Below are positions 1 through 64,000 of a stretch of DNA of 64,000 bases, piece after piece. The DNA comes from Raillietiella orientalis (Eukaryota), in the NCBI GenBank assembly GCA_036172245.1, contig JAYWIR010000029.1:1488001-1552000 (forward strand), read 5' to 3'. The notes beneath the pieces were generated by a model. The model made no database searches, had not been told where the DNA came from, and was given only the letters and a program-made list of their open reading frames with translations. The position numbers and the translations under genes are program-made. Every line of letters begins with the position of its first letter. The stretch's first letter is position 1.

Positions 1-3000
1 CCTCTCGGGATTGAGCCTCTAAGGCCTCTCGAGATGAAATTCCGCGTGCTGCGTGGGCGGGGCACCAGGTGAAATCTTTAGCCAGCAGTGGTCACCGCCA
101 CACGGAAGAGGAGTCTTCGATGACCTCTCGCGATGTGTCGGTAGAGTGCCCTGGAGGACAGAGGCACGTTTAACTCTCGGGAGTGGTGATTTCCTGGAGA
201 GTGTCGTCCCAGGAAACGGAGAAGGAGCCGGAAGGGCGAGAGGGCGGGTGCAAAAGGAACATTCGCCGGCGCTGGGTCAATCCAAGATCGCCCTACCCCA
301 GTACATTCTCACCGACCACACCGCGGAGTCCAGGCGGCGAAAAGGGAAGCAGCGGAGCGCCAATCCCTGAGCCTTTCTCGCCGAGACAGATTCCTGTCCG
401 CATCTTCCTCTCCCCCAGAGTCGTTCTCATCTGTTGCGAGGGTCATTGCTCTCCCATCCTCTCCCTCTCTCCCGACCCCATGGCGAGCAGGTGGAGGACT
501 CAGGGAAGGGTCGCTCGGAAACGGCGCCGTGCCGTCCTGTATGTCAGCCCGGGCACATCCAGTCGGTAATCCGACCGGATGCTTCGAGATGAGGTCCCCC
601 ACGTGTGGCCAAACTCCTGGTAACGGGGAAAACATGGAACGGGAAAGCATGGCAACGCTCCCCCCTTGCTCGCCTGCGTAGGTCAGCAACGCCCGAGTTA
701 TGCCGCGACAGAGCGCTGCCGTCTCCCACTCCCTAGAGAGCCTTCGAGAAACTTTGAGAGGCTGAATCGCCTCGAAGAGATCTGAGCCCCCTTTCTCAGC
801 GAGGACGACCACGAGAAGAAGCGAGATGCCTCCTCGATAGCTTTCCTTCCTTACCGGCAGGGGAGCTAAGCCCCAACTTTCGCGCAGGGTCCCCCTTTGC
901 TGATGAGAGCAGCCGACACACCTCTGAGGGTTTGGGGATGAATTCGAGGCCGCGAAGGTCAAGGGCGCTTCGGGTACCGGGAGGTGCCTTCCGGAGATAC
1001 AGACAAGAAGGAAGGTACTCGAGGCAGGACACTTTTAGTCGCACTCCTTTGGAAATGGCGGAAACATCCAAAGTCAAACGAAGGGTGTCACTGTCATCTG
1101 TGGTCCAGGATGCGGAAAACGGTGGCCATAGACGAGAGCATCAGTGACATCCTCTGCCGTTGCGCGATCATCCACCCTCATCCGCCACTCTTCTTCTGTT
1201 CTTCTTCATCAGTGCTGTATCAGCTTTCCCTCCAGCTGCAGCTACAGAAGCGGAGCTTTTCAGAAGAAAATGGATGAACAGTGGGCGGAATATGCTTAAG
1301 CAGCCCCTGAGCTGCCAGGTGGAGGACCTCGCAGGATCCCGCTAGTGCCTCCATCAGATCACGAAGATCCATTTCTGCCCCAGACCCGGACGGTGTTTTC
1401 GTTGACCTCCGATCTGAATGGATGCCAGTTAGAAGGGAAAGCGTCGGGACACCAACACGCAGTCGGCGATTGCTCGTGGCAGATGCTGCTGCAAGCTGAC
1501 GAAACGAAACGACGAGCTCCAACATCTTGCAGAGTCGCGTGGAAAGCTAATGGTAAAGCTCCATCTGATGGGAAGAAGCAGATGTACCCAGGTTTCCGGA
1601 GCTGAAGAAAAATAGAGGTTTTCTGAGCGATACACGGAAGTGTGGAAAAGTAGCAGGCGAAACGCAACTGCAGTATGTCAGCGACCGAGCGACAGATTTT
1701 ACAAGAAGGAAATTTCTTCAGGACGTTTCCTATCACAGATCACGAATTCTTCTTACCAATGAGCAACGGCACATTCTCTCATATCTCTTCACAACGAAAA
1801 GCGACTCAGGTTGGGTGTCAGTGGCCAGGAACATGGCGCGATTCGATTCCGGAAACAGCACTCTTGCAGGGGCACCTGAACCTGATGAAATCCTTTTCCA
1901 TGGTGCTTCCCAAGTGACGAATCTGTCGCTGTGCTTTCTAAGGGCAGTCAGGCAGCTTTAAATGATATGATGCAAGCATTTACGGACACTCCGAACCCGC
2001 GGGTCATTGAGCCTTCCAGGAGAAGGACAGGCTGCGACAGCCCTTGTGATGAACCTGAGAAAGAAGACTCCTCTTGTTTGCTTTTCATTGATCTGAGATC
2101 TCTTGAACAGGAATTCACGAGTAAAATGGCTAGCAATACATTCACCAGCCCCGAGACTCGGGGGTGCTACCCACGAGTGCGGTCTCGCGCTTTCAGAACG
2201 AAAAAGTGGGCCCTCCTCTATCAGAACTGCGGTCTGCATCCACGGAAGCCTCTTCACGACAGAAAGTCTGCCATTTTTTTTTTTCCATCATCGAAAAAAC
2301 TAAGTCAGGGCCTGCTTTCAAGGTCAGAGTTTGGCGTCAGATTCCGGTACATAAATGGAACCTGCCAGGCTCACTCAGCAGCCAAGCCACAAAATGACCA
2401 AGTTTATGGATGCCCCCAGGCACTGATTCGCAACCAGAGAAGGTGAGACCGCACCACGCGAGTAGGTGAGAACAACCTCAAGGCGGGAGAATCAGATCCT
2501 CCTGCCTCGCTCCATCCGTCCACAGTCAAGCCAACTTGTCGAGCTCCGAGTCTTCGAAAGATTAAGGAAAGAAAGATTAAGATTAAGAGAGATCTTTGGC
2601 GGCCACGAGGTGACAGGAGGGGTCCTAGGGAAGGAGGCAGAGACAGCAAAAACGGGGCACCGCAGTTAACAAAAATAGCGAGAGCCCGGGAGGAAGTCAA
2701 AAGCAAACAAACTGTGGCGACCCTCGGATACTGCTGTAACCGCTGGAAAATACGGGGAGACGCACAACACCGCGCGAGTCAGCTCCAAGGAGCGTCGCGT
2801 GACGCCATGACTTCTTCGGCAAGCAGCAACGACTCTGATTTCCCAGCTGTTCAGCCCACGGCAGATGTAGGGGGACGGAAAGTTGAAAGGAAAAGGGGTA
2901 GTTGGGAAACATAAGATTTCGTCTCATCCGGAAGCCACCGGCTTGTTCTCGAAATCTCTCCCGGGATCACTCGCAGCATCTTCTGCCAGCTTCAGCGAAA

Positions 3001-4658
3001 CACGCTCCCTGCGAAACCACGACAGCGATGGCGCGGTTGGCACGCACCGGCAACGATTCCGCTCCGAGACGAGCCAGGGCTGCATGTAAATTCATCCCGA
3101 AATTCTCCTCCCTCTCAGGGGCTGAGCACCACACGGAGAAGAGCTCCAAGCGGCCAGCCGGAGAACTCAACAGGCAGCGAGCATACAAGGATGACGGTTC
3201 AGTCCGGCTTTGGCGCAGTCTCGACGAGTTGCGCCGCCGTAGGAACCCCAGCGGAGTTGGATTCCGTGGAGTCGCAGGAGGATCCCACGTGCCTGCTGCT
3301 TCCAATCAGCTTCCTCCTTCTCGGCGGGTGAGAGAGCAGGCAGCATCCCGCCTCACGCAGGCCGTCGGGAAAGTTGAATCCCGGCATCTTTGTGATGTCA
3401 TCCGAGCCATGTTGGTGATGAATGCTCCCAATACTTGAAGAACAAAGGTTTCTCGTCAGACCAGCGTTCTTTCGAGAACAAAGGTGCCACCGTGGGTCAC
3501 AAGAGAAAGTGAAAACCCACTGTGCCTTGCTGCACTGCGTCGCCCCACGGCCGTCTCGCCGACACACTCTTCTCGTTACGAAATCGAATCTGCAGGTCAG
3601 TGTTTTCATGAGATCTGCCAGTGGTCTTCTCGTTTGTATTCTTGCCCGTGGGTTGCTGGTGGCATCTAGAAGCAAGGAGTGGAAACGTAGGTCTCCGGAT
3701 CGCACGGAGCAACCGACACCGAAACAACCACGCGAGTTCTTTTGCGGCAAAGAGCTGATAGCCAACCACACGAGATGATGTTCTTTTTCTCCTTCCCTCT
3801 CTCTGTTTCTGCTACTGTTGGTGGCTTTGGTGGGTGGTCTTGGTGGTGTGTTTTCGTATCGCCGAATTCTTAAATCGAGATCTCCCATACTGTCTCATTC
3901 CGCGAAGACCACGGACACCGAGAACTCTAGGTGTCAGAGACAACAACCAGGAGGAATTCCTGCAGAATGAAGGCCGGGTCCAAACAAGCAGGAAAGGAGT
4001 GCTTTCAGAAATGCCTGTTGCGATCAGGTGACACACTAAGAAACCAACCAATGTAGGTTCTCGAGAGAACATGAGGAAAGAGAAAGTCTCGCAGACAAAT
4101 CGACGAGGTCTCTGCGACGATCTCGAAAGGCAAGTCGGTGTTGTTCTGGCTCCGCCTTGTAATCAGGCTACAGGTTTGTCTAATGGTGGCTTTTGCATGT
4201 GGAAGGACCTCGGCCATTTCCGTGGGATCATCTCTTAACCGGAGCGGTCTGCGGAGCAGTTTCCATGATGCGGCGTTCAAGGACTTCGAGGAAAGGAACG
4301 GGTTAACCGCAAAATGCGTGCAGGTGCTCCTTTGGGAACGGCTCACTCCTGAGCACTGGAAGAGAACAGCATTGCGATGGACGGGAAAGTCCTGCTAGAC
4401 GCACATGAGATCTCACGTGCCGGGAAACACACGTGTGAAGCCCAGACGGTCGAGTGACTCTGAAAACGGAAAGAGCCACGGCCACCAAGTCTCGTGATGA
4501 AAAATTCGCGTCCTCCCATGGGAAGCAAAGCGACGTCCACGCATTTCGTGTTTCTGCATGGTTCCCATGACATTGAGAAGACTTCCGGCGGTTGCTTGAT
4601 CACACCTTCATCGATCTGACTGAATTTAGGATAGAAATCTGAATTTCGCAGCTTCGGT

Positions 4659-4677
4659 TTGTTGTTGTTGTTGTTGT
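4659..4677 (+). repeat. (TTG)n microsatellite
   Basis: About six tandem TTG units. Confidence 0.8.
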
Positions 4678-5797
4678 CGTTCCCTCGACCCAAGCGTACA
4701 CCCTTCTTCGAACACTTTATTTATTTCCTGGAATTTTTCTGGAACAAAATCCGATACCACTTCGTGATTCAGCGATTCCACTCTGAAAACTTAGGAGCAG
4801 GAGCGCTTCCAGCAAACGAAGAGACTCCACTGAAATCCGTGTAGCGTCCAACGATAGCATCCTCAGAGAAAGCAGCATTCTTTTTACAGGCCCCATTCGT
4901 AATCTGAGAAGCACATTTCGGGCGTTCCCAGATTGTTTTCTCTTCGCGCATAGTCAGGAACAAAGCGTGTAAGTTGGAAAGCACAGATGCACCATCGTGA
5001 GATGATCTTCATTTACGTTACTCCTCAAAAGTGTTTTGAATTCAGTTGCAAAACACAATCACAATGTTGGCATTAACCTTGGGAAAAAAACTTCTTTGGA
5101 AGGGGAGGACCGAGATGGTGGCAAATCGTAAAAGAGGAGAGAGATGCACTGGGAGTGGGAACGATTTCGATCCCAGTCGTGATTTAGGGAAAATCAGGCG
5201 TTGGTTGACCTGCCACCCTTGACAAGGGGTCTCCTGACTTGCTGATACACGCGTACAAATTCCGCTTCCACTTCCTTCCGTCCAATTTTCGGAGATCTTA
5301 ACGGGAAGTCCTTCCTCCTCGTTTCAAGGGTTGATTGAAGTCTTTCTTTTCATCGATTGTGTACCCAGAAGACGTTTCGCCGTGGCCAGCCTAAGCCGGC
5401 AAAGAAACCCTGCATGCGGTCCGTTGTGAACCGTGAATTCCTGTTCAAAAGAGATTTCAGATCAATGGAAAGCAAACACGCGGAGGAGGATATTCAGAAA
5501 TGGAAATCAAGCACTTGAAGGGAAAAAAAAATCGGGATGCACCGATACCTGCAGTGCGTTCCGTGAACTTAATGATACAAGAGAAATATGTCTCTCTTGA
5601 AACTAACGACCGCTGAAAGTAATTGACGATCAGTAATGATTAAAGCTAATTGGCTAATTGGCTGGATTATATAATCATTTGTAACCGTCAATTTGTTTAC
5701 TGCTACCCAAATGATCACGTAATGATTCCACGATGTAAAAAAGTCGTTACATAAGTCTTCGATTATATGCTCTTCCTAAATGCTCACATCCCTGTGG

Positions 5798-5825
5798 GTG
5801 TGTGTGTGTGTGTGTTTTTTTTTTT
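5798..5825 (+). repeat. (GT)n microsatellite followed by a poly-T run
   Basis: gtgtgtgtgtgtgtgtg followed by a T run. Confidence 0.8.
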
Positions 5826-7409
5826 ACGGACGTCCGAACACGAAAGTTTCAGGCTCGACTGCGTGCCGAAAGTGGAAAACACGTGAAAGACGGAGAGGCG
5901 AAGAACGGCGTTTTCGGCAGTGCTTTACCGTGGTGATACTTTCCGAGAAGAGATCCTCAGTGTATGCTCAAAAAAATAATCGAAAGTCATGGCATAATGA
6001 TGGAAGACCTTCCATCTCCAGCTGCAGATTTTTTAAGGGGTGATGCTTTAAACTCTAGTTCAGTGATATGTAATCCATGGTGATTGTAAAAAAAAAAAAA
6101 AAAAAAAAAAAAATGCTAGCACAGATTACTTCCATGTGCTTCGCATATTGAGTGGATTTTTTTTTTTTTTTTTTCCCCGAGGAATCCTTGTTTTTTTGAA
6201 AAAGAAAAAAAAACAGCAGTTCTGCTTTCAGTAATGCGTTGAGTTATTTCGAGAATGAATGAATGCATGATTTCCGACTTTAAGAAAAATTAGAAACCTA
6301 TTTCTCCGAAACGGTCAAACATGCATTTCCATCCATCCAAAACCAACAAGACTGAATTCGGATGATCGGCAAAAAAAAGAAAAAAGGAAGGAAAAAACCT
6401 TTAAAGACGTGGGCACTTGTTCTTTACCATCTGCATGTGCTTTTAAAAAGATGGAGATTCATCACAGCAAAAGCAATTTGCGCTTGATCTTATATTAGGC
6501 TACTGATTGATGGCAATCCTGATTTTCAAAAAACCACATTCAGCACTGAGGTTACTGGCGTCCCATTGAAAAGAGCGAGTATTTCACCGTCATGGCTCCT
6601 TTCTGCTGTCTGAAACTGGACGTCCAAAACGTGTGTGTTTCCTTCATTACTATTGCAGGCAGCATCGTTCCTCGAGGCACCTGTTCTGACCCGTGCCATG
6701 CGAGTTCAACTGACTCGACTGGAGGAAAATTCGTCATGAATCCTAAGTGATGCTTATGCCTTGCACACGAATTTTGCGTACGCCACGATTGCAAAGTTCC
6801 AAAGTCGGCTTTCAAAATAAAAAAAAAAAAAAGGAATCATGGAAAACGTGTGCTCATCTTTTGTTGGATCTCACAGGGAAATGAATTATTTTCTTCCGTG
6901 ACCAACACGTGGGTTTCCCGGATTTCTTTAAACAACAAGAAGGTTAAATAAAAGAGCACGACTCGGGATGCATGCTATAATTAATTAACGTCTCAGGATT
7001 TTTTTTTTTTTTTTCTCGAATACCTGGATCTGCCAATTCGAGGCGCTTTTCTTTTTCACACAGTGAAATCCCCACGCACATTTTTTTCCAAATGACTTTC
7101 AACGAGAAGATTCTCCGCACTCTTTGTCTTTGAATTTATAGAGTTGGCTTGGAAGTCCAGTTTGGAAAGCAAGGTAAACATCCTCCTCGTGCTCGCTAGA
7201 AAAGGGAGCGTCTGGTCTGCGACTTCCACAAGACGGTTTGTCGTGTTGCATACAAATTCCAGCTTCATGCGTGGGAAATTCCCTCTTCCAGAAACGAAGA
7301 CAAACCCTGGAATCAGCCGTAACGCTCGTTCTTCGGAAAGCAGCGTGGAAATGGGTGTGCTCCTTATGATTAGGAAACCGCACCCTACCTATTCAAACTA
7401 CCTGGTCCT

Positions 7410-7837
7410 ACATCGGCGCGACTGCAAGGTGGGGCATCACTTGCACGAAGAAACGAAGATGACCGGCATAGGGAGGGCGCCGGTGCACGAACGGGTAGGA
7501 ACGGCCGAGCCCGGTGGCCCTGATCCCTTGCCCTCCCTTATTTACTCCCTTTTCCTTTTGTATTCCCTGTCTCTGTTCGCACCACGAATTTCCCGGTGGT
7601 TTTATTTTTTCCTTCCGTTTGCATCCCGGTGCGTGCGGTGCGAGTCCAAAGATCCCTGCCCCACCCCACCCAGTCTCATTTATTATTGTTGCCCCCTTGC
7701 CCCTCCCCCGTTCCGGACCTCTCCTTTTCCCGGCCTGCGAGCAGGAGGACCCTCCCCTTTATTCCTTGTAGTCGCCGGTTGGGAGCTTTCCTCCCCAACC
7801 GGTTTGTTTTAATAAACGCCCCGGCGTGACCGGGTGA
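7410..7837 (+). mobile_element. 5'-truncated non-LTR retrotransposon (end of ORF2 plus 3' UTR) with a 16-bp target-site duplication
   Basis: Perfect direct repeat CAAACTACCTGGTCCT at 7394-7409 and 7838-7853. The element ends in AATAAACGCCCCGGCGTGACCGGGTGA, identical over 27 nt to the reverse complement of 40948-40974. Its 5' end encodes YIGATARW, versus YIRAAARW in the second copy. Confidence 0.85.
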
Positions 7838-9884
7838 CAAACTACCTGGTCCTCATGTGCCACAGGCTATTTTGAACCGAAAAATTGTCACCCCTGAAAG
7901 TTTCAGTTTCCAGTTCTCGTCAAAACCAGGTTTTTGTTTCGTCTGTATAGGGAACAGGGATCCTTAGTGACTAACCAGTTTCGTTTTTGCCTTTAGCTTT
8001 TCCTGGAAGCGGCGGCTCAACCGCAATCTCAACTCGGACTGCTGGTACGTGAAATTCGGAGGTTCGAGATGTATCGTTTCGCTCTTGAAACGCAAGGGAC
8101 GATGAACGAAAAAACAAAAGTACGTGCGGTGATCTGTACTTCGCTTTAAGGATCGAGTACTTACTCTACGAAGTCCTTCATGCGAAAAGCGAGGTCGCTA
8201 CTGAAGGATTCCTGCGGAATACAAAGTTCCACTGCCTTCTTTCATGGTTGTTGCAGACTGATTAATCGACTTCCTGCAAGCGGACCTGCAGACATGGGGT
8301 GTCGTTGGCAGTTCCATCAAAAGCACTTTGTTATGAGAAGGCAAAGGGGGAAAAAACTGGGTGAACACAAGCGGACGGCTAATAATTTCTGAATTACAGC
8401 AAAAGCCCAACGCAAGGCTGCTGCAGCCGGTGATAAAGTTCCTGACGATGTATTTGCAAGGCCATTAATGAAAATATATATACTTTCGTAGTACCCACAC
8501 TTTATTTATGCAAGCATGCGTTCTATCACTTTTTTTCAATGCTCCACGATGTTCAAAGGAGACCTCGTGGGAGAGTCGACAAATCTTTCCTTTTTTTTTG
8601 CACTGAAAGAGCTGTTGCCAAGATTTAGATTTAAATTTTTTGCTTGTGGTTTTTTCTTCTGGCAACATGCTTCAACTTTTCCTGACGTTTACTTCATCGA
8701 AAATTCATTGATCAAAGTGAAAGGGTTCCGGAGCTCCTCTCATGATATGATGAAACTAAATTCCAGTCCACTGCTTTTCTATTACCGTTTTCGTAATTGT
8801 CCAGAATTCTTCTAAACATTAATAACTCAATGCGACAGTGCAATAACCTTAAATAGCAAACCATAAATCCGGGAGCATTTCTTCGAATTCCGCTGGCAAC
8901 ACATCGGTGGAGAAAAAACCATTTGTACGAGAAAACGGCACCTGACAGAAACTCCTCTCAAAGAACCTCAGTACTCGAGTAACCGAAGGTTCGATTAAAA
9001 TACCACTGCACATCATGCTGCTTGAAACTTAACGTTTTTCTTGTGGGACCCGCTTTTCATTTTCAAATTTTCGCTATCGGCTACCGTCCCTTTTTGTTGT
9101 GATGGACCCAAATCAGATGACTAAGCAGGCCTTCCAAACAGCCATTAGGACTGTTTTCGGAAAGGTTCCCCGTCAAACATTCTTCTTGTCAATCAATGTC
9201 TTCCTTGGAAAGAAAGAGGGCATACTATTTTACAAACCCATAAAGGGTCTCCTACGTAATCTTACAGATTTTAAGTGTGTTGCATAAACCGTTTTTCTAT
9301 CAGTGCTTCAGAAGTGCCTATGTATGTTGTATCCTTGAAACAAACGTTCAAAGTTTAGAAGGTAACGAAATTTGAAACTACTACAAGCGAATTACCCCGG
9401 ATGATGACACTTACTTAAAGGCACCCGAAACTGCTCACACAACACAGTAACCTAATAACGAGAATCTGAGCCTGGATGTGTCTCAAAAGTAGTTATCAAT
9501 GCTGCATTTAAATTGTTTCTACAGCAAGCAACCGGAATGCCCCATTCTTCTATATCAGCAGAAAAATCTATTCGGAACCCGCGTCTATCCCAATTTCTTA
9601 ACCCATAATATGAGATGAGATGTGTATTGCAATTCCATCATAATAATACACGGGACACGTAAGTTTTTAAATATCTCACTGACATTACACAATCATAAGA
9701 TGCCTTTGATGGGCTTTGTATCTAAACACAGTACATAAATTCCATGTGGAACCGTTAATATGGTCCCAATGCAACCACTGATATCAACTGATGATTCTCT
9801 CAAGTATTTCATCTTTAACGAAAATAATTTGACGTGTTTCAATGCCAGTTGTATTTTCAATAATTTGAACATCCACTAAATAAG

Positions 9885-11537
9885 AATAATTTTATTCAAA
9901 ATGCGTACAATTTACAAGGTATATACATTAACAATATCATACATGCCTAGCACAGACGTGAAACTAGGCAAAAAATAAAAAATTCATGAAAATTTTAAAT
10001 TGACACTATGCATGTATATCAAACAAATAACCATGCAGTAATAGATTAACAATGCAAAGTTTCAAAACTAATAACTTAGCCACACTATCATGCACTTTTT
10101 TTCTCTTTTTAACTGGGAGTACATTCACTTTGCTTATGTACTTCTGTAATCAAAAACAAATTTGTAACTGAGTAAAGTGCCCTCGAAAGCACATCGAATT
10201 ATTTAAACAATTTACTTTAAAAACATTTCAACTTGAAGTTTGCAAATGAAAACTGATTCATTTATTTTGACCAACATGAACAATTTAATTTAAGGCCATT
10301 TAAGGTTAAAAATCTATTTTGAATTTCAAGTTTTTTTCCAAAAAATTATAAAAATAAGTTTGTAGCTGTTACCTTATCACTAATAATGTTAAATTCATTA
10401 CATAAATAGAACCAAACCAATTTAGCAGCATGCCTAACTTATGAGTGATACTTTATTTCTGGTGAAACCATTTTTACGAGGAGTCATTACCTTACACCAT
10501 GTTCTCATCTTTATAAATGAACTCGCAGAAACTGGGATTGCCAACCTAGATGAATGAAATAATGAATTGGCAGTACCAACACACTATTCAAAAAAACATT
10601 AAAAAACTTGGAAAGCAAACCATTCCTTTATTATTGAATAATTGACAAAGCTAACATTCAAATTATAAAATCACATTTAATAAAATGCCACAAACATAAA
10701 GAGACTTGCAAAGAATTACACTGTATTACTTAATTAAGATACATGTGATGCCTAATTCTATGAGCACATTCAAAATAATATGCAAACATATTCCTGTGAA
10801 AACATATCTAATCTTTCAACACTAAGGTGGCTGTACAAATTATTTCCGTACACATAAATCAAAACAAATAAATCAAATACAAAATACTAAACAAGTAAAC
10901 CAATAAGCTGTGCATAATATTAATACATTATTAATACTGACTGACCACCATGACTGGCTTACAAAAAGATGACTGATTCAACCAACCCTCTTGAAGTAAC
11001 AAGCATGCACTCCATCCAATAAATTTAAAATCTACATCCAAGGAACCTGCATCTTTTCCCTATATTTCCACATTTATTAAGTTAATAGAAATTTTTGGTG
11101 GAGTGTTTTTTTTTTTTTTTTTTTGCTTCAAAAAAAAAAAAATATGCCTCGAAATATGTCTACCAAAATTCCCATCTTAAAAACAAAACCCGAATTAAAC
11201 AACTGGGTATACCTAGGTATTATCCATGACTACTGAGTTCTCCGTATTTCAGAATGATGTTAAATGTTCGAAAATCACAATGAAGGGATACAATCATCAA
11301 CCAAAATTTAAATGCAATGTACATACAATTTTGATATTCATACATACTTCAATTTTAACAAATTTAATTTTTTTCATATGAATTGAAAGTTGGAAAAATT
11401 GTCTTACACTGAGCAAAATATTCACTTTCATCTTTCTAATTACAAGTTTGTTTTAATTTAAACACATAATACAAAGTAAAGTGAATGAAAATTGGCATTT
11501 ATTGATGGTAAAGTCTGAACAGTTATGAAAATTTATA
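9885..11537 (-). other. Probable long U-rich 3' UTR of the MYEF2-like gene with proximal and distal AATAAA signals
   Basis: Minus-strand AATAAA at 11498-11503 and 9891-9896. The sequence between is very AT-rich, U/UG-rich on the minus strand, and has no ORFs. Confidence 0.4.
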
Positions 11538-14500
11538 TCAATACAGATAGACATCAATCACACGTCCTTCAATGCGGCTACCATCCATCAAGTCTTTGAA
11601 AAGAGTTTAGGAAGCAACTAAATGCAACAAGCTTGTAATTAGCATTAAAGGATACTGACTGCACGCTGTGAATCCTTAAATGAACCAAATCTAATTATTC
11701 CAGTTCCTTTTTCACGAATATCTGCAAATTTAATGTCACCTACTTCTCGAAACTTGTCACGAAGATTTTGCCACGTAAAGCTGGAAGGCAACTGAACAAA
11801 ACAAATTTAACATGCACTTGTTGTTACTTACATTTCGTACGATAACGGTATCTGAAGGGGCAGGTTGAGTACCATAATTGTTCCCAGAAAAATTATCCAA
11901 ATTATTAGCAATGGGTCGTCGAGTATAATCACCAACAGGGATATCACCTGAGGCCATACGTCCTCCAAGAGGAGAATTTAAAAGTGCGGACCCAGGATTG
12001 TCCATTCGAGTGAGTCCAGGTCCCTGATTCATATTTGGTGCAACTGAACCCAGTGCACCACTAATACGATGCATATCTGCTGCAGCCATGCTAGCAGCCA
12101 AGTTGCCCATACTGCCTAATCCTACACTGGCACCAAATCCTGGAGTCATTCCCATAGGATTTCCACCCATTCCTCCTATTGCATTAAGACTGCTAGCACC
12201 CATGTTGTTCATTGTCATGCCTCCCATAGGATTGGCTGGCATTCCTCCAGCAGGAAGTCCTGCATTAGGTGCAGCTCCCATAATGCCAGCCAAACTACCT
12301 ACTGGAACATCACTATGAAAGAGAAAGTGTTCACTCACCATTGCTACCACCACTCATCATCGGAATATGACCTATAGATTATAACTTGAAATCAATATGC
12401 ACTTTAACGCATCTCTTACTTGATATGTTGCTAAGTGGAGAACCACCTGCACCTAAACCCATTCCAATTCCTTTTAAGCCTACAGGTAACTTGGGATGGC
12501 CACCTTGATCCCTTTCAGATACTCGATCCATTCGTACAGACATCTTCCGGTCAAATAACATTTGGTTGTGAAACATGGCTAAGCTGTAGTCAAGGATAAA
12601 GAATGAAGAATCCATATAATGTAACATTTGTAATAAATGTTTCCCAGAAAAGCATCCTGAGTACGTCAAGAACACTCAAAAAAGGATACAAATAGCCTGA
12701 ACTGCCTCTACAGGATGTTCATATTCTACAGTACCATGGCCCCGACTGTTTCCATCTTTATCTCGATTCAATTCAGCATTTACAATTCTTCCAGCCATTC
12801 TGAAAACTTCCTTTAACTTACGGTCATCTACTTTGTAATCTAACTGCAAACCAGAAAATCAATAATTTCCACTCTATTCAACTTACATTTGCAACAAAAA
12901 CTTTGTTGACAAGTGGCCCATCAATTCCCAAACTCTCCAGAAAAGCAACACTTAAACCAAATGTGTTGCCAAATTTTCCTGTATCATTAGGCGGTACACC
13001 ACGAATGTCCATATCACCATGCAGACTGTCTCGATCACCTCTCCTTCCTCCAGTCTTCACCACACGACCGTATTTATCACGTTCTACATCAAAATCCTGT
13101 CAAAGTGGTATTGAATATCCTGTTGCAGAGTTTACACGCACCACCTCTTTGACCACTAACTGTCGACCCTTTAATTCATATCGATTCATTTTTTCAAGAG
13201 CCTTTTTGACAGAATCTGGTTTTTCAAATTCTATGATGCCACAGCCTCTTGGTTTATCATTCTCATCATGGAATAATTCCACAAATGCAACGTCTCCCAC
13301 TATACTTATTATATTTCCAAATTCTCAACGAAAAATATTTACCTTCTTTCCGGAAAAGATCTTTCAATTCCTGCCACTTGTACTCATATGGAATGTTAGA
13401 CACGTAGACCCTACAATCTGCAGGAGCTCGTCGTAAACTACGATCCCTAATTTGTCCATTTCTATTTCTCAGTATAACAAAAACAACATTACAAACCTTT
13501 CACTGCTTCGGTCCCTCTGACGACCTCGATCATGTCTTTCTCTAGCACGGCGTTCACGTTCTCTTTCTCTACTGCGATCTCTACTTCGTTCCCTGGTCAA
13601 AATTGGGTCCTGAGAAAAATCAGGGCCTTTTCCATCTTCCCCTATTGGTGACCTAAATGTAAGAGACAAATTTCATTACATTGAAGTAAAGAAAAACATA
13701 GCCATAACTGCAGCAAACCTAATGCACTTCACAGGCCAAGGAACACAATGAAAAAGAAAGTTTCAAAAAAAATGAGCTGAAAAATGCAAAATATCATCAA
13801 CATGTTCAATTCTATGGAGATGGATCAAAATAATCATTAAGAATCTACGCCTTCATATTCTAATAATCTGAATCCAGGCAAAAGCCTAGAACTGGTACAG
13901 AACCACTGAAACATGTTCAAGAACCACGACTTTAGCTTCTGGTTCAGAAAATCATGTAAAATAAAACTTCACAAAATGAGAAGATGTACAAATTCCAAGC
14001 ATGAATCCAAGAAAACTAATTGCACATAAGCATATAGAAAAAGCAAGATTCAGTATACAATAATCCACTATTATTGAACAAACTCAATTTCTCACTAAAT
14101 GATTGTAATTACAACATATTGAAAAACTCAACATGAATGAATACTCGACAAAATTTTTATAATCACTATCACAAACTTATTCCCTCTCCCCTGTATATGA
14201 ATATACAGTACTTCAAACAACCCCAAACAGCCAGTCATTTCAAGCTTTAGCAATACCCTAAAGCAAACATTATTTGATACATCATGCCATGGCATAAGAT
14301 GAAAACAATCAAAAATGTAACCATCATAAGAGATGTCTGTAAATTCCCTTTAAAAACAAAATCGGAAAAAAAATAAAATGGATTATAATACTTTGGTGGA
14401 TCAAAACTTTATTAGTATGCATCTTATATACTTACCTCACTAACTTTGTAACTCATGATCATACACATGCACTAATATTGCATAGCAAGCTTACCTAAGC

Positions 14501-14917
14501 ATTTTTTGGTGAGTAGGTGCAAAATTTTTGTAAACTTCGAATTGTACTTAAAAAAAATATATTCATAGTCTTTCCACTCTGGCAATTAGTTTACAAGCGT
14601 CTGTACTTGAAAAAAAAATTGGAATAAAACATGACAATAGAGGCTACATCCAGAATGACGATAAAATATGCAATGCTAGTAAAGTTTGCATGACAAATCA
14701 CTTCTGATATGCCATGAAATCTTGCCGAAAGCACATCTTCAAAATATTTCAATAACCCATGAATCAACACACATCGAGTTTGTTCAACAATAAAACGATA
14801 CACAAAGAATTCAATATAACTTCCATTACCTAAACAAAAATACCCATACCTGCAAACATTTTCCAGTTTGATTTCAAAGCCACCACTCTGATCTTGTGTA
14901 GCTTCAGTTTCGTTCAT
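11538..14917 (-). CDS. MYEF2: hnRNP M / myelin expression factor 2 family three-RRM RNA-binding protein (Drosophila rumpelstiltskin-like), about 565 aa, 11 coding exons
   Basis: Hand-spliced complement join: 14850-14917, 13497-13652, 13343-13446, 13145-13299, 12887-13096, 12690-12843, 12420-12578, 12339-12371, 11832-12298, 11656-11791, 11538-11593. Total 1698 nt, all introns GT-AG, phases consistent. RRM1 reads RVYVSNIPYEYKWQELKDLFRKEVGDVAFVELFHDENDKPRGCGIIEF. RRM2 reads KVFVANLDYKVDDRKLKEVFRMAG...GHGTVEYEHPVEAVQAISMFHNQMLFDRKMSVRMD, followed by the family motif KLPVGLKGIGMGLG and a Gly/Met-rich linker. RRM3 reads VIVRNLPSSFTWQNLRDKF...RAVNLMDGSRIEGRVIDV. Family assignment is from recalled hnRNP M/MYEF2 motifs. 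Confidence 0.93.
11594..11655 (-). other. U12-type GT-AG intron, 62 nt, in RRM3 of the MYEF2-like gene
   Basis: 5' splice site GTATCCTTT. Branch-like TTCCTAAAC at 11605-11613 lies about 12 nt before the AG. Splicing restores RAV-N-LMDG. Confidence 0.88.
12579..12689 (-). other. U12-type (minor spliceosome) GT-AG intron, 111 nt, in RRM2 of the MYEF2-like gene
   Basis: 5' splice site GTATCCTTT matches the U12 consensus. Branch motif TCCTTGAC at 12589-12596 puts the branch A about 11 nt from the AG, with no pyrimidine tract. Splicing restores QAI-S-MFHNQ. Confidence 0.92.
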
Positions 14918-15257
14918 TTTGAATTCCTAATGAAATGAAAATAAGAATGCCGTGAATCTTGACAATCAATGGCGGGTAAAAATTAGCAAACTTCCTGCAG
15001 ACACCTGTTTTGAATCCAGTATAAGAATAAAACAGCCAAAGAATTTTAGACTTTTCCTAATACCGATGCAACTTCAGAAATAACCTTTCAAAATGTCAAT
15101 TAAGAAGTACTTTAATAAACACTGACTTTTAATGGAACAACTATTTAGCGGCAATATAAAGAAATGCTCCTCTCAAATTTTAAAGACCGAACAAATATTA
15201 CCTTCATGAGAAGAATAATTTCTTGAAATCTGAAATAAAAGTAGGTAAACAACTTAC

Positions 15258-15340
15258 CTTATGAATTATATTCTTTAAGTAAAAAGTACGCAAGACACCG
15301 CATAAATGGCGAAGCGTCCAGTTGAGGAAACGGAAGTAAC
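15258..15340 (-). promoter_or_regulatory. Probable non-coding first exon and core promoter of the MYEF2-like gene
   Basis: Consensus donor AAG|GTAAGT with the intron starting at 15257. A local CpG-containing patch carries an ETS-like CGGAAGT (15331-15337, + strand) and a YY1-like AAATGGCG (15304-15311, + strand) in otherwise CpG-poor DNA. Confidence 0.5.
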
Positions 15341-18300
15341 TATTTCGAGTATTCGGAATTATGATTGAGCACTGTTTTCTTCAATCAAATACTAAGAAAT
15401 CAACATTTTTTTTTCCTCCATATTAATTATACTCATGAAATCACACCCTTAAAATCAATTGCTGAAACATATTGCTATTATAAAAAAATTGCAATTCATT
15501 ACTGAATATTAGTTTCATCAACCTTTCAGAATGTACATGGTAAATTTTAAGATACTGAGAATCAACGAATACCCAGTTGAGAAAACGTACTGATGATTTC
15601 ATACGGGGTGTGCTGCAAGTCCATAAACATAAACAGAAAACAAGGCATTTTTTGAATAAAATGAGCGCATTCTTTCTTAGATTTTATGAAAAGATAACAT
15701 TTTGCTTAAATAAACAAAAAAAATTGAAAAATAGCAACAAACATGAGAATATTTCTGCCGAGTGGTTATAGACTAGAAACTCTACTGGAATCAGATATCG
15801 AAATCCACATAATTTTGTGTGCTCGATTTACAAGAAATGAAATGCAACCAGTAGATAACATTGTTTTGTAACTACCCATAAGTTGGCAAAAATATCTCAT
15901 CAAGACGAGTGGTGGTAATGTCCTCTTTCATGAGTCAGAATAGAATTGTATCCAAATACTACTCCAGCTGACATATTTCCATCTCATTAAGGATATTAGC
16001 ATTGTTACTCGAAGAAATCGTTTGTCTATTCATTACAATATAGCATTATGTTTGTGACTTCTCAAATTCAAATCTAAGAGATCACTGATTATTGCAAGTA
16101 CTGCATATCGGAGAAATCAGGAAAGCTGTTACATGCCATGGAATACTTAATTTTGTTCCTTGTTCTTTTTTTAGATGTTATTCCAAATCCAAGTTCGGAT
16201 CACTTATTTTGGTTATTTGTTAATCATATGCAGGCATATGCGTTCCACATTCCAGAACAGAAAGGAAGACATTGCATTCCAATTAAAACAAGATCTCATT
16301 TGAAACTTTGTTTCTATGAGAACTAGAATAATTTTAGAAAGTATCTCAGATTTTTTCAGTGCGATTTTTTCACCTTCTCAACGTTTTCAGCTCTTAAGCT
16401 GGACATTTACTACTGAATATACGTTGCATCTCAACTGTAGAGTCATTAAGGTTCTTAATATTTAAGACTTCTTGTTTTACACAATAGACCCATTTTTGTA
16501 TTCCAGTGATATATCTCCAACGACTTCTGCTTCTGTATCAATGACAAAATGTGTCAACAAGTCACAGACGATGATTATTTATCTCTTATCCCAAACCCCA
16601 TCAGAAATTCCGCGACAATTTCAAACATAAACGTTGAAACAAACTGATGGGAACATTGAGAACCATTTGCGAAACTTATCTCCAATTAAGTCTAGCTTAT
16701 ATTTCTAGTTTAATTTAGCACGAGGTACCGCTGCAAAAACGAATCGAATAATAGTAATACTGTTGGCAGGAACCCAAAGTGGTAGAACAGCTATTTGACT
16801 AATAGTTACTACTGCATCGTCGTGGAATTTTCATAAACTTAAGAACCTATGCCTGTAACCATAACAGACATTTTGCCACCATTAAACATACTTGTCCATG
16901 TATTCTCATGTATAGTGGAATAAGTTTTATTTCGTAGCAATCATATAAAAATCAAAAAGTGACATCTTAGGAAATGTCATGGGCTACTTGAAGACACTCC
17001 CATATCTTCCTTCGGAAACTGAATCTCAGATATCCACTTTTACTTCAGATCTTAAAAAAGAAAGTTCTTTGATTTTGTGATTTACTTAATCTCAAGAGTA
17101 AATCTTATTTTTCAACGGGATAATCATGATTAGTCTTTAATCTTTTCTGACATAAAATCGAATCACCAACAATGCAGCCTTTGACAAGTATTTTAGTACA
17201 TTATTTCATAATTTGATCTATCTATATTCTATCAGACTCCCTTTTGATCATATACTCTAAATTTTAGTATTTCTTTGGATAACTAGGCTTTTTTTCGGCG
17301 TAAAGCGTTTTTTCTGTAACGAATTATATACTCTCTTCAGTTTATAACATATCACCAACTTCAAAGCTTCACTTGGAAGTTTATAGGAAGCATATTCTTT
17401 AATGGAAAATATTTATAATTGAGTACGAGCTGCAATAACACCCTAAATTTCATAGGCATCTGATTCAGTAATGAGTATAATTATTTTAGAAACGAGAAAT
17501 TTGTTTTATAGGACATGAAAACCATGTAGAAATCCTAAAGATGTGAAATCATGCACAATAAAGAAATATAATAAATCTGAAAAGAGTTGAGCACAATCTA
17601 ATTCATAGCAAGGACTTTCCTATTGAACATGAGGTTTATTTATTTTTGTGTTATAGACGGTTAACTTTCAGATAAAAGTTTTGACCCATTCTGAAATTTG
17701 AGCAATGCAGACTTTTGTGAAATTATTCAAACTAAGATTGCTACATTTTGATTTTAACATGCTCTGATTATTCTTTCCTCCAGGCCTTGGTTTTGAAGAA
17801 AGAACGCTTTTATAATAAACACAATCATATAAAATGATTTTAGTTTGTATTCCACTATTTGTTTCATCATTTTTTTTATTTCATTCTTTTAAGGATATTG
17901 CCGGAAATATATGGTTTGCAATATACTGTTAGAATTTTGATTCTGTATTGCTATCTGTAAAAAGGTTCCAAACAAACATATTTTTATTCCACATGTTAAA
18001 AAAAGATGTGTTAACATTTTGCAAAAATGAGCTATTCATTTGATAGGTATCGGACCTATTTCAGTTCAAAAGTTATTTGTGTTCGTGCATTCGACACAAC
18101 CACAGTCCGTATTTAAGAGTGAAGGATAGGAACATAAATGACATTTGGGTAATATTCTGTTTTACGTATTTTTACACTGGTCAAAATCTTTGGAGCTTCC
18201 AAACTCAAAATGTTGGCAGCTGTGATCACTATGAGTACTTGACAAACAAAACCTACCAGTTGACTATTTTCTCAATATGATCGTCAAATCATATTGATTT

Positions 18301-19751
18301 AATAGTCGTTTATTAGTAGTTCTTTTTTAAAAAAATAAATAAATAAAATAAACCGATTGTATTGGGGTAAAATGTTTCAAAAATTTGGAAAAAGGAGTCA
18401 AATTTTCCCAAACTTCAATAATTTAATTTCAATAGAATTAACTTTAATTGTTTCAGAACATGAATGTAATTTTCAAATAAAAAACTCAAGCTTTTGGTTA
18501 CTGTTTATTGGATACTAGGAAAAAGTTGAGGTCATTTCTTGAATAAAGAGAAATCCGATCTTTGTTGAATGAGGTAGTCACAAAGTAATAGAATAGAATC
18601 GCACACATCTTGATCTTTTAGATAATTGATTGTATTCAGAATCTAAAAGCCTTTTGTTTTTGTTGATAAATAACCCATATAAAAAGAGGCATTCTATTTT
18701 TTGTAGTCACACCACGAACACAAAGTGGCTAAAATACTCAGGATTGTCAGATTGTCAAAAATGAGCGAATAATGACAGTAAATTAAGTATATTTAACAAT
18801 CAGTACATGCTCGCACACACTATGCTTGTCTAAATGTCCAAAAGAATCTCTCAATAAATGTCTATGCTCCAAATATGATGCGTAAACTAGTTTCAGCGAA
18901 ACAGGATTACACCATAGTTTGTCTTTTCGCCTCTGTTCTGAATCATCAGCAACTGGTTTTAATCTTGGAGTCTCGGGATTGATATGCGAATCAGTTTTGT
19001 GGAGATAAATGGGGAGTAAAAGGAATACTTCCCTCATTAAAATATGAATAAAAAAGAATAAATTTGAATGCAAAGTTTAATGCTTTTATCTCACAATGCA
19101 TGATGTCTTGCTCTCTCATCATAGAGATGAATCATCGACCAGTGGATTTGATTATTGTCATCTTTTTTGAAATCAGATGTTTAAAAGAACTGCCTAATGA
19201 AGTTTTCCACAGTTTATTTTGTTGGCCACCTGTCCTATACCTGACAACTAGGATCTCTCTGAACTTTTAAAAACGGCACTGTGAAAACCATTTTAGTGAT
19301 AATCAGAAAATATGCTATGAAAAGTCGTTCTTGCAACTGACCAGGACAGTGCATTCGAAATGCATTTACATACCTAATAATTGTTAGAGAAATGCATATC
19401 GAGGAAAAAGCTGTTATAACCATACAGCCATGCGCATATTTGTATCAAAGCACTTGGTTGCTAAGTCATCTTCATGTAATGTTTTCACATTTTTGAGACA
19501 GCTTTTGAGTGATGTTTGTAATTACATATAGCTTCTGCTTCAATATAGAAAAAAACCAAGCCCATAAGCAATCATGCGTTTTCAGGTAAAACAAATGTTC
19601 TTTAATATTTTTTCCTTTTTTAGCTTTTTAGCATTTGTGTTTATCAGTGCGTCTAAATATATAAAACAACAAAAAAGAATAGTCATCAGTTAACTTTGAA
19701 AGTTGTAAATTTCATTGGAGCTCTCCAGCAAAATTATTATATAAAGGGACG

Positions 19752-19809
19752 TAATTAAATTCAAATTGTCCCTATGGAATAGAATTTAGGGACAACTTGA
19801 ATTTAATTA
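19752..19809. repeat. 23-bp inverted repeat (1 mismatch) with a 12-nt spacer
   Basis: TAATTAAATTCAAATTGTCCCTA (19752-19774) and TAGGGACAACTTGAATTTAATTA (19787-19809). Confidence 0.93.
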
Positions 19810-22246
19810 TGAACATATGTTCCAAGTAAAACATATAAGGAATTGTACTGTAATCCTCAATCGAAGTTCGAATTGGGAAGAAACTCCTTGAATTTAAAAT
19901 AGTCCTCATTTAAAATCTAGAAAGCTAAAAATACAGAAGAAATAGAATTCTATTTCATACTTTCTTGAAGGAAACACCTACTTTTCGTATGATTGAAGCA
20001 GCTTCCCCAATGATAGAATTCATGAGACATTTCTGAACACCTTGTTGTATTTTGTATGAAATTCAAGCAACTTTGAAATCTTGGAAACCCTTCTCCACTA
20101 ATCATAAACTCTCCTTCTGTAATCTCCAAAATACAACAGAAATTCAAGTCCTTAAATCTAAAGGAGAACGTGGGTTTTTATGTCCCCCTCCCCCCCAAAA
20201 AAAAGCAAAATAATTTTCTTTAGAGTACAATAAAAACAAATCAATGTAGGGTCTATGTTTTTTTTTACTTGGTGGCATTTCAGGTGTATTCAACTACGCA
20301 GTGATTATTTTTCTCACTTCAGAGGATTTGTAAATCGAAAGATCACGCAGTTGAAAGCAAATTATTGAGACGAGTCTCAAGTTCTTTATAATTCAGAATA
20401 TTTCATAGTACACCGCAATCACAACTGAATTCTCACTACATGACTTGAGAATAGGGTCTTTTGCACAAGTATTTCATTAATAGCATGATGTACGATCTCA
20501 AGAAAGGATCATTCTTAGCATCACATATGTGATTTCAACAAAGGACGAACACCTCTAAATCTTATAGTCCCAGTGCTTCTTTGAGTGAGTTCATTGGGTG
20601 ATCTCGAAGCTGGGGTTGTCTACAGCGTGCTCTCAGAAACTCGACTCACAGCTCAAGTGAAGCTTCTGTTCGAAAAACACCCAGTGGTAATAGGGGGACC
20701 TGGTGAACTTCTTATTGGAAAGCAGCACCGTAATGCCGTTCGATGATTGTAAGAGTGTGACATAAGTTTTGTGCTATACCTACGAAAAGTTCAAGAATCA
20801 AAATTATCATATTTCGTTGCGATTTTTTCTTCCTCTTCTCTATCTGTCCAATACTTAAACGGAGATAGAAAACAATTTATTACAATAAAGATATAATGAT
20901 GAGTATGCATTAATCAAAAAAGCTACAAATAATAGATCGTTATCGTGTCGATATACTGCATGTTATGCGATAAGTCAGTAGATTTGAAGAACTAAGAGAA
21001 TGTTTCCCCAAATCTCTGCACTAATGTTAATGAAAGTACTTCTGATTTATCCTTTTTGAAATCTCGTCCATGATGTCTTGGATTTTATCAAAATCTAGCT
21101 AAGAAGTTTATGAACAATTTATACAAACTTGCCGAATATCTGTAGGGTAGGTGCGTCCCGATTTTTGGGAAATGCTGACCTAAGATATATTGTTAAAGCT
21201 TGATTATGAAGTCCTTTTCACTATATACAGATGCACGTGCTCTTTGAAATAGGGATTTAGAAAAGCAGAATGTTAAATGTCTGATATGCGCATAGACTTT
21301 TAAGTAATAAGTCAATACCTTTAATAAGCAAGTCGATCACAGTTTGCTGATTGCTGATTAGCATTTACTTTTGGTCTACACATTGTGTTGCAATAGCTTT
21401 TAATTTCTTCTGATACCCTGTGTCTGAAATTTCTCAAGATTCCAGGGTCTCTTTTTGGTAAAATGGAATAACGGACTACTCATTTAAAAAGTCCGCTCTA
21501 TTCCGTTCGGTATTTCGGAACGATCGAATTTCATATTCCTATCAATTTATAGGAAAACTTTTTTGGAAATACTTTCTAAGAATGGGTATATCAAAAAAAT
21601 AAAAAAAGTTTATATGAAACGTGGAAGCTCTGAGTCATGCACTTACATTGGTTGTGATTTCCTAGACTTTGGAAAGTCTTGAGTTGCGCGTCAATACATT
21701 GAAGAATTATATCAATTAAAGAGGAGTATTTGGAAAAGCTTATCTTTATCGTGAAATGTAACAATATGTCCCAAATGAAATCTGAAATTTATGATCACAT
21801 TATTTTAAACGCAACAATTCTCCATCACTAATGGCTGTTGAGTTTTGTGTTGTGTATATATTCATAAAAACAAGGCTGAATACAGTCTTGAACAGTAGTA
21901 GTGAATGCGAAGGTAGTGATGTGAAAAAAAAAAGGCATTTCAGTAATTGCAAAAATTTCGGATTGCGTGTTTATAAGACGGGTTGGCGAAAGCTTGTTTA
22001 ATGCTTGAAGGTCGTGTTGGACATGTCTAGTTTCCAATGTATTATTGTCACTACTGTATAAATGCATCACTTTGCCAAATCCAAAGCGATCGTCGTTTAC
22101 AGATGTGGTGCTTGCATGTTTTACTTATACCTTTCTGAAGAACATAAGTTCCAATATGATAAATTAGTAGATCATGTATTGCTGTTAATTGTAATTGATT
22201 ATGAATATTCTGAAGTTATACTCTTAGATGTTTCAGTGCTGTGAGA

Positions 22247-25200
22247 ATGAACCAAAATCATTATTTGGAAACGTATAGTGATATCCATAGGCATTTTATA
22301 CAAGCAATGTTGCATTCCCATGTTTTAGATTCGAAGGAGGCAGGCCAAGTTTTAGTGAAGTGTTGCAATGCCGCAAAAAGTAAGTTTTTTGAGTTTCTAG
22401 TTTTACAGTACTGATATGTATTTATGCAAGTATTATATCACATAATAGCGTAGATGTTGTGGTTATTAAGGATATTTTGACTTACATATTTTGGTTATTA
22501 AGGATACATTATTCAATGGATCATTATTTTCTGTTCTGTTACTTAAATGGTAGTGAATCTGAATGGGTTATAATGTTTACTTTGAAACTGTTAAAACAAA
22601 ATCAGTTTATAAAATTTTTGTTTGTACATAATTTTTTACTAAAATTGTTTAATGAAATTTAAATGTTTGTGTTAAACTCTTGTGTCATGATTGGTTTTGA
22701 TTAGTTCTGGTTATTTTCTAAGTGCTATTTGCTGTATTCGTTCGATTTAAGGAGGTGCTGGGTACATATTGTTTATTGCTAGTTTGAATATAACTCGTGG
22801 TTTCCATAATTAATGATACTCCTATTTTATATAATTAAGTATCAAACCGAAGTCAAGTCATTGGAAATGCAAATGTAAAAGGCTTGCTCCTTAAGCATGG
22901 TTGGTGAAGAGTGAACATTTTTAATATTTATGTCATTTGACTGCATTAAGCAATTTGAGCTGTGTATCCATGATGATTCCAATGTGTGCTTTTAAGTGCA
23001 TCTTCTGAAAACCATTTTTACTTTGCACATGTGCCCTATTTTTATGCTATTTGAAAACAATTAAAAAAATAATTCAATGGAAGCATTGTAGAGCGTAATT
23101 TTGAAATTTATAGATTGGTTAACTAATTAATGTGGTATGGAATTAAAAGTGGAATTTTAAGTTGTCTTAATTTTTTTGCATGACCTACCTGTGCTGTTTA
23201 AGGTAGATGATTTACATTTTACTCTTGAAATGTTCGAAGTTTTTGTGATGGATCTTTGTGTTCCTCTCTTATCATGTCATTGTAAAAGACTATCTTTGAT
23301 TGATTACTTGACTTATGCCAAAACCCAATTAAATATTATGGTTTATAAATATTTTGGTACTTGTTGAGTTACTCTAAAACTTTTGCAGTGCTATGTTGAT
23401 ATTCTTCAGACTACAACTTGTTTTCAATGCTTTTGGTTTTTATATTGGTAGTTATCTAGACCCTTTTCTGTTATTACTAAACTGTTATGAGTTTGATTGC
23501 ACTACAGACACATGCTATACTATTCCCATTGATCTTGAAAACAAGTTGAAGATGTTATTTTTAACTCTGAATAGCTAATAGTATACTTATATTTGTTGGG
23601 CATATTGTTGAATTTGTTGAATTTCAGCTTCAATTTAAGATTTCCACTTACATATTAGGTTTTTATCAATGAAAAGTTAGAAGACTGCATCAGTATGTTA
23701 GAAATTCAATTGGAAAAAGCTATTGATTTTCTGTTTGATCCAACTATTTTAGTTTCTTATATTTGTTTCATTAGAAGTATTTCTGGTGGTGTTTTCTGTT
23801 GTGTTTGTATTGTTTATGTATGCAGTGCAGAGTTGGAACCTGTATATCCTTGTAAAAGAATAATAAGAAATTGAGTGAGAGAAGTTAGGTCCTTATTTCT
23901 TGTCTTATAAATAATCACATAAAACCAGCAACAAAAGATTGAATAGATTAAAAAGGTTGTGTATTTTCTTAAGTATAAGAATTTCTGTTATATTTTATAA
24001 ACATTCTGTTCATAAAAGACCCTTCATTAATATTTTCTTAGTTGTTTTACATTGACAGTATAGTTTAATGCAAAATTTAGTTTTTTAAAAACATATGATT
24101 ATGTATTGCAAGATGTGATTAATGTGCAGTACAAGAAAAATCTACAAATATTGATATGTTAAAATAGAATCGATAAGCCAGCTAGAGGATTTAAACCATG
24201 CCTTAGAAATTGTTATCAAGAAAATCAATGAGATGATACATCCCATTCATATGGCTGTTCGAAAGGGTACCTGTGAAAATACAGGTACCAGCTATTATGT
24301 TCTTATCAATTTGATTGACAATGATTTATCAAGGTAAAGTATTTGAAAATGCTTCTTTTTCATATTTAGAGTGTGCAATAGAGCAGCCAAAGATATTTCT
24401 CAGAAAGAGCAAGAGTATTTTAGAAAATTAATAGAATTAATTGTAACTTCTAACAAAGGCATGATATCATCCATTTCTGCTCTCAATGCAGTAGATAGCC
24501 TTCCTGTCAAATTATTGAAAAGTGAAGCAGAAGAAATAATCAAGAAACTTACTGAGGATAAATGGATTGATGAGGTAAGTGTATTCTTAAATTGAGCCGT
24601 GCAAGATATATAAACGGTAGCTTTTCTTGCAGAATAGAGGTCAGCTGTCCTTGAGCGTTCGTACATTAATAGAATTTGATCCATATTTGAAAGATGTCTT
24701 TCAAGATAAAATTACATTTTGCAACATCTGTAAGCAGTTGGCGATTCAGGTTGCTCTTTTTATATATCATCAGATAATTATAATTTTTTCTTCTTCATAT
24801 TAGAAGAGATTTATTCTTTGTTTCAATTAGTCTGTTGCATTAATGTGATTATTTTAAAGTATATCGTATTCATTTTGTCACTGATCAGAGTAGATTATAT
24901 CACTGCCTAAATTACTCTTTATTCTTAATTTCCATGTTGGCAAACTTATTGATTAATCTTACCACATTTTGTTTTCTATCCAGATTCTAGAGTTAACTAT
25001 ATTTAGTTTAGTGTGGCGAGACTACCGATATTCGATATCTTGGGCACTGACCAGGGAACTGCACTTTACAGTTATTATTTCTTTGTTGCAAATTTGTCAG
25101 TTTAGACAGTTGGAAAGTGTTTTACGGTTTTTTTTTCCGGTAGTCGTATGGCAATTGTCCATTCTCAGGATCAAGGAATATTTTGCCCTCAGCAAATCAA

Positions 25201-27976
25201 CTAATGGAACAATCCGGTTCCTGTTGTTTCCGTTATTTTTGCTTTTGTAGAGTGTATCCACAAGCGAGACTCCAGCCTCATTCATTTTACAAGCCTACTT
25301 TGATTTCAGCACCTAATTTGTCATCCTATGCTTAATTTTCATGTCATCTGCAACTATCTACATGTAGTAAATTTTCGTTAACAGTAAGCTAGTGCTAACG
25401 TTTTTCATTATGGTGTTTACTTCCTTTTGTAATTTTTTCTCTGCTCATTTTTTCTCGCTCAGCATTTCTCTGCCCGCGTTTGCTTCACTTCTGATGCATC
25501 TGTATACTTGTATGTCTTGCATAATTCATAATTCAAACTTTTATGTGCGTGTTCCATGAATTTGTTTCGGTGATGCACGTTTTCTCACTTTTATGAATTC
25601 TCTTTTCTATTTCATTTTAAGTCAATAGTAATGGTTAACAAAAATGTACAGGAATTTTTGATATGAAGTGTTCGGCGGTGTTTAAAATAATACTTAATGT
25701 GCTTTGTTAGCACCAAGACCAGTTTCGATTTTAATACTCTTCACGGAGCATGACTCACTAGTTTCACATTGGTCCACCCCTTTTTTCCCGTTTTATATTA
25801 TTATAAACTTGTGAATCTTATTTGAATACCACAGATTTGGAAAATGAATATAAAATATAATGTATACATGTAGAAAATAAATCACGTGTGAACAATTAGG
25901 AATTATTTGTATCGGCATGAGGGAAAAAATATTTCTTCGGTACGTTAAAGCAGGAGTTTTCCAACCACATGCTGTCTCATCCTTCAACTTCTCAAAGTTC
26001 CGAGTGAATCGATTTTTCAGTTTTTCGTTTCTAAAATTTTGGCGTAGTTTGTATTGATTGATGATGCATTTTAAAGGTGATGCAGGAAATCTAACAGTTG
26101 ATCCCTTGACTTCGTGAGAATTGCAATCATTCCAGTTTCAGTAAATAAATAAAATGACCAGGTGGATTGGAAATTTTCAGGGTGAAAAAATGGGATATCT
26201 CTTTAAGTAAGAGCAACATTGACTGTACCATACGTAATAGAATTAATAGATTAGTTGATGGGGACCTCAAGCCATGGAATTCAAAGCGAAGTTGTCTCCT
26301 GAAATCGCGATTTTCAGCTAGAACTATGAAAACACGTTCCGTTCCCCGCCCTTTTCGCGAACCCAATGTACATCCTTCCCAAGAGGATGTTTTCCGAGTT
26401 TTGGAAACCTTGTACTAAAATTGTATTTAAAAAAAAAAGCTCTTGCGGTTGTATATAGATGAGCAGTGCACGGAAGGTCTTCGTCGATGTCCACATCCCA
26501 ATGCAATTCAGTTGGTTATGTACCAGGTCTTCCAAACTCAGAGTTCCTCGTTTTTTTATACTTAGTATTCCCATCCTGGCTCATGAGCCTGTTTGTTAAC
26601 GTTTGCTTGGAAGGTGCTCATGGAATTATGCATTCCTACGCTCACGGAATGTTCTTGTCCATTGAGGCTGTCACTTGGACTCACCAGTTGATTTTCCTTT
26701 CGTATAATTAGACATCTCACCGAATCACGTGAAGTTTAGTTGAAAATCGTTCCATATCCGATCTCACATCCCTCACTGAATAGTATCTTCATGTACTGGA
26801 GGTCGTAAACAATTTGGCGCCATTACTTCTAGGTAATGAATACTCAGATGAATGCAGAATAAGGAAATGGAAGAGGCGGATGTAAATCAGAAATGAAATA
26901 GCTGTAGTGACCTGTCTCGTGTCCACATTGCATTGCAGCATTTAGGGGCATCTCAGTGTACCGCATCGAATTCTCAAGTTGAAGACATCAAGCAGTTTTA
27001 GCTTTCCTTGAAAGCATTTGCATTACTCTTAATGATGAGAGTGATAATGGGTTGTCTTTTGTGCGGTGTATTTTGAATGAACAATAATTAAATTGCGATG
27101 ATTTGTTTTGTTTTTTTTGTCCTTTTTATATTTTCCCTCGTCGATTTATCGAACTTACCTGCGGTTTTCTTTTTCCGTTTTACTACTTTGAAGCGTAAAG
27201 ATTTGAAGGCGCACCCTTGATGAGGAAGTGAACACCGTTTGAATCTGTATTTTGTGGTCATGAAACCAGGAATATAAAAGAAACACCCTTTGCAATAACA
27301 TCTTCAGCAGCTGTGGTTACACTTTGATTCTAAAACTAGTATTTGAGTATCACTTCAGTTTGTCAACGAATAATATTTTCTATCTGAAAGGGAATGTTTC
27401 GGTCGCAATTTGCGAATGTTTTTTTCGTGCGAGTTTGCATCAATATTCTGTTGTTGAAATTGTGAGTCATCGGAAGATTCCAGAAAATCCATTAGCCATT
27501 ACTTATCATATGTAGGGGATCGAACTGGCGCCTCATTCAATACTTTTGACGGTTTCTTGATGTGATGATGTCAGAAGGATGTATGTGCTTTCTGGTCCGG
27601 CGCCGCCGCTTGCTTTCAAATGTGAATTCCTCTTTTGGATCTGTATGCGCTCAAAGAGTTTTGAGCCGAAGATGTACGGCCTTTCATTGATTATTTATCG
27701 TAAAGAGTATCCCAAAGCCATCAATTGATTCTCGGCAAATGATTCTCGTCGGTTGCTGCGTTTCGTTGCACTTCAAAGAATACCAGGCAGCTGTAGAAAG
27801 TAGCTTTGATTGCTTTCAAGTTGCGATGTGCTTTCAAGTACTGCGAGCACACATTAAATGTTTTTCAGGGACGTGTATGTGGAAATTGCCAGATGAAGTT
27901 TCATGCTCGCTGCATCGAGAGATTCGCCTCTGCGGGAATAATCAAATGCCTAAACTGCCGCAGTGTGTTTTCCTGA
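22247..27976 (+). CDS. NSMCE1: Non-structural maintenance of chromosomes element 1 (Nse1, SMC5/6 complex RING subunit), about 238 aa, 5 coding exons
   Basis: Join 22247-22379, 24168-24333, 24382-24574, 24633-24749, 27869-27976. Total 717 nt, GT-AG, phases consistent. N-terminal YSDIHRHFIQAML, then KGTCENTGTSYYVLINL and EYFRKLIELIV...KSEAEEIIKKLTEDKWI...RTLIEFDPYL. The C-terminal RING-like region is CNICKQLAIQGRVCGNCQMKFHARCIERF...KCLNC. These match recalled Nse1 motifs. Confidence 0.92.
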
Positions 27977-30900
27977 GTGTTCCACCTCGACGAAGAGTAC
28001 ATATATGTGGAGAGAATATGGTAATTTCACTTTTCTGCCGATTGTACTGATATGATGTTTATGTGGTGTATTTTAAAGCAGTGTGGGATGTTCCATAGCA
28101 TTGACCTCATTCGTTCTGATGAAGATGGAATAGGTGATTCGATAGAATTCCAACCTTTGTTCACTTCTCAGATCAAATGTTCATGGTGTTTTCTGCATAG
28201 TATCTCAGATTTGCAATATTGTGAATCGAAAGCTTTTGTGGACGCTTGGAAGGCGAATTTTCAAGGAATGCCTTAATTCGAAAATGCAAAAGTTTGTTTT
28301 CGAGTACTAAGGTGTTTTGAAACGTAGTAATAAGACGTTTTGAGAGAAGATTCGTAGTTGCCACGATGTGGGGGACTTCATTTCTAGATAGACAGAGCTT
28401 CATTGTATGAGAAATTTGTTTTTGGTTGTTTTGAGTTTTATTTGTTAAAAGCATTTTTTGTCCTCCGAAAACTGAACCATGTTGAGGTGATCAAAACAGT
28501 GATTTCGGGCTGTTCTTTTGTTTTCAAACAACCGAATTATTGTAACCAGCCGTAATCGGATGCGAAAAGTTCATTTCTCGTGGTTGAAAATTCAGGATTT
28601 CATTTCTTCTTCTTCTTCTTGCTCCGCTTTTCTTTTCTTCCATTTTCTTAAATGCGGTAGGAATAATGAAGTGCAAAAATTCGAGTATTAGAAAGAAAGC
28701 CAAAAAATAAATAAATAAAACAAAATGCGAAAATCAGGTTGTTCTGGGCAGACAGCGTAAGTGCCCTGATAGGATTTGTCTCCCTTATTTATCTGATTCA
28801 ACCCATTTCTGTCGAGAATTTCCTTTAAATGGAATAAAGCAAGCAACAGTTTTTCGGCGTAATAGACGATGTTGCGAACGTGCATATATGGTACGTTGGT
28901 TTGGTTTCTCCTTCATATTCATCCTACAGGTTCCTCAAAAGATCGGATTGTTCCGATTACATTGGTATTCAAATCAGGACTTCTCGACTCATTTTGTGCT
29001 GTGTGGTAGCCTGTTGATTTGTTACAGTTTTTGCATTATGGACCATCACGTTTGTCTAGTAGGAGAACTTTGTGCATTTTTGACATCTGAGCATGTCAGT
29101 AGATTCGATGTACACCGAACTGTTCCTCACCAGAAGTCTCCCGAGCGTGTCATCTGAAGTTTTCTTGGCCTCTCGATTTGCTGTCTTATATTGAAGATTT
29201 TTTTTTAAAGAACCTAGGTAACTCCATAACTAGTAACTCGTAACGACCTTGGTGGAGGTAATGACTTTTCGGGAACTCTTGCTTCTAAAGCGGCCAATCA
29301 TCTGTGTTGCGTGTTGTTCTTGGCGTTCTTATTTGACAAGGAGATTTCCTTTCTTTAGTTGCTGTTTTGGCTTTTATTATACCGTGTGTGTAACATGCGA
29401 TTACAAAACCTTTGGGGAGCTAGCTGTTTCGGGAATGGAAACTAGGGTCTTCATCCGTGAGGTAGTCACGTTGTTTGTTCACATCTGGGGTGATGCTTGC
29501 TTTCAGTACCTTCTGGTCCTCTAGGTTTCGTTTTGTCTTTTGTTTTTCAAGCAGTTTTCGGTAAACCCTGTCCTTTGTTTATCACACAGAATTCTGTTGC
29601 AGGAATTGATCGTATTGTTTCCGTGATAACGAAGAAACATTAAAACGTCAATCAGTGGGAAAAAACTCCCATTTAAAATGAAATTTTAATTCCAAATGCG
29701 GATAGAACTTTGAATATTCGATTTGGAATTTTTCTGCTGAAGGAATATGCAACAAAATCTTTACTTAATTTCGACACTTGAAGGACTTTTGTCAAAGGTC
29801 AGTTTCGCCACCGTATCACGTATCCGTGTGCAGCAGCGTTGGCATAATTAAGGTCAAGCGCTGGCAGGCTCAAAGACAGCCCCGCTTGAAGCTGTTGTTC
29901 GAGTTTTTACTGTTTCAGGACAGAATTCCGCGTTTCCCTTTTCTCTCTCAGTAGAAAATGTGCTCATTCCGTTCGTGGCAGTTGCAGTCATTTCTAAATG
30001 TTCATGCCCGCATGAACAGCAAGGTTGAAATTACAGTGTTCTACACAGCCTTAGTGGTGAAACATGATCAGAAAAATTCTTCTAGACTTTGAAATTTCAT
30101 TTAGCCATATTTGTCTGATGTATTAATCTTGTACCAGTCTTAAACACAATATTAACAGATGTAGCGCTCTGTCCTCTGCCTGAATGATCAATGAAAGCTT
30201 CTTTCAAATCCTCATGGCACCTATTCCTGCTTCTTAACGATACAAGAGAAACGTTCTCCTCAGAGGCCTGGTTAGGATGTATGCTGTTCAGAATTTCATT
30301 TGAGAGCAGTAATCACACCCAAGATCCGTTTCTCGATGGTGCCGTTTTCATGTGATAAGTCGCGCGCTTCGGGGAGCGATTCTTTTTCAAGTGACCGACA
30401 CATTTCAAATTCAAGTGTTGGTGAGAATTTGAATGAAGGTAACCCCACAAGTTCTTGATTGGTTCAGTCAGTAAAGAAAAAAAAAAAAAAAATCTAGTAA
30501 TCGATGCGCAGTATGAGAAAAATTTAAATCTTATTTATCGGCGACTGAGAGGCAGTTTGTTTTGGCGACTGTCACAAAATTCGCGAAATACGAATTGCTG
30601 TCTCTGTCTGTCTCCGTGTCGCGCGAGTGGCCGACTAAGTCCACATCGAAAGGGAAGGTGCAGATTTGTCTGCTTCCTTCTTTGATCTGCTTGCATCTGG
30701 CAAGTGCATACGAGTCGCAGGGTTGAGAGGAAACGAGAGGATTCGTCGGAATCAAAAGAACGCCTAGGTATTTCGGCGTGTGCCGAGCGCCAAAGATCGT
30801 CGGAATTTCAAATGAACGTACTTTGTGACATTAAGGAGATGGAAAAGATCCCAAGAAACGTGAAAGCGCCATTTCGAAAGCCGTAGCGAATGTGGAGGGA

Positions 30901-31794
30901 AGAACATCATTTGCATTTGTAAGCAAGCGAAACAACCAGTAACCACCGAAAGCTATTGAATTGTGAAATTTACGGGAAATGCCGAAGTGTCCTTGAGTAC
31001 TGCTTGAAAATGCTGTTGTCCTATCCGACGTAATGTAAGGATTTGGAAGGCACTTGGCATTTGTTGATCGGTATGCGTAGATTTTTCTTTCGAGGATGCA
31101 TTCGTTTCTAGATGTGGAAGCATACAGGAACCCATCTCGAAGGGAACGCTTGAGGTCAATATATATATATTTCAATATCTGGCGATCGGATACTGACCTT
31201 TCAACATTTCCCCGAACAGTTTCGTTCAAGGTTCTGGAAAGAGAATAACCGCAAGACGGAGTTACATAAAAGAGGACAACTGGCGCTTCTGCTCGTCGTG
31301 ACTGCTTGTCATGATGTCGGGAACGTGGTGGACCTGATTGGAAAGATGGCTCCGACGTCGGTAGAAACCCAAAAGAGAAGCGTGGAAAAAAGAAGGAAAA
31401 AAGGGTTATCAGATAAAAGTGTCGTTTTGTTGTACGAAACGAAATCAGATAGCATCAAGTGTTAAATCGAAGTGACATGGGCAAGGGAAGAAAGGAACCC
31501 CGAACACCGACGCAGTGGGTAACAGTAGGGAAATAGAGAAAGCGTATGCTGGCATGTACCGTTTCTCCTTTATCTTTATCTAACGTCAACGAAAATAATT
31601 GGTTTGTCATCTCTCGAAATTTGGTAAATTCGCCTTAACGTTTGGGAAATTATTCGCTTATGCAGTTTATTCATTACTTCCTTGAGCGATAACGTTCAGT
31701 TTCTGGTTTGGGGTCGTATGTTCCGGATTCTCCATAAAAATAGAGGGAGATGTTCGACCTCGAAGAGTGACAATTTTAGTAGTAACCTGTGCAA

Positions 31795-31975
31795 TTAAGA
31801 GAAGTTGAAGACTTTCAAATATATTGACTCAGAATTTGAGAATCGAAGTAGAGCAAAGTTAGGGAACAAAAAGCACCGAAACTTCAGTTTTCCGAATAGT
31901 GTATACAAATACCACATACAGTGTCTAGAAATAATGATGTATATAGAAATACGACGTCTCAGTAGAAAGATTTCC
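31795..31975 (+). mobile_element. Possible decayed LINE RT fragment
   Basis: EKLKTFKYIDS resembles the post-RT 'E.V..FKYLGS' motif, and IMMYIEIRRL loosely resembles 'LLYG.E.W.L'. Weak evidence. Confidence 0.3.
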
Positions 31976-34900
31976 AACTTCTTTTGTGTATTAGAACAGT
32001 GGATTGATGATGACCACATTCAGGTCAAACAAGCCAAATCTCCGGATTAAATAGACCTAAGAAAACTTCCAAGGTTTCCAGACTTGTGAAACTGTTTCAT
32101 TCGCAGTTTCTTCGTGCTCGCTTCGTTTATCCATATAGAGTTAACTACCAAAAGTTTCCAAATAAGTAAAGAAATTTCAAGCTTCAGAGAGACTGCCACA
32201 ATTATTTCCATGGAATTTATGGAGAATGGTTCGAGCTGAGTGACCGATGGTAAATAATTACAAGTTAGCATGCCTGTAAGGGAAAGCATGAAGAATCGAC
32301 AGGTCAGCAGCGGATGAGCAGAGGACGCATAGAGCTGATGTAAAACTGTTGCTTGAAGACGTCGTTTTCTTTATCGTTCTTGGTTTCTTGTGCAGAACTG
32401 TAGAGGAGCAAGGGAGGATTTAAAGAGGCGTTTAAAGCTGTGTTGGACCTTTTTGTACAGAAAGAGAGTACTGATTGTAATAAGTGCAATCCTGTACCGA
32501 TTTCGTTGATGCGGAGCAGAGCATTCGCATCTCGCGGCGCCCAGCATGCGTGCCGTTTCAGCACGATTGCTGTCGCGCGTGTTGGCGCCATCGGATAGCA
32601 CTTTCTGCGAACGTAGGAAATTCATTCATGCAGACGAACGTGTTACAGCCTCCATTTTGACCATCTTACAGCCTGCCCGATTTCTAAACCGCAAGGGGGC
32701 AATAGAAATAAACACGCCAAAACTCGGTCGGGAATAGAAGAGGATCGGAAGCTGCAAAAATGCACGAATCTCAAACGTGTTCGAATGTTCGCGTGCTGGG
32801 ATGAGGTCTTTTCGTCAGATTAGTGATTAATTCATTATTGCGTTTGTAACTGCATTTCATTTCTAGTGATTAATCTTCTTACTTTTTATCTTGTATGTCA
32901 TTATGTGGATGCGCTTTGCTACATTTCTGTTAGAAGCTTGGAGTTAAAAATTAGGAATCAATGACGGGCTGTTGATGTTGCTGGGGGAAGAAAAAATGCA
33001 ATTTTTTTTTTTAGGAACGAAGAAACACGAGTGCTTGCTTAATTTCTGGATGAGACCACGGCCAGGAATCCTTTGCGGATGATGAAGAACATGGGCATTG
33101 GTACAGCACTCTAAGGAAAACTGCAGCATACATCTGCGGCATAATCAACGAAAGGCAGAATATCCGTGGTTTTTTTTGGGGGAGGGGCAAAAAAGGAACA
33201 GGAGACAGATGATAGAGAAATGTTGCATTTCTTTCAAGGCAGTACACAGGAAAGGATCGACATTTGGAGTACTGCTTTCCTCATCGCAGTCACGTTAAAT
33301 GATTCGTTTATTAGTTCAGCGACCTTTATCGTGAAAGCATCTTTGCATGTATTTTTTATTTTCTATTAAGGCATTGTATTTTCGCGAACTTTTTAAAATT
33401 TAGGATTATGAATGCACCATGAAATGTGTGAAAATATGTTTTGCATTAAATTGAGTGTCATTTGGAAATCTCAAGTCTTTGGGGATAAACAGTTGTCAAG
33501 GAAGTTAATAAAAATGATCGATTCGTAAGTGATACCCTTTTTTTCTGTAAAAAATCCTAAATTGTAAATCATTCCAAGTAATTACATGGAACTTGCTAGA
33601 CGCAAGTCTTATTCGTTATAGCCTGTAAGTGATACAGCGTGTGAATCGCTTGTGGTAAGAAAGTCCACAGTTCGAGGGACTCAGGAATTTAATAAAAGGA
33701 TCGTCGATATCCATGCTAAAATGTAAGATGGAGTGAAGACGAAGCATCCATGTCTGTCTCATGGATTTGTGTTTATCATAATACATCAAATTGAGTAGAC
33801 TTTTCTATTCTATTTTATTTTCATTTCATTTCATGGCTATTGAGCGGAAGAGGAGCAAAAAAATCTTTCAGCCATGAATGTTTTTCCTGGTAACGTGCGA
33901 TCCTCTCGACTAAAAGTAATCGATAAGACCTGTAATGTCATGTGTTATGTAAATCCGCATTTGATTTTTTTTTTTTTTTATTCCATGTGTTGACCGTAAA
34001 TCTGTTCCGAGATTCCTTCCGAGCCGACCGTTTCTGGTCGGCGGACTTCTCTCATTTCCAAGCGAGCGTCTGTGCCCATCAGGGTTTTGTAAATGCATCG
34101 TAGAAGCAGTTCTAGATCAAGGCTGCAAGACACGTTCTCAATCATTAGACATTTCAATTTTTACTTGATTTTCTATTATGGCCGTGCTTCATTTCTCGTG
34201 GCACTTGAAAAAAATCAATCTCGATATAAGTGTGGACTCTGTTGACGTCGCTCACTTTTGATTTTTCGGACGAATAAGTCACAAGCTGCTGTGCCATTTA
34301 CTTGGGAATATTCTGCCCTCTAGGTAATATGGATGATATTTGACCCTTCCTCAAGCATACACGTTCTAAGACAAATTTGTTCGCATTAGGAGTGTGGTTA
34401 GCGGTCCTGGTCGCAGGAGATCAAAAAAGTGTGATGTTGCGTAATTACGAGTATCGTTATCAATGAAGTTCTTCGGGCATCTTTTCACGCAAATCACGTT
34501 TGGTGTTGCTTCGTTCGTTGCATTCGTAATAGGTAAGTTACTGATCTGTGGTTTTTCACTTGGCGGCCAAGAAATCTAGAAATCGTTTGCATCGTAAGCA
34601 GCAACAGTTTGATGCTGGATTCTGAAATATCTTGAGGTTTTCACGGCCTCGCATCTCAAGTGCTTTTGTATTGAGATCTGCAGGTTCGGTGTGCAAGGGG
34701 ACTTTGAAAAACCTCGATTCGGGGTAACCTCCTGATGGTCGCTTGTTGTCTTGTCGGGGCTGTTGTTAATCGGTTACGGTTGCAGCATCCGTTTCGGTTT
34801 CTCCATTGAAATGATTAAAGTAAAATTCGTGTCTTGGGAGCGGGGAGGGGGGGAACTCACGAGTTCACGAATCTCCCTGTTACGATTTTCGTTGTGGGGT

Positions 34901-37900
34901 CATTTTTTGCCCAAATTATTATAGCAAACCACCGGCTACTTGGCCAGCAGTGGGTTTTCTTTTGTGTTAGTCAAGCGCCATGATGGGTTCCAACATCAAC
35001 TTCTTGCAACGAAGCAAGTTAGGAATTTTGAAGTCCTGGTTTCTTTTTTCTTTTTTTTCTGCTTTTACTGATGTAAAATTTGCGAATCTGCCTAGGATGC
35101 TGCCTTGCCATAATAGTTCGAGTTTCCGAAATTTCCATACCAACTTCATACTATTCGATGTTTTTTTTTCGTTGGTTTATGCCGTAAGGTGCAACGAAGT
35201 GGCTGTTGGGAAAAGTGGAGCGGACTTTTTTTTCCCAGTTGAGCTTACAAACAACCGAATGCCTATTAGAAGGCTTTAGCACCAAAATGGTTTTCAGAAG
35301 GGACAGTGTAACTGGGCGAGGCTGCATCTGACGTTCCAGATATCGCCCAGGTACCACTAAATCGTTCTCGGTGTGATGACTCCTTCTTTGCACTTTTTTT
35401 TTTTTTTTTGCCGTGTTTTCCAAGACATTTCTTTGCTGTGCCTCTCGCTTTTTTCTTTTTTTCTTTTCCTCGTACAGGTTACCGGAAACACATTCGAGTT
35501 TAAGTGATCTCTGTGTTTCTCGTGCAGCCATGGAAACGAAAACACGTGCTCGTGTACCTTTTGCAAATAGTGAAATACGAAATTCTCGACAGCTAATTTA
35601 CGGCCGTTATTTACATTTTTCTTTTTTTCTTTTTTTTTTTTTTTTAAAAAAAAAGACACGTTAGCGCTCTTTTGTGAAGCGAACTTCAGTCGAGACTCCG
35701 GCGAACTGTGTGTGTTTACGCAATGGTGAACCTCGTCTGCTTCCTTTCTGTTTAAAGTACCAGGAATGTCTGCAAATGTCTTCTGCTAATACATGAAGAC
35801 AAACCGTTTTTGTCAGTCACCTACCGAATTATGTGGAGAGCAAGATCAGAGTGCGTTTTTTTTTTTCTTCTTCTTCTTTCAATTATATTTGGCGCAAATG
35901 TATGGTAGAGTGTTGCGTTAAATACATATTTATTGAATTCCTCGAATATTAAAATCTTCAAAATATGCTCTGGATGGGATTTTCAAGAAAGCATCTGAAA
36001 GCATGTCAAGTGGACAAAAAAAGTAGTTCTCTCGCAACCGATGGAAGAGATTTTGTGGAATCTTGCGATTCAACGTGAAGAAAGTTCCCTCACTTAATTC
36101 CCTCATCTTTTGATCTACGGATGTTGCGTTTACGAAGAGGTGGCTGGGAGTGCGTTTCTTGGTTCCCCCTCAAAAAGAAAAAAAAAAAAAAAAAAAAGGA
36201 AGGTCTAATTCAAGGCTTTGTTTAATGACACTGAAACAAATATGTTCTTGGGCGGCGCTTCATTGAAGTCTTCCACTTTCCAAAATCCCGCGTTTCCTCT
36301 TTCACGGTACATGCCAATTAGTACTCCAGTTTACGAGATATTCCAGTGCATCTCCATGATCGAAAGCTTCAATTTTTTCGTCTGCGAGCAACCGCTCAGT
36401 GCCCTTTTTACAGGAGGGGACTGTTTTATTGATGCATCTGAACAGTTCTGCGTATTTCGTTCAGGTCATCTCATCCCCACTAGTGATTAATGATATTGTT
36501 AATCAAATGGTCCACAACAAAGTTTCGTTCTTGATCTGGTGACTATTTCGTTATTTTGCAAGATTATTTCGCAAGATGAAACTTTCAACTAATGGATATT
36601 AACTGAGCTTGGGGAAGTACACAGTACTGTACTCAAAGTTGGTTGCTAAATCAACATCATGTTTCTTCTTTCTTTTTTCGTCTTCATCTAGAAAAACATC
36701 TCTGCTGAGCGTTCAGACTTGCATGAGTGCTTGAATCGGCAAATCATCCGCCTATTAGACCGACCAGGTGTTCCGTCAATCCGCCCAGCAGAACACCACG
36801 CCAGCAATTCAGGCGAATTAAGCCTTTTTTAAAGACTCCTTTTTGCCGGGTAGCCGAATGGAAATATTTCTAGGTTGGAGGAAACCATGACCATGAAGCA
36901 AAACACATGCCACCGCTGCCTGTCGTTTCCATTATTGGTGATTTCGTCAGTGGGGTCATGTCCACTGTATGTCCGGTTGGTGCTTTGAAAGCGCTGAGCT
37001 CGGTGTCCGCTTTATTGCATAGCGGCCCGCTTTGGTCTGGTCGCGTCCGGTGGCGACCATGGTTTATCTAATCTTTGCATTGCTCCAGAGAGCTTGTGCA
37101 GTTCACGTTGCCCGTGGATGCATCCAAGATAAGCTAAAACGATCATTCTAAGATGAACTTCGCGTTTGCCTGCATGCTGAAGCACACAGTCCTGTTGGGT
37201 AGGCTCAGAGCAAAGAAACGCCGTGCCAAGAGGAGCCAGTTGTGGTCCTGGAGGCGTCTCGAGAGTTACCCTTGCAGGTGACGATGGAGAAGCCTTCGTG
37301 AGCGCCCTGAAGATGTCGCTGGCGATGGTGATGCTGGGTAGCTGCTGAGTGCTTGCAGATGAAGGAAAGGGCACGCTTCTTTGCATGCCAACAAAACCAG
37401 ATCAAAGGCCCGGGGGAAGAGGAGGGACATTTCTGGGGAGCGCACGAGCGGTGGGGAAGTCGGGTGGATTCACAAAGATACGAGCAGGGCATCTCGCGGA
37501 AAGAGTTTTCCGTGGCGAGCAGTGATTGGTCGAGCAGTGTATCCGTGCAAAGGATGCTGGGCTACCCTCGTTTTCCTCCTGTCTCAGCTGATGCAAGCAC
37601 CAAAGAATGGTGGCCAGTCGGGTTTCCAGGCAGGCGTGCCTCTGACGTCGCCTTCCACCCCAGTGTACGAAGCACCCTTTCCCTTCCTCGACGACTTCTA
37701 GGAAACTGCTCTGTTGAACTGGAACTCTGCTTTTCGATTCCAGAGGCTCCCGTTGGCTGTCTCGAAGCCATCCTTGCGACCGAGTGACCGAGCTCGCTAG
37801 GACTTCCCCTCGGCTCGAAACGCCTAGGGATGCTTAGGGTTCGCGAAGGCGAGATTCCCACGCGCTCAGGCGGTGCGGATCGGGTAACGACGCCTCGGCT

Positions 37901-40900
37901 TCCCGCGGAGCATCTTTCACGAGATCCCTCCGCGGGTATTGCCTGCTGCCATTTCGACCTTGCCGTTCCGTCTATCGGTCCCACTGTCGTGCGCGCGCGC
38001 GGAGCGCGTCGGGGCAGTGGTTGGCACGGTCGAAGTGCCTCGTTTTGCTAGCCGTAATGAGCAGTATGGCGCCGGCCCTGGCACGAAGCGCCCGTCGATG
38101 TGAACAACCTGGCGGTCTCCCCTCCTCCTGGCCACGCGCCGCCCGTCGTCCTGCCGAAAGAGGCGAGCGTCGTATTGCCGTCTGTCCGTGCGTCACTGAG
38201 ACTGCCCACATACGACCTTGCGGTCCGGATTAGGGGGCAGGATGCGTAGGAAGGAAGGAGGATCAGCTTATCCGGGTTCGGAATCAATTAGCAAACCTCC
38301 CCCGCAAAACCACCCCCTCCCTTCCTTCCCTCCCTCTACTCTTCCTCCCCTCGCAGTCCCGAGCTGCTGTCGAGCCGACTGGCTGCTGGCTTCGCAGCAT
38401 CGGCCTGGTTGTACGATCGATTGGAGCGAGCGAGTGTTCGTTGCTCCGAGGCGTGGGATTCCTCCCAGATGCTCAGTCAAGGGTGAGAGGAGGAGGGAGG
38501 CGGGTGGAACGACTGGTCATTGCAGCGGCAAGGAGGCGCCAGCAGCATCTCGCGGCTGTCCCTAATCAGAGCGCCGCTTCGTCCGCGTGCGCGAGGGGTG
38601 GTAGGCTGCGTCTTCGCTTCGGCTCCAGAGCGTGGGCGGTGGCGGCGGCCGCGTGACAGCTCCGCGCTCTTGCGCTCTCCTTCTAGCAACGCCACCGTCC
38701 CCCTCGTCTCGAACCGGGAGGGAGAGGTGTGCACCGCCTACGAGGTGCCGGGGCGGCAGCGACCGGCTGTCCCGCTTCCCCATCCTCGCGGGAAGAGGAT
38801 GAGGAAGAGTTACCGGCTCCTGGAAAGGCTGGTCGGCGCCCTCGACCCTTGTCGTAAGCGGAGGGAGGAGCAAGAGAAGGAGGGGAATGCCCGGATTGAG
38901 TCCACGGGAGGAAAAAACGAGAACGGGAACCCCGTCCGGTGTGGACTCCCTCCTTGAAAGGAGTTCGGGATGTAACTGAGGTCACTCCGCGGGTATCGCC
39001 GTCTCCCTAGGGCGCCTTTTTTGCCTGCAGGATTGGTGCCGGCCAGGACAAACTTTTCGTTTGCAGCGAGGAGCCCGTGCGGTCCCTTCGGTGGGTCTTG
39101 ACCAAGATGGAGGGTCAGCTGGTTCCGGGCACTCGGATGGAGGGCTCTGAACATAACGGCTTCATCTGGGAATCTTCTCCGGTCAGTCTCTGCTGCCTCA
39201 GCATCTCGACAAGGCTTCACCGAGATCTGGGCGCGCAAGACCTCCAGAGCGACGCCGTCTTTTCCAGGAGCGCCAAACCTCTCCCCTCGACGGCTTTCGG
39301 GAAGGAGGTCGGCGTACGGGATCCCGGCTTTCTCTGGTTCAAGAGCAGGCTCCCGAGGTCGCTGTGCGGAAGCGGACGGCGCCTCCCCTCCAAGGACGGG
39401 ACCCACTCCTGGTTCGCTGTGTTCGGACGCGCGTCGTCTCGCGTATTTGACCTGGCTGGCTGCTATCCTTGGACGACCCTCCCCCCGTGTCGTAGGGAGA
39501 GCGATCGAGTCGGTGGTGGTCTCCAGCGCGCTTCTCCACCGAATTGGACGCTCTAAGGAACCGAATGACGGAGTCTCAGCGGGGGATGAGGGTAGCGCAA
39601 GGTCATCGGCAAGCCGGCCGAAAGCAGTGGCTGGTGGAAAGGTGAAGGTTGCTGGGGTTTGGCCGTGCTCTGACCGTCGTCTGGAGTGGTCCTTGTGGTG
39701 CCCTCGAAAGGGTCCTGTAGGATGGGGATGATACGGGCGACAGAAGGAAGGGACTCCAGATCCCGGGATGTAGCGCGTTGCTGAAGATAAGGTTGGGAGG
39801 GTTCACTTTCGGTAAAGCTGCTGAGGAAGACCTCTTCATAAGTTGATGGACATCGGTCATCAACCAGGATCGTTGACCGGAGAGCGTAGTTTTTCGATTT
39901 TCCACCCGACACTTGGCCGCTCCTCGCTGAGGATGCTGAACCATCTGCAGGACGTGTCGCGAGCTCCCGTCTTCGTTGCAGCACGCCCGTCCGCTGGACG
40001 CGGCGAAACCTGGGGGCAAGGAGACCCAGGGCAGGCGTTCTCTCTCGGGACGGCGGTGTTCTGCTCGGTCGCTCTGAGGGACAGTTTCGTGTTGCCAAGG
40101 GATGGGTGGGGACATGCAGAAAAGCGCGTGCGTCGTGAGCCGCCGCGCCGAGTCTGAGAGCGCCGAGTCTGAGAGCGCAGCATGCCGCGTGACCTTGGGT
40201 GCATCGTGACTCGAAAGACACTTCAGATTCGCTCGAAGAAATCCTAATCAAACAGTCTGAAGCCGAATCGAACGGGGCGTGATCCGAGGAGCACTAAACA
40301 ACCTGCGTTTTCCCCCTCCTCCTCCCTCCCTCCCTCTCCTTAAGGAAGACAGGGAGGGGGAGGCAGGCGCAAAAAAAAAGACCAGGTTCATTTCTGCAGG
40401 CCGTCACGCGGTGTCCAGACGAGTTAGGAATCGCTGGAATGTTCTTGTGGTCAGAAGACGGGAGAAGCGGAACTGATTCCGACGCGAGAATGGCGGCGTC
40501 GGAACCGCGCAGCCAGCTGACTTGCCCTTCTCTCGTCTTGCGCGGTCGCTCAGGACGCCCTCCCGCCCGTCCGCGCCCTTGGAGGCATCCGAGTCGCGCA
40601 CCCGGTTCCTCCTACCTCCCTTCTCTCAGCTCCCTTCGGCAGCGTCCTTGCTATTGTCTCGGAGACTGGGATTCACGCCTTCGTGCTCTCGCGCGGGTTC
40701 GGCGCGCAGACGGAAAGCGCGACTCCCATCCACCACGTGCTGGGCTTCCCGGGCGCCCGGTTCTCACTCCCCCCAGCCGCTCGGGGAACCACTTGCGGTT
40801 GTCTAGTCGCCAGTACGCGGCTAGGTGCAAGGGTGCCCCCTCCGAAGGCCATTTCGCCGTTGCTCTGTCCGTCGCTAAGCGACGGATGTTTCTCTGGGCT

Positions 40901-40943
40901 TCAAGAGTAGGCGCCATCGTCTTCCAGAGGTCACTTGGAGAAA

Positions 40944-41950
40944 TTTTTCACCCGGTCACGCCGGGGCGTTTATTTTATGGAAAATAAAGCAGTTGGGAAC
41001 ACGCTGGTTCCCAACCGACGATTACAAGAAACGAAGGGGAAGGTCCACTGACACGCAGGTCGGGACAGCAGAGAGTCCGAAACGGAGGAGGGACAAGAGG
41101 ACACCAAAAGTAAACAAGCGGGGTGGGAAGGGATAGGTATCGCTCCGCGTTCACCGGAAGGGTGGAGGAGGAGAGGAAGGGCAGAGGAGGAGGAAGGGAA
41201 GAGGAGGTGCAACGGAGCCCATAGGAATAGGGAACCAGAAAAATAAATAAATCATCATCAGGCCCGCCGTTCCAAGCCGTCCATTAACCGGCGATGGATG
41301 CGGGTGATCTCCTCCTTGGCTTCCTCTTCCAGGTGAGGCCACCTCGCAGCCGCTCTGATGTAGGTGGCTGCCATCCTGGTGACCTCCCTTCGCTGCGTGG
41401 TGGTTTCCAGTACCAGTCGGGTCCCAACGATGGCACGGATGCAACCGACGGTTGCAATAACTGCGCCCGTCGAGAGATCTCTCTACGCGAAGAACAGCCG
41501 CAGCACGTCTCGGGCGGTGTCCTTCTGGTGTAGGAGTGCTGTTGCGAGCTCCGCCACAGTTCCTGGAGGGAACCGCAGTCCAAAAGTAGGTGGAGAGGGA
41601 TCGACTCCGTCGACACGCACTTCGCACAGTTAGGGGATGCAACCCCTCCGGAAACTCGATGCCGCCGCTCGTTGCGCTGGAATCCCCAGTGGAAGAAGAG
41701 CACTGCGGCCTGCATCCAGGCGAGGGGGGGGGACAACGAACTGTCCACACACTAGGGAGGGACCACGAGTTCTTCAGGGCAGCACTGTGAAGTTCGTCCC
41801 ACCGAAGGAGTCCCTTCGTCACAGAATGCGGAGTGGCGGCATCCACCAACTCACGCGTCCTTCTGGCACCGAGGAGTTTCGCTTTTCCTGCGATGGTGCC
41901 GGAAACCTCCCACCTCGCCGGCTGGCTACTGTCGTCGCGTGCCCTGAGGG
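40944..41950 (-). mobile_element. Degenerate non-LTR retrotransposon 3' portion, same family as 7410-7837, with a C-terminal CCHC zinc knuckle; 5' boundary approximate
   Basis: Minus-strand translation SPNCAKCVSTESIPLHLLLDCGSLQELWR is the typical post-RT CCHC motif. It shares the 27-nt 3' terminus, followed by a short A run at 40944-40948. The frame is disrupted and no TSD was found. Confidence 0.8.
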
Positions 41951-42749
41951 CAGGCAGCGCTGCGGCGAAGGGCCAGCATCGAAAACTTCATCGCGTCCTG
42001 CATCACCACTTCCAGAGGTCGTGGCAATACGTGCGGCTTCGCGAACAGGATATAGCCCTGCGATGGATGCCGGAAGAAACCCACACTTATTCCAACGGGA
42101 TCAGCTTGTGCTTTCCCTGAGGTTTTCCCACTCTTGTCCCGGGTCTTGTTAGAATAAGACTTTCGTTTCCCTACGGTTGCTGTGTGGGACGAATCCACGA
42201 AAAAGTTCTTTCGGAGGAATTCCTAGCTGCTTTGGTGGTTACCGCGAGCACTTCCACCTCGTTTCGGTTCGCTTTTCGTGATCAGTCTCTTCGTGGACCA
42301 TCGTCTTGGAGACTCGTCCCATTTCAAAGTACGAATCCTTCTCACGCGCTCCCTGCTCGCACACTCCGTCTGAGTCCGCTTCCTTGCACTTTGGTCCACT
42401 TCTCCGGAAGGAGTTTTTCAACCAGAAGCTTAGTCCCGACTAGAACCAACCTCTTCTCTATGATCGACGCGAACCAGACGCCGTCCTGGAGTGCGCGGAA
42501 GGCGGCCGTGTAGCTGCGGCCTCCGCGTGTGGCACCACCACATGTCGCGGATACAAATCCCGCCCAGGGAAGGGGGGACTCCGAGAAATGGGTGGTACGT
42601 CATGGGTTTCGAGCCCACCCCCGCAGGATAACGCTGATTGGCCTTCGCGCGCGGCACTGCTGGAAGCCGGAAACTCCAGGATGTCCCCGTTGATTGGCTG
42701 GGATTGAAAGTCGACCTTCCGGGGTCCCTTTCGGGAATCAAAGGAGCAC

Positions 42750-43125
42750 TTCGGGATCCCCCCTCCGGTTGTGGGAATGGAGCCGCGGCACCATGGAGCT
42801 GATGATACTCCCCCTCGGGGTTGCCTCTCCAGAGTGTCAGAAGCGCTCTGCTCCCTTCGGGGAAATTGGGGAGCGTCCTTTCTTCAGAGGAGGAAACGAG
42901 GGGCGGATCATTTCCAGGAGGTTTCTCTGGAGAAGAAACGAGGAGTGATCCCCTCAGGGGGACCCCTCCGAAGAGAATGAGGAAGAGGTGATTCCCTTCG
43001 AAGCTCCCTACCAAGCGTGAGAGAGGAACGGACTCCTTCCCCCGGATCCGTCCTGGATTCATAGGGTGGTCCTGCTCCTGGGGTACACCCTATAACTTGA
43101 AGAAGAGCTGCACGCACCCTCGGGT
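42750..43125 (-). repeat. Dispersed repeat of about 370 bp, copy A (inverted relative to copy B)
   Basis: The reverse complement aligns by eye along its length with 54103-54493. Example: CAAGTTATAGGGTGTACCCCAGGAGCAGGACCACCCTATGAATCCAGGA versus CAAGTTATTGGGGGCACCCCAGGAGGGGACTACCCTATGAGTCCAGGA. TGACACTCTGGAGA and CAGCTCCATG..CCGCGGCTCC are also shared. Confidence 0.8.
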
Positions 43126-45250
43126 GGCGTGGACAACTTCGTGAGTTCCCCCCAGGGAGGAAAGGGTTCTTCAGCACTTAGCAAACCGGAAGACCTGACC
43201 CCGTGCAGGGTTGACCTTTCACGTACCATTGGGGCACCGATTCGTGACGCGGTTTGGCAGCAGCACCCCCGGAGGAACCTTCCCACAGCAGCGCTTTCAA
43301 GCAGCAGTTCGGTAGACGCTGGGGGAACTCGCAGAGCGGGAAGGCTGGTTTCGAGCCCGCAAAAAACCTTCGAGTTGGAGGGGGGGGAAGCAGCCGCAGG
43401 CTGCCTATCCCCGATTATAAGGGTCCGGGAAAGGGAAGCAGGCAGCCCCCCCACCCCCCAGCCGTCCACTCTCACAAAGTCCCGATTTCCAGCCGGAGTT
43501 TGCGAGCCGAAGCACCGCTGCACCGACCCCCCTTCCCCTGGGCAGTCTTGCCTACGTCGTAAGGAGATCCCGTCCCCCGCGTTCCTCTCCCTCAACGGTG
43601 TTTCATTCCGCGCGTCGCCGCTGTGCTACTCCCCGCAGCCATGCCACTGTCACTGCCTCTGAGGGGTGCAGAGGATCTTCGGGATCGTGCAGGGAAAAAA
43701 TGAAGACGGCGGTGGGGCCCGCAAATAAAAGAACGAAGAAGACAGAAGAAGAAGAAAAGGACTCGCGCGATGTTCCCGGTGACTCGTTATTGTCCTGAAC
43801 CTAGGTGCTGGATCAGAGTTCACTTGTTCGAAGAGAAAAAAGACATGGATCCGAACTGGTGGGATTCGGAAGATGGAAGATTCTGTCTCGGATCCGAATG
43901 CATTGGGAAGGTTCCAGGTTTCGGTGGGAGTCACTTCAATCGCAGCAGGCCCCTCAAACAAAGCCCACATCCACTTGATTTCCTCGAGACAGATTCGGAG
44001 TGACCTCTCTCCATGTCGGTTCCGAATGAGCCGAACGCGACCTCGGAACAGCGTACGTGCCGAATGGAGGATCCTTGGGGTGGTCGCGTTCCTGTTCTTT
44101 CCTTTATGTGGGTGACTCCTGAACGCTGCGCGAGGACTCGCAAGATCCGCTTCTTTCTGCGCCCCGGTACTGGGGGAGGCAAGTCGCCTAGCGCCCGATC
44201 GTCAACTATGCAGCTGATGAATCCAGACGTCCCCCTAAGCGGCGATTGGCCGCACTCGCTCGATCCTCGTGGCGTGTGACGTCAGCGTTTCCATTGACCT
44301 CATTAGCTCGTTCCATCCCCGTCGCAAAGCGCCCATCTTTCCAGAGACCGTTCAGCGTCTCTTCCTTTCTCTTGGACACCTTCGGCTACTGACTCACGGA
44401 AACGAGCCGCCTTTTTGTGGCGCCATCTCGACGCCGTGCATTCGAAAGCAACAGGGGAGCTCGCGGTTGGCTTCCTCATGGTTCGGCTTTCTTTTGCATG
44501 AACCCGCGCTCGGCGATATTTCGCTGTGCTTTCGGAAGGCTTTGCTGCATCCGTCTTACCACGTTTGAGCGCCGTACAACGCCTCCGGGGCTTTCCGTAA
44601 TGCAAAAACACACGCTTCCCAAAGTATTCTGCGCAACTCTTGGCTGAAGAGCAGGACGTATTCATTTCACTCCTGTTCCGAGCAGTGTCAAGAGCGGAAC
44701 TCTCGCGAAAGAAACTCGTGCTCGGTGGCCACTTTGAATGCGCGAGCGTCCAAAGTGACCATCGAGTCCGGGACTTGAACCAAAGGTCATGACCGGATCT
44801 AACTGGAGACGCTCTGGAGGTGGAAGTAGCGCCGAAGTCACGTATTGGGACCAGCGCACAAATCAGCCGCGAAGCAGAAAAGAGAGGCCACGTGAGAAAT
44901 GAGACCGAATGGGCCTCCAACGCAGGACGACTCAGGAGTCCTTTCGCTTCCCGGAAGGAATTGCCTTTTCCTCATGCAACCGTCCTGCTTCTTGCTACCT
45001 TAATCCATTGCGCCATGGCACCCCATTTCCAAATGATGCAGCGCTTATTACCGAAGGCGTTTTCTCAACCCGGAGGCAAACACCTAAGCAGCAAGCGTCT
45101 GGTGGTTACCGGCACCACAGTCCGCGGAAGATGTTCTCCCATACCTTCCACCATCTCGCAAGTATCCCCATCAAGGCCGGGACCCCAGAGCATGATAGGC
45201 GAAAGGGGTGGTTCGCAGACAGTTGGCAGACATCCTCTCCTACACCCTAC

Positions 45251-45316
45251 ATGTTTCGAATATTAATTAACACATTATACTCCAGGGTATTATAGGTTAA
45301 TTAATATTCGAAACAT
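45251..45316. repeat. Perfect 21-bp inverted repeat with a 24-nt spacer
   Basis: ATGTTTCGAATATTAATTAAC (45251-45271) and GTTAATTAATATTCGAAACAT (45296-45316). Confidence 0.95.
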
Positions 45317-46618
45317 TTATGGTGTTCCTAAAGGAGTACATATGGGCGTACTCTCAGTCAAAGGTCTGTTGTGAATATTTTATGCCAGGTGTAATATGAG
45401 TACATTTCATTACATAACGATCAATTAAATACCTTCATATCATGTAATGTACATTAATGACTATTTTCGATGGAATTAAATCGAATGTTCGCGCGACGAA
45501 GTGGCATGAAATGATCAGAAAAAATAATACTGAACATTATTTTATTTGTTTTACTCTTTGCCCCACCTGTTCGAAACTCGAAATGCCCTTGGGTTAGGTT
45601 TCGTGCACTGCGCGGTCAGCACGCGCGTGCCCTGGGACGCAGGTTCGCGCGGTGGTATGCAGATGGCACTGGTTGTAGCATCGCGCGCATCCGCAGAGAG
45701 GCTGGACGCCCCCAGCGCCTCACGAAATGTCATTTGTGATCTGTGGCAGCAACCACCGTCGACCTCCTCCTTGCGGCGATAGACCGCGGCGCCGATATCT
45801 CGCTCTGTGGTTCTGGAGGCGGCTTTTCCCAGGCGATCTCCAAGAAGGAGAGCAAGGGGAAGCAGAAGAGACAGGCGAACGGGCGGCGCGAAGGGTGGAC
45901 ACCCTCTGCGAGGGTATCAGCAGTCGCAGAGGGAAAAGGGAGAGCGGAATCTGCATCTTTGCGGGAATGAGAGACGCTCGCGATCCCTTGCAGAATGCCA
46001 GGATTCCAACGCTTCTGCTTCCTGCTCCGCATCGCCGACCCACGCCTCCTGCCACGTGATCTCTGCCCCGTCCTGTCCGAACGTTCGACGTCCACGTAGG
46101 TGCCCTCCTCCAGTCGGGGATTAGAGTTTCCAGGTAGAAAAAAGGAGGGAGGGGAGCGGGAATTCTTCCGGGCCCGCTCCTGAGCAGGAGAGAGGTCGAG
46201 TGCTCTCCGGAGAAGCTGCCCGCGACTGAAGGGCGGCTGGCCCGGCATCCCCCAGGCGGGCATCCTCGAGAGGGGTCGGACCGCGTCGATCTTCCCTCCC
46301 CCTCCCTAGTTTTCGTGCTGACCCGCTGACCCAGCCGTCTGGCGAACCGCTCCGGGGCGCGGAATCTCCATCTCCCCCCCCCCCCTTCCCTACGAGCTCG
46401 TGAGGAAAGGGGGAGATGACGTCAGCTCGCCGAGGAAGGGAATCGATTCCAGGGGCAGGGGCCTTCTGGTCTTGACTGGGAGGAGGAAGGTGCCCTCTAG
46501 CAATCCAGAGGGTACTCCCCACTTCGTACGACGGGATCGGGAGGGAACGCCCTGAGCTGTCCCCCAGGGAACTCTCCGGACCCCGGAGATCCTACTCATT
46601 CCTCCTCCTGCTTTCCAG

Positions 46619-49600
46619 CCGGTCCACCCACAGCCTCCTCTCCGGAACTGCCCTGCCAGCGCAACTGCTTCCCGGAGTCCCGTCCCGTCTGTGGGTCTGA
46701 CGGCAGGATCTATTCCGACGAGTGCGACCTACGGCGCCGGAACTGTCCGGGCGGCACCGTGGTGCCAGCGCCGCTGCGCCATTGCCTGCGCCCCTGGGCG
46801 CAGACATGCGAGGGCTTCTGCTCCGGGGAGAGCGACCCTACCTGCTCCACGGACGGCACCACCTATTTGAACCCCTGTGTCCTGCAGGTGGAGGCCTGCC
46901 GGTAAAGGGAGAAAAGTCGCCTCCGGCCAGCCCTCGCTCATCTCTATTTTCCAGGAAGGGCATGCGCTTCGCCCACCACGGCGCCTGCTCCCCCTTCCAT
47001 GGAGGATCCTCAGCACCGTCGTCCTGTCCCCGGACGTGCACCAGCGCCCCTGAGGACGGTCCCATCTGCGCCTCGGACGGGAATGTCTATCCCAGCTCCT
47101 GCGAGATGAGGAGGCAGACGTGTGGGTGAGCCCCAGGGCGGCGGGGTAGGGAGGGAAGGGAGAAGGCGGGCGCCTGTCCCCGCAGCTTTCATCCCCTGCA
47201 AGTGCCCTTTCGTTTCCGCCCGGCGGAAGCGTAGGCGGCGGCCCGAACGTGAGTAGGGGGTGCCTCGGGACCTTCGGCCGCATCGAGCAGTCCGCACAGC
47301 ACGCAAGTGAAGTACCACCGATAAAGCTTGTCTCGTGACAATGCATTTGGTGTAGCGGGTGGGAAGCCCGCCGCATGGGTGGGAGGAGAAGTGGGTGCGA
47401 AACGTGTCGCGATCTCCCCCCTCCCCCCGAGACGTACGCACGTATTCGCCACTGCCCGTTTCTCTCTCCCTCCTCCTCTCCCGTCGTCATGATGAGTCCC
47501 TTAGCGTGGCTTCAATAAGCACCTGCTGGGAGAACATAACGGAAGGAATGCTGTCCAGCTTGATGTTGTGACGCATCTATACTCATCACCGCTCACGTGT
47601 GACTGGCATCCCTAGGGGGGGAGGTGTCTTCCTCCCGTTTTTCATCTCTCCCTTCCGGGCTGCTCAGGTGGCCTCCCACTCCCCTAGATCGGGTTCTTCG
47701 CATCAACTTCTCCCCTGAAAAAAGAAAAGCTTCCCCACGAGCCTCAGGGGTTTCTCGACTCTCCAGGAATCTCTCTACTGATCCCAGTGAGATCTCCAGA
47801 GAAAGTGTCATTCTCCTGGTACTGCTTTCGTCTCGCAGCGTGGGCCGAAGTCTGCACGAGGGCGTGAGCTCCCCCCCCCTCCCCCTACTCACATACTCTG
47901 CTCGCGCACTCTCTAGATGCCGCTGCACGTGCTGTGTTTGGATACCTCGCGTTGATATTACGTCAGAGGTAGACCACTCGCAGAGAGCGTGCAAGAAAAG
48001 GGATGCTTCTATCGTGGGCGGCGGGCTCCAGGTCTTCTCGAAAAAGCCATTCAAAGCGAGCAGAGAGAGGAGAGAGCCATCGCGAACCTTACGGTTCATG
48101 TCAGGCGTTCTACCTATTTTACAGATTATATTATGCTCTCTCGTGGAGGAAGCTGTTCCTGGGGGCTACTTCTCTCTTAATGACGACGTCCTTCCGTGCT
48201 TTGCCGAATCTTTCCGAGAGGCCGAGCACAGTACCCGGAGAAATTCCTTTCATCGGGTGAACGACCACCCGCCCGTCTGTTTCTCTCCTCCTTCCTGCTT
48301 CTCCTTCCTGGCCGTGCCACATCCGACAGCCGGCTGTCCTCTCAGCCATCTTCTCTCGATGGATCCTGCGGTCAACTCCGATTCTTTCAGCGTGTACGTC
48401 ACCGCCACTTCCTGGAGGCACTGCCAGACCACCCGCCACTGCAACGACACCTGCAAGAGGACGTGGAATCCCGTCTGTGGCTCTGACGGAAAGATTTACA
48501 ACAACTTCTGCGAGATGAACTCCCTGAACTGCGGGTGAGTTGCTCCAGCCCCTTGCCACAAGGCGCGGAAGCGATCCCGTTTTCGTGATGCTGTAATCTG
48601 AACAGTGGTTGTCGGTGTAATGCGAAATTTCAAGTGGTCGCCCGATTCTCAGTATGTAGACGTGTGTGATGTTTTATGAGGAGTAATATGGGGTCCGGAG
48701 GATATTATCTCGGCCTCTGTGTGTGCGTATTAGGGGTGCTTGGGCTGCTGAGGGACATCGAACGTGCGCGAGGATTGAAAGGCACTCTGAATAGGATGGG
48801 CTGCTGGAAAGGTGAGTGGCGAAAATCGGTCCAGCAGCTAAAGATTCGCATTGCTGGTCGCTTCTCATTTACATACCTTGAATGACGTGTTTTTGCGCGC
48901 CTCCTCAGGGTCTACATATACGAGGTGCCCATGTCTTTGTGCTACTTCTCGAGGACTCGTCTTCCCATCTGCCCCCTTTCCTGCGAGAAAGAAGCCACGA
49001 AATACATCTGTGGATCGGACAAGAGGATATACGAGAACGAGTGCGAGATGAAGAAAATGTACTGCGGGTAAGAAAGCACGACGGGTTCCGTCACGTGGCG
49101 CGTTTCTCGCGCGTGGATTCCCACGGAGATGCTCTCCGTGTCTGCTCCCTCTCTTCATATTCAGAGCTTATGCACTTGTTTCCCTCCCCCCACGACCTCA
49201 TGGCCTGAAGCAGAGTTGAGCTGGATCTCGGAGGACCTGGCTGGTCCAAGTCTTGCCAGGGAACCCAGTACAGAACCTTCGGGAGGGAGCGCAGGCGGGC
49301 CCTTTATCTCCTCCGATTCGCAGATCCTGAGTGTGCCTCTGTTGCCAGAGCTGCGACATGAGCACCCCCAGAGGTGCTTGGCAGACCTCTGGCACAAATA
49401 CGCAGATGGTGCGGGGGATCCGGCCTTCCGAGGAAGAAGAGGATGTTGCATCTGCCGTCCGCTCCTCAGCGGGCGACCGGCTCTCTCTTGAGACATCTTC
49501 TTGTCCTTGCCTTCTCCTCCCCCCCCTTCCCCTTTCCTCTTGAGAGCGCCTCGGGAAACACACGGTCAGCTCCTCTCTTCCCCCGGGAGGGCTTGCAGAT

Positions 49601-52600
49601 TTATTCTCGTCGCAAAGGACCATCCCAGGAAGCTCTGAACCACGACTCCGAAGACGTTGACCAGAGATTCCTGCTTGAGGAAGTGCGAGCTAAGGAGGCT
49701 GCGAGGTCAGAGCACGAAGAAGCACACGTTGCGCTGAGCGGGGGGAGACAGCCCTGCTCTGCGGCACCTCACCAACGCCCTGAGACCCTCTCTCAGAAAG
49801 CAGCCTGGAGACCCACAGCACTCCCTCGGCGCCATCGCGGGTACATTGGAAGCAGGCCTGGGCGCCGCCAGCCTCTGGATCTCTTTCTCGGCGGGGAATT
49901 CGCGATGTCTCCGTCTCCCTAGAAATTTCTTTTCACGTCTAGGATCCGGGACTCTGGTGGGGGATGGCCTTTGCGCTTGGCGGACCACCCTATCGCTCGA
50001 TCCTTCGAGTCTCCTCCGCAGGGAGGGTTGGTCGCAGCGACTCCGCGCTTTCAGCGTCAGAGGTGGTCACAAGATCGGTCGGTGCCGCGCCTACTGCCTT
50101 AGAGAAATCGCCTTACTCCTCCCCCTGGGCACGCGATGTCTCGACTGTGCGCGCGGGGCCCCGAGTGTGTGCGGCGCTTCCTAGCGCCTTCTCAGCATCT
50201 CACGTGGTACCGGGCGGGCTGATGAGTGAATCTGAGTGGTTGCGAGGCGATGAGGAGGCTCGCTGCTGCTCCGGCTGCAACAACACAGTGAGGGTTGATC
50301 CTGGCCTGAAGGAGGGAGGGGAAGGGAAGGGCAGAGCAGAGCAGAGCAGGCTCAGGCGCTGAAGGAAGCTTCTCCGCGGTCAGGTCTTGGTGACTCGGCC
50401 TTGCAGCCAGCGGGGGGATTGGGAGGTTGCGGGCATCCCACGCTCCGCTGCAACCGGGAAGTAGGACGTGGCCTCTCTGTTGCATCCCGCTGCTGTCTTT
50501 GTCCCTCAGCAACCGACACCCGCGGTGGGGGCGTGTTGGACAAGAAGCCATGAATCTGCCGGCGAAGGATTGGTGAGTTGACCGAGGGGCAGAGCTTTAT
50601 CCCGCAGCCCCTTTGGAGATCCTGAGGGGGGTTCCCTGTTTTCGGGATGCGGAAGGCTTTCTCCTATTCGGAGGTCCGCTGAAGATCTTCGTTTCCAGGA
50701 AGCTCATGGGAGACGTGCACCGCATCCCTTGGGAGGACTGCTTCCAGAAGATGAAAGACTGCGAGGAGATCGTGTGCCCGGATACAGAGAGGGTGGTTTG
50801 CGGTTCCGACGGGAAGACGTACCTGAACATGTGTCATCTGCAGGTTGCTATCTGCAGGTAACCAAGCCGCTTCCTCCTCCTCTGCCCTTTGCTCATCTCA
50901 CCCTCCCGAGGAATGTGGAACGAGGATGTTCCACTGGGGGGGAGGAGACGGAGGGCGTCGAGAGCGATGAAGAAGCAGTCAAAGCTAGTCCTCGATCGCT
51001 GATGGCTAATCCTTGGAGCATCTCTCTGTCTCTCCGTTCCTCTTTTTGTTTCCTCCAGTGAAGAAAAAGGAGAGGGAGGGGAGACAAGCATGCGAGCGAG
51101 TGCTCTCCTCTGAACTCTGGCCTTTGTCTCTTGGCAAGCCGAGGCGCACCCTTTCATGCTCTCCCACCGGGTGATTTGGCGGCCGCCTCACTTCCGCCGG
51201 TAGTCCCAGGTTGCCGTTACCAAACGCTTTCCTCCACCTGAGCCGTCAGCGGAAGGATGGGAGGAATCTTCTCCGACGTCCACAGCATGCGCTCCTCGTC
51301 TCCCGCCTGTGCTCCCTGCTGGTTTTGCAACCGCCCCGCCCTCGGCCTCGGGAGCCTTCTCGTCTCCCCAGCCAAATATCCCGGCCCGCTTCTGATCTTC
51401 CTGTCGTTCATCACGGAGTCAGGAAGACAGCTGCTCCCCTGGGGTTCTTCCCGCTCGTGTATCCAGATGCTGCCAAGAGGGGGAAGGGGTCGGACCTATT
51501 GCCTGCATTTGAGCAGCTCCTTCCCTTTCCTCTTGCTTGTCTCCTTTGGGCTATCTCGGGAACGCCTCCCTTCCCGAGCCACCTCCCTGACCTCTTCTCA
51601 CGAGGATCCGAATCTACAGACCACCCCGTCCTACCAGGAGATCTCTGCATCGGAGGATGCGTTGTACCCTCCTTCCCCCTTCAGCAGAGGTCGGCGCCCG
51701 TCGGGGATGCGCCTCTTCCCCGCTTGTCCCATCTTCCATGCTCTTCCCCTTCCCACGAAGAAGAGTCCCGATGGAGCCGATTTTGACGCTCTCTCTCCCT
51801 CTTCCTCAGTCCTACCCGTCGTTTCTGCTCTCCAGGGAGGTCATTGGGTCAGCTGGCGGAGAATCTGGGACTGCTAAGGTGAGGGGAGTATCTGTCTCCT
51901 GGGGTGCCCGGCGTTGCCTGAGCAAGTGCCCGGAAGCCTCCCTTTCGTTTCTGCGCACAGGGAAGGTGGCACCGCCTTCTTCGTCCTTTCGTTTCCTCCT
52001 TTTCCAGGGAACAAAGCCTCTATGTTGGTGCCCTGTCGTCGGTGCACGAATCTGGCGCAGTACTATCCCGGGCAGTCGCGAATCGGGTCCAGAGCGAATA
52101 AGTATCCTTTCTTCTCCCCCCTCCGTGTCCCGGAGAGATACTTCGGGGTTGCACGGGGAGGAAGACGGGGGGACTCCTCTGTGGAGAGGAATTTCCTCGT
52201 CCTCGTCCCTTCCCTCACCCCATATACTCCATCATCGCCTTAGGAACGGTACGAGTTGGCTGCTCTTTCAGGAAGGACATCCGCTTCTCCCACGTGGGCC
52301 CCTGCGAGGAGCTGAGGACCCTCCTCTCGTGCTCCAGGGAGACCTGTGAGGAACCGCTCCTCTCGGAAGGAGGAGACGGGAAAGGGTCGAAGCAGAAGAC
52401 GTTCTGCGGCTCCGACGGGAACGCTTACCCCAGCGCGTGCCACGCCAGGAAGGCGTCCTGCCACGGAAAGGTGGTCCGTGCTCCCTTGGACCACTGCCTG
52501 GTCACACGGTTCTGCAACCGGTCCTGCGACGACGAGGCGGAGGAGCTAGTCGTCTGCGGCAGCGACGGACAGCTGCATCGCAGTCCCTGCCACATGATGG

Positions 52601-53149
52601 CCGCCCACTGCGGGTGAGTCCTTGCGCGCCCCTCCTTCCGGGAACGGGAGCTGGCGTACGGACGGACAACCTCTTGTGGCCCAGGCCGTCCCTCTGAACA
52701 CTTCCTTCCCCGACGCTCCCGCGTGCCTCCTCTCTCTCCTCCTTCCTCCCCTCTGCCTGGAGAAAAACTCGCCTTCCCTGACAGAGGCAGGGCGACGCCG
52801 CCGTCGTCTCTTCGGATTCCTAGGAAGGGAGGGAAGGGGAGGGGGGAAACCGGCTCTCAGCAGCGGTCCGGGAGCGATTCTCCCCCCTTTCCTTCTCTCC
52901 TTCCCCTTTCACGGAAGTGATCCACGTCCTCTCCTCCTTGCTCTCTTTAGGTCATTCGTCTACGAGGTCCCCCTGGAGGTCTGCCTGCTCCAGCTGAGCT
53001 TCAGTGGCTGCTCCAGGCTCTGCCCCCGCTTCCACGAGCCCGTGTGCGGCACTGACAACAAGACGTACAGCAATCCCTGCTTTCTCGGACTGGAACAGTG
53101 CAGGTCGGCGTCCGCTGTCGTCAAGAAGCACGACGGGAGGTGCCGCTAG
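46619..53149 (+). CDS. Multi-Kazal-domain protein with 9 tandem Kazal/follistatin-like domains; 5' coding exon not resolved
   Basis: Join 46619-46901, 46955-47125, 48391-48534, 48909-49067, 50699-50857, 52272-52613, 52951-53149 (TAG). All introns are GT-AG, and the six internal introns are phase 2. There are nine six-Cys units, each with a C(G/A/S)(S/T)D core, e.g. PVCGSDGRIYSDEC and PVCGTDNKTYSNPC. From memory it resembles arthropod proteins annotated 'agrin-like' or 'dipetalogastin-like' (Drosophila CG32354 type); this orthology is unverified. Confidence 0.9.
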
Positions 53150-54102
53150 GCCATCCACCTCCACCACCCCCTCCCCAGCCTCCCAGCCTCCCAGGTAACT
53201 GTCCCTAAACCTTCGATCGCTCACCTGGGCAGAGGATGTCCGGAAAGAAGGAGGAGTACGACGAGGAGGAACAGACCCCGCTTCACACCACTCTCCCTCC
53301 TCCTGCCCCTGGCGTTCCTCAGAGGTCAGCCCACCTTTGACCTGAAAGGAAGAGCGGCACGCCCAGTCAGTCACGAGGAAGGAACACAGCCCCTCTTCCT
53401 CTTCTCCCTCTCCAGCTCATCCGAAGTGGCCAACTGACTCCTCTTGCTGAAGGGCGTCGCGAGCAGCGTCCTGTCGGGAGCGTCCCGCTGCCTTGCTCTC
53501 CGCCTTATACCGTCAAGCGTGCCGGTGGCAGGGAGAGGGACGAGCTAGACCTTCTCTCCCTGCGGCACCCTTCCTCGAGAGATGGAAGCGGTCTCCTGCC
53601 GCCCCTCGTTCATCTCATCGGGAAAACTCCGTGCTCTCTCGCCACGCCGCTTGTCGCTACTTGCACGAGTAGGCGCAGTGTCAACGACGACGATAACAAC
53701 AAACCAGGCAACCATGCGTGCCTCATTCACGTAGGCGCGTGCGATTTGTGGGATAGGGTCACGGGAGCGGGATCGTGTTCGGGTTTTTCCAGGAGCACCG
53801 GAAAAGTGGTGGAAGAGCTTCCTTGCTCCGCTCACAGATGGCAGAAACGCTCGCACAGGAACGTGAGCGGGCCGCGATGGACATCTCTCGATGCCCCGCT
53901 GCATCCCACTTTGTGCACGCGGGTGACCTTCCAAGCGGGAGCCCAGGAACGATTCCTCCCGTCCGACCGGCTTCCAGGGATGCGCCCTGCAGGTCTTCCC
54001 CTCACTTGCAAGTGCCGGCGCTGGAAGATCGGACCCGCACCGCCCTGAAGAACTTGGGGTTGCTTCTGCGAGTGCATGCGCGGGTTCCAACACTTGACTA
54101 TG

Positions 54103-54493
54103 CGAGGTGCGCGTAACGCCTTCTCAAGTTATTGGGGGCACCCCAGGAGGGGACTACCCTATGAGTCCAGGAAGACTCCGGAGGAAAAAGTCTTTTCCTC
54201 CCTTACTCTTGGGAGGGAACCCTGAAGAGAGCCTCTTCTTTGTTCTCTCAGAAGGGACCTCCCGGAGGGGGCTGCTTCTCGTTTCTTCTCCGAAGGAACA
54301 CCTCAGAAAGGATGCGCTCCTGGTTTCTTCCTCTGAAGAGAACCCTGAGAAGACGCTTCCAAATTCCTCTGAAAGTCGCTCCCAAAAGGAGCAGCTCGCT
54401 TCTTGACACTCTGGAGACGCACCCTCGAGGGGGATCAACCAGCTCCATGATACCGCGGCTCCGTTTCAACAATCGCTGGACCAGAGGTTCCCG
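54103..54493 (+). repeat. Dispersed repeat of about 370-390 bp, copy B
   Basis: Diverged, collinear match to the reverse complement of 42750-43125. Confidence 0.8.
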
Positions 54494-57400
54494 GGATTTT
54501 GGATACTGGTCCTCATGCTAAAAATCAGCCGTAGCTACGGTCCTCGAAATGCTTTTGGATGGAGTCTTACAATTTCTCTTTCCTTCTTGAACCCGAGATC
54601 AATGGCGGGCAGAGACATTCAGAGGTTTCTGCTTCTTTTTCGGTAGCTAGGTTCATCAAGCTCCACGTGGAGCTTTCGTGTGTCCATCGTCAGAAAAGCG
54701 CTCTTCCCTCAGATTGGAATGGGACCGGTCTCCAGTGAGATTTCACAAAGATGTGAAGGCAGCATCTTTCCGATGTGTCTCATAAAACCCAATCAAACTC
54801 CCCCCTTCTTGCGTGTAGGAAACGACAGCTGGCGGTTCATTTGTTTCCAGGCGAAGCCTCTTCCTGGCAATTGCGTGGAAATTGATGCGACTTCATTAGA
54901 ATGGCGATTTAAATATGAAGCACATAAATAAACTAAATAAATAAATAATCAGAATTGCCTAAGATCTTAAAGAGATTATGCAATCTGATGAAATCATGAG
55001 AACGTTCGATCTCTTCAGACTCATTTAAATAATGATTCTTAGTTGTAAACAATCAGTGCAGCGTCAGTGAAGAATGTCATATCCTTTGTGTCTATCCAGC
55101 TTCAATGTCTGAAGTAGCGATGGCAATTCGCTGAAAAATTTGCAGCTTATTGAAAGTTTTCCTCCAATTATCCATCATTTGTGCGAGCGTACGACCTCAG
55201 TTCATCTCGACGATTGATCTTCGTAAGTCTCGCTTTCCCCTGTCTGGCAATGCGTTCAGACGGCAACCGTAAACACTCATCTGCGTCTACTCAAATCGTG
55301 TAGGCGTCTCTGTGTGTGTGTGTTTTCTCTTGAATATTCGCCCCTCCTCGTTTTCTTCCGTGCTTTTTGGTAGCTCCTTCTACGACAGAATTCTATTCTC
55401 CAGTGTCAACGCATTCATGAGAACAAAATTGGCCATCCGTTCGATTTTCAATTTTTTCCGATCACCAATTCTTTTTTTTTTTGTTCTTTGCTGGAAAGGC
55501 ACTCTTTCATTGAGCCTAACACCCGAAGACAAGTTTTTGTGCAACGAAATCGAGGTACGGATGCTTTGATGCACCTCCATTAAGCAGGGAGTGACCTGTG
55601 ACCAGTAGGAAAAAAAAAAAATCATTTGGCCTGCCTTGCGTGCGAGAAACTGTCACATAAGTATTCTCATTCGTTTTTCTCGTCCTTTAAATCAGGCTAG
55701 CGAGTGGAGAAAATTCCGGTCCAGAGGAAACGTGGAATGCCAGGCACTAGATCTTCGTTATAACACAGGCTTCGAAATGCATCACATGTTTGGCAGTTGC
55801 GTGCTGCTCTTATATTCCGTAAGAAGAGGTGCGCTTTGAAGAAAGTGCTTTTTCTTGTTTTTCCGCAATCGATAACTTTCGGCTTCAATCTTGCAATGCT
55901 TGAAGTACTGGAGAAATAGAATCGATAGGTCTACGTAGAAGGAGGAGCTCAGTCTGCGTTTATTATGTACATGTCCTGGCTTAATTCGAAGAACACCATA
56001 CTAATAGAAACATCTGTGATCCATGTTTGACGATGTGTGATTAGGCACACAAAATGACATTTTTTTTCTGGACCTTGAGGCCGAAGGCATAGCTAGCAAA
56101 TCAGAAGCAAAAAAGATAGGAGGACTTAGACATCGATCCCGGTCGAGACATGTATGGGAGGATATGGGAGGATGCGTTTCAGAAGGAAAACAAGGCCAAT
56201 TACAAGTTTAGAGAATGTGAGTCTCCCTCTTCATTACTCATGGATAGTTATGGCGAAAGGCTGAAGACGTTGAGAAACATCTAAGGAACCAAGAAAACAA
56301 AGGGTTTGAAGAAGATGCCCTGAACAGTAAGCACATGCATGTTCGTGGACACTTGCATTCCAGAGAAGTCCAGACAGTTTACTTGAAATCGAGTACCTTT
56401 CAGAAACAGAAATGCTAAGAAAGGGGGGAGCGTTTAAGAAAGATGAAAAGACTGCTACTAGAAAACAAAAAGGATGAAAAGAAGAAGAGAAGATTCAGCA
56501 GCCCTTTGTATCAGTGATTCTTCGCAGATATCATTCTTTATGATAGAAGATATCCTCAAAGGTAGAAGAAATACATGGAAACGTGAAAGATAGTAGTTCC
56601 AATTCATTATGTGCATCTGTGTGATTTGCAAAGTAAGATCACAAAAGAGGTGCTCGAAGATCGGGGAGAATAAAGGTCGCAGCTTGATAGCTGATTGGTC
56701 AGCTTTATTCTCAAATTGATTTTCATAGCAGTTGCCGGATCAGTTGGCAAAGGCCACAGTCAACGTACATGGAGGGGTCCACACTTGCAAGCAGAGTTTA
56801 TCATTTCAAGTGTCTTAACTACACTCACGGAGAAGTCCACGTTGTCATTTGCAGAGTGGTCAGCTTCCTGAATGAAGAAAATGCACATATGCCTGGACAC
56901 AGGAATTCGTTAAAAATCAGATGAAAGGCAGTTTCAAACAATTCAGCATTCCAAAGTGTTCCCTTATGGACGACCGCTAAGAAGGAATCTGGAAAACGGG
57001 GGTGGAAAAGCTAGAGATACAGAGTATCCAGTTGCACAGAATCCTTGGAATTTCTGCTGCTTGGTTGAATTTCCAACAGATCTTCCGACCATTTATCACT
57101 GATAGTCTGGTTCAAAGACTCGGTAATCTTGTCTCCTGATAAGCACATTCGTTCTAATAATAGCAACTCTCTTCCACTTCGTGTGTCTTTTTAAATAACC
57201 GAAAATATCAGCATTGTTTTGTTACAGAAGACACCTATATATGGTTTGAAATGGATTTAAAAAAAAATGAAAATCACGATGGTAAAATCCATAAGCCAAG
57301 AGCTCGTTTCCAACTTGCTCACAAGTTACCTTTGCAAACAAATTGTGTACCCACTTCACTGCATAATGGACCTCAGAAACGTAGGCGAAGGAAAACTCTT

Positions 57401-57549
57401 TACATGAATGTTTAAACTTATTACGAGAATCGGTTTTGTGTATTTTCCTGTATTTTCTCTTTTTTTTGGGGGGGGGGGCAACTTTTCCGGAAACTTGGAA
57501 TTTCATGATCTCGAATCAGAATACGGATTCTGACGAATTCAGTCAGGGT

Positions 57550-57930
57550 CAACTGGACCACATTCATTCAGGAGCGGAAACGTGAAGCTGCAGAAAAATC
57601 TTTCGTACCTGCTAACAGAGCATCATTGACTGTATAAGGAAACGAGAAATCCGTCGAAAAAGACTTCCGCTCATAAAATTCCAAATACTTGATCAGGATT
57701 TGCGAGAACTGGTGTTACCAGAGTTCCACGAAGATGGGCAAAACAGATTAGATGATGAAAAGTGTGAAAGCCAGCACGTGGAGGAACAGTTTAACGAATT
57801 GTGTTTTGAAAGGCATGCAACTGGAAAAAGGACTCATGGACCACCTGGAAAAATACACTAATAATACATGAAACAGCCACGAGAAATGTCACGGGAAAAA
57901 ACCGAGATGCTAGTTCGATACGCATTAAAT
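57550..57930 (+). mobile_element. Highly decayed RTE-like LINE fragment (C-terminal part of ORF2)
   Basis: Remnants occur in the expected order across frameshifts: WTTF..GAET* at 57571 (cf. YGAETW), ENWCYQ at 57704 (cf. FEMWCYR), and SLTNCVLKG / TGKRTHGPP (cf. G.R.RGRP). Confidence 0.5.
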
Positions 57931-60900
57931 GCGCTTTTCCTCTATCAAGTCGAATGATGTATGGAAACAGCTTCTGAAAGTGTCAGCTGACTGCAAAATA
58001 GAGGGGTCTTCGGGAGGCAAGAAATGCGGTTTAATGATGTTTAAATGCTGACTTTGGACTAGGAGGCTTTGAAAAGTTTTGCTGAAACACGCATAACACT
58101 GTTGCTCGTTGATTCCAGAAGTCGAAGGAGAGCTTGAAGAGAAAAAGGAACGCCAATTTCTCTGTAGTCTCACTGCGAGAGCTGCTGTTGGAAATTGTGA
58201 TGCTTAAAAGACTACCAAAAATAAGGTGAAATAGCAAGCAAGTGTGGTGATTTTTAAGAATGGAGAAAATACGATGAGGTGATGCGAATGATGCGATGAA
58301 TCGAAGAACATGATGTTATCTGTCTTGCGAATCGAGCCGTGAGCAAGAAGCTAGGCTCTTGGCGCTGAAGTAGAACCTTCTCTACAATTCTAGCTGTTGT
58401 ATCCTATAGATTTCAGCATTTATTGAGAAGGTTCAGAATCTCCATTTGCAACCATATTGCAGTTGGATTAACAACCAAATTAAAGTAAAATAAAAAACAA
58501 TTTTATTAATTTTATCTGTATGCCTTGAGGCCCCCTTGTTTCGAGGATTTTTTTTCATTAGCTTATTGACTGAATGCAGAAGAATGTCTGGAAATTTTTT
58601 CAGTCTTAAACAAGACAGCTCTGTTTTCTCTTAAGACCTAACCGTACCCAAATCTCCAAGCTGTGGATTTCTCCAGTGCTCCTGTTTTGAGCTTCGAGTT
58701 TTGGCAGTTCTTTCATCTTTCATTTTGGTTTTGAGAATGAAAAACTTGGCCAATTTCACGGTCATCCACTGAGGATCAGTTTCTTCAAATACCGTGCGAT
58801 GATTTGCAGTATTTGGGCAATGATGGTTACGTAGAAATCGTCAAGTCGATTGAAATCGTCCGTTTCCACAAACTAGCAGCTGATGCTGAAACGTGTTAAA
58901 TACCACTGATACTTTCAAGATAAGATTGCAAAATCTAGAAAGGATGAAGTTCGTTTCGGAACTGTCAATTCTTTCAATACTGTTACAGATTTAGACAGAG
59001 ACAACTCAAGGAAGAAAGGTCTAGTCCGACAATCAAAAACAACTGATAAGTGCAACATGAAGATAACGGAAGACAGGTAACTGCATGGAAGTATATCAAA
59101 AAAGGCTTTCATTTCTTTACTACAGGAGTCAACAGTTATATGGCTTAAAATTCTATTAAATAAGGATGTCATGCTCCCCAAGTAACCAAACTCACATTGG
59201 TTGATTCACATTGGTTCGTGGTACATGCATTTGGTATATGCGTAGTTGAAAGAACTCACCGGAACGATTTTGCAGTCGAACTGCTAGTCATCTTTGTAAA
59301 TGGATAGAACCTCTAGATAAGGAATTACCGCTGTCATCGCCAAAAAAAGGATCAAATGCGTTCAGTTCGTAAAAAACAAACTTGTTAAGGAGTCAGTAGT
59401 CCACTATAATAAATGAAATTAGACTCTGGCAATAAAATGGGAATTTTATTTTCCGCATGGTATACAGTGGCGGAGATGAGCTCCCACGCTCAAACAGTAT
59501 GCCAATAACAAAAAGGCAAAATAACTCTTCAGAATAAAATATTTTATTAAGATAAAAAGTATTTTGTCAAAAAGCATCTCTTATGGCAACGCATTGAAAT
59601 TGAAAATGGAAAAAACAAAGCCTAGAAATCCTTAGTAAATTTATAGTGAAGTCTTTTTTTTTTTTTTTTCTGCCACTTCTCTTCATTTTTTGTTATTCTT
59701 GTTTTGGAAATCTTCCATATGCCGATGATGAGAGCATATTGTAATTTGTTTGAACATAATGTTTTGTCTAAATCATTTCCATGTGTAATCTCTTCGTCAC
59801 CAAATTAATTTCTCATCAGTGAAAACGCCTCAATTGCCTATTAGTATGGTAACAGATTTAAGTTCATGATGTGTTAGTATTTCTGTTTTTGTCTTGATTC
59901 ACAGTTTTTTATCCAATATCTGATTTCGATAATTAAATAACTTTTCGTAGCATTCATGTAATCAGTTGAGTGAATTTCATGGGTATTCAAACTATGTGCC
60001 TCTGCTTTTAGTAGCAACATAAGTGTGAAGCTCTTTTTTTAATCTAGATTTTGAAAACTGGGCTATAAGAATAGCGAGACTTACACCAGGCGTAACAGAT
60101 GTATTCTTTTTCTGAATTTATTTGTTTCTTAATGCTTGCTATTCTATGTATGATTAGCATTTCAGAGTTTTATAAAGGTTATCTTTTAATCTTTGGTTAA
60201 TTCTGCGTTTTAAATAACACTTTGCTGCAACGTTGAAATTCTTGTGATGTTTCTTGGAAAGATGAGATGGCTTCTTTTACAATCTTATGGTGCCTCGGAA
60301 AATATGGAAATCATTCTGAACCCCATTCTTTGTCTCGTGTTTGAGATCATCGGGCATGTCATTTTCTTTGCTTTTAGCGAACTGTCGCAAAAGTTTAATG
60401 CAGGCTGCTGGAATTCGTTTTTGAAGAGCGTGGGCTTTTATCGGTTGATAGTAGAAGTCGTTCAGTAGCCATGCATCAAAAAGCATTTAGTAGAATCACG
60501 TTAAAGTATCTGCGTTCTTTGATAAAACATCATGGAAGCCGACCGAATTAAAATAGTTTTGGTAGTACTGTAAAGTCTGCATGAACTTTGAAATCAGGTC
60601 TTCCGTCACAGGGGATGAGACCTGACTTGTGATTTTTCTACTTCGTGTAACGCAACTGACTTATTTATTATAGCATTTTCGATTCCGAGAAGTTCTTACG
60701 AACTTTATTCATGTCAAATGAACCCGGGAATCAAGGTTTTAAATCAAATTTAAATAGGAGTAACCTGATGGGAAAAGTAGAGTAAAACGATTTTTCTGAA
60801 AATTGAAACGTCTACCTGTTGAAAAAATCCTTGACAATCTGGAGTTCTGTTATCAGTATCAAGCCGTTGCCTACTGTATTCTTTTGGTCAATTAGAAACC

Positions 60901-62085
60901 AGGGATTGAAATCCAATTTAAAGATTTTATGAGAAAGCTGGAGAATGCTTTGGATTTTAGCCTAGAAGCTTCAGGCTAAGCCACAGGAGCCTACATCCAA
61001 TAAACAAAAACAAGAGATCTGAATATTGCAAATTTTTTAAACATCACAAGTTTAAATATGTGAACATTGCATTCATAATCCGAATAAACAGAGTTCCGCA
61101 TTGTTGAATGCATAATTAATGGTTGTTTTGTCAAAATTACAAAGCAGGTTTTCATCGAGATTGCCTGTATTTTGTATGTCCTCTGAGATCTGAGTGCCAA
61201 CTTCCACTTCATAGTATCAGAAACTACCCTCAATAGTTCCACATTCTGAAGGCTGCGATATCTATTCTCTTCCTAATTTATGCACTATGGTTCTCTTCAA
61301 TGGAGCACTTGAAAGGGAATACAGCTTTATGCAAGGGACCTTCCTTGCGCACTTTTGTTAGGTTTTTCACCCACTAAGTTGGGCCAAGGAGCTGCACTCT
61401 GTAATTCTTCCCAGTTCTATGGATTTGATCCTCAATCATAATGGTAGATCAGCATAAAGCTCTCTCATGGGATAAGTTGATTGCACAAGTCCATCTAAGG
61501 AACCTATCAAATTTTGTGTGATCATTCTGATGTAGAGTTATAGCTAGTCATCCCTATCTCTCTCGGATCTCTAGGCTTCTAACTGCACTAGTTATAGTAC
61601 CACATAAGATTGCAATACAACAAAAAAAAAAAATGCACGTGCTTTACTTTTATTTGCACATGCTTTAGATTATTAACAATTAATATTTATGCACAAGACA
61701 ATACAATTAAGATCTTGATCTTGAATGCCCAAAGATAGGAAAATTGAATAAAATACCAAAAGTAAAATTTTGCCCTCTCCCTTCCCCTGTCCAAAGTGAG
61801 TTGTTTACCAAGTCTTGGCAATAGAATGAAAAGGTTAATGTTTTTATGTTGTTTATACTACTAGAATACTGCAATCATTCAAGTTCCCCATCTTTTGACA
61901 GCCTTGGATCACTGAAGAAAAGTCAGAACAATGCAACTCGTGTGCAATTCTGCCATTTTATATCCCATGATAGTATAGGGTGCATGTACAAAAGTGCAAC
62001 ACAAAGCATAAAGCGTGAATCTGAAAATTGCAACTTTAACTGAATTTCACTGATTTATTTGCAAACTTAATCATTGCTAAAATGT

Positions 62086-63855
62086 TTAGTTTTGGATATC
62101 TTCACAAAGCAAATGACAAATCAAATCAATTGCATTCTGAACATCTCCATTAGTCATTTCCAGTGCCTGAAGATTCATTGCATCATTTAGGAAACCAAGT
62201 TCTCTCATTTGCTGAATTTGTCTTTGTTGCTCAGTATTCAAAGCATCCTAAAACAAACAGAAAACAAATGATGCTGGTACTTCACACCAGCATCATTTAC
62301 CTGAGGCATTGTGATGTTGGCAAGTTCAGGCAAGGAACTGTTCTGGGATAGTGATTGCTCCACAGCCAGACGGACCATATCAGAACTAATAGCAGTAGGT
62401 AATGTTTCTGGAGGTACTTCTGGGTTAAAAGTTTCAGAGGAGTTTTCAGAACCTACAGGAATTAACAGCTTGATATTAATGAAATTCCTTACCACTTGGC
62501 CAATGTTCTGTAAGGCCAGCTTCAACAGCAGCTAAGGCAGATGCCAGTTGCGACTGGGTGATCAATGGTGTTGTTTGTTGATCTGCACCATCCAGACGAT
62601 CATACAGAGGAGGCTGAAAGATAAGCAAAACAATGTAGGAACCATCATAAGGAACCCATTCTTAGTTCCATCACAGCACAGCTTCTATTAGAAACACTAC
62701 CCAAGGAATTTCAGAGAACAAATTGCTGTAGCAGAAAAATTAAAACACATGACTTAGTATTGCAGAAATGTTATGAGACTCAGCAATACAAAAACAAAAA
62801 ACACCACATACATTGATACCCAGTCAATATTAACAGTTCTTATGTAATTTAATCCAAGAAACAATACAAATTATATACATCTCTGCAACTTATCACATCA
62901 CTGGAAATAAAAAAAAAAAAAAAACAAATAAAGTTCAAACAATATTATTTTCTTATGATGAAAGTTTCAAGGAAAAAAATTAAAAAGCAAACTTATGAAT
63001 CTCAAAAGCATGTACTGACTACAATTATTAGTCACTTCCCTGCAAACTACAATAAATACATACAATGTATTGTATGTTTAATGAGGTGCAAACACAATAT
63101 ATGCTTCTCTGATATTTGCATGATATGAGGGAACTTACCAACAACATTTCAGTAGCATCAAGTGCTTCCTCATCCAACATAAATGATGTACCTTGCAGAT
63201 CAGGAAATTTTCTCTTAAGAGTTACTACAATATAATCACAAGCTTCTACAAGACTTGGATGCCTTTGACAAATTCTGCAATAAAAAGATACCATACTAAT
63301 AAAGAACATTCCCACTTCAGTACTATGGTTTGGCCGACTGATAAAGAATATCCCAGGACTTTGGTTTGATATTCATAAGATATCTTCACTTTCTGATCAT
63401 CAAAGCTGATTTCAGATTTTATCTGTATTATTAATAAATTAAGTTAAATTTTATAACACTGTAATAATCTCACTCTTTTCTCAGATGCATTAAGATGAAA
63501 AGCTATTTTAAGGCCAAAAAAGATTCTTACTGCATCACTGACTCAGAATTGCAAAAATGGTACAACAATTCTGGATCACCAACAAATCCCAGTGCTATTT
63601 CATCATTCAAAAGTCCAGGAGTTGCAACAACAATATTTCTCACTGTTTCAGGTGTAAGAAATTTTTTGAGAGCTTTCTTATATTTCACTTTTGAAAGAAG
63701 TGTTTTAAGAACCAATACTGGTGATATAGTGTCTGTTGATTCTTTGTTTGGGGGCACATTTGAGGTGTTTCTAAGAACATGTATAACGGTTTCTGTTGTT
63801 TCACATGCTTGAAAGTCATCCTCATCAGTTACAACCTTTCCACAAATTACCATAT
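62086..63855 (-). CDS. UBL7: Ubiquitin-like protein 7 (UBL-UBA protein), 3' five exons; the 5' end was not identified and probably lies beyond the window
   Basis: Complement join 63531-63855, 63139-63274, 62493-62613, 62301-62452, 62086-62247 (TAA), phases consistent. The motifs DMVICGK..TVIHVLR, IVVATPGLLNDEIALG, HPSLVEA and ITQSQLASALA, and the C-terminal UBA region QMRELGFLNDAMNLQALEMTNGDVQNAIDLI, match recalled UBL7. AATAAA at 62054-62059. Confidence 0.88.
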
Positions 63856-64000
63856 CTAAAACAATATTGCACATAAGTTTAACAGAATTACGAATAGACG
63901 GGGAAAAAAAATACTATTCAACAGTGCACCATTAGCATTTTCTGAATTACTGAGAATTGATTACAGTATACGAATTGTAAGTAATGATACTAGTAAAACT

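Follow-up and report, generated by a model that had tools for sequence, protein, structure and literature searches.

Two probable U12-type introns at matching positions of RRM2 and RRM3 in an hnRNP M-family gene

Minor (U12-type) introns usually occur once per gene. The gene described here raises the question of whether two of them can stand at the same point of two RRMs of one protein, whether both are removed by the minor spliceosome, and whether they descend from a single intron. An earlier interpretation, made from the DNA letters without database searches (the sequence-only reading), had taken the rule of one per gene as established, and the rule agrees with the 722 minor introns in 699 human genes given in PMC7507305.

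The gene, its transcripts and the two introns

The gene lies on the minus strand of the window, by which we mean the whole 64-kb stretch of DNA that was analysed. The parts needed for the argument are listed below, other than the two introns in question.

14917..11538, minus strand: coding sequence of the hnRNP M/MYEF2/rump-like gene, 11 exons, 565 aa, three RRMs; a sequence model corrected by spliced contigs
13299..13145, minus strand: exon 4, RRM1 (Pfam RRM_1, E 1.9e-10)
12844..12886, minus strand: intron 5, U2-type, phase 0, 43 nt, after ..VFVAN in strand 1 of RRM2; contig-joined
12690..12843, minus strand: exon 6, RRM2 core, RRM_1 positions 6-56 (E 1.7e-10), between the phase-0 intron 5 and intron A
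11792..11831, minus strand: intron 9, U2-type, phase 0, 40 nt, after ..VIVRN in strand 1 of RRM3; contig-joined
11656..11791, minus strand: exon 10, RRM3 core, RRM_1 positions 6/7-56 (E 4.3e-6), between the phase-0 intron 9 and intron B

Among named proteins, the nearest are arthropod entries called 'myelin expression factor 2', 'hnRNP M' and 'rumpelstiltskin', with identity in the RRM2 exon of up to 78%, and the same exon matched, with E 2.5e-14, the structure determined for RRM2 of human hnRNP M (PDB 2do0). Alignment of the exon pieces to 17 proteins of the hnRNP M/MYEF2 family extended over the full length of those proteins, and the order of parts typical of the family was found: three RRMs, and a stretch rich in Met/Gly that separates RRM2 from RRM3. 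The best identity of the window protein was 55%, to a dragonfly protein, and in an unfinished quick tree it sat on a long branch without a clear place. Judged by these sequence comparisons, the minus-strand gene is an hnRNP M/MYEF2/rumpelstiltskin orthologue. A Pfam scan of 132 other open frames returned Kazal domains only.

Splicing of the gene was followed in contigs, not reads, from two public runs, X1 and X2, with small word shares of the region (0.15 and 0.07). Their alignment gave nine minus-strand joints, each of them GT..AG, and covered 9 of the 10 introns; intron 4 (13144..13097) was the sole one outside contig cover. Both introns in question were joined exactly at the predicted sites. 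The joint 12578/12690, which skips the 111 nt of intron 6 (intron A), came from a 295-nt contig with 13 differences, and the joint 11593/11656, which skips the 62 nt of intron 10 (intron B), from a 154-nt contig with 0 differences. Because of its 13 differences, the 295-nt contig is probably from another allele or strain. Both of these joints came from X2 only, a run whose kind is listed as a guess at RNA.

12579..12689, minus strand: intron 6, intron A, candidate U12-type, phase 1, 111 nt; contig joint 12578/12690, run X2
12681..12689, minus strand: 5' splice site of intron A, GTATCCTTT, directly after the exon, matching RTATCCTTT at nine of nine positions
12589..12596, minus strand: branch motif of intron A, TCCTTGAC, branch A at 12590, 11 nt before the last intron base
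11594..11655, minus strand: intron 10, intron B, candidate U12-type, phase 1, 62 nt; contig joint 11593/11656, run X2
11647..11655, minus strand: 5' splice site of intron B, GTATCCTTT, directly after the exon, matching RTATCCTTT at nine of nine positions
11605..11613, minus strand: branch motif of intron B, TTCCTAAAC, branch A at 11606, 12 nt before the last intron base

All the signals that the sequence-only reading had described (the shared start GTATCCTTT, a branch motif 11-12 nt from the AG, and phase 1) are thus present in both introns on the minus strand. In intron A a nearer AG at 12585..12584, 6 nt past branch A, is skipped, and the AG at 11 nt is the one used in the X2 contig. As to a separate polypyrimidine tract, branch A and the AG are only 11-12 nt apart, and pyrimidine content over positions -23..-4 was 0.70 in intron A and 0.75 in intron B, a span that takes in the branch motif itself.

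Splice signals were scored by looking up the 12-mers of the window among the mammalian minor introns tabulated from the Minor Intron Database (MIDB) in the supplement of Olthof et al. 2019 (PMC6717393), where scores are out of 100. That table has 23 occurrences of the 5' 12-mer of intron A, TTTGTATCCTTT, with scores of 96.1 (mouse) and 96.8 (human) among the matches listed, and 22 of that of intron B, TCAGTATCCTTT, with 94.9/92.7 among the matches listed. The branch 12-mer of intron A, TTATCCTTGACT, is identical to the branch site of mouse Capn11, published there with a score of 90.2. The branch 12-mer of intron B, GCTTCCTAAACT, is absent from the supplementary table of that paper; its core, TCCTAAAC, is the catalogued branch site of human PLCB2 (68.6) and EFL1P1 (67.1), above the branch-site cut-off of 65 stated in the methods of the same paper. 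The branch motif of intron B carries one mismatch (T-to-A) to TTCCTTAAC; this mismatch and the low-scoring catalogued cores (67-69) count against the U12 reading.

We conclude, with a probability of roughly 85%, that introns A and B are true GT-AG introns of the U12 type and that the minor spliceosome removes them, the other eight introns of the gene being U2-type.

Matching positions in RRM2 and RRM3

We asked whether the two introns interrupt the same point of their domains. Intron A falls between ..VEAVQAI and (S)MFHNQ, and intron B between ..DSQRAV and (N)LMDGS. In both cases the upstream exon stops at position 56 of 70 in the Pfam RRM_1 profile, giving a split at 56/57, and a profile alignment of RRM2 and RRM3, drawn from 13 orthologues, set ..AVQAI|S opposite ..ERAV|N. 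The equivalence of the two points (QAI|S and RAV|N) proposed in the sequence-only reading is borne out by both lines of comparison. In the textbook topology of the RRM this point lies in helix 2. The proposal that RRM1 has no intron there also holds, since the equivalent stretch KKALEKMNR runs uninterrupted through exon 4.

The correspondence extends to a second pair of introns. Introns 5 and 9 stand at the same RRM position and in the same phase (..AN|L and ..RN|L in the profile alignment), and RRM1 has neither this intron nor the one at 56/57.

Introns A and B are the longest among the nine short introns of the gene (62 and 111 nt), the other seven being 40-50 nt; contig joints gave 50 nt for intron 2 and 40 nt for intron 8. 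The sequence-only reading had called 62 nt short for a U12 intron, an objection that is weakened by the finding that across species minor intron length rises with major intron length, with one species averaging just under 42 bp (Larue and Roy 2023, PMC10639083). A length of 62 nt is short by mammalian standards and not odd for a genome with such introns.

The two sites in other animals and the origin of the pair

A minor intron is already catalogued for this gene family and for at least one of the two sites. For human HNRNPM a figure legend marks 'the U12-type intron' (PMC10853781), and the gene is among the minor-intron genes in a table of PMC7507305. The minor intron of mouse Hnrnpm is in phase 1 and is retained after loss of U11 (PMC12956336), and exon skipping around it has been described (bioRxiv 2022.11.10.516037). 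Myef2 is named as a U12-intron gene (PMC8850803, PMC5063418). One minor intron each is given for HNRNPM and MYEF2 in human and mouse by Olthof et al. 2019 (PMC6717393), with the donors TAT|GTATCCTT for HNRNPM and TTT|GTATCCTGA for MYEF2 and the branch site CTTTCCTTGACT for MYEF2. For arthropods, Table S1 of Janice et al. 2012 (PMC3291851) enters in row 58 a single U12 intron of the GT-AG type for the rump orthologue of the honeybee (GeneID 411969), with Mount et al. as its source.

The window gene resembles these mammalian genes in family, in the GT-AG U12 type of the intron and in a GTATCCT donor that follows an exonic T[AT]T fitting ..Ile|Ser. The branch site of MYEF2, CTTTCCTTGACT, is close to TTATCCTTGACT of intron A, and the phase of the mouse Hnrnpm minor intron is that of introns A and B. 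The genes differ in that mammalian HNRNPM and MYEF2 have one minor intron per gene, of 466-1146 nt, whereas the window gene has two, of which intron A measures 111 nt. From the exonic triplets, the likeness of the branch sites and a mid-gene coordinate of the human intron, the latter resting on what we take to be the gene spans, we infer that the vertebrate minor intron is the one in RRM2. The honeybee gene is an arthropod orthologue of the window gene and likewise has a GT-AG U12 intron; a single such intron is listed, for which the table gives no position.

Metagenome contigs were scanned with the family alignment, which gave 80 loci, with the RRM2 site recognisable in 68 and the RRM3 site in 33. 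At the RRM2 site a GTATCC donor was present in 23 of 68 loci, representing at least ten distinct sequences, with several loci from near-identical contigs. The 3' end of the intron was found in four of these 23, each with TTCCTT[TG]AC 11-13 nt before the AG. No intron was present at this site in 41 of 68 loci, some of them clearly transcript contigs. Other GT donors were found in 4 of 68 (GTAAGT twice, GTATGT and GTCTGT); the loci with a U2-type intron at this site are L023, L024, L052 and L056.

The RRM3 site was without an intron in 22 of 33 loci and occupied in 11. In ten of the 33 it carried an intron in phase 1 whose donor, GTAAGT or GTGAGN, is U2-type; eight acceptors of these ten introns were located, with a clear pyrimidine tract in four. 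In the remaining occupied locus, L036, it was U12-type, with GTATCCTTTTCA at the start and TTTTCCTTAAT plus 13 nt before the AG. L036 is a close match to hymenopteran proteins, and its RRM2 site has no intron. Because this hymenopteran-like locus is U12-type at RRM3 and empty at RRM2, the catalogued honeybee intron is probably the RRM3 one. Of the 23 loci in which the RRM2 donor is U12-like, none extends through a complete RRM3; L063 contains only its first 18 residues.

Conversion of U12-type to U2-type introns and loss of minor introns are described processes (PMC3291851, PMC10639083). In other lineages the two sites have U2-type introns or none, and the window gene differs from these in being unconverted at either site. 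Vertebrates would keep one site as U12-type (by our assignment RRM2) and Hymenoptera-like insects the other, RRM3, several lineages having lost or converted theirs. We consider it likely that the lineage of the window gene kept two old minor introns that were lost or converted elsewhere.

The sequence-only reading had also suggested comparing the gene with vertebrate HNRNPM/MYEF2 and Drosophila rump. The catalogues give one minor intron each for human and mouse HNRNPM and MYEF2 and for the honeybee rump orthologue, and the novelty of the locus is lowered by this, as that reading had allowed. Our search, confined to the literature, found no paper describing this gene with minor introns at corresponding points of two RRMs, and a search for U12 together with CG9373 or rump found nothing relevant. 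Wu and Krainer reportedly described, in 1999, a voltage-gated channel family with more than one U12 intron per gene. Their paper is named in PMC6865273, and Ca-alpha1D/CACNA1D, a gene with repeated domains like the present one but of a different protein family, has two U12 introns (entries A and B of Table S1, PMC3291851).

Does the pair descend from one U12 intron in an ancestral RRM, present before the duplication that gave RRM2 and RRM3, as the sequence-only reading had supposed? RRM2 and RRM3 share both intron positions and both phases (phase 0 after strand 1, phase 1 at 56/57), a coincidence that would be unlikely for unrelated insertions, and both U12 sites are old, the RRM2 site being found in vertebrates and several invertebrate contig groups and the RRM3 site being occupied in a third of the loci that show it. 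Against such descent, RRM2 and RRM3 are the least similar pair of the three RRMs: hhalign scored RRM2-RRM3 at 52.3, RRM1-RRM2 at 72.3 and RRM1-RRM3 at 85.5, and BLASTP of the core exons gave no RRM2-RRM3 alignment, with RRM2 against RRM1 at E 3e-6. Since RRM1 is closer to both and lacks both introns, the duplication would need to be older than all three RRMs, and RRM1 would have had to lose both introns afterwards. We therefore regard descent from one ancestral intron as a tentative and rather doubtful account of the pair. If it were true, the minor intron and the shared phase-0 intron would be copies of the exon-intron structure of one ancestral RRM unit, and one locus would preserve both copies, of which vertebrates and Hymenoptera kept only one each.

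Removal of the two introns and its meaning

Whatever the origin of the pair, its removal by the minor spliceosome remains our preferred reading. From what is established of U12 splicing, U11 would base-pair to the 5' splice site GTATCCTTT and U12 to the branch motif TCCTTGAC or TTCCTAAAC, the two recognising 5' site and branch site jointly, and the 3' AG would be picked by its distance of 11-12 nt from branch A. In-frame stops lie just inside both introns, so that a retained intron A would end translation at ..QAICILF* and a retained intron B at ..RAVSIL*. Since retention of either one would stop translation, the full-length protein would need both spliceosomes. With intron A retained, the stop would lie upstream of four more exon junctions and the transcript should be a target of NMD, and retention of intron B, the last intron, would yield a protein without the last strand of RRM3. 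By analogy with the mouse data, it is plausible that minor splicing limits the output of this gene.

The lineage would appear, from these signals, to keep a minor spliceosome, because two perfect consensus sets persist here when other lineages have GTAAGT or GTGAGT at the same sites. A search of the 64-kb window with Rfam at the gathering score gave 0 matches. We considered the alternative that the introns are relics in a lineage that has lost the minor spliceosome, both being removed by the major one. Some U2-type donors of the gene are loose (GTTTGT, GTGGTG), so its major spliceosome may tolerate odd donors, and near-complete or complete loss of minor introns is reported for several arthropod and rotifer groups (PMC10639083). 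However, two independent signal sets are intact, each with the full 9-nt 5' site and its branch motif at a spacing of 11-12 nt; other lineages with U2-type introns at these sites have GTAAGT, GTGAGT, GTATGT or GTCTGT as donors, and a pyrimidine tract accompanies 4 of 5 acceptors checked; and intron A bypasses the AG 6 nt past its branch A in favour of the one at 11 nt. We judge relics of this kind to be quite improbable.

The frequency of the signals in the window was compared with chance. GTATCCTTT was observed 3 times against 0.56 expected, and 2 of 100 shuffles contained three or more. A composite signature (RTATCCTT, then TCCT[TA]RAY, then AG or AC 9-15 nt past branch A) was also observed 3 times, with a mean of 0.083 over 300 local Markov simulations, 25 of which held one or more copies. 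A chance match in AT-rich introns, to which the AT-rich genome and one further composite match (22507, minus strand) that is clearly no intron might lend some colour, is exceedingly improbable, given that none of the 300 simulations held two or more composite matches, that the matches of introns A and B stand exactly on contig-supported exon borders of one gene, and that GTATCC donors recur at the same sites elsewhere. The match at 22507 was rejected as an intron; it lies in DNA of non-coding appearance, where ATCCTTAATAACCA forms a local repeat with a spacing of 32 nt.

The value added by this locus is modest: it lies in the double, domain-equivalent arrangement and brings no new kind of element. 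Under the preferred reading, it provides a contig-supported gene in which two repeated domains each carry a minor intron at the homologous point, in a setting where the ordinary introns are 40-50 nt, and it implies that a lineage of small introns would still run a minor spliceosome. Both sites appear to be old, and different animal lineages appear to have lost or converted them independently of one another, which would make them useful for reconstructing the loss and conversion of minor introns.

U2-type introns at the two U12 intron sites

Among metagenome-contig loci found with an alignment of the hnRNP M family, U2-type introns were observed exactly where the hnRNP M-like gene of the window carries its two U12-type introns. 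At the RRM2 site (intron 6) such an intron was present in loci L023, L024, L052 and L056, and at the RRM3 site (intron 10) in L008, L016, L031-L035, L037, L039 and L046. These U2-type introns of eukaryote loci are candidate U12-to-U2 conversions.

RRM3 exon, acceptor use and variation in the hnRNP M-like gene

The closest solved structure to the RRM3 exon (11657-11791, minus strand) was the second RRM of SRSF1 (E 1.1e-8), with which it shares an SWQDLKD-like stretch; the human hnRNP M RRM3 structure ranked behind it (E about 2e-6). Acceptor choice in other introns of the gene was seen in one contig each. Intron 8 (12299-12338, minus strand) ends in a tandem acceptor, CAGTAG, of which the distal AG was used, and in intron 2 (13447-13496, minus strand) the first in-frame AG is passed over for an acceptor 21 nt further downstream. 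In X2, a public sequencing run whose kind is listed only as a guess at RNA, a 295-nt contig aligned to window 12500-12917 with 13 differences, and another contig was identical to the window over 11509-11724. This run seems to contain the gene in a second version, be it another allele, copy or strain.

A repeat mimicking a U12 intron

At 22460-22510 (minus strand), ATCCTTAATAACCA is present twice, 32 nt apart. In the composite scan of the window for a U12 5' splice site, branch motif and AG spacing, this repeat mimics a 52-nt U12 intron. The match was rejected; the DNA around it has no coding appearance.

G+C-rich blocks and a putative multi-Kazal gene

Two blocks of the window, 1-6000 and 38000-54000, have a G+C content of 53-63%, against 30-42% in the remainder. 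Neither long bacterial-type ORFs nor tandem repeats scoring at least 150 were found in either block. Kazal-type inhibitor domains occur in open frames of the second block, between 46501 and 53146 (plus strand):

46501-46902, plus strand, Kazal-domain open frame
46701-47126, plus strand, Kazal-domain open frame
47603-48535, plus strand, Kazal-domain open frame
52102-52614, plus strand, Kazal-domain open frame
52598-53146, plus strand, Kazal-domain open frame

Within this region lies the third copy of GTATCCTTT in the window (52102-52110, plus strand), for which no suitably spaced U12 branch motif emerged from the composite scan; a candidate acceptor, a pyrimidine-rich CAG, is located ~170 nt downstream. 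The Kazal-domain frames suggest a multi-Kazal gene, and the base make-up of this putative gene is very unlike that of its neighbours.
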